Part shown: positions 1 to 64,000 of the stretch, one piece after another | Position numbering within the stretch: the stretch's first letter is position 1 | Layout of the letters: the number at the start of each line of letters is the position of its first letter | Source: Candidatus Woesearchaeota archaeon | GTDB taxonomy: Archaea; Nanobdellota; Nanobdellia; Woesearchaeales; SKIA01 | Length of the DNA: 64,000 bases | NCBI GenBank assembly: GCA_046704725.1 | Contig: JBJKRI010000008.1 | Location: 32,001 to 96,000, forward strand | Reading direction: 5' to 3' | Made by a program: the position numbers and the translations under genes | The notes under the pieces: model-generated | Database searches by the model: none | What the model was told of the DNA's origin: nothing | Seen by the model: the letters and a program-made list of their open reading frames with translations, nothing else

Positions 1-2
1 GG

Positions 3-3000
3 GCCCTGAACGGCTGGACCTATAAGCCTTCAGACCTGTTCTTCAACGGGACCATAGACGACGTCTCGGTGTATGCACGCGATCTGAGCGCGCAGCAGGT
101 CGCCGCCCAGTACAATTCCGGCGCGCCACGTCACAACCTTACGGTCAGCCAAGAGCTCACTCCGAACGATCGATGGACCGTGGCCGTGACGCCCAACAAC
201 GGGGTGCGCGACGGGCCCACAGCGTACACGAACATGCTGCAAGAGTCGGGGCAGACCGTCTGCATCAACGAGACCGGCTACTGCTTCACCACGATTCAAG
301 CGGCCGTAGACAACGCGACCGCCGGACAAACGGTCGTCATCACGGACAGCGCCACGTACGACGAGAATGTCACGGTCGGAAAGGATCTCACCATCACGAG
401 CAACGGGACGGGGTACCCACTCGTCTACTTCGCGAACGGGACTGCGATCGACGCGGGAACAAACAACGTCACGCTCAAGCGCCTCCACATCCGAGTGAAC
501 GGGACGGCGAGCGGCATCGAAGCGGTGAAGATGGACTACGGGACCATCCGGAACGTCAAGTTCGACGGGAACATGGGGGCGAACAGCTACGGCATCTATT
601 GCGGCGCCCACGACGGGCTCATCAGCCTGACGGACGTGAACTTCACACCCTCGAACGTGACGAGCGCCATGGGCAAGTACTGCAGCTGGATCCTGAACCG
701 CGTCACCGTGAACGGCACGGTCACCGCGGACGCGATAGAGAAGAGCCAGGCGTACGATGCGAGCGTGCGGATCAAGAACTCCTACCTCAACGCGACGCAG
801 TACGCGGTCTACGGCAAGCCCACCAATTCCAGTATTAGCAACTCTACCTTGTACGCCAGCCAGTACAACGCCGCGGTCCTCGGGGTCAATGCGTCCATCA
901 CGGAAAGCACCATAGAGTCCTTCGCGAGCACCGCGCTGTATGTGGGCAATAGCAGCAGCATCACGTTCTCCACGATCACCGGCGGTGGCGGGCATGCATC
1001 GATAAACACGAATGGCGAGAGCCATTGGGGCATCACGGTCTCCGACAGCAACCTAACCTATGTGGAGTACAACGACTTCACCTATGCCTACAACCAGAAC
1101 TTCACGTTCATCAACACGACGCTCAGCTCGAGCGGCACCCCCACCGTGCTGATGACCTGCACCGGAGGCGAGTGCTACGCCTATTTCGCGAACCACTACT
1201 CCCTGCACGTCAATGACACAAGCGGCAATGATATCTCGGGGGCGACAGTGACCATACACGACAGCACCGGCAGGCTCATCGGCAGATGGACGACGGACGC
1301 GAACGGGAACATCCCGAACCAGAACCTCACCGACGCCCTCAAGAAGAACCTCTACGGGACGGCATCTACGGTGTCGTACTCCCCGTACGATGTCTACGTG
1401 TACAAGAGCGGCTATGCGTCGAGCGAGACGTCCGTGGACATGTCGAGCAACCAGCAGGACACCGTGACCCTCACGCATCAGCTCAGCTGCACGATGGTCG
1501 CATCGACGTCATGCACGAACGGCACCAAGTACCTGGGCGTGATGAACACGAGCGGCGGCTACGACAATGCGCACGCGCAATTATATCCGGACGGCTGGTG
1601 GAACACTAGCTGGGCCTACCGGGAGGAGATCACGTTCGACAACAGCGCGAGCAGCACCAACCTCACGGACTTCCCCGTCATGGTCGTGCTCAATAGCAGC
1701 GACATCAACTACGCGCACGTCGCCACCGGCGGAACGGACCTCCGCTTCGTGGACGGTGACGGATATACGAGCATCCCGTACCAGATCGAGAAGTGGAACG
1801 CGAGCGGGAACAGCTATGTCTGGGTCAAAGTGCCGCAGATAGACGCCGGGAGCACGACGGACCACATCTGGATGTACTACGGGAACTCGACAGTCAGTGA
1901 CGCCCAGAACGCCTCCGCGGTCTGGTCCGACAGCTACGTCGGCGTCTGGCACCTGTCCTCGAACAGCTCGGCGAACGACTCGACGAGCTACGGCAACAAC
2001 GGCGCCGTGATCGGGAGCCCGACGAATACGACGGGAGAGATGGACGGCGCGCTCCACTTCGACGGGAGCGGACAGTACATCGACATCCCCAACGCGTCAT
2101 CGCTCAACTTCGTGAACGCGTCGAACTACACCATCGGCGCGTGGGTCTATCCCGAGTGGACGGAGACCGCGAACCCCGACGCGATCGTCCAGCAACTGGA
2201 CGGGACGGGCAGCGGACGCACCCACCTGTTCATCGACTTGTCGAACACCTACTGCACGACAGGAGCGACGAAGCAGTACATGACGTATGTGGGGAACACC
2301 GCGACGTGCAGCAACGTCTCGGCCGTGAACAACAGCTGGGCGTACGTGGCAGAGACCGTCGTCGAGAACGGGACGAACGATGTCGTGCGCTTCTACGTGA
2401 ACGGCACGCTCGAGAAGACCACGAACGTGAACAGCGAGAGCAACCTCAACGGCTCGTGGCGCATCGGTAGGCACCGCACCTACACGACCTGGGACTTCGA
2501 AGGAAAGATCGACGAGGTCCGGATGTCCGACGTCCGCAGGAGCGGCGACTACATCAAGGCCGAGTATCTCGCCGGAACAGGACAGTTCGCGACGGTGGGA
2601 TCGGAACAAGTGCCGTCGGACGGCATCACCTACAACAACAGCCTGTGCTGCTCTACGGACCAGAACGGCACGCTCGGCACGAGCTGCTCGAGCGGGGACC
2701 AGTTCCTCTCGCTCTATTCGACGGACAACTCCCACGTGCAGGAGACGAGCGTCGGCACATACACCGTGCCCGTCTGCATGAGCTTCTCGGCGGGTACGGT
2801 GAGCTGCAGCTACCAGACCGGCTCGTGCTCGCAGAATAGCAACTGCGTCCTTTCCATGGCCTCGGCGGACAACAGCCACATCGGCGCGTGCGGAGAATAC
2901 AACATCAACGTGTGCTGCACCCTGCCGCCGACACTCACGAGCCTCTTGCTGAACGCTACCTCGACGCGGAACTGGACGACAGACGACTTCAACCTCTGGC

Positions 3001-4532
3001 CGCAGGGAGCGCAGGGGTACAGGACGATCATCTACGACTGGTATCTCAACGGCACGCCGTTCGCAATGCTCGACCTGTCGTTCGACACGAATGTGAGCGT
3101 CGCGACGACCGGTGCGATCAAGGACTACAGCGGTAACGGCCACAACGCGACGCTCGGCGGAGGGACCGTGGCCCGGATGCCCACCTGGAATGCGAGCGGC
3201 GCATCAGGAGGGGCATATCATTTCACGAACGGGACGTACATCGATGTGGGCGCCGTGGGCAACTACTCCCGCACCATCGTCTTCTGGCTCCACCCGGACA
3301 CCGCAATCACCGCGACCTCTCCCACACGGCAACTGATCGAGCTCGGAAAACACGTCGCTGACGACTTGGGAGTCCTCATGGGAAGCTCGACGAGCGCGCT
3401 CTCGAACGAGATTATCGAGGTGCGCAGCAGCGCAGGAAAGAGCGGTTGGTGCTCGAGCTCCGGCAGTATCTCGGCGGCCTGGCACCAGTTCGTCGCGGTG
3501 TGGAACGGTACGCGGTACGAGATATACGTGGATGGTGTGCGCAAGGACAATTGCTACCAGGGCACGTCGAGCATCATCAACGCGACCGACGTCTGGGTCG
3601 GGAACTGGCAAAGCGCGCTGAGCAGCGCCTCTAGCGGATTCAACGGTTCCATCGATGACGTACAACTGTTCAACCGATCACTGTCCGCATCGCAGATACA
3701 GAGCATGTACCACAGCGGCACACCATACATGCAGACGATGAAGAGCACCGAGCTCAGCGTGAACGACACGTGGTACGCGACAGGGACGCCGAACAATGGC
3801 TTCACTGACGGTCCGACGGTGACGAGCAACAGCATCACCATCGTTAACAACGCGCCGAACACGCCGACGTTGATGGAACCCGGGAACAACACGACAGTAA
3901 CCACTGCGACACCGTACTTCAACTGGACCAACAGCACTGACCCCAACGGTGATGCGGTCCACTACGAGATCAATATCACAGCCCCATCGGGCTGCGCAGC
4001 GCTTCCCGTGCGCAACGTCACGCCGAGTGAATACACGAGCGTGGACACATTGTGCACGGACAAGTCCTACTACTGGTCGGTGCGGGCCTGCGACAACCTC
4101 CAGTACTGTAGCCCGTGGACGCCGGAATGGAACTTCACGGTGACGAGCGTGGTGAGCATCGACTTTGTCACCAACAACACGGACTTCGGACAGATGGCGC
4201 CATCCACTGCTAGCGTCAACAATACTAACAGCACGCTCGACAACAGTCCCCTGCCGCTTGAGGTCAACAACACTGGGACGGTCGCGGTGAACCTCACCAT
4301 CAAGGCGCTCGGAGCGCTCTGGACGAACGAAGGCCTCAACACGACTTACTTCGAGTACGCGGACGAGAACAGCAGCGACTGGCAGAACGTCACGCTCAAC
4401 TACACGAACCTGACGACGAACCTGAGCGTCGCGCACACGCGGCAGATCGAGATTAACATCACGGTCCCCGTGAACGAGCCGAACGGCGCGAAGCAGAGCA
4501 CCCTAGAGGTGCTCGCAGGAGCGGCGCAATGA
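3..4532 (+). CDS. Giant secreted surface glycoprotein/adhesin, 5'-truncated by the window edge (LamG domains, beta-helix-like region, Cys-rich NAH-repeat domain, DUF2341, FN3-like domain, C-terminal pilin/WxL-like domain)
   Basis: The frame is open from base 3 (ALNGWTYKPSDLFFNGTIDDVSVYARDLS, a LamG C-terminal motif). Other motifs: WWNTSWAYR...DLRFVD...YVWVKVP (DUF2341); FEGKIDEVRMS and FNGSIDDVQLFNRSLS (LamG). N-x-S/T sequons are very dense. Confidence 0.85.
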   Translation, partial: ALNGWTYKPSDLFFNGTIDDVSVYARDLSAQQVAAQYNSGAPRHNLTVSQELTPNDRWTVAVTPNNGVRDGPTAYTNMLQESGQTVCINETGYCFTTIQAAVDNATAGQTVVITDSATYDENVTVGKDLTITSNGTGYPLVYFANGTAIDAGTNNVTLKRLHIRVNGTASGIEAVKMDYGTIRNVKFDGNMGANSYGIYCGAHDGLISLTDVNFTPSNVTSAMGKYCSWILNRVTVNGTVTADAIEKSQAYDASVRIKNSYLNATQYAVYGKPTNSSISNSTLYASQYNAAVLGVNASITESTIESFASTALYVGNSSSITFSTITGGGGHASINTNGESHWGITVSDSNLTYVEYNDFTYAYNQNFTFINTTLSSSGTPTVLMTCTGGECYAYFANHYSLHVNDTSGNDISGATVTIHDSTGRLIGRWTTDANGNIPNQNLTDALKKNLYGTASTVSYSPYDVYVYKSGYASSETSVDMSSNQQDTVTLTHQLSCTMVASTSCTNGTKYLGVMNTSGGYDNAHAQLYPDGWWNTSWAYREEITFDNSASSTNLTDFPVMVVLNSSDINYAHVATGGTDLRFVDGDGYTSIPYQIEKWNASGNSYVWVKVPQIDAGSTTDHIWMYYGNSTVSDAQNASAVWSDSYVGVWHLSSNSSANDSTSYGNNGAVIGSPTNTTGEMDGALHFDGSGQYIDIPNASSLNFVNASNYTIGAWVYPEWTETANPDAIVQQLDGTGSGRTHLFIDLSNTYCTTGATKQYMTYVGNTATCSNVSAVNNSWAYVAETVVENGTNDVVRFYVNGTLEKTTNVNSESNLNGSWRIGRHRTYTTWDFEGKIDEVRMSDVRRSGDYIKAEYLAGTGQFATVGSEQVPSDGITYNNSLCCSTDQNGTLGTSCSSGDQFLSLYSTDNSHVQETSVGTYTVPVCMSFSAGTVSCSYQTGSCSQNSNCVLSMASADNSHIGACGEYNINVCCTLPPTLTSLLLNATSTRNWTTDDFNLWPQGAQGYRTIIYDWYLNGTPFAMLDLSFDTNVSVATTGAIKDYSGNGHNATLGGGTVARMPTWNASGASGGAYHFTNGTYIDVGAVGNYSRTIVFWLHPDTAITATSPTRQLIELGKHVADDLGVLMGSSTSALSNEIIEVRSSAGKSGWCSSSGSISAAWHQFVAVWNGTRYEIYVDGVRKDNCYQGTSSIINATDVWVGNWQSALSSASSGFNGSIDDVQLFNRSLSASQIQSMYHSGTPYMQTMKSTELSVNDTWYATGTPNNGFTDGPTVTSNSITIVNNAPNTPTLMEPGNNTTVTTATPYFNWTNSTDPNGDAVHYEINITAPSGCAALPVRNVTPSEYTSVDTLCTDKSYYWSVRACDNLQYCSPWTPEWNFTVTSVVSIDFVTNNTDFGQMAPSTASVNNTNSTLDNSPLPLEVNNTGTVAVNLTIKALGALWTNEGLNTTYFEYADENSSDWQNVTLNYTNLTTNLSVAHTRQIEINITVPVNEPNGAKQSTLEVLAGAAQ

Positions 4533-5668
4533 GACTCTCCATCACGCTCTTGGTGCTGCTGTTTGCTGTTCCCGCCGTGACGGCGTTCGGCATCAGCCCC
4601 GCGACATATAGCATGCTGGGCACGGGAACGAGCAACTATACCCTACGCATCCTCAATCCGCAGCACGAGAGCATGCAACTGCAGATTATCGGCGTCGGCC
4701 AGGCGGCGCAGTTCCTGCACCCATCCAAGAAGTACGTCAATCTGGCCTCCTCAATCACGGAGATCGACGTGCCCGTCTCGCTCGTGGTGCCCGCATCCCA
4801 GTTGCCGGGCGAGTACTCCGGCGCGCTCATTGTCGAACAACTGCCATCGAGCGTCCAAGGCAAAGGATTCGTGAGCGCCGTTGCTGCGGTGCAGCAACGT
4901 GTCAATGTGCGTGTGCCTGCGGACGGGAAGTTCGTGGATGCGCACATCCTGACGTCCGTGGGTTCGACGCAGGGAACGCAGGTCGTGACAGTCGCGGTGC
5001 AGAACATCGGCACGGAGAACATCTCACACCTTACTTCGCACACGGATATCCGCGACCCATCCAACCAGCTCGTGGCGAGCATGAGCACGAAACAGGTCTC
5101 CTTGGCTGTGGGTGCGGACAAGAGCCTTTCCGGGCAATGGCATCCGCGCCTTCCGGGGACCTATACGGTGACCGCGACGGTCACCTACGACAATCGGTCG
5201 TACACGACGAACAGGACTATCCAGGTCGGCACGCTCGACGTGCGCGTCGGCACGCCGGTCTTCGGGAACTTCTCTTTGGGCAGTCCGGTACGCATCGACA
5301 CGCCGCTCACCAGCGAATGGAACCAGCGATTGTCCAGCGTGACAGGGACGATTGTCATGGACGGTCCGGGAGGGTACCACACATCGTTTCCCACGCTCTC
5401 GACGGACCTGCCGCCCGACGGCGACGGCACGCTCATCGGCTACTGGAACGGCGCGGGGGCTCCTGCGGGGCAATACAACATGACGTTGCAGGTGCATTTC
5501 GCCGACCAGACGCGCAACGAGACATACCGTGTGGGCGTGGGCGTGGACTGGATACGGATCGAGCAGGGAGGGCAGGCGTCTTTTGCGACTATCCTCTTGG
5601 CGCTCGCGGCGTTGCTCGTTCTCGTGGCTGCTTACTTCGCGCAAAGGTATATAAGGCGGCGTCCATGA
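4529..5668 (+). CDS. Secreted three-Ig-domain protein with C-terminal TM anchor (DUF916/DUF3324-like)
   Basis: Signal peptide ending AFGISP, beta-rich body with PGEYSG/PGTY motifs, C-terminal hydrophobic helix followed by RRRP. ATGA overlap with the giant gene. Confidence 0.75.
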   Translation: MRLSITLLVLLFAVPAVTAFGISPATYSMLGTGTSNYTLRILNPQHESMQLQIIGVGQAAQFLHPSKKYVNLASSITEIDVPVSLVVPASQLPGEYSGALIVEQLPSSVQGKGFVSAVAAVQQRVNVRVPADGKFVDAHILTSVGSTQGTQVVTVAVQNIGTENISHLTSHTDIRDPSNQLVASMSTKQVSLAVGADKSLSGQWHPRLPGTYTVTATVTYDNRSYTTNRTIQVGTLDVRVGTPVFGNFSLGSPVRIDTPLTSEWNQRLSSVTGTIVMDGPGGYHTSFPTLSTDLPPDGDGTLIGYWNGAGAPAGQYNMTLQVHFADQTRNETYRVGVGVDWIRIEQGGQASFATILLALAALLVLVAAYFAQRYIRRRP

Positions 5669-5687
5669 AACCGGACGGGGCTATCTC

Positions 5688-6065
5688 ATGCCGGAACGAA
5701 AGAAGACTATCCATCTGGTGATATTGTATGTCATCGTCATCGCGCTCGCGGTGTACGTGCTGTCAGGACAGAACGCTGCGCATCAGGCGGTCCCGACGAA
5801 TTCGAGCAATATGTCGTGGGTCTGTCTCAAGCAGGAGTGCGCCTCCTCGGTGCCTGGCGGGACCGTGTGGGCACAGCAGAACTGCGGTCTCGTCAATACG
5901 ACGAACGGCTCTGTCGAGGCGTGCAGGGTGACCATCAACGGCCAGACGCAGCTCGTGCGAAAAGACGCGCTGAATCTTTCGGTCATCCGGCAGTGCACGG
6001 AGTACCGCTGCCTCGAGGACGTGCAGGTCCGGCACGTCAACTACACGCTTCCAGGCGCGCAATAG
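5688..6065 (+). CDS. Small membrane-anchored Cys-rich protein
   Basis: N-terminal TM helix, six Cys in the extracellular part, TATAAG about 35 nt upstream. Confidence 0.75.
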   Translation: MPERKKTIHLVILYVIVIALAVYVLSGQNAAHQAVPTNSSNMSWVCLKQECASSVPGGTVWAQQNCGLVNTTNGSVEACRVTINGQTQLVRKDALNLSVIRQCTEYRCLEDVQVRHVNYTLPGAQ

Positions 6066-6089
6066 GGCTTCACGCCGGGAACAGATATG

Positions 6090-6097
6090 TTTAAATA
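6090..6097 (+). promoter_or_regulatory. TATA box (TTTAAATA) for the 6133/6366 unit
   Basis: Archaeal TATA consensus in an AT-rich gap about 36 nt before ATG 6133. Confidence 0.55.
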
Positions 6098-6132
6098 GCA
6101 GTATAGAGAAAATCACTGGATAAGGATAACTC

Positions 6133-6351
6133 ATGGCAGCGGACATCAGCAATAATGCGGTGGCGGTCCTGCTGGTATTGGTGATTGTCGTGGCCGCGCT
6201 CGGCACTTGGGCGTTCCTCACGGCCTTCCAGCCGGTGTCGCAGGCAGCCCCGCAGGCGAGCAATGCGAACGTCCACTTGAGCATCTACCACCAACCCGCT
6301 CCAGAGCAATCCAGCAGTCAGGCGTCAGTGGCGCTCAAGATCGCAACATAA
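6133..6351 (+). CDS. 72-aa membrane-anchored protein (ISNN-TM, two short beta-strand motifs)
   Basis: MAADISNNAVAVLLVLVIVV N-terminus is paralogous to the next gene. Confidence 0.75.
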   Translation: MAADISNNAVAVLLVLVIVVAALGTWAFLTAFQPVSQAAPQASNANVHLSIYHQPAPEQSSSQASVALKIAT

Positions 6352-6365
6352 GGAGGTTCAATAGA

Positions 6366-7025
6366 ATGGCAGAAATCTCGAACAAGACCTTAGCGCTGCT
6401 CGTCGTGGCCGCGCTCGTGGTGGTCGTCGTGACCACCAGCATCCAGCTCAACAAGCTCAACACGCTCCAGTTCGGCCCGTCCGGCTTCGCAACCTCGGGC
6501 ACCGGGCGCGTCAACCTGACGATCGCCTCGTCCCTGAACATCGAGGTCGACTCCAATAACAACACGATTGACTTCGGCACCTGTACGCCGGCAGCCACGC
6601 TCTCGCCGTGGATCGACAGCAACTCGAGCGTGTCGAACACGACGATTTGCAACGGCACCGCCGCGTCGGGCCGCCAGGGCATCCAGATCAACAACATCGG
6701 CAACGTGAACGCGAACGTGACCGTCGTCGGCGAGTGTACGCCCGCGGCGCTCCTTCCGGAAGCGTCGGGCACCAGTAACCAGTTCCAGGTCTGGATCGCG
6801 AACTGCACGGGAGGCACCCAGAACCTGAACTCGTACACCTCGCTGTCCACCACGCCGATCATCGCGTGTGGGAACATGACGACGGGAACGTCCGGCGGCA
6901 ACGGCAGCTTCTGGATGTACGCGCGCGTCAAGATCGACTCGGACACGCTGCCAGCACAGAGCTGTGGCGCGGTGCCGCACGACTCCGACCAGCTCACGTT
7001 CAGCGCGACATCGAACGTCGGCTAG
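6366..7025 (+). CDS. Putative major pilin/WxL-like surface subunit
   Basis: True start ATG 6366 follows SD AGGAGGT. Sequence: MAEISNKTLALLVV-TM-GFAT-GRVNLTI...IDFG...INNIGNVNANVTV. T-rich terminator follows. Confidence 0.7.
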   Translation: MAEISNKTLALLVVAALVVVVVTTSIQLNKLNTLQFGPSGFATSGTGRVNLTIASSLNIEVDSNNNTIDFGTCTPAATLSPWIDSNSSVSNTTICNGTAASGRQGIQINNIGNVNANVTVVGECTPAALLPEASGTSNQFQVWIANCTGGTQNLNSYTSLSTTPIIACGNMTTGTSGGNGSFWMYARVKIDSDTLPAQSCGAVPHDSDQLTFSATSNVG

Positions 7026-7032
7026 GCCGATA

Positions 7033-7060
7033 TCTTTTTATTCTCTTTTCCGGGTTTTTT
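7033..7060 (+). terminator. Oligo-T archaeal terminator candidate
   Basis: TCTTTTTATTCTCTTTTCCGGGTTTTTT immediately after the stop at 7025. Confidence 0.5.
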
Positions 7061-7064
7061 CCCT

Positions 7065-8204
7065 ATGCGGATAGCCCTCTTGCTTCTCTGCGCCCTGATG
7101 GCGCTCCCACTCGTCCATGCTATCGGCATCACGCCGCCGAGCGCGCATATCGATTTCACACCCAACCAACAGGGATCCTTCGATGTCCTGGTGATGAATT
7201 CTCGGCCGTTCAGCATCACCGCAGGAGTCAACATCACCGGGGACTTGGCTCGCTACTTCAACGCCACAGGACCGAAGATCGGTGCCCGCGGGAGCGCGAC
7301 GTCGACGATCACATATAGTCTGCCGGCCGATATCGATCCCGGCCTGCATCGGCAGTTCATCTATTACACGGAGGACTTCTTCGACCCGAACGCCGGCTCG
7401 TTCGCCGCCCGCACGAGCGTCGGACTGACTGTGGACGTCTGGAAGCCCTATCCTGGCAAGTACGCGAAGCTCACGCTCGAACCACGCAACGTCCCGAAGG
7501 GACAGAAGACCGACGTGCATGTCACGATCGACAGCAAGGGGGACCAAGCCGTCACAGGAGATGTGAATCTCCGTATCCTGGACGCGTCGGGAGCGCTCAT
7601 CGACTCGTACGTGGTGCCCGGATTCAGCGTCGGGGCGAACACGAACCGCGGACGCTACGTGCAGGTCAACAGCCAGGACTACAAGCCCGGCAAGTACACC
7701 GTGAAGGGCAGCTATGACTACGGGGCGGGCGTCGCCACGGACAGCAAGACGCTCAAGATCGGCGAACGGACGATCATCATCGACAACACGTCCACCGCCG
7801 TCTATCTCGACCAGCCCGTCAACAAGTTCACCGTGACCGTCGAGAGCATGTGGAACCAGCCCCTCGACGATGTGGCGGCCACCTTCGCTCTGGGGGCGCA
7901 CACCGGCAAGACGCCGAGCGTCACGCTGCCCGCTTTCGGCTCGCAGCAGCTCGTCGGATACTGGGACACGGACAAGGCGCTCGCGCCCGGTAACGGCACA
8001 GTCCTTGTCACCGCCACCTTCCGGAACGGCACGCCCGTGTCGCGCACGTTCCCCATCACCATCTACAACCAGACGCCGCACCCCCAGAAGGAAGCGCCCG
8101 CGACGATCACCCTCGGACTGACCGACGTGCTGTTTGTCGCCCTGATGGTCCTGCTGCTCCTCGCGTTCGGCGGCTATCTCTGGCACATCCACGCACGCTC
8201 ATGA
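7065..8204 (+). CDS. Secreted three-Ig-domain protein with C-terminal TM anchor, paralog of 4529-5668
   Basis: AIGITPP N-terminus, PGKY motifs, ESMWNQ/GYWD matching SEWNQ/GYWN of the paralog, same length (379 aa). Confidence 0.75.
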   Translation: MRIALLLLCALMALPLVHAIGITPPSAHIDFTPNQQGSFDVLVMNSRPFSITAGVNITGDLARYFNATGPKIGARGSATSTITYSLPADIDPGLHRQFIYYTEDFFDPNAGSFAARTSVGLTVDVWKPYPGKYAKLTLEPRNVPKGQKTDVHVTIDSKGDQAVTGDVNLRILDASGALIDSYVVPGFSVGANTNRGRYVQVNSQDYKPGKYTVKGSYDYGAGVATDSKTLKIGERTIIIDNTSTAVYLDQPVNKFTVTVESMWNQPLDDVAATFALGAHTGKTPSVTLPAFGSQQLVGYWDTDKALAPGNGTVLVTATFRNGTPVSRTFPITIYNQTPHPQKEAPATITLGLTDVLFVALMVLLLLAFGGYLWHIHARS

Positions 8205-8608
8205 AGAAGCGCTCTGTCATCATCCTGGCCATCGTCATCTTCCTCGTGACAGCATCGATCGTCTCGCTCGTGTACCAGTACGAGCAGGGATACTTATTCT
8301 CGCACGTGCAGGAGATGCCGTACCTCTTCTACGTCAACCAGACGCCTGGCATAGACGTCCGGCACGACATCCTTCGCATGGGGCAGATCGCGTGGGGCGC
8401 CCGCACCACGCGTGAGGTGACCATCAGCGATCCAGGGGCGCACACAGTGCTCATCCGCGTCTTCGGCAAGGGGGCTGGCATCCTTTACGCCGATCCCTCG
8501 GAGCTCAACCTGACGAATGGCACGGCGAACGTCACCTTCATCGCCGAGGCCGCTCCAGACACTCCTTATGGACGCTATGACGGCGTGGTCCGCTTCTACT
8601 TCCATTGA
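8201..8608 (+). CDS. Small membrane-anchored Ig-like protein (minor subunit-like)
   Basis: N-terminal TM helix; GIDV..DILRMG..PDTPYGRYDGVVRF beta-sandwich pattern; ATGA overlap. Confidence 0.7.
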   Translation: MKKRSVIILAIVIFLVTASIVSLVYQYEQGYLFSHVQEMPYLFYVNQTPGIDVRHDILRMGQIAWGARTTREVTISDPGAHTVLIRVFGKGAGILYADPSELNLTNGTANVTFIAEAAPDTPYGRYDGVVRFYFH

Positions 8609-8618
8609 TGTCATGTAT

Positions 8619-8672
8619 TGACTGAAAAATCAATATATGACCGAAATTCTTAAGAACTGACGTTTTCAGTCA
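8619..8672. promoter_or_regulatory. Operator-like TGACYGAAA boxes (two direct, one inverted)
   Basis: TGACTGAAAA 8619-8628, TGACCGAAA 8638-8646 and TTTTCAGTCA 8663-8672, flanking palindrome TTCTTAAGAA. Confidence 0.55.
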
Positions 8673-8678
8673 TTCATT

Positions 8679-9152
8679 GTGGAGCTGGGAGCGCTGCTGC
8701 GCCATCCGGGAGTGCGGGACGTCATCGAGACGGACAAGGCACTGTTCATCCTCACGGACGCGCCGAAGACGCTCCCGCCGATATATAGCGACAGAGAGGT
8801 CGTGGCGCTTAGACCGGAGGAAGCCCTCGCGAGCGAACGGCTGCCGGAGCTGCTTTCTGGCATAAGCCATAAGAAGGGACGCCTCGCAGAACGGTCCGGA
8901 ATGCGCGGTTGGGAGCTCTACGAATTCGATCTTTCCGGATTGCCTGCGAGCGGAAAGCAATCCTTCGCCCACGCACTATACGGCACCGGCGGACGGGCGA
9001 GCGAGCTCGGACGCCTTGGCGGGCAGCGGCTCGGGCGCAGCGCGGTATTGGTCCCGCGCGGCAATGCCAGGACATTCGAGGAATGGCTCTCACACAAAGG
9101 GGCGCGATGGACGCGGAAGAGCGTCCTCGTGGAGGAGAAGGATGCGGCTTGA
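8679..9152 (+). CDS. Degenerate nucleotidyltransferase-family protein with C-terminal ferredoxin-like (Cas2/PaaX-like) domain
   Basis: C-terminal LYEFDLSGL...FAHALYG...LGGQRLGRSAVLVP...FEEWL pattern, as I recall it from archaeal MNT-fused proteins. No GS/DxD motif in the N-terminal part. Confidence 0.5.
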   Translation: MELGALLRHPGVRDVIETDKALFILTDAPKTLPPIYSDREVVALRPEEALASERLPELLSGISHKKGRLAERSGMRGWELYEFDLSGLPASGKQSFAHALYGTGGRASELGRLGGQRLGRSAVLVPRGNARTFEEWLSHKGARWTRKSVLVEEKDAA

Positions 9153-11304
9153 TGACAGGACCGTCAAGGTCCTCTGGGTGGCGTTCATCATCCTCGCGGC
9201 GGTCATCATGCTGCAGAACCTCATCATCCTGTTCGCCGTGCCGCCGCCCACAGCGACGCCGGCGGGCACCGCGACCGCGCGGGTCAACCTCTGCGTGGAC
9301 AATCCCCCGCACTGGCTCAACCCAGTCTCGTGCGCTGACGCGCACGCGCTGCAGGCATACAGCTGCGACGTGAGCGCGATCGACAACGACACCGGACAGG
9401 TGATCGTCGGGTACAACGCGACGCTCATCAATGGGCCGAGCGCCGGCGCCCCCTTGTTCGAGAACATCTCGCGCAACGGAACGCTAAGCTTCAACGCGAC
9501 GACCGGCCAGGTCGGCAACTACACGGTGTCCCTCGAGGCGACGGACAACGCAACGTGTCCCTTGTCGGGAAACACCACCTTCAATCTGACCATCCTTCCC
9601 GGGACGGGGCCGCCGATCCTCATCAAACCAATACCCAATAGCACGTGGCAGAAGAACACCATCCTCATCCCGTACAACCTCAACGACTATTTCGTGGATC
9701 CGGAAGGGGGGACGTTGCTGTTCAGGGCGGCGGGAAACACCAATATCAAGATATCCATCGCGGCCGACGGGACGGTGACCCTCCAGCCAGCGAACGGCTA
9801 CTGCGGGCAGGAGATCGTCTTGTACACCGCGACGAACTCCGTAGGCTCGACGAACAGCAACTTCGTCACGCTCAACGTGACCTGCCCGCAGCAGAGCAGC
9901 AGCAGCGGAGGGAGCACCTCTTCCGGAGGCGGCGGTGGAGGCGGCGGATACGCCTTGCCGCAGGCCACCTGCTCGCAGAGCTACTACTGCTACCCCTGGG
10001 ACACGTGCCAGTACACCAAGGCCGTGAGCGCGACGGGAGACAACTACACCGTGAACATCACCGGTGTGCAGGGAAGCCAAATCTACACCGTGGAGGGGCC
10101 GTTGCCGGTCAACACGAGCCTCTACTACACGGGCTACCAGTCACGCAAGTGCATCGATACCAACGAGTGCAAGCCCGGATACAATGTCTATGTGCGCAAC
10201 TGCAGCTACAAGCCGAGCTGCCATGACCATATCCAGAACCAGGACGAGACGGGTGTGGACTGCGGCGGCGTGTGCGGACCCTGCAACACCTGCACCGACG
10301 GAATCCAGGACGGCCAGGAGACTGGCGTTGATTGCGGCGGACCGTCGTGCAAGCCGTGCTACTCGTGCACGGACGGCAAGATGGATGGGAAAGAGCTCGG
10401 CGTGGACTGCGGCGGCCCGGACTGCCCCGCGTGCGCGACGTGCTTCGACGGCATACAGAACCAGGGAGAGACTGGCGTTGATTGCGGCGGGCCGTGCACG
10501 CCGTGCGCGCAGATGCAGACGCCGAAGGGGCAGAACGGCCTGACGCCCCTACAGGTCGCCTTGCTGTCGGCCATCGCGCTCTTGCTGCTCATCATCGGAG
10601 CCACCGTGCTCTTGCGACGCGCGCTGCAGGCGTGGCTGTCCGCGCTCGCGCTGCGCTACAAGAAGCGCAACAGGGTCACGCTCATCGACGCGGATACCCG
10701 CGAATCCCTGCTCTCGGAGCTCGCGGCGCTCGAGCGGACCATCGACGGGCGCGAACCCCTGCCGCGGCAGGCAGCGATCGGCGGACTGTTACGCAAATAC
10801 CTGCACGCCGCGCTCGGTGTCGAGACCGAGGCAGATAGTCAGGTGGTGGACGCCGCACTGACCACGCAGCATGTCAGAGAGGACCTGCGGAGCATCCTCG
10901 CGTCGCTGTATAGGCGCGTGTTCCAGACGGAGTTCACGGACGCTGCGCTCCCGCTCACGTTCCTGCACGCGCTGTTGCATGAGATGCGGTTCATCGTCTA
11001 TGAGACTGGCGTGACCACTCTGAGCGACGCGAAACGGATGCGGGACCAGGCAGCGTCTCTCCCGGCCGCGCCAGAGCGCGTCTCCTCCGAGGATGACATC
11101 TATTCCGCGCTCGGGCTTGGCGTCGAACGTCTCCGCTTCCGGCAGTTCCTGCTCTCCGAGCGGCTCTACGCGCAGATCGAAGCGGCGTACGGGGCTGCGG
11201 GCGAGGCCTCGAAGCGCCGCGTGTATCCTGATGCGGTGCGCTTCAACCGCGAGATGGCCTTCGCGTCGCGGCAGAGCAAGCGTCTGATAGAACGGCTTCA
11301 ATAA
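9142..11304 (+). CDS. Membrane-spanning surface protein: TM, cadherin-like Ig domains, Ser/Gly linker, four DCGG Cys repeats, TM, cytoplasmic helical domain
   Basis: Likely start ATG 9142 (MRLDDRTVKVLW) after GGAGGAG. The repeat CxDxIQNQxETGVDCGGxC occurs four times. Confidence 0.8.
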   Translation: MRLDDRTVKVLWVAFIILAAVIMLQNLIILFAVPPPTATPAGTATARVNLCVDNPPHWLNPVSCADAHALQAYSCDVSAIDNDTGQVIVGYNATLINGPSAGAPLFENISRNGTLSFNATTGQVGNYTVSLEATDNATCPLSGNTTFNLTILPGTGPPILIKPIPNSTWQKNTILIPYNLNDYFVDPEGGTLLFRAAGNTNIKISIAADGTVTLQPANGYCGQEIVLYTATNSVGSTNSNFVTLNVTCPQQSSSSGGSTSSGGGGGGGGYALPQATCSQSYYCYPWDTCQYTKAVSATGDNYTVNITGVQGSQIYTVEGPLPVNTSLYYTGYQSRKCIDTNECKPGYNVYVRNCSYKPSCHDHIQNQDETGVDCGGVCGPCNTCTDGIQDGQETGVDCGGPSCKPCYSCTDGKMDGKELGVDCGGPDCPACATCFDGIQNQGETGVDCGGPCTPCAQMQTPKGQNGLTPLQVALLSAIALLLLIIGATVLLRRALQAWLSALALRYKKRNRVTLIDADTRESLLSELAALERTIDGREPLPRQAAIGGLLRKYLHAALGVETEADSQVVDAALTTQHVREDLRSILASLYRRVFQTEFTDAALPLTFLHALLHEMRFIVYETGVTTLSDAKRMRDQAASLPAAPERVSSEDDIYSALGLGVERLRFRQFLLSERLYAQIEAAYGAAGEASKRRVYPDAVRFNREMAFASRQSKRLIERLQ
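10216..10506 (+). repeat. Four intragenic Cys-rich repeats (CxDGxxxxxExGVDCGGxC)
   Basis: In-frame repeats of about 72-75 nt; GAGACTGGCGTTGATTGCGGCGG occurs at 10318 and 10468. Confidence 0.8.
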
Positions 11305-11307
11305 GAT

Positions 11308-11377
11308 ACATAAGTTATGTTACTTAGCTAAATAATTTGTAGTACGTATATTAGATTAATGTAGTAACGTATATAAA
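11308..11377. promoter_or_regulatory. AT-rich promoter/operator upstream of the RHH pair
   Basis: Palindrome ACATAA-G-TTATGT 11308-11320; direct repeats TGTAGTA(A)CGTATAT at 11338 and 11360; TATATAAA 11370-11377. Confidence 0.6.
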
Positions 11378-11392
11378 TAACCAATATTGTGG

Positions 11393-11518
11393 ATGACTGT
11401 GGGCCGTCTGCACATAGAGATACCTGAAGAGCTGCACAGGCGACTGAAGCTCCGGGCAGTGAAACAGGACACCTCCCTCAAGGATCTTGTCGTCGATCTC
11501 CTGGAGGAGGCCAAATGA
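11393..11518 (+). CDS. Ribbon-helix-helix (CopG/Arc-like) protein, 41 aa
   Basis: Manual translation MTVGRLHIEIPEELHRRLKLRAVKQDTSLKDLVVDLLEEAK; absent from the ORF track. Confidence 0.8.
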   Translation: MTVGRLHIEIPEELHRRLKLRAVKQDTSLKDLVVDLLEEAK

Positions 11519-11634
11519 CTCGCGTCAATATCCCTCTGCCTGACGCGCTGCACAAGCGGCTCCGTATCAAGGCCGCCACAGAAGGGAAGACGCTCAAGGA
11601 ACTGGTCATCGGCATCCTGGAGGAGAGGGCATGA
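11515..11634 (+). CDS. Ribbon-helix-helix (CopG/Arc-like) protein, 39 aa
   Basis: MTRVNIPLPDALHKRLRIKAATEGKTLKELVIGILEERA; ATGA overlaps at both ends, GGAGG SD upstream. Confidence 0.8.
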   Translation: MTRVNIPLPDALHKRLRIKAATEGKTLKELVIGILEERA

Positions 11635-14600
11635 AGCGCGCGGTCCTACTGGTACTGCTGCTGGCCATCCCGCTCGCCGCGGCGCAGCTGCCGACCACAG
11701 TGACTGTCAGCCCGTCGGCGAACGCGACGACGACAAGCACCCTGCAATGCCTGGTGAATGCCACCGGAGGAGGGGCGCTCACCGCGAACGTGACCTGGTA
11801 CCTGAACGGCACGCTCCACGGAGCGGACGACCAGACACTCACATTGACGAGCGGCACGCAGAACGGAACCAATTCAACCGGCGATGTCAAGCCGTACGAG
11901 ACAGTGAAGGGAGAGCTCTGGACGTGCCAGGCGACCGTCACGAACGGTACGGACACGAACATCACGAACAGCTCCGCGATCACCATCGAGGACAGCCCCC
12001 CGATCGTGACGTACCCCATCGTTCAGCAGAACGCGACAGAAGACCACCCGTTCGGACCGATCACCGCAACGGCGTACGATCCTGACGGCGATCCGATAAC
12101 CTGGATATCGCAAGACCAATCGAAGGGACAGTATTCGGGAACGCAACTGTTCACGATACAGTCCGACGGGACCATCAGCTTCACCGCGGACCAGCCAGAG
12201 AACGGGAACCACAGCATGGCGCTCATCGCCACGGACGGGACCCTCTTCGGCGGTCGGGTGGTCGTCTTCGACCTGCTGCCGTTCGACGACCCGCCGATCC
12301 TCTCAGACATCCAGAACCAGACGGCGAACGTCACCATCCCATTCAGCCTTATCGTCAACGCGTCGGATGAGGAGAACGACACCCTCGCGTACAACATCAG
12401 CAGCGACATCCCATCGCTGAGCATCGCCCAAGTGGATAACACCCATGCGAATATCAGCTTCACTCCCACGTACGCGGAACTAGGGAACCACACCGTGACG
12501 GTCACCGTCTACGAGACGAAGAACGAGAGCAAGAACGACACGAAGACCTTCGTGATCGATGTGTACTCGAACAACAGGCCTCCAGCCATCGACACGATAC
12601 TGTACCAGAACACCAGCCAAGGCGGCGTCCTGAACCTCACAGTGAACGCCACGGACAACGACACGACAAACACGCTCAACTTCAGCGTGATCGGGAACTG
12701 CCCGATCACGAACCCCTGGACGATCACGACACTGAGCACCAACCATTCCGACGCCATCGGACAGATCTATGTCGCGAACGTGACGAACGACCAAGTCATC
12801 TGCCGAAACGTCACACTCATGGTCCGTGACTACGTGGGAACGACCCCGCTCACGAACGACACGCGAACGCTTGTGCTGAACATCACGAACGTCAACGACC
12901 CGCCGACGGTCCACGAGCTCTCGGGATACGCGGGGAACACGGAATCGCAGCAGAACATGAGTAACCTGACGGCGAGCACGGGACTGCCATTCGTCTACCA
13001 CGTCAACGCCACAGACCCCGACACGCTGACCTACGAAGGAGAGGTGCTCAACTACAGCGACAACACCACGCTGTTCACGATCAACAACTCCACAGGCCTC
13101 ATCAACTTCACGCCGAACCAGAGCGAGGTGGGAGACTATGCGATCAACATCACGGTGATGGACGACCAAGGACTGTGGGACAGCAGGAACCTGACCCTGC
13201 ACGTCGTGAACAATACCTTCCCGACACTGATCCCCGTACCGAACATGATGTGCCAAGAAGACGCGAACTGCAGCGTCTCGCTAGAGGCCTACGACCCAGA
13301 CCCGGGAGAGAACGAAACATTCACCGTCAGGAACGTGAACTACAGCACGAACAGCAACAGCACCGTCGACCCGACGTTCACGCTCATCAAGACCTCCTGG
13401 AACACCAGCACCGTCTGGAAGAACTTCACGAACAGCATGGTGGGCAACTACACCTACAATATCACCGTCTCGGACCATTACGGTGCGACCGACAGCCAAT
13501 TATGGAACCTGACCGTGAACAACACGAACGACCCGCCCACCTATGACGAGAACTTCACGTTGCCTTCACCCATCGTGGCGATGCATCCGATGACGCTCCT
13601 CGTGAACGCCTCGGACAAGGACTTCCTCAACGGGTTCGAGAACCTCACGCTGACCGTCCAGCTCAACGGACCGAACCCGAGCCTGCTCAACGTGACGAAG
13701 CTGTCGAGCATGCAATGGAAGGTCGTGGCGGATCCCAGCACCGGCGATATCGGGCAGTACAACGCGTCGTTCGTTGTGACGGACATCGCGGGAGCGAACG
13801 CGACCAGGAACCTCAGCTTCACCGTCTACAACAAGAGCCGCCCACCCGTCATCCTGACAGTATATCCGTTCTGGAACTCCTCGACCAACCAGACGCAGCT
13901 CTCCTTCGCGAACGCGAGCCCGTTCTCGGGATCCACGAGCATCAACAGCAGCGAAGCGTCCACGCTCCGGCTGAACCTCACCTATATGGATCCGGACACG
14001 GCGCTAGGGAACCTGACAGTGACATGGACAGGGGACAACAAGACGCTCAAGACCGTCGCGGGGACCTCGGACCCCGCGCTCACCCTCAACTATGGGTATT
14101 TCGACGCGGGGACGCACATCTACAAGGTCAACGTCAGCGATAACCGTTACGAGAGCGATACCTTTCAATGGAACGTCACGGTGGCCAACGTGAACCGCGC
14201 ACCCTATCTCGTGCACAACATCACCAACTTGACGATCAACCAGACGACGACCATCACGGATTACATGAACGCCTTCCTGGACCCCGATGACGACCTCAAC
14301 AGCAACGGTGTCCTCGACCCGAACGAGACCAATCACCTCACCTACACCTACTCGTCATCGCCGTACCTCAAGATATCGTTCATCTGGCCCAACACGACGC
14401 TCACGCCGCTCAAGACAGGGACAGCGCACATCGTGTACACCGCAACGGACTCTGGCGGACTGTCCGCGAAGAGCAACAACGTGACCTATACGGTCATCAT
14501 GCCGCCCCAGCAACAGCAACAGACGAGCTCATCGAGCAGCGGAGGCGGCGGCGGAGGAGGCGGGGCCAGCGTCTCGACACCCGTGCCCGTGCCGACCATA

Positions 14601-15272
14601 TCAAGCCCGAACAGCATCCAGATACTCAGCCCGAGCCCCGTGACGATCTACTACAACCAGACCATCGCGGCGCCGCTTACGGTGCGCAATCCCGGAGACA
14701 CGACATTGTATGGGGTGAAACTGTCGGCCACGGCGGCCGTCAAGAACGTGACCTTCGCGTTCAGCACGGACCAGTACGCCACGCTCGCGCCGCACGAGGA
14801 GCACAACCTCACGCTCTACATCTCCAACTACCGGTCGTCAGGGACATACGAGGTGAAGGTCCTCGCCCAGGCAGACCAGCCAAAGGTGAACGACAGCACA
14901 CTCATCTACGTCAACAGCATCGAGAAAGGCAGCGAAGGGAGCGCGGTGCAGACGCGCGTGACGTTCGCCAAGGACCTGGTCGCCTCGAACCCCGAGTGCA
15001 TCGAGCTCAACACGCTGGTGAAAGAGGCGCAGCGCGCCGTGGACACGGGGCAGATACAGGAGGCGGACAAGCTGCTCAACGCGGTCATCAACGGCTGCAG
15101 GTATCTCATCTCGACGAGCGGCGCGCGCCAGGAGACCCCCCAAGGGCTTGACCTGTCGTGGCTCGCGAACTTCCGCTACGCCAACGAAGTGCTCATCGGG
15201 CTTGTCGTGCTGCTCGGAGGGATCGCCGTGCTGCTCGTGATGCACTACCGAGAATCGACGCGAGAGGACTGA
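11631..15272 (+). CDS. Large surface glycoprotein with tandem cadherin-like Ig repeats, EF-hand-like loop and C-terminal TM
   Basis: Signal peptide; repeated AxDPD...NDPP motifs; DPDDDLNSNGVLD; Q/S/G linker; C-terminal TM. Confidence 0.85.
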   Translation: MKRAVLLVLLLAIPLAAAQLPTTVTVSPSANATTTSTLQCLVNATGGGALTANVTWYLNGTLHGADDQTLTLTSGTQNGTNSTGDVKPYETVKGELWTCQATVTNGTDTNITNSSAITIEDSPPIVTYPIVQQNATEDHPFGPITATAYDPDGDPITWISQDQSKGQYSGTQLFTIQSDGTISFTADQPENGNHSMALIATDGTLFGGRVVVFDLLPFDDPPILSDIQNQTANVTIPFSLIVNASDEENDTLAYNISSDIPSLSIAQVDNTHANISFTPTYAELGNHTVTVTVYETKNESKNDTKTFVIDVYSNNRPPAIDTILYQNTSQGGVLNLTVNATDNDTTNTLNFSVIGNCPITNPWTITTLSTNHSDAIGQIYVANVTNDQVICRNVTLMVRDYVGTTPLTNDTRTLVLNITNVNDPPTVHELSGYAGNTESQQNMSNLTASTGLPFVYHVNATDPDTLTYEGEVLNYSDNTTLFTINNSTGLINFTPNQSEVGDYAINITVMDDQGLWDSRNLTLHVVNNTFPTLIPVPNMMCQEDANCSVSLEAYDPDPGENETFTVRNVNYSTNSNSTVDPTFTLIKTSWNTSTVWKNFTNSMVGNYTYNITVSDHYGATDSQLWNLTVNNTNDPPTYDENFTLPSPIVAMHPMTLLVNASDKDFLNGFENLTLTVQLNGPNPSLLNVTKLSSMQWKVVADPSTGDIGQYNASFVVTDIAGANATRNLSFTVYNKSRPPVILTVYPFWNSSTNQTQLSFANASPFSGSTSINSSEASTLRLNLTYMDPDTALGNLTVTWTGDNKTLKTVAGTSDPALTLNYGYFDAGTHIYKVNVSDNRYESDTFQWNVTVANVNRAPYLVHNITNLTINQTTTITDYMNAFLDPDDDLNSNGVLDPNETNHLTYTYSSSPYLKISFIWPNTTLTPLKTGTAHIVYTATDSGGLSAKSNNVTYTVIMPPQQQQQTSSSSSGGGGGGGGASVSTPVPVPTISSPNSIQILSPSPVTIYYNQTIAAPLTVRNPGDTTLYGVKLSATAAVKNVTFAFSTDQYATLAPHEEHNLTLYISNYRSSGTYEVKVLAQADQPKVNDSTLIYVNSIEKGSEGSAVQTRVTFAKDLVASNPECIELNTLVKEAQRAVDTGQIQEADKLLNAVINGCRYLISTSGARQETPQGLDLSWLANFRYANEVLIGLVVLLGGIAVLLVMHYRESTRED

Positions 15273-15826
15273 GGCGACTGCACCTGCTTGTACAGCTCCT
15301 GCAACTCCTGCAGGTATTGCTTCTGCAGCGGAGCGCCCAGCTTCTGGAAGAGCTTGTGCGCCTTACGGTAGGCGGCACGGGCCTTCTCTATATCCTTGCC
15401 CTTGGCCGCGGCGAAACCAGTCTGCAAGGCGTGCTCGATCGTCTCCTCCTCATAGGAGGCGAGCTCGTCGGCCAGATCGCGGAAACGACGCAGGACGTCC
15501 TTGAGCGCGTCCTGTGGGACGTCCTTGCCGCTGTACTCGAGAGCTGAAAGCTCGCCGAGCAGCTCGCGCGCGTCCTTGCGCTGCTCCTCCGAGAACGCGA
15601 GGAAATCATGGTCAATGTTCTCGAGCTCGTCGATGATCTCTTCGTAGGTGGGCTCGTATTGCTTCTCGAGCAGATCGAGGAAGAACTCCCTGACGAGCCG
15701 GTAGAACTCCTGCACATCTACGTAGGGCTTCTGCAGGTGATAATCGATCTTCTTGTGCGTGCGCTCGCGCAAGGCAGCGAGCCGAGCCTCATGGGCGCGG
15801 CGCTTGGCCTCCTCACCTTTTTGCAT
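15245..15826 (-). CDS. Cytoplasmic helical protein resembling the C-terminal domain of 9142-11304
   Basis: FYRLVREFF...PTYEEIIDEL...LSALEYS followed by a TPR-like end. TATA (reverse CTTATAAA 15850-15857) supports start 15826. Confidence 0.65.
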   Translation of the reverse strand: MQKGEEAKRRAHEARLAALRERTHKKIDYHLQKPYVDVQEFYRLVREFFLDLLEKQYEPTYEEIIDELENIDHDFLAFSEEQRKDARELLGELSALEYSGKDVPQDALKDVLRRFRDLADELASYEEETIEHALQTGFAAAKGKDIEKARAAYRKAHKLFQKLGAPLQKQYLQELQELYKQVQSPQSSRVDSR

Positions 15827-15933
15827 CGCTTCCCTCAGCCGCAAAGCAGTTTATAAGGGCTTCGCCATCGAAGGTCTTCCCTACAGAGTGAAGCCAATTC
15901 TTTATAAGGGCCGGTGCGGGGTTCGAGAGTGAG

Positions 15934-16956
15934 ATGGCAGGAGACGTGATGCTGCAGCAGAAGCCAGACCCGGGCTTCGAGAAGCTCGTCAGCCATTATC
16001 AGGAGAGATTCACCGCGCTGCGCCAGGAGATGGCGAAAGTCGTGGTGGGACAGGACGAGATCATCACCCAGCTCATGCTCGGGCTCATCGCGAACGGGCA
16101 CGTCCTCGTGGAAGGCATCCCAGGGATCGCGAAGACATTGACGATCCGCGCGCTCGCTCGCGTCACGGGAGGGAACTTCTCGCGCGTCCAGTTCACTCCG
16201 GACCTCTTGCCGACAGACATCATTGGCATCACCGCCTACGAGGAAGGGCGCGGCTTCTACACGGTGAAAGGACCGGTCTTCAGCAACTTCATCCTCGCCG
16301 ACGAGATCAACAGGGCGCCGCCGAAAGTGCAAAGCGCACTGCTCGAGGCCATGCAGGAGAAGCAGGTCACCATCGGCAAGCAGACCTTCCCCCTGCCAAA
16401 GCCGTTCTTCGTCATGGCGACACAGAACCCCATCGAGAACCTCGGGACGTACCCGCTGCCCGAGGCGCAGGTGGACCGGTTCCTGCTCAAGCTCCTCATG
16501 ACGTACCCCACGCCGCAAGACGAGATACGCATCATGCACCAGAACATGACGTTGCAGCGCTTCGAGGACTTTCCCATCAGGCCAGTCTTCAACCCGAACG
16601 AGATCCTCAAGGCGCAAGAGGACGTCAAACGCGTCTTCCTCGACGAGAAGATCGAGCAGTACATCGTCCGGCTCACGGACTGCACGCGACACCCGGACAC
16701 GTACGACGTATCGCTCGGAAAGTACCTCGAGTACGGGGCGAGCCCGCGCGCGACCATCGCCTTGTTCATCAGCGCCAAAGCGCACGCGCTCATCAGCGGA
16801 CGCGCGTACGTCACGCCGCACGACGTGAAGGTCGTCGCGCCCGATGTCCTCCGGCACCGTCTCCTGCTCAACTACGAGGGACAAGCAGAGGGTGTGAGCA
16901 CGGACAAGGTGATTACGGAGATACTGGCGAAAGTCCCAATCGTGCCGACACAATGA
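15934..16956 (+). CDS. moxR: MoxR family AAA+ ATPase
   Basis: GHVLVEGIPGIAKT, RVQFTPDLLPTD, LADEINRAPPKVQSALLEAMQE, ATQNPIE, GASPRA. Confidence 0.95.
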   Translation: MAGDVMLQQKPDPGFEKLVSHYQERFTALRQEMAKVVVGQDEIITQLMLGLIANGHVLVEGIPGIAKTLTIRALARVTGGNFSRVQFTPDLLPTDIIGITAYEEGRGFYTVKGPVFSNFILADEINRAPPKVQSALLEAMQEKQVTIGKQTFPLPKPFFVMATQNPIENLGTYPLPEAQVDRFLLKLLMTYPTPQDEIRIMHQNMTLQRFEDFPIRPVFNPNEILKAQEDVKRVFLDEKIEQYIVRLTDCTRHPDTYDVSLGKYLEYGASPRATIALFISAKAHALISGRAYVTPHDVKVVAPDVLRHRLLLNYEGQAEGVSTDKVITEILAKVPIVPTQ

Positions 16957-17849
16957 TCAAGGAGTTCCATCCGTCCCTTCTGCCGCAGATACGGGAGCTC
17001 TCCATCAAGGCGAACAGGAAGTTCCTCGCTCGCACCTTGACAGGGAACTGGCTGTCGAGCCTCAAAGGGCGCGGCATGGAGTTCAGCGATTACCGCGCGT
17101 ACACGAGCGGGGACGACGCGAGCCTCATCGACTGGAAAGCCTCGCTTCGCGCACGAAAAATCCTCGTGAAAGAACTGACCGAGGAACGGAACCTGAACGT
17201 GTATATCCTCCTGGATGTGTCTAACAGCATGCTCTACGGCAGCGGAGAACTGCTCAAGGCGGAGTTCGCGGCGGAGGTGGTGAGCAGCCTTTCATTCGCG
17301 GCGTTGCACGCGGGGGACGCGGTCGCGCTGGCGATGTGCGCCGACACGATGAAGCATTACCTCCGGCCGTCCATCGGCATGCGCCAGCACAGCATCCTGC
17401 TCAACCTCATCGCGAACGGCGACAACTGGGGGGGAAAGTTCGACTTCGGAGCCGTCATGAACCAGCTCGTGAGCGTGACGCGCGGGCGAGGCGTCATCAT
17501 CATCGTCTCCGACTTCCTCGGCATGGAGGACCGCTGGCGCGGATACCTCGAGAGCGCCTCGGGACGCTTCCAGATGATCGGCGTGTGCATCAGGGACCCA
17601 CGCGACCGTCGTCTTCCAAAGCACGCCGGGGAATACGTGCTCGAGGACCCGTACTCGGACGAGAAGATCGTCATAGACTGCGCCGTGTACGCGGAGCCGT
17701 ACCGACGCTACGTCGAGGACGAGGAGGAGCGCATCCGCAGCGCCTTCCGGCAGGTGCGCGGCGATGTCATCTTCCTGGAGGTCGGGACGGATTTCGTGCG
17801 GCCATTGATGCGATTCTTCCACAAGCGGGAATTGCGGGTGGAGAACTGA
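16953..17849 (+). CDS. DUF58 domain protein
   Basis: GRGMEFSDYRAYTSGDDASLIDWKAS, LDVSNSM; follows MoxR. Confidence 0.9.
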   Translation: MIKEFHPSLLPQIRELSIKANRKFLARTLTGNWLSSLKGRGMEFSDYRAYTSGDDASLIDWKASLRARKILVKELTEERNLNVYILLDVSNSMLYGSGELLKAEFAAEVVSSLSFAALHAGDAVALAMCADTMKHYLRPSIGMRQHSILLNLIANGDNWGGKFDFGAVMNQLVSVTRGRGVIIIVSDFLGMEDRWRGYLESASGRFQMIGVCIRDPRDRRLPKHAGEYVLEDPYSDEKIVIDCAVYAEPYRRYVEDEEERIRSAFRQVRGDVIFLEVGTDFVRPLMRFFHKRELRVEN

Positions 17850-18811
17850 TGATCATCCTGCGATTCACGCACCCCGAGTTCCTCGTGCTCCTGGTGGCTG
17901 TGCCGCTGCTCATCATCACGCACTACCTGCTGTTCCGATTCACCAAGCGTCGCGGGATGCACTTCAGCAACTTCGAGACGTTGCGGCGCGTGACAGGGAA
18001 GAAGGTATTGACGAGGAACACCGGGCAGCTGGTGCTGCGCGTGCTCGCCATAGCCGCTATCATCCTCGCGTTGGCACAACCGAACATCCTGTACACCGGG
18101 ACCGCGCAGAAGAGCGACTATGTGCTCGCCGTGGACACTTCAGGAAGCATGACCGCGAACGACCTGACGCCAAGCCGCTTCGAGGCCGCGCGCAGCGCCG
18201 CGCTCCGCTTCGTTGACGAGCTCAACGGCACGGCCAAGGTGGGCGTCATCGGCTTCTCGGGGACCGTGGAGGTCGGCCAGGTCCTGACGAGCGATATGGG
18301 GGCGGTGAAGGACGCGCTCCAGCAGATGGAGATACGCACCATCAGCGGGACGGATATCCCCGGAGCGATCATCACCGGTACGAACCTGCTGCTGGACAGC
18401 AATAAGGGACGTGTGCTGATACTGCTCACGGACGGTTCGAGCACGACGGGCGGATCGCAGGTGAATCCGGTGCAGAACGCGGTGGCCTACGCGGAGAAAC
18501 ACGATGTGGTCATCCACACGATCGGTGTAGGGAAGATGGGGAGCGTGCCGACGGGCTACCTACCGAAGATCTACAACGTCACGGCCGTGTACGACCCCAC
18601 AACACTCGAGTACATCGCCAACCAGACCGGCGGAAAATACATCCCCGCGCAGAACTCCTCGGCATTGAGCGCGGCGTACGATCGGTTATTGTCCCACGGA
18701 GAGAGCACGTTGCGGGACCAGAGCCTCTCGCTCGGGAGCCTGCTCGTCGGGTTGTTGCTGCTGTTCATCGAATGGGGCCTCTCGAACACCCGCTGGCGCT
18801 TGCTGCCGTAA
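17849..18811 (+). CDS. BatA-like membrane vWA domain protein
   Basis: Start TGATG at 17849; F.HPEFL N-terminus, LALAQP, MIDAS DTSGS, LLTDG, C-terminal TM. Confidence 0.9.
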   Translation: MIILRFTHPEFLVLLVAVPLLIITHYLLFRFTKRRGMHFSNFETLRRVTGKKVLTRNTGQLVLRVLAIAAIILALAQPNILYTGTAQKSDYVLAVDTSGSMTANDLTPSRFEAARSAALRFVDELNGTAKVGVIGFSGTVEVGQVLTSDMGAVKDALQQMEIRTISGTDIPGAIITGTNLLLDSNKGRVLILLTDGSSTTGGSQVNPVQNAVAYAEKHDVVIHTIGVGKMGSVPTGYLPKIYNVTAVYDPTTLEYIANQTGGKYIPAQNSSALSAAYDRLLSHGESTLRDQSLSLGSLLVGLLLLFIEWGLSNTRWRLLP

Positions 18812-18842
18812 GACTGATAAGGGGGAGTTCCGCACCAGCCGC

Positions 18843-19265
18843 ATGGAGACAGTCTGGGTCATCCCTCTCGGCGTGGCGATCGCCGTGGCGTTCAGCCACA
18901 CCACGAAATCCATCACGCACTACGTCCGCGAGGGAAAGTGGTCATGGCGGACGTTGCTCTGGGATACCGGCGGGATGCCGTCGAGCCACAGCGCGACAGT
19001 CACGGCGCTCGCCACCTCGGTGCTCCTCATCCAAGGGTTCTCCGTGGCCTTCTGGATCGCGCTGCTGTTCGCTCTGGTCGTCATCAGGGACGCCTTCGGG
19101 GTGCGACGCAGCGTCTCGGACCAGGCGCACCTGCTCAACATCCTCACGAGCAGGATGAACATCGAGAAGAAGGTGAAGATCGTGCTCGGACACACGCCAT
19201 TGCAGGTCACGGCAGGCATGGCCGTCGGCGTCGGGGCGGCCTTGCTTTCGCAGCTCATCCTCTAA
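18843..19265 (+). CDS. Divergent PAP2 family (DUF212) membrane protein
   Basis: GGMPSSHSA, DAFGVRR, LGHTPLQV. Confidence 0.9.
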   Translation: METVWVIPLGVAIAVAFSHTTKSITHYVREGKWSWRTLLWDTGGMPSSHSATVTALATSVLLIQGFSVAFWIALLFALVVIRDAFGVRRSVSDQAHLLNILTSRMNIEKKVKIVLGHTPLQVTAGMAVGVGAALLSQLIL

Positions 19266-19296
19266 GGTTTATAAGTGCGGAGGGGTTCCGAAGACT

Positions 19297-19385
19297 GCCT
19301 CCGTGGCTCAGTGGTAGAGCAGCTGCCTTGTACGTTCACGCCCAAGGAAAGCAGCAGGTCCCGCGTTCGAATCGCGGCGGGGGCT
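19297..19385 (+). tRNA. tRNA-Thr(UGU) with 17-nt intron at 37/38 (19333-19349)
   Basis: Acceptor stem GCCTCCG/CGGGGGC, anticodon stem GCTGC/GCAGC, TTCGAAT loop, discriminator T, TTTATAAG at 19268. Confidence 0.9.
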
Positions 19386-19387
19386 TC

Positions 19388-19834
19388 CTATCTCTCGGGG
19401 GAGACCCGCGGTCGCACAGTCCCGTACGGTGAGGCGGGGAACCAGACTGTGAAGTTGTTGTAGTAGTATGGGGATTCGCGGCCGTCGCGTTCGCAGACCG
19501 TGGCCTCGCTGAAGGCGAGGATGAAACCGCCCGCCGCGTATTGCTGGAAGACCCCGTCGCTTTCGGGCACCTGTGTCAGGTGATGGGTGCCGCCGCTGAA
19601 ACCATAGTCGCGCCAGCCCCATTCGTTATCGATACCGAACGGGTCCTGTGCCATTGGCTTGACGTAGCAGTATGTCGGGACGTTCGTCCAGGCCTCCAAG
19701 GCGATCTGCTGGCCCTGCACGATGGGCATGACGCTCTGGATACGCGGCCGGTGATGCGGGCCCTCGATGTCATAACAGCCCGCAAGGAGCGCCGCTAGCC
19801 CTGCCGCAGCCCCGACGCGCGCCGTCCACCCCAT
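19388..19834 (-). CDS. Hypothetical lipoprotein
   Basis: Lipobox-like LLAGC after a hydrophobic N-terminus. Confidence 0.6.
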   Translation of the reverse strand: MGWTARVGAAAGLAALLAGCYDIEGPHHRPRIQSVMPIVQGQQIALEAWTNVPTYCYVKPMAQDPFGIDNEWGWRDYGFSGGTHHLTQVPESDGVFQQYAAGGFILAFSEATVCERDGRESPYYYNNFTVWFPASPYGTVRPRVSPER

Positions 19835-20811
19835 GCAGGGAGCATGCTTTCTTGGCTTTTATGGCTTTGCTCGAATGCCATGAGACAATGCAGGAGAGCG
19901 TTCGTCTCGGCCTTGTTCGGACGACGGTAATCCCCGTTCCTCAGGTCGGGACGATGGACGATCGTCTCCTCGCGGATGCGCTTGAGCACACGTCGCCAGC
20001 CCACGTCCACGACAGGTATCGGCGTGTTGAACGTCCGCACGCCGTACGCGCGCCTCGCCGCGAGCTCGGCGATACGGAGCACGAAGACGTCAGCGTGGGT
20101 GAGCGCGACGAGCAGTTCCGTGGTCCTTGATGTTCTGGGCGGGTCGGGCCTGACATATCCGTTGTTGTCCACGAGTACGTACTGCTTGCGATGCAGCCAC
20201 GGCGGAGAACCCGAATCGTACGAGAACACATCGCCTCTATCCACCGCTGCCTCGATTGTCGCCGCAAAGCCACCCAAGGATGCTGATGGGATGTTCTTCG
20301 CGATGATAGTGATATTTCCCCTGTGGGGCTTGAAGACGTCCAGGACGATGCCATCGGGTCCGGTGAAGCGATTCTTGTCCTTGGACTGCTCCTGGACCGC
20401 TCGTTTCAGCCAGCCCATGTCACGGGCCTCGGCGTCGATCACGTCGCTCGTATTGTAGAAATAGCGTTTCGCCCGTGAACCGATGATCGCGCCGACATAG
20501 CTGGCAGGAACCTCTCTTCCGCCGTCGTGGAGCGTGAGGCGAAGATGCTCCAATGGGGATTGCCGTTTGTCCCGGATGCGGCCGCCGGTGATCGCGCTGC
20601 GGAAGATCCCCCGGTCAACGCCCGGGTACCTGCCTGAAGGATGGGCGAAGCGATACGGTATCGCGTGCAATCCATGCGAGAAATACGTGGCGACCTTCAC
20701 GGCGAGTCCTTCCGCGTCGTCTGGAAACCCCTCGAACATGCCTTCTCGCTCGAGCTGCTCTTTTCGCTCGCGCATGCTGTCGATCAGGTATTTCGGCGCT
20801 TCGCGTCCCAT
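19795..20811 (-). CDS. Hypothetical protein
   Basis: 338-aa ORF filling the gap; no motif recognised. Confidence 0.5.
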   Translation of the reverse strand: MGREAPKYLIDSMRERKEQLEREGMFEGFPDDAEGLAVKVATYFSHGLHAIPYRFAHPSGRYPGVDRGIFRSAITGGRIRDKRQSPLEHLRLTLHDGGREVPASYVGAIIGSRAKRYFYNTSDVIDAEARDMGWLKRAVQEQSKDKNRFTGPDGIVLDVFKPHRGNITIIAKNIPSASLGGFAATIEAAVDRGDVFSYDSGSPPWLHRKQYVLVDNNGYVRPDPPRTSRTTELLVALTHADVFVLRIAELAARRAYGVRTFNTPIPVVDVGWRRVLKRIREETIVHRPDLRNGDYRRPNKAETNALLHCLMAFEQSHKSQESMLPAWGGRRASGLRQG

Positions 20812-20886
20812 GCGAGCGGGAATACGCCTGGCTTCTTAGTCCTATCGCGCGCAACATATTTAAACGGCGCTCTGCGGGGCAAGAGC

Positions 20887-21510
20887 GTGAACATCACTTT
20901 TCTCGGGGCTCCTGGCAGCGGCAAGGGCACGCAGGGCACGCGCCTCGCGAAACGTCTGGGCATCCCGCACATCAGCACGGGAGACCTGCTCAGAGAGATC
21001 GCTGCTTCGGGCAGCGAGCTCGGAAAGGAGGTGGCTGCCATCATGGAGCGGGGAGACCTGGTCTCTGACGAGTTGCTCATGCGCGTGCTCAAGCAGCGCT
21101 TGGAGACCGCTGAGCACGCGAACGGATTCATCCTGGACGGCACGCCGCGCAACCTCGAGCAGGCGCGGCTCATAGAGGGGTTCGCGCCCATCGACCACGC
21201 GATCCTCGTTGATGTGCCCGATAGCGTCGTGGAGAAGCGCATCGGCGCGCGGCGCGTCTGCCCCAAGGACCATCGCGAGTACAACCTGCTCTTCAATCCC
21301 CCCAAGGACGACGGCGTGTGCGACGACTGCGGAACGGCGCTCGTGCAGCGGCATGACGACACGCCCGAAGGCGTGGCGCACCGGCTCGAGGTCTATCACT
21401 CGCTCACCGAACCAGTCATCGCGTTCTACGAGGAGAAGGGCTGCTTGCTGCGCGTGGACGGCGACCGGCCCATAGAGGATGTCGCGGCGGACATCAACGG
21501 ACAGTTCTAG
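20887..21510 (+). CDS. adk: Adenylate kinase (LID-containing type)
   Basis: GTG start after TATTTAAA; LGAPGSGKGTQ, HISTGDLLR, GFILDG.PR, LID with Cys residues. Confidence 0.95.
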   Translation: MNITFLGAPGSGKGTQGTRLAKRLGIPHISTGDLLREIAASGSELGKEVAAIMERGDLVSDELLMRVLKQRLETAEHANGFILDGTPRNLEQARLIEGFAPIDHAILVDVPDSVVEKRIGARRVCPKDHREYNLLFNPPKDDGVCDDCGTALVQRHDDTPEGVAHRLEVYHSLTEPVIAFYEEKGCLLRVDGDRPIEDVAADINGQF

Positions 21511-22433
21511 GATAGCCAGGCCGCCAGGCAGACGGTGGCGTAGCAGCCGGGACCGAGCGTGAGATGCACAGTGACGGTGTCGCCGTCGCGCTCTAGGCGT
21601 TTCTTGCGGATATCCATGCGTAGGGCGCGCAGCTCGCCTTCTTGGGTGAGGTGCGGCAGCGCCGTGATGCGGAAGTCCTGCATGCGCAGTCCCGCCTCGT
21701 CGAGGAGCGGGATGTACTGTTGTTCCCAGTCGCCGAGCGGCTGCGCAGCACCTGGAAGCGGCACCTGCAGGTCGGGCAGCTCTTTTGGGAAACGCAGCGT
21801 GCCGTGCCGCCATTTCGCTGTGTGCATAGAGCCGTGCTCGGCCACCCACGCCGAGACCGCCCGGTTCCACAGCCAGGACTGGACGGCGTGCAGGTACAAG
21901 AGCAGGATGCGCTGGTTGGCATGTTGAAGCGCCCGCAACGCCGAGGAAACGTCTTCCACAGGCTGTCCAGTGATTGTTGCGGCGACAGTCTTGTAGTCCT
22001 TCTTGAGCAATGCGAGCCCGAGCTCGACGTTATGCTCGGAGAAGCGCTGGTCACCGAAGTAGTTCGGGACGGCGACGTCGTGCACCCCTTTGACCTCGCG
22101 TGCGACAATCGTGAAGCGGTTCGCCTCGAGCTCGCCGAGATGGAGCGGTTCGTCCGTGAAACCGGCATGCTCGAGCGCGATGCCTTCGGGGGCGGATAGC
22201 TCCTTGGGAGCTGTGATGTATTGGCTTGTCACGGCGCGCTTGTCCTTGAGCCCGGCGTACCGGATGGCTCTTTGGGGCAGTCCGTTGCGGGACGCTAACC
22301 GCTGGACGAGCTCGGTCGTGGTCATATCGCGCTTTGTCGCGCGGTAGACGACGTATTTTCCCACGTCTTTCCAGATCCTAGACGGTGCTTCCTCCACACG
22401 GAAATCCTCGGGTTCGGTCTTGATTTTCACCAC
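21507..22433 (-). CDS. truD: tRNA pseudouridine(13) synthase
   Basis: PEDFRVEE, YAGLKDKRAVTSQ, PNYFGDQRF, GCYAT. Confidence 0.93.
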   Translation of the reverse strand: MVKIKTEPEDFRVEEAPSRIWKDVGKYVVYRATKRDMTTTELVQRLASRNGLPQRAIRYAGLKDKRAVTSQYITAPKELSAPEGIALEHAGFTDEPLHLGELEANRFTIVAREVKGVHDVAVPNYFGDQRFSEHNVELGLALLKKDYKTVAATITGQPVEDVSSALRALQHANQRILLLYLHAVQSWLWNRAVSAWVAEHGSMHTAKWRHGTLRFPKELPDLQVPLPGAAQPLGDWEQQYIPLLDEAGLRMQDFRITALPHLTQEGELRALRMDIRKKRLERDGDTVTVHLTLGPGCYATVCLAAWLS

Positions 22434-22535
22434 GGAGATGCGAAGAACGGCAGCTATTTAAGTAGCCATCGCGAACCTTATTCGGTGGAGCCGAACCAAT
22501 CTTTATATACACTTTCGTATAATAGTATACTTCCT

Positions 22536-23243
22536 ATGACGCGTTCCTGCGACATGCACGTGCACACGGTCTACTCGCACGACTGCAGCACGCCCCTGCT
22601 CGCCCTCAAGCACCTGGCACGAAAACACGACCTAATCGTCGCTATCACCGACCACAACCAGATCGGCGGCTCGCTCGCGGCAAGCGCACTGGGCATGGAC
22701 GTGATACCAGCCATAGAGGTCACGACCAAGCGGCTCAAGGACTTCCTCGTCTACTTCCACGACCAGGACAACCTCATCGACTTCTACGACCGCTACGTAC
22801 GGCCAGCAAAAGACCCTGGCATTATCTGGGGGAGCAGAACCACGCTCAGCGAGCACGAGCTGCTCGACGCCGCACGGCACTATGACAGCATGGTCAGCCT
22901 CGCGCACCCCTACTGCCCCGTGCCCAAGCGCAGCGCACACCTACCCCTCGACATGCTCGAACGCCTCGACGGAATCGAGGTCATGAACTTCGCGATGAGC
23001 CCGCGCGCGAACCTACGGGCGGCGACGCTCTGCGACGACCTGCGGAAGATACACACGGCGGGATCGGACAGCCACCATCCCGACACCTTCGGCATGGTGC
23101 TCACGCGGGCGGACGGCGAGACTCCCTCGGAATTCCTCTCGAACGTCCGGAAAGGGAACTCCATGATCGTGGGCATGCCGCGGCGCACGCGCGACGTCGT
23201 GGACAAGGTCCGGCAGTTCGTCAGCTACAAGATGTCGAACTGA
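22536..23243 (+). CDS. PHP domain metal-dependent phosphoesterase
   Basis: DMHVHT, AITDHN, AHPY, GSDSH. Confidence 0.9.
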   Translation: MTRSCDMHVHTVYSHDCSTPLLALKHLARKHDLIVAITDHNQIGGSLAASALGMDVIPAIEVTTKRLKDFLVYFHDQDNLIDFYDRYVRPAKDPGIIWGSRTTLSEHELLDAARHYDSMVSLAHPYCPVPKRSAHLPLDMLERLDGIEVMNFAMSPRANLRAATLCDDLRKIHTAGSDSHHPDTFGMVLTRADGETPSEFLSNVRKGNSMIVGMPRRTRDVVDKVRQFVSYKMSN

Positions 23244-23286
23244 AATCAAGCGACAGCAATAAAAGCCACTGCATTGTGGCACGCGT

Positions 23287-24480
23287 ATGGATATCAAGGA
23301 GAGCGCCGTCAGGCTGCACGAACGCCACCAAGGAAAGCTCGGGACGACGACGCTCGTGCCCCTGAAGACGCGCCGCGACCTGTCGCTCGCGTACACGCCA
23401 GGCGTGGCCGAGCCGTGCCTGCGCATCGCCAAAGACAAGAGCCTCGCCTATGACTATACTCTGAAAGGGCGGACGGTCGCTGTAGTGACGGACGGAAGCG
23501 CAGTCCTCGGCCTGGGGAACATCGGCCCGGAAGCGAGCCTGCCAGTCATGGAAGGCAAGTGCGCGCTCCTCAAGGAATTCGCCGGCGTGGACGCCGTGCC
23601 CATCGCGCTCTCCACACAGGACCCTGACGCCATCATCGAGACCGTCGAACGCCTCGCGCCGACGTTCGGCGCGATCATCCTCGAGGACATCAGCGCGCCG
23701 CGCTGCTTCACCATCGAGAAGGAGCTCAAGAAACGCCTGGACATCCCGGTCTTCCACGACGACCAGCACGGCACGGCAATCGTCGTGGCAGCCGCGCTGC
23801 GCAACGCGCTGAAAGTGGTGGGAAAGCGCTTCTCGGACGTACGCATCGTCATCAACGGCGCGGGAGCGGCGGCACAAGCCATCACGCGCATCCTCTGCGG
23901 AGGAGTCTGCCCGAACGTCATCCTCGTTGACCGCACCGGAGCCATCTACAATGGAAGGGAGAAGCTCGATGAGCACAAGCGAGCCATCGCGAGAAAGACG
24001 AACCCCGAACGACGCAAAGGAAAGCTGTCGGACGTCATCGAAGACGCCGACGTCTTCATCGGCGTATCCGCGCCCAACGTGCTCACGAAAGAGATGGTGG
24101 AGCGCATGGCGGACAACCCCATCGTCTTCGCGCTCGCAAACCCCGACCCCGAGATCGATCCCGCCCAGGCCGCGGCCGCCGGGGCGGCGGTCATCGCGAC
24201 AGGACGGAGTGACCACCCGAACCAGATCAACAATGTATTGGCATTCCCGGGAATCATGCGCGGTGCATTGCAGGTGCGCGCGACATCCATCACCGAAGGC
24301 ATGAAGCAGGCGGCGGTGGACGCGATCGCATCGCTCGTGGAGCCCACGACTGATCGCATCGTGCCAGACCCGTTCGACGCCCGCGTCGCGCCAGCCGTGG
24401 CCAAAGCCGTGGCGAAGGCCGCGAAAGAAGACGGTGTGGACCGGGCCCGGGGGGATTCGAACCCCCGACCTACAGCTTAG
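23287..24480 (+). CDS. NAD(P)-dependent malic enzyme
   Basis: LSLAYTPGVAEPC, PVMEGK, FHDDQHGTA, GAGAA, ALANPDPEI, NQINNVLAFPG. The stop codon lies inside the antisense tRNA. Confidence 0.93.
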   Translation: MDIKESAVRLHERHQGKLGTTTLVPLKTRRDLSLAYTPGVAEPCLRIAKDKSLAYDYTLKGRTVAVVTDGSAVLGLGNIGPEASLPVMEGKCALLKEFAGVDAVPIALSTQDPDAIIETVERLAPTFGAIILEDISAPRCFTIEKELKKRLDIPVFHDDQHGTAIVVAAALRNALKVVGKRFSDVRIVINGAGAAAQAITRILCGGVCPNVILVDRTGAIYNGREKLDEHKRAIARKTNPERRKGKLSDVIEDADVFIGVSAPNVLTKEMVERMADNPIVFALANPDPEIDPAQAAAAGAAVIATGRSDHPNQINNVLAFPGIMRGALQVRATSITEGMKQAAVDAIASLVEPTTDRIVPDPFDARVAPAVAKAVAKAAKEDGVDRARGDSNPRPTA

Positions 24481-24545
24481 GAGGCTTTAGCGGAGAAGCC
24501 TGCTATCGGTTCCCTGTCGCTCCATCCAGACTGAGCTACGGGCCC
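24442..24545 (-). tRNA. tRNA-Arg(CCU) with 29-nt non-canonical intron at position 28/29 (24487-24515)
   Basis: Reverse complement: GGGCCCG-TA-GCTC...GAGC-G-AC|intron|AGC-CT-CCT-AA-GCTGT-AGGTC-GGGGG-TTCGAAT-CCCCC-CGGGCCC-G. BHB-like helix AGCG/CGCT with ACA and AAA bulges. Confidence 0.88.
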
Positions 24546-25471
24546 AACAACGCCAGCAATTCGTTTGCTCGACGCCTCTTATCGGGATGTGCGAGCGGAA
24601 AGGTCCTTAAAAAGGTTCGTATAGCATCGTGGCGCCGAATCTGCAAATCCCAAGTCACTGACACTGTATCCGTGGTCGGCGACTTCGCGACGCGGCAGTG
24701 CGGTTTGTACGCGTGCACCTCATATGCCTTGAGCAGTTCTCGCAATCTCATGATGAATTCCTCATCCTTGGATGTGAAATCGACGAAGTGCTGTCGGCAG
24801 TGAAACGGATCTTTCGGTAATGTGCCGTCCGCGTCGACGAGACCGGCGAAGTACCAAGGAAAAAGTGCAGGATGTTTTTCGATGAGATCAAGGATTCGCA
24901 AACGATGTTTTCTTCCCTGCGCAAAACCAAAAATGTGGTGGAAATACTCGTTGAGCGCTTTGCTCCCGACTGCAAGAACATGCTTTGGCTTGGTGCAGAG
25001 CGCTCCCTGAGATGCACGGTGAATTCCCCTGATTCCGAAGAGCTCGTGGCAGAGGTCATCCATGAGAAGCATTTGCGATTCGTATTCATCCACGAATGCG
25101 ATGCGTTTCTTGTTACGCTCGCAGCATCCATCGCCTTGCATATACCTGATAAAATACGCCAGTTTCGGGGTAAGAACAAACGGCAAGCGCACCTCCTTCC
25201 AACGATAGAAGAATAGCACATCCAGGGATTGAAGGTCCGAAACCAGACCTGGAACCTTCCTGTGAAGCGTTTTTATAACGAACAGCGGGTATCGCTTCCT
25301 CCGCATGTATCTGTTTATGGTCTGCCCTGATATTCCTATCTCGTTAGCCGAAAGAGGGTGCGCAAGCAGTGATTCGTTGACCCGCTCGCAGGGGACCTTG
25401 ATGGTCATCCGATCGGGGAGTCGGAGGATCACGTCCGGGATGGCGATTCGGGGCTCCGAAGGGAATATCAC
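24536..25471 (-). CDS. Free-standing two-motif LAGLIDADG (DOD-like) homing endonuclease homolog
   Basis: LAYFIRYMQGDG and YFAGLVDADG motifs; visibly more AT-rich than flanking DNA; TAG stop inside the tRNA 5' end. Confidence 0.8.
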   Translation of the reverse strand: MIFPSEPRIAIPDVILRLPDRMTIKVPCERVNESLLAHPLSANEIGISGQTINRYMRRKRYPLFVIKTLHRKVPGLVSDLQSLDVLFFYRWKEVRLPFVLTPKLAYFIRYMQGDGCCERNKKRIAFVDEYESQMLLMDDLCHELFGIRGIHRASQGALCTKPKHVLAVGSKALNEYFHHIFGFAQGRKHRLRILDLIEKHPALFPWYFAGLVDADGTLPKDPFHCRQHFVDFTSKDEEFIMRLRELLKAYEVHAYKPHCRVAKSPTTDTVSVTWDLQIRRHDAIRTFLRTFPLAHPDKRRRANELLALLGP

Positions 25472-25575
25472 CTACTTTAGATTTCTTCAATCCGTATTAA
25501 GCGCGGTGCTGGAGGCTGTCCAGTGCGATTTTTAAAAGGGAATGGTTTTTAAGAAGGCGCAGCGCCCTTACGAGA

Positions 25576-26559
25576 ATGAAGAAAGGCCTGTTGCTTGTCG
25601 CAGGACTCCTCGTCGGCGCCGCACTGCTCATCGGCGTCTTCTTCACGTTCCCGTTCAAGGACCTGCTCACGCTCCTGCTCGGCCTGCGGCTGCGCTATAT
25701 CTTCTTGTACCTCATCGTGAGCTTCGGCATCTTCTTGCTCCTCGTGCTGCGCTGGCACGTCATCTGCAGGAGCCACGGACTGCGCATTCCGTGGTGGCAC
25801 CTGGTCGGCTACCGCTATGTCGGGCACGCGATCAGCTTCATCACGCCAGGACCCAAAGTAGGCGGCGAGCCCGCGCGAGCCGCGCTCATGAAACGCGACG
25901 ACGTGAAACTGACCGTCGCGTTCAGCACCGTCATCGCCGACAAGACCATCGAACTCACGAGCTTCGGGCTCATGTTCGTGTTCGCCCTCGGATTCGCGCT
26001 GTTCACGCTCGACCTCTCGTTCCCCATAGAAGCCGGACTCGGGACCGCGTGCCTGATCGTGCTGGTCGTGATCAGCTACGGATTCATCGAGATGGCGCGC
26101 GGACGCGACCCCGTCATGCGACTGTTCCGCCTCCTGCGGCTGCACAAGATCAAGTGGCTGCGCCGCTACGAGAAAGAACTACGCGATTTCGAGAAGAACA
26201 TCCACGGATTCTACGGCGACAACAAGAAAGCGTTCTGGCTCGCGCAAGGAGTGAGCGCGCTCGCCTGGACAGCGTCGCTGCTCGAGTATCGGCTGTTGCT
26301 GCTCGCGCTGGGATTCACGGCGAGCTTCGCGCAGATATTCGTCATCTACAGCGTGGTCGGAGCGGCGTACACCCTGCCGGTACCGCTCGCGCTCGGGACG
26401 CTCGAAGCCTCGGAAGCGAGCGTGTTCTCCGCGCTCGACTTCCCAGCGGCGGCCGGAGCGGCATTGGCGCTCATCACGCGGGCGCGCGACCTGCTCTGGA
26501 CGCTCGTCGGTTTCGTGCTCATGGGCTATTACCGGATGGGATTCGGGGGAAAGAAGTGA
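25576..26559 (+). CDS. Lysylphosphatidylglycerol synthase TM / UPF0104 flippase-like membrane protein
   Basis: LRW, ITPGPKVGGEP.RA, PLALGTLEAS, multiple TM helices. Confidence 0.85.
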   Translation: MKKGLLLVAGLLVGAALLIGVFFTFPFKDLLTLLLGLRLRYIFLYLIVSFGIFLLLVLRWHVICRSHGLRIPWWHLVGYRYVGHAISFITPGPKVGGEPARAALMKRDDVKLTVAFSTVIADKTIELTSFGLMFVFALGFALFTLDLSFPIEAGLGTACLIVLVVISYGFIEMARGRDPVMRLFRLLRLHKIKWLRRYEKELRDFEKNIHGFYGDNKKAFWLAQGVSALAWTASLLEYRLLLLALGFTASFAQIFVIYSVVGAAYTLPVPLALGTLEASEASVFSALDFPAAAGAALALITRARDLLWTLVGFVLMGYYRMGFGGKK

Positions 26560-27647
26560 CAGGGGCTCTGAGGCTTTCCGACGCCTCGAAGAGAGTCATC
26601 AAAAAATGCATGTTCCCTGATGGGATGTACGCGGGGGCCACGCACTTCAAGGACTTGTGGGCACGCGACGCACTGTACGCGAGCTGGGGCGCATTGGCCG
26701 TCGATGAGACGCAGCCCGTGCTGCACACGCTCCAGACGCTCGAGAAACACCAGAAGGACGGCCAGATACCGCTGCGCGTGGGACGTAAGTCCGAACTCGC
26801 CATCTTCTTGGGACTGCCGTCGTCCAAAGGAGCGGTCTACAAGAACGACAAGACCGCGGACCCCGCGCTGGACCCGAACTCTTTGTACGTCATCACCGCA
26901 GAACGCTACACGGACGCCACCGGCAAGAGCGCGGTATCTGCAAAGAGCATTGAACAGGCGATGGAATGGCTCGCAAACCAAGACACGGACAATGACTCGC
27001 TGCTCGAGGAAGGGTCATACGCCTCATGGGATGATTGCCTCAAGAAACGCGGCGCGAGCATCTACAACAACGCGTGCTACTACGGTGCGCTGCGGGCAGC
27101 GGCAAAACTGACGGGGAACGCGACGTACATTAAGACTGCCAAGAAGGTCCGGAAGGCAGCGAACGAAGTCTTGTGGAACGGTTCGTCGTACGACAGCTGG
27201 AAAGGACGCCATATCCTGGACGTGGCGGGGAACCTGCTCGCCATCGAGTACGGCATGACAAACGCGACGCAGACGAACAGCATCTTGTCATCCATCGCGA
27301 AAGACATGGAGGCGTCGGGAGACGCGCTGCCGCGCACGAACTACCCCGCCTATCCGTGGACGGACGTGTACTTCCCCTTCTACCTCGTGGGGATGGGGGA
27401 TTACCACAACAACGGGCCGTACTGGACGTGGATCGCCGCCCTGGACGCGAAGGAGCGATTGACGCATGGCGATGCCGCACAAGGGGAGAAGGAGCTGCAG
27501 ACGTTGGGCGCTTGGGTGAACAAGACAGGCGTCATCGAGCTGTACAGCGCCCCCGAGAAACCGCTCCATCGATTGTTCTACAGCAGCGAGACGGACTTCA
27601 CCTGGGGCGCGGGGATGATACTCTACGCTACAACGGATCGTCCTTGA
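26556..27647 (+). CDS. Six-hairpin glycoside hydrolase (amylo-alpha-1,6-glucosidase/GDE-like)
   Basis: GTGA overlap start; AGATHFKDLWARD, GQIP, WDD, YHNNGPYWTW, FTWGAG. Confidence 0.75.
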   Translation: MTGALRLSDASKRVIKKCMFPDGMYAGATHFKDLWARDALYASWGALAVDETQPVLHTLQTLEKHQKDGQIPLRVGRKSELAIFLGLPSSKGAVYKNDKTADPALDPNSLYVITAERYTDATGKSAVSAKSIEQAMEWLANQDTDNDSLLEEGSYASWDDCLKKRGASIYNNACYYGALRAAAKLTGNATYIKTAKKVRKAANEVLWNGSSYDSWKGRHILDVAGNLLAIEYGMTNATQTNSILSSIAKDMEASGDALPRTNYPAYPWTDVYFPFYLVGMGDYHNNGPYWTWIAALDAKERLTHGDAAQGEKELQTLGAWVNKTGVIELYSAPEKPLHRLFYSSETDFTWGAGMILYATTDRP

Positions 27648-28161
27648 GATGCAAGAGATAGCCGAGGCGCTGGACGACTATCGTCAGGACGAACACCACG
27701 GCGATGGCGATGAGCACCCCGAGCCAATCCGACAGCCAGAGCGGGATAGTGACAAGCGCCGCCATGAGAAGGAAATCCACCTGGTCCCAGAAGAACAATG
27801 ACTTTCCCGGAGCGATGCCGAGCTGGCGCTTGACCGCGCTCTCCAAGGCGTCGCCGAACAATGCGGCGTACGCCATGAGCGTCCCCAAGAGGACGGAGAA
27901 CAAGCCGTAATCGATGAGCGCGAAGGACGTGAAGCCCGCGCCGAACAGCGCCTGCTGCGCCCAGAAGGCAAGAGTACCGGTGATTGTGCCAGCGAGCAGG
28001 CCGCGCCAAGTCTTGTGGCCGCCGAGCAAACGCTTCCCGCGCACCTTCAGTCCAAGATCGATGGGACTGGAGAGGAACGGGATGCGACGAACGAAGACAG
28101 GGGTCATGTTGGCGATATAGGCGGGGATGAAGAAATAGAGCGGAGAGAGCACATCGATCAT
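27628..28161 (-). CDS. carS: CDP-archaeol synthase
   Basis: PAYIANMTPV, PIDLG...RLLGGHKTWRG, GDALESAVKRQLGI.PG, DQVD. Confidence 0.9.
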   Translation of the reverse strand: MIDVLSPLYFFIPAYIANMTPVFVRRIPFLSSPIDLGLKVRGKRLLGGHKTWRGLLAGTITGTLAFWAQQALFGAGFTSFALIDYGLFSVLLGTLMAYAALFGDALESAVKRQLGIAPGKSLFFWDQVDFLLMAALVTIPLWLSDWLGVLIAIAVVFVLTIVVQRLGYLLHLKDDPL

Positions 28162-29978
28162 CGCATCGCCTTCCGCAAGGCCTCGGAGACCTTCTTGCCG
28201 TCCGCCTTGCCACCCAAACGCTTCATGGCATCGCCCATCAACGCGCCGAACGGCGCCTTGGGATCGGCCGCGATCGCTTCTTGCACCGCTTCGTCGATAT
28301 CCGCGTCGCTCGCGGCCGCGAAACGCTGCCAATCGATTGTCCCTTCCTTGCTGTAAGAGAGAAGGATATCTTCAACCGCATCCTTGCTGACCGCCCCCTC
28401 GGCGAGATGCTCAAGCACTGCGGGAGCGATCACGTCGATATCGATGGTCACGCCGTGACGGCGACGCAGCTCTTTCTCCTTGATCGCGAGCACATCAGCG
28501 ACGATAGAAGCGGGGAGCTTCTTGGCCCACTGCTCGAAGAGCTCCATGCGGCCCGCGCGAAGCAGCTGCGACGTCAAGTCCTCGGAGATGCCGTGCTCCT
28601 TGGAAAGACGCGGAATACGCTCGGACAAGAGCTCGGGCAAGTCCACCTCGATGCCGTCGATGCGGAACGAGCGCACGTCCGTCTCGGGATACATGCGCGC
28701 CGCGCCAGGCATGGGGCGCAGGTACGTGGTGGTGCCGTCATCGTTGGCCTTGCGCACCTCGGATGGCACTCCATTGAGCAATTGCTTAATACGAACAGGT
28801 ACGGGGGCAGTCCAATCACTCTCTTTCTTGCTCAGAGAGAGTAATATCTGAGCGCGAGTCTTGTTACCAATGACGAAGCAGAAACCATCGTTCTCCGCAA
28901 GATGCATGCATGCGCGCACAGCATCCCAGCTCTGAATCCCATATTTCTTCGGGTCTTCTGCGTCGTGGATGATGCCCCCAAAACCCCATGCTTTTGCCAC
29001 TCCTGCCACATCTGTACCAAAACGATAGCCTGAGAAGAGTTCGCGGCCGAAAAGACCTTTTAATCCAGGGAGCCGAAGAGCTACCGCTTCGCCAGTTTGT
29101 AGCGCCTCCTGAATCCATTTCTCTGTGCTGTCGATAACCTCGCTGATGGTCTGCGCGACGGTAGCGTCCACATCGAAGGCGATATCTTCCTTGGAAAGCG
29201 CGATGAGGGATTGCTGGCGCAAGACCTCGTTCTGCGCGATGAGCGGCATGTTGTCGAGGTCCTGCACGCCCTTGATCTCGACACGCGAGCCGCTCGCGAT
29301 ACTGATGTTCACGTCCTGGCGGATGCTGCCCAGGCCGCGGACGACGCGACCGGTGCTGCGCAAGACCATCCCGATCTGCGCCGCGGTCCGCTGCAGGTGC
29401 TCTGGGTTCTTGATATCGGGAGCGGTGGTGATCTCCAGCAACGGGATGCCGAGGCGGGAGAGATTGTAGACGTCCTTGTCCTCGCCGCGAGAGACGATCT
29501 TCGCGGCGTCCTCCTCCAAGCAAAGGCGTTCGACGCGGACGTCGTCGAGGGTTCCGTCGAGCGCGACGAGCATCGTGCGTTGGAACGCGCTCGTGTTCGA
29601 GCCGTCCACGACGACCTTGCGCATGACGTGCACCTCGTCGACGAGCTGCATGCCCAACAATCCGGACACCATGACCGCGGTCTCCGTGCTGTGCGTGTCG
29701 GGCTGGCTGACAGGCTCCTCGTCGAGCTCGACAAGGCACGTCGTGTCCTCATAGCCCTGATAAGTGAAGCGCTTGCTCTTCTGCTGCTCGTGCGCAGCCG
29801 CCACGTCTATCGCGCCGGACTCTCCCTCGGAAGCGCGCAGGCCGCGCATGACCATGAAGTCCGGCTCGTCCTCGCGCACCAAAGCAGGGCACGCGCAGAA
29901 CAGCTTGTTTCCAGCGAGCTGCTGGTGGATCTCGAGACCGGCCTTGAATCCGAGCGCGGCGTAGTCAGGAGCGGTCAT
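28158..29978 (-). CDS. gatE: Glu-tRNA(Gln) amidotransferase subunit E
   Basis: GFKAGLEIHQQL, MRKVVVDGSNTSAFQRT, LEEDAA, RQDVNISI, RPMPGAARMYPETD. Confidence 0.96.
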   Translation of the reverse strand: MTAPDYAALGFKAGLEIHQQLAGNKLFCACPALVREDEPDFMVMRGLRASEGESGAIDVAAAHEQQKSKRFTYQGYEDTTCLVELDEEPVSQPDTHSTETAVMVSGLLGMQLVDEVHVMRKVVVDGSNTSAFQRTMLVALDGTLDDVRVERLCLEEDAAKIVSRGEDKDVYNLSRLGIPLLEITTAPDIKNPEHLQRTAAQIGMVLRSTGRVVRGLGSIRQDVNISIASGSRVEIKGVQDLDNMPLIAQNEVLRQQSLIALSKEDIAFDVDATVAQTISEVIDSTEKWIQEALQTGEAVALRLPGLKGLFGRELFSGYRFGTDVAGVAKAWGFGGIIHDAEDPKKYGIQSWDAVRACMHLAENDGFCFVIGNKTRAQILLSLSKKESDWTAPVPVRIKQLLNGVPSEVRKANDDGTTTYLRPMPGAARMYPETDVRSFRIDGIEVDLPELLSERIPRLSKEHGISEDLTSQLLRAGRMELFEQWAKKLPASIVADVLAIKEKELRRRHGVTIDIDVIAPAVLEHLAEGAVSKDAVEDILLSYSKEGTIDWQRFAAASDADIDEAVQEAIAADPKAPFGALMGDAMKRLGGKADGKKVSEALRKAMR

Positions 29979-31230
29979 AGGCCTGCTCCTCGATGCGCGG
30001 CACCGCGTCCCCGTAGTCCTTCTCCAGTCCCTCCCGCGCATCCTCCTTGCGCGACAAGAGCCAAGCGAGCTTGACGAACACCGTCTCCGGGGAGAGGGCC
30101 GAGTCATGGCCGAGCACGCCAGCGTCCTGCAAGCGGCGTCCGGCGCCGTAGACCTGGAGGCTCACGCGTCCGTTGATGCATTGCGTGGTCATGACGACCG
30201 GCATCTTCTCCGCGAGCCTCTGGATGACCGCGAAGTTCTTCTCGTTCAGTTTCGTGTGCTCGTCGGTCGCGTTGATTGGCGCGTGGCCAAGACCGGTACC
30301 CATGATGAGCAGGCCGTCGAACGATTCGTAGCAAGAGAGCTCCTCGGGGAAGAGATTGGGATGCATGTAGGCCATGCCGACCTTGAGGTCCTCGTTGAAC
30401 AGCCTGAGGGAGAAGCTTCCCGACGGGCGGGGCGGCTCCCACAGGACCTCCACCTTCTCGTCGGTGACGCGAGCGACCTGCGGGATGTTCACCGGAGCGA
30501 AGGCGTCGCGCCGCGAGCTATGGTTCTTGCGCACGTTCGTGCCCTTCATGACCGCGATGGGACTGTCGCCGCTTCCCTCGTGCATCGCGACGAACACGCC
30601 CGGAAGCTTCGCCGAGACGATGAAACGCGCCGCGCCGAGCAGGTTGGTGGCCGCGTCGGACGAGCCGCGGTCGCTCGAGCGTTGGCTGCCCACGATGACG
30701 ACCGGCAGGTCGAGTCCCTGCAAGGCGTAGTGCAACGCCGCGGCGGTGTAATGCAATGTGTCGGTGCCCTGCGTGATGATGATGCCGGCCAGGTCCTCTT
30801 TCCGTGCTTCGGAGACAGCCTTGGCGAGGATATTGTACTGGGCGAAGCGCATGTCGTCGGACGACATGGCAGCGATGAAATCCGCCTCGCACTGCGCGAC
30901 GGACTGCAGCTCGGGATACATGGCGAGCAGCTCGTCGGGAGTGATGCGGCTGCTGGTGCCGCCAGTCGTGTAATCGACCTTGCTCGCTATGGTGCCTCCC
31001 GTGTGGAGGATGCGGATGCGGGGGAGCTTCGCGTCCTTGGCGACGGCGCGTTTCTTGGCGGCCGGGCGCTGCTCTTTCGGCAGCGCTTCTGTCTTATCGA
31101 TGTTGCGCTCGTCGATACCGACGTTATAGCCATTATCGAGCTTAAGGACCACGCCCTCGCCCTGCAGGACGATCCCTTCGAAAACAAGGCCGTTCTTGGT
31201 CGTGATACGGACGTGCGAACCGGGCTCCAT
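29965..31230 (-). CDS. gatD: Glu-tRNA(Gln) amidotransferase subunit D
   Basis: KLDNGYNVG, TGGTIASKVDY, GTDT, GSQRSSDRGSSD, GTGLGH. Confidence 0.96.
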   Translation of the reverse strand: MEPGSHVRITTKNGLVFEGIVLQGEGVVLKLDNGYNVGIDERNIDKTEALPKEQRPAAKKRAVAKDAKLPRIRILHTGGTIASKVDYTTGGTSSRITPDELLAMYPELQSVAQCEADFIAAMSSDDMRFAQYNILAKAVSEARKEDLAGIIITQGTDTLHYTAAALHYALQGLDLPVVIVGSQRSSDRGSSDAATNLLGAARFIVSAKLPGVFVAMHEGSGDSPIAVMKGTNVRKNHSSRRDAFAPVNIPQVARVTDEKVEVLWEPPRPSGSFSLRLFNEDLKVGMAYMHPNLFPEELSCYESFDGLLIMGTGLGHAPINATDEHTKLNEKNFAVIQRLAEKMPVVMTTQCINGRVSLQVYGAGRRLQDAGVLGHDSALSPETVFVKLAWLLSRKEDAREGLEKDYGDAVPRIEEQAYDRS

Positions 31231-31277
31231 AGGGTGGGAAGAATGATAGAGATATAAAAAGCGTTCGCGCCGAAAGC

Positions 31278-31616
31278 CTACTTGGAGCGCTTTTTGGCGG
31301 TCTTTCTGGGGCGCTTGGCGGCCTTCTTGGAAGAACGCTTCGTCGCTCTCTTCCGAACAGCCTTCTTGGCCGCGCGCTTGGGAGCCTTCTTCGCGACCTT
31401 CTTGCGGGAAGCCGCTTTCTTGGCCGGACGCTTGGTGGTGCGCTTCTTCGCCGCTTTCCTCGCGCGCTTGGTGACCGAGACCGTCTTGCCCTTCACCGAC
31501 TTCGCCTTCTTGCTCTTGCTCTTCTTGCGCAACGCGACCGCTGCCGCTGTGACAGCGCCCGCCGCTGCCGCTGCCGCGACACCGATCTTGACCTTCTTCT
31601 TGGTGGACTTCTTCAT
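31278..31616 (-). CDS. Lys/Arg/Ala-rich histone H1-like basic protein with an N-terminal Ala-rich hydrophobic segment
   Basis: MKKSTKKKVKIGVAAAAAAGAVTAAAVAL, then KKAAKR-type repeats; SD AGGTGA upstream. Confidence 0.75.
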   Translation of the reverse strand: MKKSTKKKVKIGVAAAAAAGAVTAAAVALRKKSKSKKAKSVKGKTVSVTKRARKAAKKRTTKRPAKKAASRKKVAKKAPKRAAKKAVRKRATKRSSKKAAKRPRKTAKKRSK

Positions 31617-31692
31617 CAGGGAATCACCTGTGATTGATGTCGTTTCCAAGCGCGCACGCTATTTAAAACTGCGTATCCCGATCGTAAGATTA

Positions 31693-32307
31693 TCAATCTC
31701 TCGTTACTGATCGAGCGCCTCTCGGGAGCAGAGAACGGGCGCGCGTGAGTGCGGCCGCTGTAGGCGGGAAACCGAAACGCTCACGGAAACGGCGTTCGAA
31801 GGGACCTTTCCCGTTGATGATATCGAGCAGTGCCTGATGTCCGTGCATCTCTTCCAGGAGCCGGCAGGCATCCACTGCAGCTGAATAGAACCCTGGAGCG
31901 TCTTCGTCATGAAGATCCACCGATGGAACCATGATCTCTCTCGGGTCGAACTGCCCTGCCGCGAGCATCGCGATGCCTTCGCGGAACCATTTTGGGAGCG
32001 TCTGTCGGGCGATGCGATCCGTGAAGAGGTGCGCGAGCTCATGCTTGAGCAGCGCGAAGTAGAACCGCTCGTCCGCGGGATGCAGACCCTCATCGTGTAT
32101 GACCTGCAGCCGCAGGAGATAGACATCCAGTGGAGCCTCGCACCAACCGACCTGCCAATGCGAGGACGCCCTCCCGAGAAGAGCGTCCATCATCGCGCGG
32201 TCCTCCACTATATGGACGTGTGGGAGCTGGTCACGCCAGTCCAAACTGAAGAACGAGCGTAGCTCATCGATTGCTTTCGGGATCGCGATCTCCAACCAAG
32301 CGTCCAT
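31693..32307 (-). CDS. Zincin metallopeptidase-like protein (peptidase MA-like)
   Basis: KHELAH followed by PKWFREGIA. Confidence 0.7.
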   Translation of the reverse strand: MDAWLEIAIPKAIDELRSFFSLDWRDQLPHVHIVEDRAMMDALLGRASSHWQVGWCEAPLDVYLLRLQVIHDEGLHPADERFYFALLKHELAHLFTDRIARQTLPKWFREGIAMLAAGQFDPREIMVPSVDLHDEDAPGFYSAAVDACRLLEEMHGHQALLDIINGKGPFERRFRERFGFPPTAAALTRARSLLPRGARSVTRD

Positions 32308-32337
32308 GATGAATGGGTTATACGGATGTAGATAACC

Positions 32338-34926
32338 TTATCCGTAATAGCTTGGCTTGCTCTTGAGCTCCTCGGCGCGCGCGGTGCGGAACGAATCGCG
32401 CATCTCCTCGTAGGCGTGCTGGATCTCCTCGGTAACAGAGGGCTTGACCTTGTCAAGAGCCTTGTCGAAGAACTCCATCGCGATGCGGTCGGATGTCGGG
32501 TCCGCGCGGATCGCCATGATCGCTGCTTCCCTGACGAGCGCCTCGATATCGGCGCCGACGAAGCCTTCGGTCTTCTCTATGAGCGTTGCCATGTCCACGT
32601 CTTTTGAGAGGGTGACGCCGCGCATGTGGATCTCGAGGATCTTCTTGCGCGCGTCCTTGTCGGGGACGGGGACGAGCACGATGCGGTCGAATCGGCCGGG
32701 ACGCAGCAATGCAGGGTCGATCATGTCCGGCCGGTTGGTCGCGCCGATGACCACGATATCCGTGAGTTCCTGCAGGCCGTCGATCTCCGTGAGGAGCTGG
32801 TTGACGACGCGCTCGGTCACATGGCTGTCGCCGCTGCCGCCGCGCTTGGGCGCCAAAGAATCGATCTCGTCGAAGAAGATGATGCTCGGCGACGCCTGGC
32901 GCGCCTTCTGGAAGATCTGGCGCACGGCCTTCTCGCTCTCGCCCACCCACTTGCTGAGCAGCTCGGGACCCTTGACGAGGATGAAGTTCGCGCGCGACTG
33001 GTTCGCGATGGCTTTCGCGAGCATGGTCTTTCCCGTGCCGGGAGCGCCGTACAAGAGCACGCCCTTGGGAGGCTTGATGCCCATGCGACTGAAGACCTCG
33101 CGGTTGTTGAGCGGCCACTCGACCGCCTCGATGAGCTCCTGGCGCACGTCGTCAAGACCGCCCACGTCGTCCCAGGTGACGTTCGGCGCCTCGATGAGGA
33201 CCTCTCGCAACGCGCTGGGACGTACGGTCTTGAGCGCCTCGAGGAAATCGTCTTGCGTGATACGGAGCTTCTCGAGCACTTCCGGCGGTATCGGCTCGTC
33301 CTCCTTGAGGTCGAGGTTCGGCAAGAGACGGCGGAGCACGATCATCGCGCTCTCGCGCGTCAATGCAGCAAGGTCAGCGCCGACGAAACCGTGCGTGATA
33401 TCGGCGATCTCACTGAGCATCTCCTCGCGGGAGCGCTCGCGCGCCTTCTCGTTCACGTCGTGCAGGAAATCGCCTGGCAGCTTCTCAAGCGCCTTTTTCA
33501 GGTCGGAGGCGGCCTCGCTGACAGCCTCTTCAAGGACGGTCTTGGCCTCGCTGCCGCTGAGCTTCTGCGCGTTCTTCTCGATTGCGGAGGCGAGCTGCTG
33601 GCGCGCGCCGCCCTTGGCGAGCAATTCTCGTGCGTGGCGCACGTCCTTGAGCTCTCCGGGATTCTCGCCGCTCTTGACGAGCCGCTCCTCGAGCGTCTTG
33701 AGTCGTGAGACGAGCTCGTCCACGAAGACCTTGCTCCGGTAGGCGACAAGGGGCATGTTGCGGCTGTGGATCTTGAGGATGTTGAGGCGTCCTTCCTTTC
33801 GGGGAACGCCGATCTCGATCTCGCGGTCGAAGCGTCCCGGACGACGCAGCGCGGGGTCGAGCTGGTTGGGGATGTTCGTCGCTGCGATGACCACGACCTT
33901 GCCACGGCTCTTCAGGCCGTCCATGAGGGCGAGCAATTGCGCGACGACGCGTCTTTCGACCTCTCCCTTGGATTCCTCGCGCTTGGAGGCGATGGCGTCT
34001 ATCTCATCGATGAAGATGATGGACGGAGCGTTCTTCTCGGCGTCCTCGAACTTCTTGCGGAGGTTCTCCTCGGACTGGCCGTAGTACTTGCTCATGATCT
34101 CCGGACCGTTGATGAGGATGAAGTTGCTGTTGGTCTCGGAGGCGACCGCTTTTGCGAGCAAGGTCTTTCCCGTGCCCGGCGGACCGTGCAGGAGGACTCC
34201 CTTGGGGGGCTCGATGCCCAATCGCTCGAAGATCTCCGGGTACTTGAGGGGCAGCTCGATCATCTCGCGGACCTTCTTGACCTCGTCGTCGAGACCGCCG
34301 ATGTCCTCGTAGGTGACCTCGGGCAGGCCCTTCTCCTCGACCTCGACGGCCTCTGGATTGAACTCGACCTCGGTGTTCTCGGTGATGATGACGGCTCCCT
34401 TGGGCTCCGCCTTGGCCACGACGAACTTGAGGTCGCCGAGACCGAAGCCGACCATGTTCTCATCGAGCATGTTGAAGACCTCGTCGAAGAACGGGGAGCC
34501 GCTCATCGTCGAGCGGCGGCGACGCGTGCCGCCGAGGCTGACGACATCGCCCTGCATAACAGCGCGGCCGAGCAGGCCCTGCTTGAAGATGATGGGGGAC
34601 GCGCGGATCATGATGCCCTTTCTCGCGGGCGCGATGACCACTTTCTGCGCCTCCTGGACGGTGGCTTTCCTCACGGAGACCATCTCGCCGATGCTGGTGC
34701 GCGCGTTGCGGCGGAGCAGTCCGTCAAGACGGATGATGTTGAGGCCGATGTCGCCGGGGTAGGCGCGGTCGGCGATGCCGACGGTGAGGCGCTCGCCCTT
34801 GATCTCGACGATGTCGCCCGGACGCACCTCTATCTGGTGCATATAGCTGGAATCGATGCGGACGATGCCCTTGTTGACGTCGTCTTGGATGGCCTCTGCG
34901 ACTTTGAGCTTGATCTCCTTGGTCAT
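32338..34926 (-). CDS. cdc48: CDC48/VAT family AAA+ ATPase
   Basis: N-domain plus two AAA modules ([23 protein letters not shown]). Confidence 0.96.
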
Positions 34927-34989
34927 GCGTTCGGAGCGAGAGCGTTATCCTTTAAAAAGATTCTTCTTGTCGACTTCAAGTCAACAGCC

Positions 34990-35451
34990 CTATTTCTTGC
35001 TCTTCTCATCCTTCTTGCCCTGCTTGGCCGAGACGGACTTGACCTGCTTGGGCTCTTGGACGCGCACGCGCGGCAGGTTGAAGGGAGGCGGAAGGCTCAG
35101 CTCGCGGCTGAGCATGAGCGCCTGGACGTGGCAGCGGTTGAGGATATTGTTCATGACCTCCTCGAGCACCTTGGGCGGGAAGTCATGCTTGTCCTTCCAA
35201 CGCTTGAGCGTGGACTCGGTGATATCCTCGGAGAAGAGCATGGTGATATCGCCCAGAAGCTCCATCTCCGCGATCTTGGGCTGATACTCGACGCCGAAAG
35301 TGAATGTGAAACGCAAGGCCTTTGGACCGTTCGCGATAGTGACGCCCTCGACATCCGTGGGCTCGCACTTCCGATTCACGGTGATATTCCCCTTGACGGG
35401 AGCATGCTTTATCGCTGAAACCTTGTTGAAATTGAAACCGATGACTGCCAT
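34990..35451 (-). CDS. Conserved archaeal hypothetical protein (possibly SecB-like fold)
   Basis: IGFNFNKVS...FTFGVEYQP...LPPPFNLP; SD GGAGG upstream; upstream of cdc48 on the same strand. Confidence 0.7.
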   Translation of the reverse strand: MAVIGFNFNKVSAIKHAPVKGNITVNRKCEPTDVEGVTIANGPKALRFTFTFGVEYQPKIAEMELLGDITMLFSEDITESTLKRWKDKHDFPPKVLEEVMNNILNRCHVQALMLSRELSLPPPFNLPRVRVQEPKQVKSVSAKQGKKDEKSKK

Positions 35452-35493
35452 TGATGATTCCTCCTGAATAGGTGCGACACTCCTCCGTCCTTC

Positions 35494-36084
35494 TTAAGGT
35501 TTATCCTGCAATTGGGGGTGCTTTGTGCGGAACGCAGGAGGCAGGTACCCGTCAGGCATGCGAATCCGGTGCCCGTACTGCTGCACTGGCCCGATCGGCG
35601 CGAGACTGACCGTACGATCAATCGGCGATGCGAACGTGCAGATCATACTCTCTCGCTCTTTCACGATGTCCACCGCCAGACCGCCCACGGCTACGAGTTC
35701 GAGGAACGGCATGTCCGCGACGAAACGGATGGTGTTGCGACCGAGGGAGGTCGGAATCCGGATCTCCGGCACCCCCATCCAACCTGTGAGGCGCTCGAGA
35801 CGCGGCCGGCGCCACCGACGCGGAACAGGGTTGTATGCCGGATGCAAACGGTATATCGGCCGCGCGATCCCCTTCACGCCCTGAGGCAGCCGCGTATTCC
35901 GCACACTGGTCAAGACCACATCCTCCACCTCGAGCATGAACTCCTGGAAGTCACGCAGATCATCGACCTTTCCATAGAACGGCCCAGCATCAGGATTGAA
36001 GATGCTCGGTCCGAAAGAATACAACGGCGATAGGTTCTCATGGAACCGATGGGTGACTTTCATGGATGGGTGAAACCACTTCAC
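35494..36084 (-). CDS. Hypothetical protein
   Basis: ORF fills the gap and abuts the PLD gene stop; no motif recognised. Confidence 0.45.
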   Translation of the reverse strand: MKWFHPSMKVTHRFHENLSPLYSFGPSIFNPDAGPFYGKVDDLRDFQEFMLEVEDVVLTSVRNTRLPQGVKGIARPIYRLHPAYNPVPRRWRRPRLERLTGWMGVPEIRIPTSLGRNTIRFVADMPFLELVAVGGLAVDIVKERESMICTFASPIDRTVSLAPIGPVQQYGHRIRMPDGYLPPAFRTKHPQLQDKP

Positions 36085-36938
36085 TATTTAGTATCGACTG
36101 CCGAAAGAACGGTGTACATGTCGTCTAGCGCAGCGATGATGGACGGTTCGTGGGTGATGACGATCGTCTCGGCGTTGCGCGTGTTCGCGTTCGCGGTCGG
36201 GTTGTAGCTGCCGAAGATCGCCGTATCGTCGTCGATGACGAAGGCCTTGAGATGCATGACACCAGGGATGTCCGGGGTCGCGACGGGGATGCCGGAAGCG
36301 ACGAGCGCCTTATACTCAGAACCGCGACCGTTGGCGTTCTGGGGCTCGATGACGCCGCGCACGTCCACGCCCCGCGCCTCTTTCTGGCGGAGCGTCAGTC
36401 CTATCGCGTCGCTCGTGAACGAGAACGTCATGAAACGGATGGAGCTGTCGGCTTTCTCCAACGCGGCCACGACGTGCTCCTCGCACGCATCGCGCGGACA
36501 GAACAGGACGGTCATTGAACGGTTGTTGAGCATCCAGGTCTTCGGGTGGCTGCCGGAGCCATCATGCTGGAGGAAGGCGTACTCGGCGCTGAGCGCTCTG
36601 GCGAGCGTGGCCGAATGGAAACGGACGACGATGTTCGCGTTCTTCTCCAACCCGTTGGACGTGGGGTTCGCCGTGCCCACGACAGCGTCGGTGCCGTTGA
36701 AGCACCACTTGTCGTGCATGTACTCGGCCACACGGATGGGGGTCCCGACGCCGTGAAAGTTACGATGGTCCACGAGCATGCCCGGCCGGCTCCAATTGGC
36801 GTCAGCGTCGAAGAAGGCGCACGTCGCGAAACCGTCATAGGCCGCCGTGCACGACGGGCAGGTGAAGACCTGCACGGCGCCCTGCTCGCTGACGGTGCAC
36901 GCGCCGAGAAGCAAGAGGATGAGGATGAAGGTGCGCAT
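36084..36938 (-). CDS. Phospholipase D/nuclease family lipoprotein
   Basis: Two HKD-type motifs (MHDKWCFNGTD..GTANPT, MHLKAFVIDD..GSYNPT); lipobox LGAC. Confidence 0.85.
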   Translation of the reverse strand: MRTFILILLLLGACTVSEQGAVQVFTCPSCTAAYDGFATCAFFDADANWSRPGMLVDHRNFHGVGTPIRVAEYMHDKWCFNGTDAVVGTANPTSNGLEKNANIVVRFHSATLARALSAEYAFLQHDGSGSHPKTWMLNNRSMTVLFCPRDACEEHVVAALEKADSSIRFMTFSFTSDAIGLTLRQKEARGVDVRGVIEPQNANGRGSEYKALVASGIPVATPDIPGVMHLKAFVIDDDTAIFGSYNPTANANTRNAETIVITHEPSIIAALDDMYTVLSAVDTK

Positions 36939-37016
36939 GGAGGGTCGTTGTGCGCCAACCTTTACTGCTGTTCACGCTCTGGAACCGGAAAACACCATCT
37001 CCGAAGGGAACACAGC

Positions 37017-37505
37017 TCACTTGGAGAGTGGATTGTCCGTGGGGCAGATGCCTTCAAGGGTCTTCTTCACGCAGATACCGTCACAGCACATCTTGACGGT
37101 GTGGTTCTCCCGTGTATCTGTCGGACCGAGCGGGATTGTGCGGGCGAAATCGGTGTAGGGGCACGAGCCGATGCAATCCGGCGTGAGGTTCTGCACGTCG
37201 GTCTGGAACCTGCCGTCCACGAAAGCGGTGCAGCTCTGCGGAATCGCGTGGTACTGGAGTATGAGACTGACGTACGCGACGTCCGTGTAGGGTGCGTTGC
37301 ACGTGAACGAGGTGTTGTCGAAGGTCGGGGTGCCGAGGGTGAAGGCGCCCTTGGTCACGCTCGGGCTGTCAAGGCCGATGCCCTGCTGCTGGGCGAGCAC
37401 CTCGTTGGAGGCGTACTTCGCGCCCGAGCTCACGACGAAGAATAATACAGAGCCCATGAGCAGCGCGGCCATGGCGATGATGAAGAACAGCACACGATAG
37501 TTCAT
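37017..37505 (-). CDS. Membrane-anchored Cys-rich hypothetical protein
   Basis: N-terminal TM helix, multiple Cys. Confidence 0.7.
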   Translation of the reverse strand: MNYRVLFFIIAMAALLMGSVLFFVVSSGAKYASNEVLAQQQGIGLDSPSVTKGAFTLGTPTFDNTSFTCNAPYTDVAYVSLILQYHAIPQSCTAFVDGRFQTDVQNLTPDCIGSCPYTDFARTIPLGPTDTRENHTVKMCCDGICVKKTLEGICPTDNPLSK

Positions 37506-37912
37506 AGCCCGTATCTGACGTCCCCGTACGCGTCGGCGAGCGCGGACAAGAAGCGCGCTTCGGGCGTGTCGGGGACATACACCTCTGCATCCTCACCGGC
37601 GACCTCTTTCAAATAGGTTTCTATCTCGCTCGCGGTGAGCGAGGACAGTAGCAAGTCAGTGGAAACGTCCTCGTCCTCTGTGTAGGCTTTGAGACGCAGG
37701 GCGGCCGCCTCGTCGCGAGAGCCGCACACCAGGCCGTCCGGCGCGCGCGATACCTCGACGCGACCGTTGAGAGCGTCCCGGAGCAGGAGTTCGGCAGCTC
37801 GCGTGTTGCCTGTGCGCTCCGGAGCGTCGGACAAGACGATCTTCTCGCCCGCGCGGATGTCGCCGCGCTCGCGCAATTCCCGACGGAAACGGCGCAACAG
37901 GGCATTGCTCAT
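37502..37912 (-). CDS. Hypothetical protein (possibly a degenerate PP-loop/TtcA-like fragment)
   Basis: ATGA-coupled on both sides; IRAGEKIVL resembles a PP-loop N-terminus without the SGG motif. Confidence 0.55.
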   Translation of the reverse strand: MSNALLRRFRRELRERGDIRAGEKIVLSDAPERTGNTRAAELLLRDALNGRVEVSRAPDGLVCGSRDEAAALRLKAYTEDEDVSTDLLLSSLTASEIETYLKEVAGEDAEVYVPDTPEARFLSALADAYGDVRYGL

Positions 37913-39345
37913 CGCGGATCCCTCGCCCGGCGCACGAGCGCCTGCTTGACCGTGTCGGTGGCGTACGCCTGCAGACGCTGGGCTGGCGACTCGTTATCGC
38001 CGTGCTCGGCGAATGTCACGCGGATCGTGCTCACCGCCCAACCGATCGCTGCGGCCATGAACGGCCCTGTTCCTCGCTCTCCGCCGCAACCGAACCAGTG
38101 CTGGAAAGCCTCCCATGCCGGGATGTACTGCGGCTTCCACTCGAGCGTGGTCTTGCGCCAGGCATGCCAGGCGTCCTGCACGCATTGCGGATCGTCGGAG
38201 AACGGCATCAGGCGACCGACGGCAGCCTTCTTGGGAAGGTAGACTGCGCTGTTCTTGGAGATGTGGCGGTAGAGATTGGGGTTGTACCACTGGAGGATCT
38301 CTTTGGACAGTCCCGTCGACCGCTCGAGCTCCCGCACGCTCCATCTACGCGTCGTGATATACCGGTACACGGAATCCTGGGGGGTCGCTGCGAGTGTGGA
38401 ATCGAGGAGGGATGTGAGCGAGAGCACCTGGTCAACGTAGGTGAGCGTTGCAGGGCCCATCGAGGGGCTGAAGATGCGCCTGTACTTCCTGCTGTTCGGA
38501 TACGAACGACGGATCTCCAGCCCTGCCAGGTACTGCGCGAAAGGCGTTCCCGAGACGCCCGCCATCCTGCCTAGGCTCTCTATCCTCCTAGCGTTGATAT
38601 CGCCGCTATGATACGCTTGCAATGCCATGATGACCGACCCGTGCTCCTTCGCGAGCACCTGAAGCATGGAAGCGGCTATGGCGACGGGCGTGAAACGATC
38701 CTTCCATTCATAGACGAAGGGGAGCGCCGAACGGAAATACGCGTCATTGCCAAAGCTGAGCTGGGCGACACCGTGCGCCGCCCAGGAATGCGCGGTCGCG
38801 TCCGTGCCGCTCTCCAGGACGATCTGCGCAGCGAGCTCTCCGGGCAAGGAGAAATCGTTGTAGATGCGAGTGTCCATCGAGAGGAAGGATGCATTCTTCC
38901 CGAGGGCCCTCAAGTGATCATTTCGCCCGCTGTTCCAGGTCATATCCGCATAGGCATGGTCGTTTTTCGCGCTCTGTCTCGCAAGGCGCATGACTCTCTT
39001 GGCACGAGTCTGCCACCATCCCCTCCCGCTTCTCTCGAGGAGGGAATCGAGCTGGGGGGTCACATCGGTGCAGCCGCGCGGCCAGGCGCGTCGCTTGTCG
39101 CAGACGCCGATGGTGCTGCCGTCCTTGTCGAAGAAGAGGATGTGCTTGCTGTCCGTTCGGGTGAAGACATCCTTCCACAGCCGCGACTGTTCCCGTTGCT
39201 CTTGCCAGTGCGCTTTGCGTATCCTGTACCGTTCGACGAGCGTGGGCGGCTCGACGCCCACCGGCGCGAGCGTGGGCGGGGGCGTCGACGCGCTCCCGAA
39301 CGTGACTGCTGTGAGCGCCGCGAGCGCGAGTCCTCTCCATCGCAT
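37909..39345 (-). CDS. Secreted MltD-like lytic transglycosylase with LysM-like segment
   Basis: Signal peptide; SLT motifs IVLESG..ATAHSWAAHGVAQL, ALQAYHSG, TYVDQVL; LQWYNPNL...VYLP. Confidence 0.7.
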   Translation of the reverse strand: MRWRGLALAALTAVTFGSASTPPPTLAPVGVEPPTLVERYRIRKAHWQEQREQSRLWKDVFTRTDSKHILFFDKDGSTIGVCDKRRAWPRGCTDVTPQLDSLLERSGRGWWQTRAKRVMRLARQSAKNDHAYADMTWNSGRNDHLRALGKNASFLSMDTRIYNDFSLPGELAAQIVLESGTDATAHSWAAHGVAQLSFGNDAYFRSALPFVYEWKDRFTPVAIAASMLQVLAKEHGSVIMALQAYHSGDINARRIESLGRMAGVSGTPFAQYLAGLEIRRSYPNSRKYRRIFSPSMGPATLTYVDQVLSLTSLLDSTLAATPQDSVYRYITTRRWSVRELERSTGLSKEILQWYNPNLYRHISKNSAVYLPKKAAVGRLMPFSDDPQCVQDAWHAWRKTTLEWKPQYIPAWEAFQHWFGCGGERGTGPFMAAAIGWAVSTIRVTFAEHGDNESPAQRLQAYATDTVKQALVRRARDPR

Positions 39346-39477
39346 GGCACTCGTGCTTGGCTCCGCCTATTTGTCTGTTGCGGAGAAAAGCATGTGCTGC
39401 AGTGTATCCATTACAAAATAGTGACAAAACGCAATGTTTTTAAGGGGGGACTCCTCCCACACACGCACTCACCTCTT

Positions 39478-39532
39478 TTCCTGCGGCAGGGGTCCGGAGG
39501 GCGTCCGCGTCCTCTGGCCTGCTGCCCAGGAA
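39478..39532 (+). ncRNA. Long GC-rich intergenic hairpin, candidate small structured RNA
   Basis: TTCCTG/CAGGAA, GGCAG/CTGCC and CCGGAGGGCG/CGTCCTCTGG stems with a TCCG loop; TTTTTAAG at 39437. Confidence 0.35.
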
Positions 39533-41173
39533 CTATTTCCTGCGCTTCGGCTTACGGACGAACAGCTCGCGCGCAAGCACCCCGCCCGCGAAACCGATAG
39601 CGATGCCCGCGGCGAACAGGAACGCGCGCGAGAAATCCACCTGGTACGACGGCGGACGCGGCGTGAAATAGATATCGAGCGAGCCGAGCTCCAGAGCATA
39701 ATCCGCGTAGAGGTTCGCCGAGTAGGGATCCTTGAGATCCTTGGCGTACTGGTAATACGAGTAGGACAGGACGGGGAAGCTCCGGCGCTGCGCGGACTGC
39801 GACAAGAGCTCACGCGCCTTCTCGATCTTGAGTTGGACCGTCTTGTTGAGGTCGTTGCCGCTATAGAGGGCGCTGATGACAGAATCCGCCTCGGCCTTCG
39901 CTTTCGACGCCTTGAACACGCACAAGGCGTACTCCTTCTGGCGGCGGAAATCATACGCGTCCGAGAGCTCGGTGCGGGTGTCCGTCAACGGAATCGTCGT
40001 GAGGTACGTGATGTAATTGAGGCGCTCCTCCGCCTCGGCGAGCTTGGTGTCGCAGCTCTGCTGCAACTGGGCGGTCGATAGGTCGAGCCGCTCCGACGGG
40101 AGCTTGCCGAAGAACGTGCTCCAAGCGAGCGCGCTGTTGAACCGCTCAAGCGCGTACGCGACGCCGCTCGCGTTGAGGTGTTGGTAATCCTCCTTGTCCA
40201 ACGTGTTCGAAGCGTCCATGAGACGCTCGCGGACAACCATGTAGATCTCGAGATCGCTGATGGTAGTGAAATTCTTCGGGAGCTGATTGTCCGTCTGCTG
40301 GATGTCAACCCGCAACTGGCGATAGATGCTACGCAAATAGTCCTGGGACTGATTGGAGAGCAGCTCGGTGCGCAAGGACAGGTCGGCGGCGAAGCAGAAC
40401 GAGGCCGCGCTATAATAATCGCCCTTGTCGCTCGCGTTCACGGCGAGCGCACGGTCCACGATGCTCTCGTTGGTGGGCGCCGTCTCATTGGCCAGACCGT
40501 CGGCGCGCGAGCACAATGTCTGGGCGATGGACTGCATGGTCTGGGAGTACTGCACCGGCACGGTGAGATTGCCCTCCTTGGGACGGATGTCCTTGCCCGT
40601 GAAGTACCAGATGGCAGTCTCCACGTCGCGGACAGGGATCACGTCGATGCCCGTGATGTTCGCGAGAGAAGCGTTGTACTCCGCAGCCGGGACCAGCACC
40701 TTGGAGAAGTTGCTCGCTCTTGCGGCATCGATCTTCGCAGGCACCCCACCCACCGGACCGAGCAACCCGCCGCTGTTGATAGTCCCGGTCATCACCGTAT
40801 CCTGACGGATCGGGAGGTTCTCGAGCGCGGCGTAGGCAAGGACGGTCATCGCTCCGCCGGCCGACGGGCCGCCGATGATCGTGCTGCGAGCGCGGATGAC
40901 GTAGAAGAAATCGAGCTTGGAGCAATCCCTGTCGGCGAGCTGGCAAGCGTACTCGCGCGCGAAGCGGGCGGAGAGCTGCGTGTCGAGCTTGGTGAGGGGG
41001 AAGCTGTCGATATAGACCGCGCCGTTTCCCGGACGCACGTCGAGATAGATGTCGGCGGTGCTGCCCTGGCTTGTATTGGCATCGGAGACGGAGAGCACGG
41101 TGATATGCTTCTGCGTAGCCATCACCATGGGCAGCGCGCACAGCACGAGGAGGATGAGCAGGAATCGCTTCAC
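39533..41173 (-). CDS. Secreted S16 (Lon-like Ser-Lys) protease with C-terminal TM
   Basis: GGPSAG, MTGTINSGG..GPVGGVPAKI; signal peptide and C-terminal TM. Confidence 0.88.
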   Translation of the reverse strand: MKRFLLILLVLCALPMVMATQKHITVLSVSDANTSQGSTADIYLDVRPGNGAVYIDSFPLTKLDTQLSARFAREYACQLADRDCSKLDFFYVIRARSTIIGGPSAGGAMTVLAYAALENLPIRQDTVMTGTINSGGLLGPVGGVPAKIDAARASNFSKVLVPAAEYNASLANITGIDVIPVRDVETAIWYFTGKDIRPKEGNLTVPVQYSQTMQSIAQTLCSRADGLANETAPTNESIVDRALAVNASDKGDYYSAASFCFAADLSLRTELLSNQSQDYLRSIYRQLRVDIQQTDNQLPKNFTTISDLEIYMVVRERLMDASNTLDKEDYQHLNASGVAYALERFNSALAWSTFFGKLPSERLDLSTAQLQQSCDTKLAEAEERLNYITYLTTIPLTDTRTELSDAYDFRRQKEYALCVFKASKAKAEADSVISALYSGNDLNKTVQLKIEKARELLSQSAQRRSFPVLSYSYYQYAKDLKDPYSANLYADYALELGSLDIYFTPRPPSYQVDFSRAFLFAAGIAIGFAGGVLARELFVRKPKRRK

Positions 41174-41203
41174 GGACGCGCCAGCACCCTGCCCCTTATA
41201 TGC

Positions 41204-42190
41204 TTATTGCTCGGAGGGCAACGCCTGTGCGACATACCACTTACCCCTGCTGTCCTGCACGACGGGAACGCGCGTCCCTGGCTCGATATCGACGCTGTGC
41301 GCGAGCTGCACCTCCTGGAACGTGTCGGGATCGAGGATGGTCGGCTTCGGCTTGATGGCGGAGAGCACGGTCTCGTGGATGTCGAGCGGCACCGCGTTCT
41401 CGGGACAAGGGATCGTCGTTCGCTTGCGACGGCGCAAGTCGAAGCACTTGAGCGTGGAACCCATGCGCGTGATGCGAACAAGCCGTTTGTCCAACTCGAT
41501 GACGTCGTTGCGCCAGAAGTCGGGCAGGCGCACGAGCGCGGTGAGCCGGAAGACCTGCTTGGAGGTCTGCGAATCGTATGTGTGCAACCGCGACTGCGTC
41601 TTGATCGTGCCGCCGAAACGACGATGCAGCTCGTGTGCGAAGGAGTGGAGGAACTGCTGGTCGGTGAAGGAGAAGTCGATGCCGCCGCGCACGTCGCGCG
41701 CCTTGGTGATGAGCACCTCGGGCTCTTTTTGCATACGGCGCTCGATATAGGAGACGACCTGCTCGTTGGGGTTGCGCAACTGCAACGTACCCTCGAAATA
41801 GGACGACTTGGCCTTGGCGCAACGGTCGCACTCGCTGTACTCGATGCTGACTGCGACCTCGTACTCCTCGCCGTAGGGTTCGATATGCTCGCTGACCGTT
41901 CCCTCGACATCGATGGGGAGCACGAACTCCTTGGGACGCTCGGTGAGCACGGGCTGGGGGAAACGCACGTCCGTGATGACAGCGCGCGGATTGAAGACCA
42001 ATGCGCGGCGCAACAGGTCAGTGAAGCGCTCGGGCTGCTCCCAATGGCCGTGGTAGAGGACGCGCCCGCACTGGCCGCACGCGATGAGGGAGAAGGGCTT
42101 GACCTCTACGATGAGGGGCTCTCGCTCGCGCAAGCACGCCTCGCAGAAGACGTCCACCGCCTCCTTGCCGCAGTTCGGACAGAACACCAT
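41204..42190 (-). CDS. nmd3: NMD3 family ribosome biogenesis protein
   Basis: FCPNCG..FCEAC, CGQCG, CDRC..YFEGTLQLR, GGIDF. Confidence 0.9.
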   Translation of the reverse strand: MVFCPNCGKEAVDVFCEACLREREPLIVEVKPFSLIACGQCGRVLYHGHWEQPERFTDLLRRALVFNPRAVITDVRFPQPVLTERPKEFVLPIDVEGTVSEHIEPYGEEYEVAVSIEYSECDRCAKAKSSYFEGTLQLRNPNEQVVSYIERRMQKEPEVLITKARDVRGGIDFSFTDQQFLHSFAHELHRRFGGTIKTQSRLHTYDSQTSKQVFRLTALVRLPDFWRNDVIELDKRLVRITRMGSTLKCFDLRRRKRTTIPCPENAVPLDIHETVLSAIKPKPTILDPDTFQEVQLAHSVDIEPGTRVPVVQDSRGKWYVAQALPSEQ

Positions 42191-42281
42191 GTATTTCGGA
42201 GCGCTCCGCATCTTTTAAGCGCTCGTTTTCTCCTGCGTCTGCATCCATCCCTTTTTTAAGGGACGGCAGAATCATCCTTGG

Positions 42282-43049
42282 GTGGACGTCAAGCGAGCGC
42301 TCAAACGGACATGGGATTTCCTGTGGCACGATGACAGCGTCTGGTCGTGGCTCGCGAACATCGCGGTAGCGTTCGTGCTCATCAAGTTCATCATCTATCC
42401 GTTGATCGGGCTCGCCTTCGGCACGAGCCTGCCCGTCGTCGCCGTCGTCTCGGGGAGCATGTACCACGGCCCCGAGCAGGGCATGCTGTGCGGTGTTCCC
42501 GTGCAGGGGGCTCCTGACTGGTGGTCGACGTGCAAGGAATGGTACGTGTCGCGCAACATCTCGCACGCCGAATTCAGTTCGTTCCCGTTCTCGGGCGGCT
42601 TCGCGAAAGGAGACATCATGCTCTTGCGCGGGGTCAAGCCCGGAGAGATACACGTCGGCGACATCCTCGTGTACAACGCGGGCGTGAGCTATCCAGTCAT
42701 CCACCGTGTCGTACGCATCTACACGCAGAACGGCACGACGTACTACCAGACGAAGGGCGACCACAACGGTGACAGCATACAGGAATACATCCTTCCGGCA
42801 GGACAGTTCGCATACACCTGTTACCAGGTGGTCCGCGGGGCAGTCGAGCCCGCTGTGTGCGGGCCAGGCACCAAGCAGGTCACGCGCAGCACTCCCGGGG
42901 CGATCGCCGTGCTCGACGAGACGCACATCACGCAATCGCAAGTGGTCGGCGTGGCGTGGGGACGCATCCCCTACGTCGGCTACGTGAAGATCTGGTTCGT
43001 GGACCTGCTGCAGCTGTTCGGGTTGCATGCGGGTTCGCAACTTTTTTAA
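42282..43049 (+). CDS. Signal peptidase I (archaeal Sec11-type)
   Basis: VVSGSM, KGD, PVIHRVV, TKGDHN, IPYVGYVK. Confidence 0.9.
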   Translation: MDVKRALKRTWDFLWHDDSVWSWLANIAVAFVLIKFIIYPLIGLAFGTSLPVVAVVSGSMYHGPEQGMLCGVPVQGAPDWWSTCKEWYVSRNISHAEFSSFPFSGGFAKGDIMLLRGVKPGEIHVGDILVYNAGVSYPVIHRVVRIYTQNGTTYYQTKGDHNGDSIQEYILPAGQFAYTCYQVVRGAVEPAVCGPGTKQVTRSTPGAIAVLDETHITQSQVVGVAWGRIPYVGYVKIWFVDLLQLFGLHAGSQLF

Positions 43050-43072
43050 ACCGGTCGGGCCTCGGCCGGAAT

Positions 43073-43384
43073 ATGGAGTTCTGCCCCAAGTGCAAAAGCC
43101 TGATGCGTCCCATGCAGAAAGGCGGCAAGACCGTGCTCGGATGCAGCTGCGGCTATGTCAAGAAGGAAGCGGCGAAACCGATCGTCGAGAAGGTGAAAGA
43201 GCCCGAAGCGCTCGTCGTGATGAGCGAGGACGAGGAGACGCTGCCCATCACGGAAGAGGAATGCCCCAAGTGCGGGAACAAGAAAGCGTATTTCTGGCTG
43301 CAGCAGACGCGTGCCGGGGACGAGCCCGAGACAAAGTTCCTGCGCTGCACCAAGTGCAAGCACACCTGGCGCGACTATTCGTGA
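43073..43384 (+). CDS. tfs: Transcription factor S
   Basis: MEFCPKCKSLM...CPKCGN...QTRAGDEPET.F..C.KC; acidic DE pair present. Confidence 0.93.
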   Translation: MEFCPKCKSLMRPMQKGGKTVLGCSCGYVKKEAAKPIVEKVKEPEALVVMSEDEETLPITEEECPKCGNKKAYFWLQQTRAGDEPETKFLRCTKCKHTWRDYS

Positions 43385-43911
43385 GGCAGGCGCTTCATCA
43401 CCGCGTCCACGACCTGCTCGATATCCATGTCGGACGTGTCGATGACGATATCGAAGTTCTTCGGATCGTACACGTCGATGCTGTATAGTCGCAGGAGGTG
43501 TTGACGGAATCTTTCCGCTCGCGAGTCGGTGGCTTCGAGCGCCTCTCGCCAATCTTTGTACGGCTTCTCCCCTTCCCGGCGTCCCTTGAGGACGCGCTCT
43601 CCCCGTATCTCATCCTCTCCCGTGAGGAAGACCTTGACGCTCTGCGGGAGGAAATGCCATCCAGCACGGGCGTCAACGACGATAGCGTCTTGTTCTCCGA
43701 GCATTCTTGTCCGTTCGTCGAAAGCCACGTCATACTTCTGCGGATCCTTGCGGGACAACGCATCGAACTCCTCGATGGTCAGGCCCATCTCTTTGGCGAG
43801 CGCGCGCTTGACCTCGCCCATCCCCCACCACCTGTAACCAAGACGCTTCGCGACCAATTTACTGACTGTCGTCTTTCCCGTGCCGTTCTGGCCGGAGAAG
43901 GTGATGATCAT
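43375..43911 (-). CDS. cmk: Cytidylate kinase (archaeal type)
   Basis: IITFSGQNGTGKTT, RLYSID, DIVIDTS. Confidence 0.85.
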   Translation of the reverse strand: MIITFSGQNGTGKTTVSKLVAKRLGYRWWGMGEVKRALAKEMGLTIEEFDALSRKDPQKYDVAFDERTRMLGEQDAIVVDARAGWHFLPQSVKVFLTGEDEIRGERVLKGRREGEKPYKDWREALEATDSRAERFRQHLLRLYSIDVYDPKNFDIVIDTSDMDIEQVVDAVMKRLPHE

Positions 43912-43985
43912 GCAACCGCGGATGAACGGTTCTTTTTGTTGGTATCGGTCGAAGGGTTTATGGGCGAGCTGCGCTGGGAGATGTC

Positions 43986-44231
43986 ATGGAACTTCCTGCC
44001 GAACCCGGAGCAGTCTTCGCGGTACGCGTGCATCCATCCGCGACGCGGACGCGCCTTGTCCGGTACGACGGCGCGCGCGAGGAATTCGTCTTCGATGTGG
44101 CGGCGGTGGCGGACAAAGGCAAGGCGAACGCGGAGCTGCTATCGCACCTGAAGAAGTCGTATGGACTGGCGTGCGAGATCGTCTCTGGAGCGACGAGCAG
44201 GAAAAAACTGCTCCGCGTCCGGAATCGTTAA
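43986..44231 (+). CDS. DUF167/YggU family protein
   Basis: VRVHP...GKANAEL...IVSGATSRKK. Confidence 0.85.
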   Translation: MELPAEPGAVFAVRVHPSATRTRLVRYDGAREEFVFDVAAVADKGKANAELLSHLKKSYGLACEIVSGATSRKKLLRVRNR

Positions 44232-44255
44232 GTACTCCTGGAGAATCGTGACGGG

Positions 44256-44690
44256 ATGTCGACGCTTGCGTACTTTAGCGGACAAGAAGGGACTTCTTCA
44301 CGCCATGCATGGCGACTGCCGGACATTCCTATAGATGCGACAGCGAAGGATGTGAAAAGATCGCTCCCTCGACTGCTCGCGAATATGAAGGCAGCGGGAT
44401 TGGCCGCTTACCTGGACCCTTTCACGAGAGGCATTCCTTGGGAGTGGGAGCTATGGTGGCCTGGTTGTGCGATACAATCGGATAGCATGCATATCGAATA
44501 TTATCCTGGTCCGTCACTGTCCATGTCGGAGCTGGTTTTCAAACAGGCCCAGTTGAAGCCAGATCACATCCCTGCTTTCATTGCGCACTTGAATTCGTTG
44601 TACGCATCCAATGCGTTCCCAGAACTCAGGCCGGGACCATCGCGCCTCAGCCGTGCGAAGATGGGCTTGCGACGACTGATCGGGCGCTGA
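44256..44690 (+). CDS. Hypothetical protein (lower GC)
   Basis: 144-aa ORF with atypical codon usage; no motif recognised. Confidence 0.4.
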   Translation: MSTLAYFSGQEGTSSRHAWRLPDIPIDATAKDVKRSLPRLLANMKAAGLAAYLDPFTRGIPWEWELWWPGCAIQSDSMHIEYYPGPSLSMSELVFKQAQLKPDHIPAFIAHLNSLYASNAFPELRPGPSRLSRAKMGLRRLIGR

Positions 44691-44692
44691 GC

Positions 44693-44764
44693 CTACTCCT
44701 CCTCGTTGTCGTAGAACTCGTCGAGGGAGGCGCTGGTCTTCATCGCTTTGTAGCTCACTGCCAT
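44693..44764 (-). CDS. Candidate 23-aa small protein
   Basis: MAVSYKAMKTSASLDEFYDNEEE; host-like GC3 codons; TTTATGAA 23-30 nt upstream. Confidence 0.45.
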   Translation of the reverse strand: MAVSYKAMKTSASLDEFYDNEEE

Positions 44765-44851
44765 ACGCCCGCACTCATTAGTCCGATTCATAAACACTGT
44801 TGCGGACGAAACCTTCCGATTGGATAGGTATTCTCAAGCGATGGAAAACAA

Positions 44852-45334
44852 CTACTCATCCTTGCGCAAGGAGAGGATGCTGTCGAAGTTCTCGCTCACA
44901 ACCTGCGCGGTCTTGGCATGCACCTTGACGTTATAGATATGCAGTGTGTCTGTGACGATGGTCACGTTGTACACTGGCTGGTCGTCGATCTTCTGCACGA
45001 GCAGGATCGTCTTTGTCGCGTTGTGGCCGGGATGCTGCTTGGCCAAGCGGTTGTGCGCTTTCGTTGCCGCGCCGACGTACGTGAACAAGACCTCGTCGCG
45101 AGCGAGCGGCGGGACCTTGCCGCCGTCCTTGAAGACGCTCGCCGGCTCTCCGCGGACGACGTGGTCGGCGCTCGCGGTGTACGGCGTGACGGTGTCCGCG
45201 TCCGCGTCGTAGTACCCGACCTGCCAGTCCGACCATGTGCCGTCGTGCGTGAGAAAACCGTGGACCAGATAGCCCTTCTCATCATTGAAGATCGGATGCT
45301 TTTCGATGCGTTCGACGGCTTCGGAGAAATGCAT
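44852..45334 (-). CDS. Hypothetical protein (PepSY-like C-terminus)
   Basis: YLVHGF..WQVGYYD...YNVTIVT...VKVHAKT; TATA upstream. Confidence 0.7.
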   Translation of the reverse strand: MHFSEAVERIEKHPIFNDEKGYLVHGFLTHDGTWSDWQVGYYDADADTVTPYTASADHVVRGEPASVFKDGGKVPPLARDEVLFTYVGAATKAHNRLAKQHPGHNATKTILLVQKIDDQPVYNVTIVTDTLHIYNVKVHAKTAQVVSENFDSILSLRKDE

Positions 45335-45425
45335 ATCCTGTGGGGAACGGGTCTGCTATTTAATCTTAGCTCCACAGCAACGACAATAAAGCTTAAGAAC
45401 AACCGACACGTCGTCTTCCGCAGAG

Positions 45426-46004
45426 ATGGGGTCGAAAATCGCGTGGAAGAAACTCATCAGTGATTCCGAAACGATATCCTACGTGAAGAACGTCGGCGAT
45501 TATCGCATCATCATCGAGGCGCGGCAGTTCGACGAGGGTTGGGAGATCGTCAAGAAGTATCTCGGCGCCGGACTCAATTTCGTCGAGACGTACAGCGCGC
45601 ACAGTCCCGCCGAACTGCGTTCATTGCTCAAGCACCTGCGATCGGAGCGCGACCTGTCGCGCAACGAGATCAAGGACATCTCGCGCTTCAAGAAGAAGAC
45701 GCTGAAGGTGCTCGTGCGCCGCGGCTGGAAAGAGCGCACCGTCGAGAAATGGTTCTTTGGAATCAACGACAACTTCAGCAATTACGTGGTCATCCGCTAC
45801 GGCAAGGAGCTGGATGTCGACATCGTGATGGAGGAGCAGCTCAAGTACATCGAGGACAAGGTAATCACGAAGCTGTACGAGGTCTTGGGCATCAGCGACA
45901 CCGAGCAGCCCATCAACCAGGCCGTCTATTATTTCACCAAGAAGACGAACGCGTACCTCGAGACGGACATCGGGGACTATGAGTTCTCGTTCTACTATGA
46001 GTGA
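45426..46004 (+). CDS. Hypothetical protein
   Basis: 192-aa ORF with strong host codon usage. Confidence 0.75.
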   Translation: MGSKIAWKKLISDSETISYVKNVGDYRIIIEARQFDEGWEIVKKYLGAGLNFVETYSAHSPAELRSLLKHLRSERDLSRNEIKDISRFKKKTLKVLVRRGWKERTVEKWFFGINDNFSNYVVIRYGKELDVDIVMEEQLKYIEDKVITKLYEVLGISDTEQPINQAVYYFTKKTNAYLETDIGDYEFSFYYE

Positions 46005-46498
46005 TCCGCGTCCTTCGCCGCACCTGGCCGGAGAGGCATCTCGAGGGTGGTCTCGTAGTCCTTGAAGCCGCTCTTTCGATAGAACGCGACCGCACGCGTG
46101 TTCTGCGCTGAAGCCGTGACGCTCGCGACGTCCGCGCCGTGTGCTCTCGCCCATTCGATGAACGCGGAAACCAAGGCGGTCCCCACCCCCGAGCTGCGGA
46201 AATCCTCCTCCACGAAGATGTTCTCAAGCTCCGCTCTCGTGCGGATCATCCGGAAAGAGGGAATCCGTTCGAGATGGCCGATGCAATATCCGACCAGTCT
46301 CCCACCAGCGTCAGCCGCGAAGGCGGCGCCGTCGGACCCGACGACCCGCTGCAGATAATAATCCGGATTCTCATTCGGCCAGTCCATGTTGTACGTCTCG
46401 TCGTACTGCCGGTCGTTCTCGAAGAGCATCTGGTTGAGCTGCTTGATCCGTGGCACGTCCGTTCGCACAGCGCGCCTGACCGTGAACCTTGTCGTCAT
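45995..46498 (-). CDS. GNAT family acetyltransferase
   Basis: IFVEEDFRSSGVGTAL, NTRAVAFYRKSGF; ATGA-coupled start at 46498. Confidence 0.9.
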   Translation of the reverse strand: MTTRFTVRRAVRTDVPRIKQLNQMLFENDRQYDETYNMDWPNENPDYYLQRVVGSDGAAFAADAGGRLVGYCIGHLERIPSFRMIRTRAELENIFVEEDFRSSGVGTALVSAFIEWARAHGADVASVTASAQNTRAVAFYRKSGFKDYETTLEMPLRPGAAKDADHS

Positions 46499-47109
46499 GA
46501 ATCCTCTTTCTGCACCTCGATGAGCATGCCGATGGGCCCGGGGTTGACGAGGAGTGTGCGGCCGTGCTGGTGGGTGACCCCCCACGCCTCGTGGATGTGC
46601 CCGGACACGACGATGTGCGGCTTGAAGCGCTCGATCATCGCGCGCGCGGACATGCTGCCGACAGGTCCCATCCACGGCAGCTCGTCGACCTCCAGTCCGT
46701 AGGGCGGGCCGTGCAGCATCCACACGACGAGGTCGTCTTCGAAATCCTGCTCGTGCGCCTTCGAGAAGAACTCCTCGAGCTCGCGGTTCTGCTGCGCGAA
46801 TCCCCCACCACCATAGGTGACGAGCGTGACTCCCGGCAGGCGAACGACCTCCTCGTGGACGTAGCGCAATCCGGGATATTTCGCCACGACTTCTCTGACG
46901 TCGCTCCCCTCGTGGTTGCCGTGCGTGAGATGGATGGTCTTGCCGGTCTTCTCGGCGAGGGCCTGCAGGGCCTCAAGCGATTCCTCCAGACCGGACGAGA
47001 AGTCCGTGATGTCGCCGGCGCAGACGATGAGGTCCGCTTGGCTCGCGGGCTCCTCGAGATGCGCGAGATTGGTGTCACCGTGGGTGTCGGCGAAGGCGAG
47101 AATCTTCAT
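46495..47109 (-). CDS. Calcineurin-like metallophosphoesterase
   Basis: ADTHG, AGDI, GNHE, HGPP, SGHIHE. Confidence 0.9.
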   Translation of the reverse strand: MKILAFADTHGDTNLAHLEEPASQADLIVCAGDITDFSSGLEESLEALQALAEKTGKTIHLTHGNHEGSDVREVVAKYPGLRYVHEEVVRLPGVTLVTYGGGGFAQQNRELEEFFSKAHEQDFEDDLVVWMLHGPPYGLEVDELPWMGPVGSMSARAMIERFKPHIVVSGHIHEAWGVTHQHGRTLLVNPGPIGMLIEVQKEDS

Positions 47110-47181
47110 TTCTTGCGTGAAACGACGGGCATTTATAAGTGACATGCTTTGCTCTCCCTATGAATCTGTATAGGTATTCGT

Positions 47182-47209
47182 TATTCATTCGTCTTTTAAC
47201 GAATGAATA
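47182..47209. promoter_or_regulatory. Perfect 11-bp inverted repeat in a divergent AT-rich promoter region
   Basis: TATTCATTCGT-CTTTTA-ACGAATGAATA. Confidence 0.55.
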
Positions 47210-47329
47210 GATTTGATAAACTTGTTCTGAACCTCTTCAATCTAGTGATTCGGCGTTCCCGAACCAAGATTTATATAGTCTTTAATACCTTAGTATAGGA
47301 TACCGTATCCGTGTATTGCGGGGTGCAGT

Positions 47330-48169
47330 GTGCAGGCGACAATCAGACCAACCAAGGAAGCACTCTCCCGGACCTGGGGCAGGAATACTGAATCAGACGT
47401 TCTCGTGGAATCCACGCCCGAGGAGATCATCAACCTGCTCACACAGCATGTCGGACCGGAACTCGCGCGGCAGACGATCGAGAGCATCGTCAAGATGACC
47501 GCACTGCATGGACGAGAAGGATACCTGCTAACCTTCGACTCCCTCGACCACTACCAAGAGCACCACCACGGCAGAGGCGTGGACTATAGCAGGGGAGAAC
47601 TGACGCTGGGATTCGCGCGCCGACCCGAAACCTACTCCTCCGAGATCACCGCGGCGGTACTGTACGACCATGCATCGAGCAAAGATCTCCATGACGGACT
47701 GAAAGTGTATGACCAGTCGCGCGGAGGGCTGCTCGGAATCGGGGCGAACATCGGGTTCGACGGCCGATACATCCGTGAGAACCTCGACCTGTCAGCGCTC
47801 GACGAGGCTATCGATCGCGGCTGGAGCCACATCGACTGCACGGGCACGCGCAACAGCGCGGCCTTCGTCGTCCACCAACAACGGCCAGTCATCAAGGTGC
47901 ACAGCAAGGAGTACAACCACTTTAGCTACCTCGAGCCCGTCACCAAGGACGGATGCCCCTCTTTCCGCTTCCACAGAGTGAAGTTGCCGCCGGAAACCGG
48001 TGGGGGAACGCGCGTTAGACATCCCCGACCCGACGCACCATACCTCGGCATCATCGACACCGACGTCGGTACGATCCGCTTCCCGTTGAGCAAGGCACCG
48101 CGACCAGCGTCCTCAGGGAAGAAATATCGCATCATGCCTGTCGGACCGCTCCATGTGCGCGCAGCATAA
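47330..48169 (+). CDS. Divergent DisA_N/diadenylate cyclase-fold protein
   Basis: GREGYLLTFD...LHDGLKVYD...GTRNSAA...VHSKE matches the order of the DAC motifs GALIV...LHDGA...GTRHRAA...VSEE. Confidence 0.55.
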   Translation: MQATIRPTKEALSRTWGRNTESDVLVESTPEEIINLLTQHVGPELARQTIESIVKMTALHGREGYLLTFDSLDHYQEHHHGRGVDYSRGELTLGFARRPETYSSEITAAVLYDHASSKDLHDGLKVYDQSRGGLLGIGANIGFDGRYIRENLDLSALDEAIDRGWSHIDCTGTRNSAAFVVHQQRPVIKVHSKEYNHFSYLEPVTKDGCPSFRFHRVKLPPETGGGTRVRHPRPDAPYLGIIDTDVGTIRFPLSKAPRPASSGKKYRIMPVGPLHVRAA

Positions 48170-48200
48170 GCATAAATAGGCCATCTCGTTCGGAACGACC

Positions 48201-48800
48201 ATGGAATCCTACCGGCAGACCACGCAATACACGGGTGCATCAGCAGCGCTGCTGATGGCACTGCACCACTACACGCCGGAGGAGTATCCATTGACGCGCG
48301 AGAAGGAATTCAGCATCTGGATGCGCAGCGCGAACCTGCCCACGCGATCGAGCAGCATCTACGCACTGGCGTGCGTGGCGAACGAATCCGGAGTGACCGC
48401 GCGCGTGATCGTCGGCGAGAAAGAGTACGACTATCCCGACTACCGCTTCAAGCGATACAAGAAGCTCGACATCGACCACGCCAAGTACAGCAGCAAGCTC
48501 CACGCGCGCCGCGCGCGAGAGCAGAAGATCCCGATCGAAGAACACGAGTTCACGCTCGAGGACGTGAAAAAACAACTCGCGAAAAGACGCCTGGTCATAT
48601 TGCGCGTCAACGCGGGCATCCTACGGGACCGCAAGGCGACAAGCCGCTACATCCTGATCACGGGGCACGACGACGGATACGCCGTGCAAGACCCCGACCA
48701 AGGAGCCCTCAAGATACCGGATGATGCGATGGAACGGGCGTTCGAGACGCTCGTGACACGCAAGAAGCGCGACCACCGCATGCTCGTGCTCGGCGATTAA
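48201..48800 (+). CDS. Peptidase C39-like (DUF3335-type) protein, apparently lacking the catalytic Cys/His
   Basis: YRQTTQYTGASAALLMA, ...SRYILITG...VQDP. Confidence 0.7.
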   Translation: MESYRQTTQYTGASAALLMALHHYTPEEYPLTREKEFSIWMRSANLPTRSSSIYALACVANESGVTARVIVGEKEYDYPDYRFKRYKKLDIDHAKYSSKLHARRAREQKIPIEEHEFTLEDVKKQLAKRRLVILRVNAGILRDRKATSRYILITGHDDGYAVQDPDQGALKIPDDAMERAFETLVTRKKRDHRMLVLGD

Positions 48801-51406
48801 TAGTCCTCTGCCGTGTGCGGGTCGATCCGATTGACGAAACGCGTGACGCCGCGGGCGATGAGGACCGACAATGCGGTCATGCACGCGATGACGACCCATT
48901 CGAGCACGGAGAGGCGCACGACACCGAAGAAGCTGGCGAGCGGCGTGTAGATGATGAGCAGCTGCAAGATGATCGGCACGAGCACCGCGTAGTTCAAGAA
49001 GGGATTGATGAAGAGACTGACCCCCTCGTCGAAGCGGATGGTCGCCACCCGGATGAAGTGCGAGAAGACCAGCCAGGTGAAGGTCATGGTCTGGGCGAGC
49101 TTCATGTTGCCGGAATACCACAAGGTGAAGAAGAAGATGGTGAGCAGCAAGACGACCTTCGTCAGACCGATGAGCACGGTGAGCCACACGATGTGGCCGT
49201 TGATGATCTTCTCGTCGGCACCCGTGGGCTTCTTTTGCATGATATGCTTGTGGGACGGGTCCACTCCCAAGGCCATGGCCGGCGCGACGTCGGTCACGAA
49301 ATTCACCCACAAGAGCTGTATGGCGGTGAAAGGGAGCTTGCCGATGAGCGCGGCGATGAAGACGACCATGACCTCAGCGACGTTCGAGGTCAACAGATAA
49401 TTGAGGACCTTGCGCACATTCGCAAAGACCGTGCGGCCCTGCTGCACGGCGAGGGTGACAGTCGAGAGCTTGTCGTCGAGCAATATGATATCGCCGGCCT
49501 CCTTGGCGATGTCCGAGCCGCGCTTGCCCATCGCGATACCCACCTCGCCCGTCTTGAGGGCAGGAACGTCATTGACGCCGTCGCCGGTGATGCCGACGCG
49601 CTTGCCGCTCTCCTGGAGCGTGGAGACGATGCGCAATTTGAACTCGGGGGACATGCGCGCGAAGACGTTGTACTCGTCCACGACCTTCTTGAGCTGGCTG
49701 GTAGACATGTCCTTGAGATCGTCCCAACTGATGGCCCTGATGTCGCGGAAGCCGCACTCCTTGGCGATGGCCTCGGCGGTGCGGATATTGTCGCCAGTGA
49801 TCATCTTGAGCTCGATGTTCGCGCCGTAGATGGTCTTGACGACCTTCTGGATGCCTTCTTGCGGCGGGTCGTAGATGCCTGCGAAGCCGACGAAGACCTC
49901 TTTGCCACGCTCGCCCTCCTTGTAGGAGAACGCGATGATGCGCAAGGCCTCGGACGAGAACGCGGTGAGCTCGTCCTCGATGCGATGCTTGTCGCGCGCG
50001 GTAAGCTTGCGGGCCTTGCCGCCCGCGAGGATGCTCTTGCAGGCGGCGAGCACCACCTCGGGAGCGCCCTTGCGATACGTGATGGCACGTCCCTTGTGCT
50101 TGTGGATGGAGACGACGCACTTGGTCTCCGAACTGAACGGCGATATCTTGGTGCGCGGATACTGCTTCTGCAGCGCGAAGATGTCCGTGCCGACATCGTT
50201 GAACACGTCGATGAGCGCGAGGTCCTCGGCGTTGCCCATGAAACCCTTGTCCGTGTCCTTGGCCTCGTTGGCGAGCAATGCGGTGTGGCGCACGGCCTCA
50301 AACGTCTTCTTGCCCGATAGCTTCTTGAGATCCTTCGCGTTAGCGTCATGCACCTCCCCGTCGAACCAGAGCTTCTTGACGGTCATGCGGTTCTGGGTGA
50401 GCGTGCCAGTCTTGTCCGTGCAGATGACATCGATGCTGCCGAGCGTCTCGAGCAATGACTTGCGCTTGACAAGGACGTTGAGCTTGGCAAGACGCGTCGT
50501 GGTGCTCGCCAAGGCGAAAGTGACGATGGCCGGCAAGCCCTCAGGGATAGAGCCGATGACCAATGCGCTCGCGATCATGAAGATATCCACCCAGTGGAAG
50601 CCGCGGATGAACAAGAAGACCGAGACGAAGGCGATAAGCACGAGAGCGACGTACGTGATCTTGCGCGCCGCCTCGTCCACCTCGGCGACGAAGGGCGAGG
50701 GCTTCTCGCCTCCAAGCGATTTCGCGATACGACCGACCTCTGTGCCAGAGCCGATACCGGTGACCACGATGGTCGCGGTGCCGCGCGTCACGAAAGTGTT
50801 CATGTAGACCATGTCGGTGCGGTCGGCGAGGCTCACCTCCGATTTCATCGCCTTGACCTGCTTGCTTGAGGCCTTGCTCTCGCCGGTCAACAATGCCTCG
50901 TCAACGGCGAGGTCCGCGCACTCGATGATGCGCCCGTCGGCCGGCACGCGCTCGCCTTCCTCGAGCAGGACGATGTCGCCGACCGTGAGCTCCTCGGCGT
51001 CCACCACGGTCTCCTTGCCGTCGCGACGCACACGGGCCTTGGTCTTCATGAGCGAGGTCAAAAGCTCGGCGGCCTTTTCGGACTTGTAGTCCTGATACGC
51101 GCCGATGAGGGCGTTGAAAACGATGATGAACGTGACGATAATGCCGTCGATGATCTGCTCGTGGCGATTCATCAACGAACCGGTGATGAACGCGAACGCC
51201 GCGATGATAATGAGCAGCCAGATGATATAGCTCTTGAACTGCTGGAGCAACAAGTGCCAGAACGACGCGCGCTTCTTCACCGCGATCGTGTTCGTGCCGT
51301 ACTTAGCGACACGGCTCCTCACCTCCCTGCCGGAGAGCCCCTCCTTGCGCGCGTCGAGCGCGGAGAGGGCCTCTTCGGGGGAAAGCCTTGAATACTCGGT
51401 TCCCAC
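48797..51406 (-). CDS. P-type cation (Ca2+-type, PIIA-like) transporting ATPase
   Basis: TGES, IPEGLP, DKTGT, KGAPE, MITGD, GDGVND; likely GTG start at 51406. Confidence 0.93.
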   Translation of the reverse strand: MGTEYSRLSPEEALSALDARKEGLSGREVRSRVAKYGTNTIAVKKRASFWHLLLQQFKSYIIWLLIIIAAFAFITGSLMNRHEQIIDGIIVTFIIVFNALIGAYQDYKSEKAAELLTSLMKTKARVRRDGKETVVDAEELTVGDIVLLEEGERVPADGRIIECADLAVDEALLTGESKASSKQVKAMKSEVSLADRTDMVYMNTFVTRGTATIVVTGIGSGTEVGRIAKSLGGEKPSPFVAEVDEAARKITYVALVLIAFVSVFLFIRGFHWVDIFMIASALVIGSIPEGLPAIVTFALASTTTRLAKLNVLVKRKSLLETLGSIDVICTDKTGTLTQNRMTVKKLWFDGEVHDANAKDLKKLSGKKTFEAVRHTALLANEAKDTDKGFMGNAEDLALIDVFNDVGTDIFALQKQYPRTKISPFSSETKCVVSIHKHKGRAITYRKGAPEVVLAACKSILAGGKARKLTARDKHRIEDELTAFSSEALRIIAFSYKEGERGKEVFVGFAGIYDPPQEGIQKVVKTIYGANIELKMITGDNIRTAEAIAKECGFRDIRAISWDDLKDMSTSQLKKVVDEYNVFARMSPEFKLRIVSTLQESGKRVGITGDGVNDVPALKTGEVGIAMGKRGSDIAKEAGDIILLDDKLSTVTLAVQQGRTVFANVRKVLNYLLTSNVAEVMVVFIAALIGKLPFTAIQLLWVNFVTDVAPAMALGVDPSHKHIMQKKPTGADEKIINGHIVWLTVLIGLTKVVLLLTIFFFTLWYSGNMKLAQTMTFTWLVFSHFIRVATIRFDEGVSLFINPFLNYAVLVPIILQLLIIYTPLASFFGVVRLSVLEWVVIACMTALSVLIARGVTRFVNRIDPHTAEDY

Positions 51407-51462
51407 CAGGTTTGTTCCCGAAAATCCTCCTTTAAAAGCTTTATAGAACTTCGAAGGCGTGG

Positions 51463-52560
51463 TCACGCGCGACGGATCGCGTCGTACTCCTCGAGCACGA
51501 TGACGTCGAGCTCGTCGGTATCGCTCACCACGGACAATCGGCCGTCGCCGACATCTACTATTTGACGCGCGAGATCCTCGCCCTTCGCGTCCAAGCCGAT
51601 ACCGATGACGGACACGGCGATACCGGCTGCGCGCGCCTCGGCGACCGCGGCGAGCACATCGGTCTCGGGATCGGAACCGATCGTGGGAAGCGCATCGGTG
51701 AGGATGATGAGATGGTTGGCGCCCTCCTGGCGAGGGAACGTCGTGACCGCGTGGCGCACCACGCCGGCGATGTCGGTCTCGCTTCCCGTGCGCAAGCCCG
51801 CAAGAGAGCGCAATATGCCGCGGAAATCCTTTCCCGGCGGGACGCTGCGCTCGACCTCCTTGCCGAAGACGCACAAGCCGACCTTGTCGCCCGCGGACAT
51901 CGCCTTCCAAGCGAGGGCGACTCCCGCGCGCTTTGCCTGCATGATCTTCGCGCCGCGCATGCTTCCCGAGGCGTCGATCGCGTAAATGATGTTCGCAGCA
52001 CCTTTGGCCTCGCGCTCAAAGGCGCGCAGGTCCTCGACGCGCAAGGAACGATGCCCCCGGCGCAAGGCGGTCTTGACGGACTGCTGGACGCTCACCGAAC
52101 GGTATGGCTCGTCGACGAAGGGCTTTGTTTGCTCGCGCATGCCCGTGACGGCTCGCCGCTTATGCACGCGCTCGCCCAGAAGGCCGCGCGCGTCCAGATG
52201 CTCAAGCTCTTGCACCGCGAGCGATACCGCTGCGAGCTCGAGCGCGTCGTCGGTGAACGCGCCGTCCGCGCCGATGACGCCCTGCTCCTGCAATTCGTCG
52301 AAGTTCTGCTTGATGCGCTCTTGCAGGTGGCGCCGGAACTCGGGGATCGTCGAGTTACGCTCGACATAGTCGGGAGGATAGCCTGTCAACTGACGGACGA
52401 GACGGTCGCCGAACAAGCGCTCCGCCGAGCGATAGTCCTTGACGAGCTTGGCCATGAGCAGCTCGGGCGTGAAGAACATCGCGTTGTTGGACACGGACTC
52501 AAGCACCATGTTCCCGAGATCGATGTCGGGCTTGTCAGCGTCGAGCACCGAATGCATCAA
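51463..52560 (-). CDS. ChlD-like vWA domain protein (coding-like frame extends to about 52683)
   Basis: AIDASGSM MIDAS, TDIA, LTDALPT; an in-frame acidic stretch upstream has no start codon. Confidence 0.85.
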   Translation of the reverse strand: MMHSVLDADKPDIDLGNMVLESVSNNAMFFTPELLMAKLVKDYRSAERLFGDRLVRQLTGYPPDYVERNSTIPEFRRHLQERIKQNFDELQEQGVIGADGAFTDDALELAAVSLAVQELEHLDARGLLGERVHKRRAVTGMREQTKPFVDEPYRSVSVQQSVKTALRRGHRSLRVEDLRAFEREAKGAANIIYAIDASGSMRGAKIMQAKRAGVALAWKAMSAGDKVGLCVFGKEVERSVPPGKDFRGILRSLAGLRTGSETDIAGVVRHAVTTFPRQEGANHLIILTDALPTIGSDPETDVLAAVAEARAAGIAVSVIGIGLDAKGEDLARQIVDVGDGRLSVVSDTDELDVIVLEEYDAIRRA

Positions 52561-52678
52561 CCCTTGCTTGTCCGCGTCGCTTCCGGGCTTTCCGGAGATC
52601 TCCTCTGCCTCCGCGAACTCGGAGACATTAACCTCTTCTTGCTCGCCGGCGTCCTCACCCCCGTCGTCGGATTCGGCG

Positions 52679-53656
52679 TTACCCGCCCTCGCCCAGCTGT
52701 AACCGGTTCTCCTCGGTGTAAGCGGAGAACTCCTCGGCCACGTACTGCTGGGCGGTCTTGAGGTAACGCGCAGCGGGCTTCAGGGAAAGACGGTGCGCGA
52801 GCACGGACGCGACCGCCTCCGAGAGGTCCTGCAATGTCGCCGCGTCGTGGCCGGAGAGCGTGGCGTTCGCAGAAGCGCGCTCGATGAGGCCGAGCGTCGC
52901 CCTGACGGACGGCGCCATCTCGAGGTTCTTGTCCAACCGCAGGCCGCGCACGAAACGCACCGCGTACGTCGTGAGAGCGTCGGGCACCGGCGCGTGGAGG
53001 CGCGCGTACTCCTTGACGATGCGCACCTCGTCCTCGAGGGTGTCCGGATAGGACATGTAGATCAGGTCGAAGCGGTCCAAGAAGACCTTAGAGAGCTCCT
53101 CGGTGCTGTTGTCGTCGGGGTTCATCGTGCCGATGAAGACGAAGGAGGCGGGGAAGTCCACGTCGTAGCTGCCGACAGTCGCCACCCGCTCCTGCAACAC
53201 TTGGAGCATCGCGTTCTGCAGCTTGTCCGAGCAGCGGTTGATCTCGTCGAAGAACAAGACGCCGTTGTTCGCCTTGAAGATCTTGCCGGGAGTGAACGCC
53301 TCCACAGACAAGGGACCGTACTCCATGGCGCGCACAGGATCGATATCGCCGATGAGGTCCTCGGCGGTGAGGTCGGGACTGCCCTGGACGCGCACGAAAC
53401 GCTCCTCGCCCGAGAAGGTGCGCGTCTTCGCCTTGCCGTCCGGTTCGCGACGAAACGCGTCGTCCGTCAACTCCATGTCCGGGAGCAATCGCGAGACGCT
53501 CTTGGCGAGCGTGGTCTTTCCCACGCCGGGCGGCCCGACGAGGATGACGTGCCTGCCGCTGAGCAGGGCGCTCTTGAGCTGACGCTTCACTCTGTCTTGT
53601 CCGATGATCTCGGGGAACTCCGCAGAAAGGAGGCCCTCGGTGAATTGCGATGGCAT
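52679..53656 (-). CDS. ChlI-like (chelatase/MoxR-type) AAA+ ATPase
   Basis: IIGQD, GPPGVGKT, GSPDLTAEDLIGDIDP, KANNGVLFFDEINR, TMNP, DRFD. Confidence 0.9.
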   Translation of the reverse strand: MPSQFTEGLLSAEFPEIIGQDRVKRQLKSALLSGRHVILVGPPGVGKTTLAKSVSRLLPDMELTDDAFRREPDGKAKTRTFSGEERFVRVQGSPDLTAEDLIGDIDPVRAMEYGPLSVEAFTPGKIFKANNGVLFFDEINRCSDKLQNAMLQVLQERVATVGSYDVDFPASFVFIGTMNPDDNSTEELSKVFLDRFDLIYMSYPDTLEDEVRIVKEYARLHAPVPDALTTYAVRFVRGLRLDKNLEMAPSVRATLGLIERASANATLSGHDAATLQDLSEAVASVLAHRLSLKPAARYLKTAQQYVAEEFSAYTEENRLQLGEGG

Positions 53657-53689
53657 AGGCGCAGGGGAAAGCACGGACGGGTTAAAAGC

Positions 53690-54391
53690 CTATCCCGTCG
53701 TGTTCGTCGCGTTGCAGTTCGGGACCATGGTCCAGCCCGATGGCACGTCGCACGGCGTGTTGAAGGTGCGGCACTCGCCAGACGAGGTGTTCTCCGCGGT
53801 CGTGAGGACCTGCGCGCACAAGGTCTGGTTGGTCTGGTTCACTGTCTGGCCGACGGGCTTGATGCCCTGGTTGGGCGTGGTGAAGAAGATACGCTCCATA
53901 CCCTGGCTGTTGATGAAGACCTGATATCCGAGCTTGTCGTAGTAGAAGATACGCTCTTTCTGGAGGTCCTGGCTCAATGTCGGGACGCCGAACAATCCGT
54001 AGATGTCAGAGAGATTGTGCCTGATGACGGTCTGGTTGACGAGGAACGGGTTAGCGGCCTGCGTGACGAGAATGCCCTGCACCTTGCCCTCCACCAAATG
54101 ATAGAGGACGGCGCTCTTGTTCTGGCCGAGGTCGTACTCGATGTTGCGGATCTTGCCGAACTGATAGTCCTGCGAGACGTCTGGCTTGCCGAGGATGGCC
54201 TCGATGTGGCTCTGGTTGTCGCCCAGGCCCGTGCCGAAGACGCGGACCTGGTCCGCGGGGATGTTCTGGAGCAGGACGTCGTGGTAGAGGACCTCTCCAG
54301 GGACGTTCGGGACATTGCTCTGCCACGTCGCCTGATGGGTGCAGGCAGCCAAGAGCAGGAACGCCGTCACGGCGACTAGGAACCATCGCAT
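53690..54391 (-). CDS. Hypothetical lipoprotein
   Basis: LLAAC lipobox; C-terminal CAQVLT...GECRTFNTPCDVPSGW. Confidence 0.75.
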   Translation of the reverse strand: MRWFLVAVTAFLLLAACTHQATWQSNVPNVPGEVLYHDVLLQNIPADQVRVFGTGLGDNQSHIEAILGKPDVSQDYQFGKIRNIEYDLGQNKSAVLYHLVEGKVQGILVTQAANPFLVNQTVIRHNLSDIYGLFGVPTLSQDLQKERIFYYDKLGYQVFINSQGMERIFFTTPNQGIKPVGQTVNQTNQTLCAQVLTTAENTSSGECRTFNTPCDVPSGWTMVPNCNATNTTG

Positions 54392-54433
54392 CCGTGTGCG
54401 ACGAGTCCCGCGTTTATAACGCTTGCGAAGGAA

Positions 54434-54901
54434 TCATCGAGCCGCGACGGCCCAGCCCGCGATGCCGAGGACGGAAGCGGCGGTCACGATGACGCCGGCG
54501 ACGATGACGCCGGCCACGCACGCCCAGAAGAACGGCCAGAAACCCGTGTCCAACACCTGGCTCGCGAGAGCTCCCGAGTAGACGCCGCTGCCCGGCAAGG
54601 GGACGGCGATGAAAGCGGCGAGGGCGTAGGCGCCCCAGCGCTCGGTGGCCTTGTGGACCTGGCGGCGCACATGCTCGACGTACCGGTTCGCCAATCGGGA
54701 GAACCACTTGAAACGCATGAACCATTCGTAGAGCAGCTCTAGCGCCCACCAGACGAGCACGCCGATGATGATGTTCGCCACGACACCGAGCAAGAACGCC
54801 TGCCACCAGGGGATGCCGCCGGCGATGCCGACGGGGATGCCCGCGCGCAGCTCCAGGCCGGGGGCGAAGGTGAGGAGCACGAGCAGCAAGTAACTATTCA
54901 T
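54434..54901 (-). CDS. COG2426-type small multidrug export-like membrane protein
   Basis: PGLELRAGIP, FIAVPLPGSGVYSG. Confidence 0.85.
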   Translation of the reverse strand: MNSYLLLVLLTFAPGLELRAGIPVGIAGGIPWWQAFLLGVVANIIIGVLVWWALELLYEWFMRFKWFSRLANRYVEHVRRQVHKATERWGAYALAAFIAVPLPGSGVYSGALASQVLDTGFWPFFWACVAGVIVAGVIVTAASVLGIAGWAVAAR

Positions 54902-56162
54902 CGGCTTCCTCGATGCGCTTGACATTCTCGACGGAGATGTGCAGCTGCTCTTTCAAGTGATGGCGCAATGCCGCCGGGACCTGCTCTGGACGGCGCAAGG
55001 CGCGCTCGGCCTTGGTGTGGAGCCGGCCGTCACGCTCGTAGGTCTCCTCGTGGGTCTTCTTGAACCGTTCCGCGTCGGCCTTCGCCGAGACGGGAGGGCC
55101 TTGGCGCTCGACAAGACGCGGCAATGAATGCTCTTTTGTGACGTACCACGCGTAGGAATCCTCTTTGTGCGCGAAGTGCCAGCCGCGCTCCACGACAGTG
55201 AAGCCCGCGCGCTCAAGAGACGACTCGATGCGCTCGAAAGCTTTTCTCACGCGCGCCCCCGCGATGTCGGGTTTGTCGTCGTCAGGGCTGCGCAACGTCA
55301 CGAGCACCGCCGCGCCGGACGCTTTCGCCAGTCGTTCGCGCACGCGCTTCTCGTCGAAGGACTCGATGATGAAAAAGGATTCGGACGGCGAGCGCATGAA
55401 GGATTTGCAACGAGCGACGAAACGGTCGAACTGCTCCTGGCTCAACGCGGCGGCCGCGTTGCGCTCCGGCTGGACGGGATCAACGATGAGCAGCGGCGCG
55501 TGCTTCTGGGGATCGATGGCGGTCAATGGATCCTTGTGATGGCCTTCAAGGTCGATGACGACGGGCGCCTTCCAGGACGCCGCCGCCTTGGCGAGCTCGT
55601 AGAACGACTTGTAGCGCACGACGAGCAGGTCGATGACATGGCCGGAGAAGCCACGGATATAGGATTCTGCCCCGTAGACTCCCGCGGCCTTGCAGAACTG
55701 CTTGGCAAGACGCACCTCATCCTGCAATCCTTCTCCATGAGCGCGGAAGTACGTGACGTGCAGCGGGCTCATGTCGGTGACGTTGCGCGCCCGCGTCGCG
55801 TCCTCGACGGCGAGGACGGGGATGACCTCGAAATCGAAATCCCTGTAGGAGAACTGGAAGTAATCGCGGCTGCCGTGGATGCGCTCGGGCTTGAAACGGG
55901 AGAGGACGTCCTCGAGGATGTCCGGCAATTCCTCGTCCTCCATATCATAATCAAGGGCGAAGCGCACGAACACGTCGATATCGTGGTCGTCGCGCAAGAA
56001 GGTGTCCTTCGCGACAGAACCGCCCGGGACCGCCCGAGCCATGACCTGGCGCTTCTCCAACTCGGCATTGATGATGGTGAGGGCCTCGTCGCGCACGTCG
56101 CGCACGGACGGGTCGGGACGCAAGGCCTCCTTGACCTCCTCGAGCATGCTGAACACGGACAT
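54894..56162 (-). CDS. cca: Archaeal CCA-adding enzyme
   Basis: GGSVAKDTFL..DHDIDVF, GVYGAESYIRGFSG, DPVQPERNAAAA. Confidence 0.93.
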   Translation of the reverse strand: MSVFSMLEEVKEALRPDPSVRDVRDEALTIINAELEKRQVMARAVPGGSVAKDTFLRDDHDIDVFVRFALDYDMEDEELPDILEDVLSRFKPERIHGSRDYFQFSYRDFDFEVIPVLAVEDATRARNVTDMSPLHVTYFRAHGEGLQDEVRLAKQFCKAAGVYGAESYIRGFSGHVIDLLVVRYKSFYELAKAAASWKAPVVIDLEGHHKDPLTAIDPQKHAPLLIVDPVQPERNAAAALSQEQFDRFVARCKSFMRSPSESFFIIESFDEKRVRERLAKASGAAVLVTLRSPDDDKPDIAGARVRKAFERIESSLERAGFTVVERGWHFAHKEDSYAWYVTKEHSLPRLVERQGPPVSAKADAERFKKTHEETYERDGRLHTKAERALRRPEQVPAALRHHLKEQLHISVENVKRIEEADE

Positions 56163-56199
56163 GACTGCATTGAACCGCTCTCCCTTTAAGTGGGTTGCG

Positions 56200-56892
56200 C
56201 TAGGGCTTGGGGCGCTTCTGGAGCAGGTCTATCTGGAGCTGCTGGATCTCGAGGAGGTGCTGCCACTGCTGCTGGATGAGGTAATCCACCTTCTCGGAGA
56301 GGTTGCGTATCTGCAGTTCGGCCTTGAGATTGACCTTGTAGTCGTTCTCCGAGCGCAATCGGTCCTTGTCCTCCTTGCGGTTCTGGCTCATCATGATGAT
56401 GGGCGCCTGTATGGCGGCAAGGGTGGACAAGACGAGGTTGAGGAGGATGAACGGGTAGGGATCGAAGGGATGCGCGGCGATGAGCCAGACGTTGAGCGCT
56501 ATCCACGCGAACATCGCGACGCCGAACGAGATGATGAACGTCCAGCTCCCGCCGAAGTCCGCGATGGCGTCCGAAGCGCGCTCGCCGAAGGTGAGCTTGC
56601 GGTCGAACATGGCATCTACGTTGCGCGCGAGGATCTCGTAATCGACCATGCTCTTGATGACCTCGTGGTCGAGCTTGGTGAGTTCGCCCCTCTCGGCGGC
56701 GACGATGCTCTCTATGTAGTGCTGTCGATAGCGTTTGAGGTCCTGCCGGCAGATGATCGCATCCTGCGAGACATCGGGGTGGTCCTGGATGATGAGCTCC
56801 TGCACGCCGGGACGGACGGTGTGCATGCGCTCGCCGTCCTGCATGCGGCGCTCCTTGCCGCAGAGCGCGCACGTGAAGCTCTTGCCGTTCAT
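56200..56892 (-). CDS. DUF1003 domain membrane protein
   Basis: FGGSWTFI, FDPYPFILLNL, QAPIIMMSQNR, DYKVNLKAE. Confidence 0.9.
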   Translation of the reverse strand: MNGKSFTCALCGKERRMQDGERMHTVRPGVQELIIQDHPDVSQDAIICRQDLKRYRQHYIESIVAAERGELTKLDHEVIKSMVDYEILARNVDAMFDRKLTFGERASDAIADFGGSWTFIISFGVAMFAWIALNVWLIAAHPFDPYPFILLNLVLSTLAAIQAPIIMMSQNRKEDKDRLRSENDYKVNLKAELQIRNLSEKVDYLIQQQWQHLLEIQQLQIDLLQKRPKP

Positions 56893-57027
56893 CGATACAG
56901 ACCCGGCGCGGCGATTATTTAAGGGTTTGCCGTGGACGGCATGATTCGCGTAGAGCAACGTCCCTATCGCCCGATGGGGGCGTGGCCGCCGCAAACATTC
57001 AAATACTCTGTGGCGCTCAAACGACAG

Positions 57028-58275
57028 ATGGCGCTCTCGGCACTCCCCATCATCACGGACCTGTCGGTGCTGTTGCTCTTGGGGATACTCGGCACGTTGC
57101 TCGCGAGGAAACTGAAGATCAGCAACGTGCTCATCCTGCTCGTCGGGGGCTTTGTCATCAGCAAGATCGCGCTCGCCCTCGGGCACGCGGACCTGTTCAG
57201 CCTGCCGGAGATATTCCTCGTGTCATTGGCCATCATCACGCTGGCCGTCGTCGTGTTCGAGGGTACGAGCAGGTTGTCGTACCGTCAGCTCGACACGTTC
57301 TCTGTCCCTGCATTGACGCTCACGCTGTGGCAGATGCTCTTCGTAGCGGTCGCCGTCGGCCTTGCGGCGTACCTGGTCTTCTTCAGCGGCGTCCCGCACG
57401 GCATCATCTTGTCGCTCATCCTCGCGGTCGCCGTGGCCGGAACGGACCCGAGCAGCGTGCTTATCATGGTGCGCGACGCGACGGGAAAGGTGGTGCAATT
57501 GCTCACGCTCGAGGCCATCATCAACACGCCCGTCATGGTATTGATCCCGTTCATCTTGCTCGACACGCTGACGGCGAGCTTCAATCCCGCGCAATTGCTG
57601 GACATCCTCCAGCAGATCATCGTGGGCATCGGGACGGGAGTGGTGCTGGGCATCATCGTGTCCAAGGCGTTGCGCCGCTTCTACGCGCAGAACATCAATC
57701 CGGTCGCGGTCATCGCCGCCACCTTATTGTCGTACATCCTCGCCGAGAACCTGCACGGCAGCGGCGTGCTCGCCGTAGCGACGTTCGGCGTCCTGTTCGG
57801 GAACTTCACCATCAAGCGAAAGGAAGAGCTGCAGGACTTCAGCTTCGCGTTCAGCAACGTCCTCGAGCTGCTGATCTTCGTACTCATCGGCATCATCATC
57901 GGCAAGGACTATCCCCTCACGTTCGGTTTCTTCCTGCAGACATTCGCTGTATTCGTCGCCCTTGTCGGCGCACGCGCGGTCGCGGTGTACCTGACCTTCA
58001 GGAAGCAGTACGACGCCAAGGAGATGCTGTTCGCCGCCCTCACCGCGCCGAAGGGATTGGCCGTCGCAGTGCTGATCTTCACGTTCGCCTTGTACTCGCA
58101 GATCCCCGCGGACATGCTCTACGTCCTGTTCGCCATCACCGTCTATAGCATATTGCTCGCGACGGTGACGGGCGTGTGGTGGGCGAGGGAGCAGTCGAAG
58201 CGCATCGCCCAAAAAGAACAAGAAGCCATACGCAAACCCGTGAAACGCAATGAACCAAGAGCGGATACTGCTTGA
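57028..58275 (+). CDS. CPA1 (NhaP-like) cation:proton antiporter
   Basis: About 12 TM helices; GTDP, LEAIINTP, SGVLAVA, PKGLA. Confidence 0.85.
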   Translation: MALSALPIITDLSVLLLLGILGTLLARKLKISNVLILLVGGFVISKIALALGHADLFSLPEIFLVSLAIITLAVVVFEGTSRLSYRQLDTFSVPALTLTLWQMLFVAVAVGLAAYLVFFSGVPHGIILSLILAVAVAGTDPSSVLIMVRDATGKVVQLLTLEAIINTPVMVLIPFILLDTLTASFNPAQLLDILQQIIVGIGTGVVLGIIVSKALRRFYAQNINPVAVIAATLLSYILAENLHGSGVLAVATFGVLFGNFTIKRKEELQDFSFAFSNVLELLIFVLIGIIIGKDYPLTFGFFLQTFAVFVALVGARAVAVYLTFRKQYDAKEMLFAALTAPKGLAVAVLIFTFALYSQIPADMLYVLFAITVYSILLATVTGVWWAREQSKRIAQKEQEAIRKPVKRNEPRADTA

Positions 58276-58639
58276 TACGAACGTGCTGCTCGCCGTGGCG
58301 GACGGCTTCGACCTGTTCGGAGAGCTCCGCACGCACTATCCCCACAAGACGCCGAGCATCATGGAGGGAACACTGGGGGAGCTCGAGAAGCTCTCGACCA
58401 CGGGAACGGGCGCCCAGAAGGCCGCTGCGCGCCTCGCGCTGTCGCTGGTCCGGGAAGAACATTTAAATATGGTCCCCCACTCCGCCAATCACGTCGACAC
58501 CGCCCTGCTCGAAGAAGCGCAGGCCTCCGGGGCCCCGATCGTCACGATCGACAAGGAGCTCTTGGGGCGCGCCCGGGAAGCGGGGGTCGAGGCGTTGACT
58601 GTCAGGCAGCGCAGGCGCATCTCGCCGGCTGGACCCTGA
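58250..58639 (+). CDS. PIN domain protein (Fcf1/Utp24-like)
   Basis: ILLDTNVL, VDTALL, VTIDKEL; conserved position before rpo7. Confidence 0.85.
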   Translation: MNQERILLDTNVLLAVADGFDLFGELRTHYPHKTPSIMEGTLGELEKLSTTGTGAQKAAARLALSLVREEHLNMVPHSANHVDTALLEEAQASGAPIVTIDKELLGRAREAGVEALTVRQRRRISPAGP

Positions 58640-58651
58640 GAAGGAGGCAAC

Positions 58652-59191
58652 ATGTATTACACCATCAAAGTCAAGGATCACATCCGCGTCCCGCCGAACA
58701 TGTTCGGCGAGGACCTGTCCGCAGCGATCACCAAGCAGATCCGCAGCAAATATGACGGCTTCATCAGCAAGACCGTCGGCATCGTCGTGGGCGTGGGAGG
58801 CGTCGAGGACATCGGCGAGGGCATCGTCATCCCCGGTGACGGCGCGTCGTACTACGAGACGACGTTCTCCTTGCTGTCGTTCCGCCCCGAGCTGCAGGAG
58901 GTCGTCGAAGGGGTCATCAAGGATATCGCCGACTTCGGCGCGTTCATCACGCTCGGACCCGTGGACGGGATGATCCACATCAGCCAAGCCATGAACGACT
59001 TCGTGAGCTTCACGAAGGACAAGACGCTCCAAGGGAAGGATTCCGGACGCGTCCTGAAGGTGGGCGACGCCTGCCGCGCACGCATAATCGCCGTCTCCTA
59101 CAAGGATGTCACCAATCCGAAGATCGGATTGACCATGCGACAGGAGGGGCTGGGGAAACTGGAATGGATATCGGAGGACCTCAAAGAATGA
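58652..59191 (+). CDS. rpo7: RNA polymerase subunit Rpo7 (E')
   Basis: IRVPP, GDGASY, FGAFITLGPVDGMIHISQ, KIGLTMRQ.GLGK.EW. Confidence 0.96.
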   Translation: MYYTIKVKDHIRVPPNMFGEDLSAAITKQIRSKYDGFISKTVGIVVGVGGVEDIGEGIVIPGDGASYYETTFSLLSFRPELQEVVEGVIKDIADFGAFITLGPVDGMIHISQAMNDFVSFTKDKTLQGKDSGRVLKVGDACRARIIAVSYKDVTNPKIGLTMRQEGLGKLEWISEDLKE

Positions 59192-59562
59192 TCACACCGG
59201 ACGAGTACATGTCGAGCCCTGTCATCACCTCGAAGCCCGAGGACACCGTCGAAGCATTGAGCAAGCTGATGGACCTCAACAACATCGGCAGCATCGTCAT
59301 CGTAGTGGATGGCCGCATCGCCGGCATCGTGACAGAGCGCGACCTGGTCCGGAAGGTCCTCTCGAAGAACAAGGAACCGGCCGACGTGCTCGCGAAGGAC
59401 GTCATGACCAAGACCGTGCACACCGTCGCCAAGGACGCGACGCTCATGGAGGTCGCCGCGCTCATGAAGAAGCACACCATGCGCCGACTGGTCGTGGTGG
59501 ACGCCGAGCAACCGGTCGGCATCATCACCAGCCGGGATATCATCAGTCTCCTCGTGGAATAA
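59188..59562 (+). CDS. Stand-alone CBS-pair protein
   Basis: MSSPVIT...GIVTERD...VMT...GIITSRD; ATGA-coupled to rpo7. Confidence 0.9.
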   Translation: MITPDEYMSSPVITSKPEDTVEALSKLMDLNNIGSIVIVVDGRIAGIVTERDLVRKVLSKNKEPADVLAKDVMTKTVHTVAKDATLMEVAALMKKHTMRRLVVVDAEQPVGIITSRDIISLLVE

Positions 59563-59563
59563 C

Positions 59564-59752
59564 ATGGCAAAAACAAAAGTCTGTAAGAAATGCAAGATCT
59601 TCGTGGAGGGCGACCTCTGCCCGATCTGCAAGAAGGACTCCTTCACCACGAACTGGCAGGGACGCATCTACTTCCTGGATGTCAAGCGCTCGAAGATCGC
59701 CCAAGAGATGGGCATCGAGCACAAGGGAGAATACGCGATAAAGACGAGGTAA
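59564..59752 (+). CDS. spt4: Transcription elongation factor Spt4 (RpoE'')
   Basis: CKKC...CPIC...WQG...SKIA...GEYAIK. Confidence 0.92.
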   Translation: MAKTKVCKKCKIFVEGDLCPICKKDSFTTNWQGRIYFLDVKRSKIAQEMGIEHKGEYAIKTR

Positions 59753-59754
59753 GA

Positions 59755-60210
59755 ATGGAGATCACCGTACTCAACGAATTGACGCGACCGCTGCTGAAGC
59801 GGCGCGAAGTCACCGTCCGCGTGCATTTCGACTCGCACACGCCGAGCCGGCAGCAGCTCGCGGACGCGCTCAGCGACAAGCTCAAGTGCCCGCGCGAACT
59901 GCTCATCGTGCGACAGATAAAGACTGCCTTCGGCGACACCGCCGCGCGCGTCGTGTGCTACTGCTACTCGGACGCGGCCACGCTCAAGGAGATCGAGCGC
60001 GACAACATGCAGGAGAAGCACAAGAAGCAGGCGCCCCCTCCGGAGGAAAAGCCCGCTGAAGCTTCCGCCGAGAAGGCAGAACCGGAGTCGCCGAAAGAAG
60101 AGGCGGCCGAGGAGCCAAAGACCGAAGCCAAGCCTGAAGAGTCCACAGATGGAGAGCCTTCGAAGGACGCGGCGGCGGAGAAGCCGGAAACCCCGGCAGA
60201 GGAGAAGTGA
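59755..60210 (+). CDS. rps24e: 30S ribosomal protein S24e with an acidic Pro/Glu/Ala/Lys-rich tail
   Basis: [18 protein letters not shown]; position after spt4. Confidence 0.9.
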
Positions 60211-60365
60211 TGGCATACAAGGATTCCTACAAGGTCGAGGGCGGGAAAGTGACTCGCAACAAGAGCTGCCCGAAGTGCGGCAACGGCGTGCTCCTCGCCG
60301 AGCACAAGGACCGGCGCACGTGCGGCCGCTGCGGCTACGTCGAATACAAGAAAGAATCCGCTTAG
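60210..60365 (+). CDS. rps27ae: 30S ribosomal protein S27ae (eS31)
   Basis: Manual translation [51 protein letters not shown]; absent from the ORF track. Confidence 0.93.
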
Positions 60366-60428
60366 ACCCCGCGTTTTTCCGGAAACCGTTCCGGAGCGCT
60401 TTAGTTGTGCAGAACGCACGAGTATCGC

Positions 60429-61136
60429 ATGGGCCTTTCCGATATCATCGATCGCTTGTCGCGCACGCTCGACCGACGCTTCATCCCAAACCAGAGGAAG
60501 CACGCCGACCTCTACGTGCAGGCGACACCGCTCGAACGGCAACGATACAGGCAGACACGGACGGACCGGGAACGGCTCGACGACATCGCGACGCGGCTCA
60601 AGTACAGAGCGACCACGCACAAGAGCGAGGACCTCGAACGGGCGATACGAGCCATCGACACGCAACGCGAGCGCTACCGCACCATCGGAGACACGACGAT
60701 CCTCGACCTGCTCACGACGAAGGGGACGACGTACGCGAAGCGCTTCGAACGCATCGAGCGGCATCTCGAGACGCACGAGGCGACGTACGACGACCTCGCC
60801 CTCGCACGCGCATACCTCCAGAACAATAGCTACCTGCGGCGGATGCGTCATGACGACGGATTCGTGCAGCGGCAGGAGCGGCTGGAAGGGCTTCTGGACA
60901 AGAAGCTCGCGCGTGTCGCGCGCAGTGACCCGGGACGTCGCTGGTACAGTCCAGCCCTCCGGAAGGCGAGAGCGCTGTTCGCACACGATCCGCCCAAGCA
61001 GAAGATGGAAGCGGAACGGCCGTACCGGCTCGTCGGCAAGCGGACCGCGTACCTGGCCAAGGCCGCCGCCGTGGCGGGGATCGTCGCCGGAACCCTCGCT
61101 GCGATACCGATACCGGTGTATCTCGCGCTGTTGTGA
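60429..61136 (+). CDS. Hypothetical Arg-rich helical protein with C-terminal TM
   Basis: ORF with a C-terminal hydrophobic tail. Confidence 0.6.
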   Translation: MGLSDIIDRLSRTLDRRFIPNQRKHADLYVQATPLERQRYRQTRTDRERLDDIATRLKYRATTHKSEDLERAIRAIDTQRERYRTIGDTTILDLLTTKGTTYAKRFERIERHLETHEATYDDLALARAYLQNNSYLRRMRHDDGFVQRQERLEGLLDKKLARVARSDPGRRWYSPALRKARALFAHDPPKQKMEAERPYRLVGKRTAYLAKAAAVAGIVAGTLAAIPIPVYLALL

Positions 61137-61190
61137 GCACTCGCGAGGGGGAGTGCAATATCTATAAAGCGCAGTCCTCGGAAAGTGCGT

Positions 61191-62300
61191 ATGCGCGCAC
61201 GCACCGCTCTGATGGTCCTGCTCGCGCTCGGGGCGCTCGCGCTCCAGGTGCAGCCGGCGACACAGACCGTGAACGGCGGCATCGGCACGTCGTTCAACCA
61301 GGTCTTCACGGTCGTCAACAACGAGCCGCGGCCGCTCACGATAACCATCGAGCCGGACCCGTACTCATTGTACCTGTCCGGGGCGGCGACGCTGAGCGAG
61401 CAGTCCTTCGTGCTCAAACCGCAAGAGAGCCAGAACGTCCAGGTCCGGGGAGTGGTCCCGACGCTCGGACCCGAGGTGCACAAGCTCATCTATCACGTGC
61501 GCAGCGACGCGGGCGACGACCAGACCTTCACCGTGCGCATCCCCATCGCGGGCACGCCCGTATTGCAGCCGAAGGTCACCGTCACCACGAACGACGTGGT
61601 CGCGTCCCAAGCGGTGGAGGCAAAAGCCACGCTCTTCAACTTCGGGAACGTCATCGCATACTACAACCTCACGCTCACGGTCAAGGACCAGAGCGGCGTA
61701 TTGGGGACCGTGCGGTATCCGCGTGCGGTACAGGTCCTTCCTGGCGACCAGAAGGACATCACGCTCTTGTACACTGATGCGCTTGACCCGGGCAACTACG
61801 TGCTGCGCGTGGACGGCGAGGTGAACGGCGTACAGAACGTGTCGGACACCGCACCCTTCCGCGTGATCCTCGCCGACCAGAACAAGAGCGTCAGCGTCGG
61901 ATCCGACCTGATCCTGCACATCAAGCGCTACCAGAACACCACGACGGTCGCGTACACGATCTCGCAGGGCAGCGACGTGCTCATACAGGACACGATCGTC
62001 TCCGATTCGGACACGCTCACCATCCCGACGCACTCGCTCTCGCCCGGGGACTATCAGGTCACCGTGCGCGTGATCCACGGCGGGGGGGCGGACACGACGC
62101 GGATCGGTCTTGCCGTGCACCAGAAATCGCCGTTCAACGCCTGGTACGTGCTCATCGTCGTGGCGATCGGGATTATCGGATCGCTCTTCACAAGCCCTGT
62201 GCGCCTGCGCGTCCGCATCCTCCTATTGTACTGGCGCATCGGCCGTAGGGAAAAGCAATTAAACCGCTTGCTCGCACGAGCGCATGCATTATCACGATGA
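61191..62300 (+). CDS. Secreted multi-Ig protein with C-terminal TM (similar architecture to 4529 and 7065)
   Basis: Signal peptide ending ALQVQP, NFGNV, LDPGNY, LSPGDY, TM plus basic tail; TATAAAG upstream. Confidence 0.75.
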   Translation: MRARTALMVLLALGALALQVQPATQTVNGGIGTSFNQVFTVVNNEPRPLTITIEPDPYSLYLSGAATLSEQSFVLKPQESQNVQVRGVVPTLGPEVHKLIYHVRSDAGDDQTFTVRIPIAGTPVLQPKVTVTTNDVVASQAVEAKATLFNFGNVIAYYNLTLTVKDQSGVLGTVRYPRAVQVLPGDQKDITLLYTDALDPGNYVLRVDGEVNGVQNVSDTAPFRVILADQNKSVSVGSDLILHIKRYQNTTTVAYTISQGSDVLIQDTIVSDSDTLTIPTHSLSPGDYQVTVRVIHGGGADTTRIGLAVHQKSPFNAWYVLIVVAIGIIGSLFTSPVRLRVRILLLYWRIGRREKQLNRLLARAHALSR

Positions 62301-62413
62301 CCCCTGAACAACATATCTCCGCCCTCGAGGAGCGCCTCGCCCGCATAGAGGAGCATATGCATGTCCTCGAGGAATATCTGCACCATTACGAGCAGCAGCG
62401 GGAGAAGCAATAG
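62297..62413 (+). CDS. 38-aa coiled-coil small protein
   Basis: MTPEQHISALEERLARIEEHMHVLEEYLHHYEQQREKQ; ATGA overlap with the upstream gene. Confidence 0.55.
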   Translation: MTPEQHISALEERLARIEEHMHVLEEYLHHYEQQREKQ

Positions 62414-62450
62414 TTTTATATAGTGGTTTTTTGAAGAAAGGGGTACAGAA

Positions 62451-64000
62451 ATGTATACTGACACAGTGACTGGCACGTTTCGTCGGCTGTTTCTCGTATT
62501 AGTGATATGTGTCGTGCTCGCAGGAGCCGCGACAGCATTGAACACACGGCTCAACATCACCATCAAGGAAACGGTCAACCAGAACGTCACGTACGCCAAG
62601 AACTTCAATCTCGTCGAGAACAGGACCTATGCGGTCATCGAGGGCGTCATCACCTTCACGAACCCCGGCAACGAGACGATTTACGACATCAATTCGCGGC
62701 TGAACAACGTCTCGAACCTCGCAACGAACTTCGTCAACACGGGCGGACGCCCTGGCTACGAGGTCGTCTTCCCGCACGTCAACGATTCCGTGCAGAACAT
62801 CACCGGGAACATCACGACCAGCTGGAAGAGCCTGGGCATGGACCTCGACGAGGACGGCACCAACGACACCGTCCGACTGGTCAATAATACCATCCAGTTC
62901 AATCTCTCCAGCCAATACGACCTGTACACGATCAACCTCTCGAACTCGACGAACGCATCGATCAACATTAGCAACGTCCCTGTGGCGCTGAACATGAACT
63001 TCAACCTCACGAGCATCACGCACACCGGGGAGTACAACGACAACGTCACCTTCGCGTACGTGACGATCAACGGCACGGAGACCACGGCGGGACAGCTCAC
63101 GCTCGGCAGCCAGATCACCATGACGGTCAACAACACCGCCCGCAACTACTCCATCCTGCACATCCCCGAGCTCCGGCCCGGCCAGGACACGATTTTCAAC
63201 TACAACGTGAGCTCATTGCTCGTCAACCCGCCGCTCGACATCAACAGCAGCTACACGAATCCCGAATTCCAGACGAAAGTGCTCGCCGGACAGCGCTTCT
63301 GGGTGCGATTGACGGCAGGGAACATCGAGAACGTCGGCACGCTCGAGAACGTGAACGTGACGCTCGCCGCGCAGAGCGTCAACGTCTCGAACGCGAGCTC
63401 ATCCGAACTGTTCAACTTCACGCTGCACAACCTGTCGACGAACTCCAGCATCAGCGACGACTATCAATGGGTCGACAACACCACGAACAGGACCTGGTAC
63501 TGGACGGTGAACAACGGCTCGATCGCCATCGGGCACGAGTACAACATCAGCTTCCAGATACAGGCGCCGGACACGGTCTCGTCGAGCGGAACGTACCTCG
63601 CCCTGCTGCAGACGCTGCAGTACCGCATCAACACCACGGCCTCCACGCTCGGCGTGAGCAACGTGCGCGCGCACGCAGCCGTCATCTTCAACACCTCCAA
63701 GCGTATCGTCAGCCCCCAGGACAATCTCAGCAACCATAACGTGACCTGGGAGAGCATCCCCCGCGTGGGAACAAACGATAATATCACCTTCTCGCTGGAG
63801 AAGGTCAGCGTCTGGGTCACCAACACGCTCGACCCCAACCAGCCGACGAACATCAGCAAGAACTACACGCCCGGAACGACGATCAATGCTTCCACGTTGT
63901 GGACCGGAGCGGCCTGGCTGTTCAACTACACGGACGGCTCGAGCGACGCGAACCCGCCGCCGATCGTCTGGGTCAAGCCGTACTGGATCATCAAGAACAC
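62451..64000 (+). CDS. Large secreted surface glycoprotein, 3'-truncated by the window edge
   Basis: ATG 62451 (MYTDTVTGTFRRLFLVLVICVVLAGAATALN...) after TTTTATATAG; the frame appears open to the window end (...FNYTDGSSDANPPPIVWVKPYW); dense N-x-S/T sequons; absent from the ORF track. Confidence 0.8.
   Translation, partial: MYTDTVTGTFRRLFLVLVICVVLAGAATALNTRLNITIKETVNQNVTYAKNFNLVENRTYAVIEGVITFTNPGNETIYDINSRLNNVSNLATNFVNTGGRPGYEVVFPHVNDSVQNITGNITTSWKSLGMDLDEDGTNDTVRLVNNTIQFNLSSQYDLYTINLSNSTNASINISNVPVALNMNFNLTSITHTGEYNDNVTFAYVTINGTETTAGQLTLGSQITMTVNNTARNYSILHIPELRPGQDTIFNYNVSSLLVNPPLDINSSYTNPEFQTKVLAGQRFWVRLTAGNIENVGTLENVNVTLAAQSVNVSNASSSELFNFTLHNLSTNSSISDDYQWVDNTTNRTWYWTVNNGSIAIGHEYNISFQIQAPDTVSSSGTYLALLQTLQYRINTTASTLGVSNVRAHAAVIFNTSKRIVSPQDNLSNHNVTWESIPRVGTNDNITFSLEKVSVWVTNTLDPNQPTNISKNYTPGTTINASTLWTGAAWLFNYTDGSSDANPPPIVWVKPYWIIKN

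Follow-up and report, generated by a model that had tools for sequence, protein, structure and literature searches.

Chaperone-usher pili (type 1, P, CFA/I and Csu) are organelles of Gram-negative bacteria, and among the archaea the threads of Sulfolobus are another donor-strand fibre. For DPANN archaea, contact with other cells is essential, and little is known of how they attach. In Bacillota, WxL clusters are described as building a chaperone-guided donor-strand pilus, and the authors, who used a Pfam-based screen for WxL/Elr systems, found it in Bacillota only and state that it is confined to this group (bioRxiv 10.64898/2026.10.17.759780). The Pam pilus of CPR bacteria is presented in a second 2026 preprint (PMC13278184), so that each of the two systems, as described in these preprints, is limited to one bacterial group. 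Homologues of AbpA, CanX and thread subunits are reported mostly from Thermoproteota (PMC12518558). Our literature searches turned up no account of a system of this kind from Woesearchaeota or from DPANN archaea in general.

In the present study we analysed a locus within the window, the whole stretch of 64,000 nucleotides. The sequence-only reading had offered two interpretations, a csc/WxL-like system or a donor-strand pilus; because of the 2026 preprint on the WxL pilus these are now one system, and the interpretation is supported by homology, by synteny and by folds, both of pilins and of WxLIP/chaperone-usher chaperones. We propose, with moderate confidence, that the locus encodes an usher-less donor-strand surface fibre, assembled at the cytoplasmic membrane by tethered chaperones, which would be an archaeal counterpart of the WxL/Elr and Pam systems with a 72-aa membrane-anchored, strand-only terminator. 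The homologies, folds, conserved gene order, co-occurrence and motifs are shown here by computation; the steps of assembly are proposed.

Results

Table 1. Features of the locus, in window positions
Feature	Positions	Strand	Basis
Giant surface adhesin, C-terminal 1,509 aa, proposed tip adhesin	3..4532	+	ORF extent, Pfam
Pilin-like C-terminal domain of the giant adhesin	4119..4529	+	hhalign A5 vs A3
379-aa chaperone-like protein 'A' (4529)	4529..5668	+	AF2, Foldseek/VIA, profile
125-aa protein, N-terminal TM helix, Cys-rich ectodomain (5688)	5688..6065	+	Neighbourhood comparison
TATA-box-like TTTAAATA	6090..6097	+	Pattern match; 35 nt upstream of ATG at 6133
72-aa protein, proposed membrane-anchored donor-strand-only base/terminator (6133)	6133..6351	+	Profile A3, motif counts
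Shine-Dalgarno-like AAGGAGGT	6350..6357	+	Pattern match; 9 nt before ATG at 6366
219-aa pilin-like protein, proposed major fibre subunit (6366)	6366..7025	+	AF2, Foldseek, VIA
Terminator-like hairpin 7017-7031, then three T-runs	7017..7060	+	Between pilin-like gene and 7065
379-aa chaperone-like protein 'B', paralogue of 4529 (7065)	7065..8204	+	BLASTP, alignment A4
135-aa protein, N-terminal TM helix, one PapD/ASH-like Ig domain, conserved core member (8201)	8201..8608	+	hhalign

The giant adhesin ends in a pilin-like domain

The giant open reading frame starts upstream of the window (at G000:C8:15572) and extends over ~6,986 codons. Its product has an N-terminal TM/signal segment, and the part lying within the window contains, according to Pfam, Laminin_G_3 (E 4.8e-27, 3 stretches), DUF2341 (E 1.8e-15) and a sialidase N-terminal lectin-like domain (E 1.1e-6). 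When the profile built from adhesin C-termini (A5, 10 sequences) was aligned by hhalign to that of the 6366 family (A3, 149 sequences), the comparison gave a probability of 99.5% (E 2.8e-23, 146 columns), window positions ~4119-4529 being paired with residues 46-218 of 6366, which are its whole mature part. The resemblance that had been noticed in the sequence between the end of the giant and the small protein is thus confirmed as homology of the last ~137 aa to the whole mature 6366, and this argues for the fibre; pairwise BLASTP joins the N-terminal half only (30% identity, 80 columns, E 6e-5). The final strand of an FN3-like domain lies immediately before this domain, which no helix precedes, and from alignment A5 we propose that it would be an acceptor lacking a usable free donor strand. 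Large proteins sharing this terminal domain in related loci range from 313 to 3,206 aa.

The 219-aa protein weakly resembles donor-strand pilins

The 219-aa protein opens with a conserved N-terminal motif and TM helix (residues 1-30), after which a linker with T-G-x-A-T at residues 39-43 leads to the conserved strand G47-x-V-x-L-x-I53; the remainder is a beta-sandwich of Ig-like type (residues 59-216) with conserved cysteines. Residues 30-58 (about 29) have no secondary structure in the AF2 monomer model (pLDDT 77.7), and few parts of the family are as well conserved as the strand 47-53 (G47 96%, I/V53 96%); because this strand is highly conserved yet unstructured in the monomer, and because its motif recurs in the 72-aa family, it favours the fibre. 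The subunits begin with a nearly invariant motif E/D-I-S-N-K followed by the conserved TM helix, and this motif may act in sorting or processing as a new kind of signal. Conservation of the TM segment across the family is unusually high (N6 in 149/149 sequences, A16 93%, T24 92%), and by column conservation the helix goes far beyond an ordinary signal peptide. This counts against the fibre, the cleavage of 6366 being a prediction: if the helix is not cut the protein stays in the membrane and cannot form a long fibre.

Nearly all the top Foldseek rows for the 6366 model are donor-strand pilins (E from 1.7e-3), and the best VIA match is FimG (Z 7.2, rmsd 3.1, 119 of 132 aligned), a Z below 8 possibly reflecting just a common arrangement. 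The pilins matched by Foldseek/VIA are FimG, CupE, CfaB, Csu, PapA, TasA, AbpA, cannulae and TLP-1. VIA gives Z 5.9-6.8 for TasA, TLP-1, AbpA and cannula subunits; matches within the TasA/AbpA/cannula jelly-roll group are 8aur (Foldseek E 5.9e-3), 9ikj and 9ikk (both Z 6.5), 7ueg (Z 5.9) and 9h8b (Z 6.6), the last two being, with 7uii (Z 6.6), moderate matches to archaeal fibres. The fold comparison points weakly to donor-strand pilins, in line with the earlier reading and with Z at most 7.2, and since most Foldseek/VIA rows are such pilins it supports the fibre. Against it are the middling values themselves (Z at most 7.2, Foldseek E at least 1.7e-3) and the ASH/MSP/PapD-like Ig domains, which score as high as pilins. 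None of the matches listed for the model is a WxL chain of 9i25, and a WxL-like fold is still compatible with it.

The 6366 family comprises 2,404 cluster representatives at 50% identity (E<=1e-3), all of them 'hypothetical' where named. No Pfam or NCBIfam family matches 6366, the NCBIfam search gave no match for any core protein of the cassette, and a PDB sequence search with the pilin profile returned two spurious rows and no true match. A sequence link of the 6366 family to WxL, TasA or chaperone-usher pilins was not found, and this counts against the fibre; a link between 6366 and AbpA/cannula subunits was not found either. Pfam WxL (PF13731) has no match in 6366 or the adhesin at E<=0.1 and 0 matches at E<=1 in a six-frame search of the genome, and neither WxL nor any TasA-like family nor Peptidase_M73 is among the matches listed for the 149 members (25 of 40 families). 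In a language-model Atlas the nearest named cluster is WxL for 6366 (0.80) and WxL and SCPU for the adhesin domain (0.76), values below the level that counts as evidence. By the Pfam definition, membership in the WxL family fails.

The 379-aa proteins look like membrane-tethered chaperones

As the sequence-only reading held, 4529 and 7065 are paralogous TM proteins with three Ig domains (BLASTP, E 1e-7, 318 columns at 25% identity). In the AF2 model of 4529 (pLDDT 92.5), the helix of a signal peptide is followed by beta-sandwich domains at about 21-130, 136-233 and 238-345, three in all, and the chain ends in a TM helix (352-376), and 7065 has the same layout of three domains and TM; a hydrophobic stretch and a basic tail close nearly all of the 26 aligned members. 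The best solved match of the 4529 model is WxLIP of Enterococcus faecium (9i1y_A, first among 48,161 chains; Z 13.2 and rmsd 9.2, with 208 residues aligned across two domains, model residues 18-237), followed by the chaperone-usher chaperones FimC (Z 11.7), CfaA (11.2), YadV (11.0) and SafB (11.0). Foldseek places 9i25_C and 9i1y_A at E 3e-9, and the family profile matches the EfmWxLIP1 PDB sequence over both domains (E 2.2e-4, profile positions 35-251). Both the two-domain chaperone fold of the WxLIP type and the C-terminal TM helix are found in 4529, and this ranking, WxLIP and then chaperone-usher chaperones, is a further reason for the fibre. The 379-aa proteins thus have the look of chaperones tethered to the membrane, a correction to the earlier view of them as plain TM anchors.

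Pfam likewise gives weak matches of 4529 to WxLIP_HBD and CARDB, both at E 7.3e-4 and below cut-off. On PF11797 (DUF3324) 4529 scores 19.9 bits, the cut-off being 28.9, and has no PF06030 match, while 7065 reaches E 0.088 on PF11797; the pair of DUF916 (PF06030) and DUF3324 (PF11797) above Pfam thresholds is found in neither protein, and the best PF06030 match of a genome search (E 0.62) lies elsewhere in the genome. Across the 26 members, WxLIP_HBD (PF11797) matches nine (best 3.4e-8), PF06030 (DUF916) one (E 0.016) and the generic Ig-like domain CARDB twelve. That CARDB matches the family as well as WxLIP_HBD does is counted against the fibre, and so is the third Ig domain, which WxLIP does not have. 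In a quick tree of the 379-aa copies 23 of 25 pilin-associated sequences fall in one half and 14 of 14 adhesin-associated ones in the other; this separation of types A and B speaks for the fibre, and its weak support (SH-aLRT 81) and long branches against it.

Small proteins of the locus

The 72-aa protein carries the N-terminal motif and TM helix of 6366 followed by two short V-x-L-x-I-type strand motifs, with no Ig domain and no LPxTG; positions 1-54 of the pilin profile A3 align to it at E 3.7e-7. The motif G-x-[VIA]-x-[LVIF]-x-[VIL] is present in the tails of 20/27 proteins of its family (shuffled sequences, mean 1.0, maximum 5); in the copy of the window A or N replaces G, and this copy is counted among the 7 misses. 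The protein probably has a structural role as a membrane anchor that offers a strand only, held by its N-terminal TM helix; an LPxTG/sortase-anchored terminator such as ElrB is not found in it.

The 135-aa protein had been credited with a module similar to that of 6366. This is weakly true (hhalign of its family, A6, with the 6366 family: probability 59%, 35 columns), but domain 1 of the 379-aa family is a better match (probability 96%, E 4.6e-9, 66 columns), and on these profiles 8201 has its nearer kin in the chaperone-like family, the pilin-like module being more remote. The 125-aa protein has no Pfam or NCBIfam family, and relatives were seen only in L022 and L023 among the 28 fetched loci; it is lineage-specific and stands outside the conserved core.

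Conservation of the cassette

The genes of the cassette are arranged in the order adhesin, 379A, 72-aa protein, pilin-like gene(s), 379B and 135-aa protein. Related loci were collected by genome searches, a search with a 6-sequence alignment alone giving at least one locus, and the 379-aa relatives were taken from their neighbourhoods; a word-based search with 4529 as query matched nothing besides 4529 itself. The cassette was found again in 28 fetched loci of several orders (21 + 7, the 7 being from other orders of the class). A 379-aa relative stands beside the pilin-like gene in 27/28, a 72-aa relative directly upstream of it in 25/28, a 135-aa relative near it in 23/28 (17/21 + 6/7), and a large protein with the terminal pilin-like domain occurs in 15/28 (9/21 + 6/7). 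Pilin-like copies occur in tandem, with up to 7 profile matches per genome. The pilin-like and 379-aa families are both present in 194 of 401 genomes of the phylum; 10 have the pilin-like family without the other, 18 the 379-aa family without the pilin-like one, and 179 neither. The genes are thus syntenic across orders and co-occur, as the csc/WxL-like or pilus reading had required, and this conservation favours the fibre.

Around the cassette, many genes of the neighbourhood code for Ig-rich TM-anchored surface proteins. Comparison of 29 loci revealed no conserved signal peptidase family and no conserved ATPase or platform family. Archaeal SPase I is encoded twice in the genome, one of the genes being ~34 kb downstream and inside the window, and there is a single A24 prepilin peptidase on another contig (C7).

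At the gene junctions, the ATG of 4529 overlaps the TGA of the giant adhesin gene and that of 8201 the TGA of 7065 (ATGA in both cases), two details that the sequence-only reading had not listed. The promoter, ribosome-binding and termination signals attributed earlier to the 6133/6366 unit are present, as pattern matches only. The terminator-like site is the only one that the scan found between 4000 and 9500, shuffled sequences having a mean of 3.7 sites; its position after the pilin-like gene is taken in favour of the fibre.

Discussion

In the mechanism that we propose, three products would be exported, namely the giant adhesin, the pilin-like protein of 219 aa and the 72-aa protein, and the pilin-like protein would be cut near T-G-x-A-T, freeing its N-terminal strand G47-x-V-x-L-x-I53. 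Anchored in the membrane through the C-terminal helix, the 379-aa proteins would each bind a client whose Ig fold is incomplete, presumably the adhesin C-terminal domain for type A and the pilin for type B. The 72-aa protein, having a TM helix and a strand motif and no acceptor domain, would occupy the groove left open at the end, halt elongation and fasten the fibre to the membrane, with the 135-aa protein as a putative conserved accessory.

The same homologies and synteny also fit a static surface platform, in which the 379-aa proteins hold the adhesin and 6366 domains by strand complementation without any polymer, 6366 being a small lectin or spacer. Such a model was put forward for WxL clusters in 2023 (PMC10599100), and a polymer of 6366 is only predicted; however, the bacterial model has been revised to a pilus, on the basis of cryo-EM and biochemistry as described (bioRxiv 10.64898/2026.10.17.759780), and a 1:1 platform leaves the conserved free N-terminal strand, the strand-only 72-aa protein and the tandem pilin-like copies unexplained. 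We consider the platform unlikely. Less probable still is a non-polymeric envelope, where 6366 and 6133 would keep the helix as a signal anchor and form, with the 379-aa proteins, a cell coat or S-layer-associated layer. The conservation of N6, A16 and T24 in the TM segment suggests a lasting helix-helix contact, and the Ig-rich TM-anchored proteins encoded nearby suit such a layer, yet it explains neither a giant adhesin ending in the same domain without a preceding helix nor the dominance of pilins among the fold matches.

A chaperone-free matrix fibre of 6366 alone, similar to TasA, AbpA or cannulae, with the 379-aa proteins as unrelated adhesins sharing the operon, agrees with the TasA, TLP-1, AbpA and cannula fold matches and with the account that archaeal donor-strand fibres known so far need no chaperone (PMC12518558). 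We judge it very improbable, in view of the near-perfect co-occurrence and adjacency of the 379-aa family and its likeness to WxLIP and chaperone-usher chaperones; in addition, a signal peptidase family is not conserved in the loci and Peptidase_M73 is missing among the matches listed. A type IV-like pilin, with the hydrophobic N-terminal helix as filament core and the Ig domain as decoration, was rejected as scarcely credible, despite a helix followed by a beta-sandwich and one prepilin peptidase in the genome, because the N-terminus of 6366 has no class III cleavage site ([KR]-[GA], basic-Gly/Ala), ~29 residues (30-58) lacking secondary structure lie between the helix and the domain, none of the ATPase or platform families is conserved among 29 loci, the peptidase is on another contig, and in the adhesin the domain is C-terminal and not preceded by a helix.

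Returning to the donor-strand fibre, we advance a broader and more tentative claim, to which we give slightly less than an even chance: in about half of the sampled genomes of the class holding Woesearchaeales (Nanobdellota), the cassette would encode a true, very distant homologue of the WxL/Elr pilus and the first chaperone-assisted archaeal pilus, displaying adhesins thousands of residues long that would attach the cell to a host or a surface, using an undescribed N-terminal sorting signal and ending in a membrane-anchored strand-only peptide. If this were true, membrane-tethered chaperone pili would be a solution shared among Bacillota, CPR and DPANN, or one inherited in common or exchanged between them. 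The cassette would tie the giant adhesins of DPANN to a concrete assembly machine, and several large protein families that lack annotation would gain a role. An archaeal counterpart with a recognisably WxLIP-like chaperone would also broaden the picture of donor-strand pilus evolution, and show that Pfam-defined screens overlook such systems.

Among known systems, AbpA bundling pili (PMC9245690) and Pyrodictium cannulae (PMC12518558) share with this locus the archaeal host and, as reported, Ig-like/jelly-roll subunits joined by donor-strand complementation (here proposed), whereas they are described as chaperone-free and without a tip adhesin (PMC12518558). [quoted passage not shown] The Pam pilus, compared through published descriptions, is similar in its ultra-small episymbiont-type host without outer membrane, in Ig-like pilins joined by donor-strand exchange (here proposed), in a pair of chaperones (PamC, PamD), both with a TM helix at the C-terminus, and in a proposed membrane-tethering terminator without trans-envelope machine (PMC13278184). 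It differs in that its pilins (PamA/B) are two-domain and reported as exclusive to CPR, and its tip is described as a single-domain pilin, with no giant adhesin (PMC13278184).

The gene logic matches that of the Elr pilus, as described for Enterococcus faecalis and other Bacillota, and this is itself an argument for the fibre. ElrA corresponds to the giant, a tip adhesin with variable N-terminal payload and C-terminal pilin-type domain, a feature found here; ElrD/C to 6366, a small protein made of that domain and an N-terminal strand; ElrE/WxLIP to 4529 and 7065, Ig-domain chaperones with a C-terminal TM helix; and ElrB to 6133, a small strand-only anchor, an usher being absent from both systems. 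Unlike the Elr pilus, the present system resides in an archaeon of Nanobdellota, its pilin-like domain has no detectable WxL sequence signature, it has two specialised chaperone-like paralogues each with a third Ig domain, its anchor is an N-terminal TM helix where ElrB is described with LPxTG/sortase, and its pilin and anchor share an invariant N-terminal motif, accompanied by an extra conserved 135-aa TM protein.

Gene organisation of the cassette

The genome under study, G000, comprises 1.18 Mb in 8 contigs with 60% G+C and is 99.7% complete by score, the window being G000:C8:32001-96000. The archaeal markers inside the window (Rpb7/RpoE-like, S24e), the source names of the related proteins, which are all called 'hypothetical protein' and come from 'Candidatus Woesearchaeota archaeon', 'Nanoarchaeota archaeon' or 'archaeon', and the Atlas taxa (Nanobdellota) group it with the DPANN archaea, and we infer its placement in Woesearchaeales. 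Proteins of the cassette are named here by their start positions. ATGA overlaps couple the giant adhesin gene to 4529, and 7065 to 8201. The TATA-like, SD-like and terminator-like signals described from the sequence alone lie at the positions claimed, as pattern matches only. Profile searches of the genome returned one pilin-like gene (6366), one 72-aa gene (6133), one adhesin with the terminal domain, and two strong plus one weaker third 379-aa gene.

Genes of the cassette and further features of G000 (window positions unless a contig is given)
Feature	Position	Strand	Remarks
Giant adhesin ORF, last 1,509 codons	3-4532	+	opens upstream; total ~6,986 codons; N-terminal TM segment
379-aa gene, type A (beside adhesin)	4529-5668	+	
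125-aa gene	5688-6065	+	TM helix and Cys-rich part; kept only in closest relatives (3 loci including the window)
72-aa gene	6133-6351	+	
219-aa gene (pilin-like)	6366-7025	+	
379-aa gene, type B (beside pilin-like gene)	7065-8204	+	
135-aa gene	8201-8608	+	
157-aa gene beside cassette	8679-9152	+	kept only in closest relatives (2 loci)
Large Ig-repeat surface proteins (two)	9016-11304; 11631-15272	+	Big_9, He_PIG, tandem-95 repeats; C-terminal TM segments
Bat-like operon	15934-18808	+	MoxR-type AAA ATPase (AAA_3, E 1.7e-60), DUF58 (1.5e-41), BatA/VWA protein
Archaeal type I signal peptidase	42282-43046	+	TIGR02228, 65.4 bits; weak SipW-like match, E 1.9e-7
Third, weaker 379-aa relative	61185-62297	+	profile E 9.1e-10, covers domains 1-2
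Adjoining ORF	62451-63998	+	off window end; 516 aa, open-ended; Ig-like (Big_15-like, E 0.0046)
Second archaeal type I signal peptidase	G000:C5:210315-210545		
Prepilin (A24) peptidase, single	G000:C7:28264-28614		on another contig

The adhesin ends in a pilin-like domain

The sequence-only reading had matched the C-terminus of the giant adhesin to the mature part of 6366. A pairwise comparison supports this match modestly (E 6e-5) and covers just the N-terminal half; families were therefore built. The 6366 family gave 15 word-based matches and 2,404 representatives (50% identity, E<=1e-3), 1,678 of them at E<=1e-10, and a conserved domain, roughly 140 aa long, closes large proteins in related loci (alignment A5). 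Alignment of A5 with A3, which comprises 149 sequences from the 6366 family, by hhalign (99.5% probability, E 2.8e-23, 146 columns, 6366 residues 46-218) bears out the match, and the likeness therefore reflects true homology. The stretch of the adhesin that aligns with the 6366 strand forms the last part of the FN3-like domain before it.

Among 149 representatives, the pilin-like family has an almost invariant N-terminus (E/D3, I4, S5 in 92%, N6 in 100%, K/R7, L9, A10), followed by a conserved helix (A16 93%, S20 81%, T24 92%) and then by T39-G40-x-A42-T43 and G47-x-V/A-x-L-x-I/V53. In the whole genome this type of start is confined to 6366 and 6133, and the A3 profile aligns 6133 over profile positions 1-54 (E 3.7e-7). 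In the 72-aa family, the tail holds the strand motif of the pilin-like family once or twice: 20 of 27 members show the strict pattern, 8 of them at least twice, compared with an average of 1.0 and at most 5 of 27 among shuffled tails, and 37 of 44 pilin-like proteins have it too. Protein 6133 of the window is one of the 7 misses, A or N replacing the G of the pattern, and T-G-x-A-T was not seen in the 72-aa proteins on inspection by eye. The unusual pilin-like N-terminus might be processed by one of the two signal peptidases of the genome.

Additional pilin-like paralogues, often located 3' of the 135-aa gene and with N-termini departing from E-I-S-N-K, occur in five related loci (L028 12520-13164, L032 11849-12487, L037 11729-12355, L041 9694-10941 and L022 9170-9760) and are possible minor subunits.

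Structural models

The model of 6366 (pLDDT 77.7) consists of a helix (residues 6-29), a segment devoid of secondary structure (30-58) and a beta-sandwich (59-216). A Foldseek search of this model against the PDB gave no match at E<=1e-3; the rows that rank highest, with E 1.7e-3 and weaker (probability 0.85-0.99), belong nearly all to donor-strand subunits, among them CupE, FimA, CfaB, Csu, TasA, AbpA, cannulae and TLP-1a. Re-alignment with VIA placed FimG first (Z 7.2, rmsd 3.1, 119 aligned), followed by the Hyper2 tube (6.8), CanA and cannulae (6.6), TLP-1 (6.5) and CsuA/B (6.3). A search independent of Foldseek reached Z 6.7 at best, ASH/PapD-like and MSP domains being mixed among its matches. 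Thus the comparison with pilins, proposed at the outset as a check, yields by both Foldseek and VIA a modelled Ig fold that is compatible with a pilin, short of proof.

The modelled fold of the 379-aa proteins gives clearer evidence. The two were described as paralogues with three Ig-type domains and a TM anchor, and indeed they match each other (E 1e-7). In the AF2 model built for 4529 from the 26-sequence alignment A4 (pLDDT 92.5), a signal helix precedes three beta-sandwich domains, and a TM helix forms the C-terminus. The Enterococcus faecium WxLIP (9i1y_A; Z 13.2, rmsd 9.2, 208 positions aligned in domains 1-2) ranks first among 48,161 chains, followed by the two-domain chaperones of chaperone-usher systems FimC (Z 11.7), CfaA (11.2), YadV (11.0) and SafB (11.0); many single-domain CARDB-like matches also lie at Z 11-12. 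Foldseek retrieved, at E 3e-9 and below multi-Ig ciliary proteins, 9i25_C ('WxLIP bound to long WxL') as well as 9i1y_A. The A4 profile matches the EfmWxLIP1 sequence across both domains (E 2.2e-4), and Pfam assigns WxLIP_HBD to 9/26 and CARDB to 12/26 family members. The 379-aa protein is probably a distant homologue of the WxL-system chaperone.

For 8201 the earlier statement has to be amended: a module similar to that of 6366 had been claimed, and the alignment of its family (A6) reaches the 6366 family at a probability of only 59% over 35 columns, being closer to domain 1 of the 379-aa proteins (96%, E 4.6e-9).

A quick tree built from 45 379-aa proteins places adhesin-associated members in one half (14/14) and pilin-associated members in the other (23/25). 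The labels change 7 times, the shuffled mean being 17.5, and none of 200 shuffles gave so small a number; the SH-aLRT of the split is only 81 and the branches are long.

Conservation of the cassette

Of 401 genomes sampled from the phylum, 204 contain matches to the A1 profile of the 6366 family; the positives listed are all from the same order or class, and many genomes have 2-7 matches. The 379-aa profile (E<=1e-15) matches in 212, including the unpublished G242 and G395. Both families are present in 194 genomes, the pilin-like family only in 10, the 379-aa family only in 18 (including G242 and G395) and neither in 179; related genomes are not independent, so no probability is attached to this co-occurrence. 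Neighbourhoods were taken from 20 top matches on long contigs together with L001, and from 7 loci of five other families of the class; having been picked by score and contig extent, they are not a random sample. After classification of six-frame ORFs by jackhmmer, a 379-aa relative adjoins the pilin-like gene in 20/21 same-order loci (the miss being L030) and 7/7 other-order loci, a 72-aa relative lies immediately 5' of it in 20/21 and 5/7, a 135-aa relative lies 3' of the second 379-aa gene in 17/21 and 6/7, and a large protein with a terminal pilin-like domain has a 379-aa gene directly 3' in 9/21 and 6/7, several misses falling at contig ends. The gene set co-occurs and its order is kept in the fetched loci, the point for which the sequence-only reading had suggested a synteny survey. 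All-against-all clustering of the neighbourhood ORFs revealed no further core family: no ATPase, platform protein, usher or peptidase.

Large Ig-repeat surface proteins form a family found near the cassette in 14/29 loci. The Bat-like operon adjoins the surface-protein genes on their downstream side, and its MoxR-like family appears in 6/29 neighbourhoods. Near the third 379-aa relative no pilin-like gene was detected by profile search; this gene and its adjoining ORF may represent a second, divergent display system. The genome has a single A24 peptidase gene, so a type IV filament system is probably present in the organism as well.

Proposed mechanism and comparison with known systems

Homology, synteny and folds support in substance the original reading of a csc/WxL-like or donor-strand pilus. 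We lean, with some reserve, towards an archaeal donor-strand pilus with a membrane-tethered chaperone and the giant adhesin at its tip. In this mechanism the N-terminal helix of the pilin-like protein would be cleaved, the two chaperone-like proteins would serve separate clients, 6133 would act as the terminator and 8201 would be an accessory protein.

According to a bioRxiv report (10.64898/2026.10.17.759780, October 2026), ElrD, made up of a WxL domain and an N-terminal strand, polymerises through donor-strand exchange, ElrE (DUF916/DUF3324, C-terminal TM helix) is the membrane-anchored chaperone, the tip is modelled as ElrA, a payload with a C-terminal WxL domain and no donor strand, and the terminator as ElrB (strand only, LPxTG anchor); its screen, based on Pfam and covering 4,698 genera from 81 phyla, places WxL operons in Bacillota only. 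In other sources, a static platform was proposed for WxLIP in 2023 (PMC10599100), known archaeal donor-strand fibres are described without a chaperone (PMC12518558), and a second preprint describes, for CPR bacteria, donor-strand Pam pili that have a pair of TM-anchored chaperones and are said to be exclusive to that group (PMC13278184). Our search of the DPANN literature found no such system. The present locus fails the Pfam definitions of the WxL system: Pfam WxL has no match in the window proteins or the genome and does not appear among the families listed for the pilin-like members, and in the window proteins WxLIP_HBD is below cut-off and WxLIP_PGBD absent. The genome search likewise gave no usher or PapD_N match. 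The locus is predicted to work like the WxL system; current definitions do not include it.
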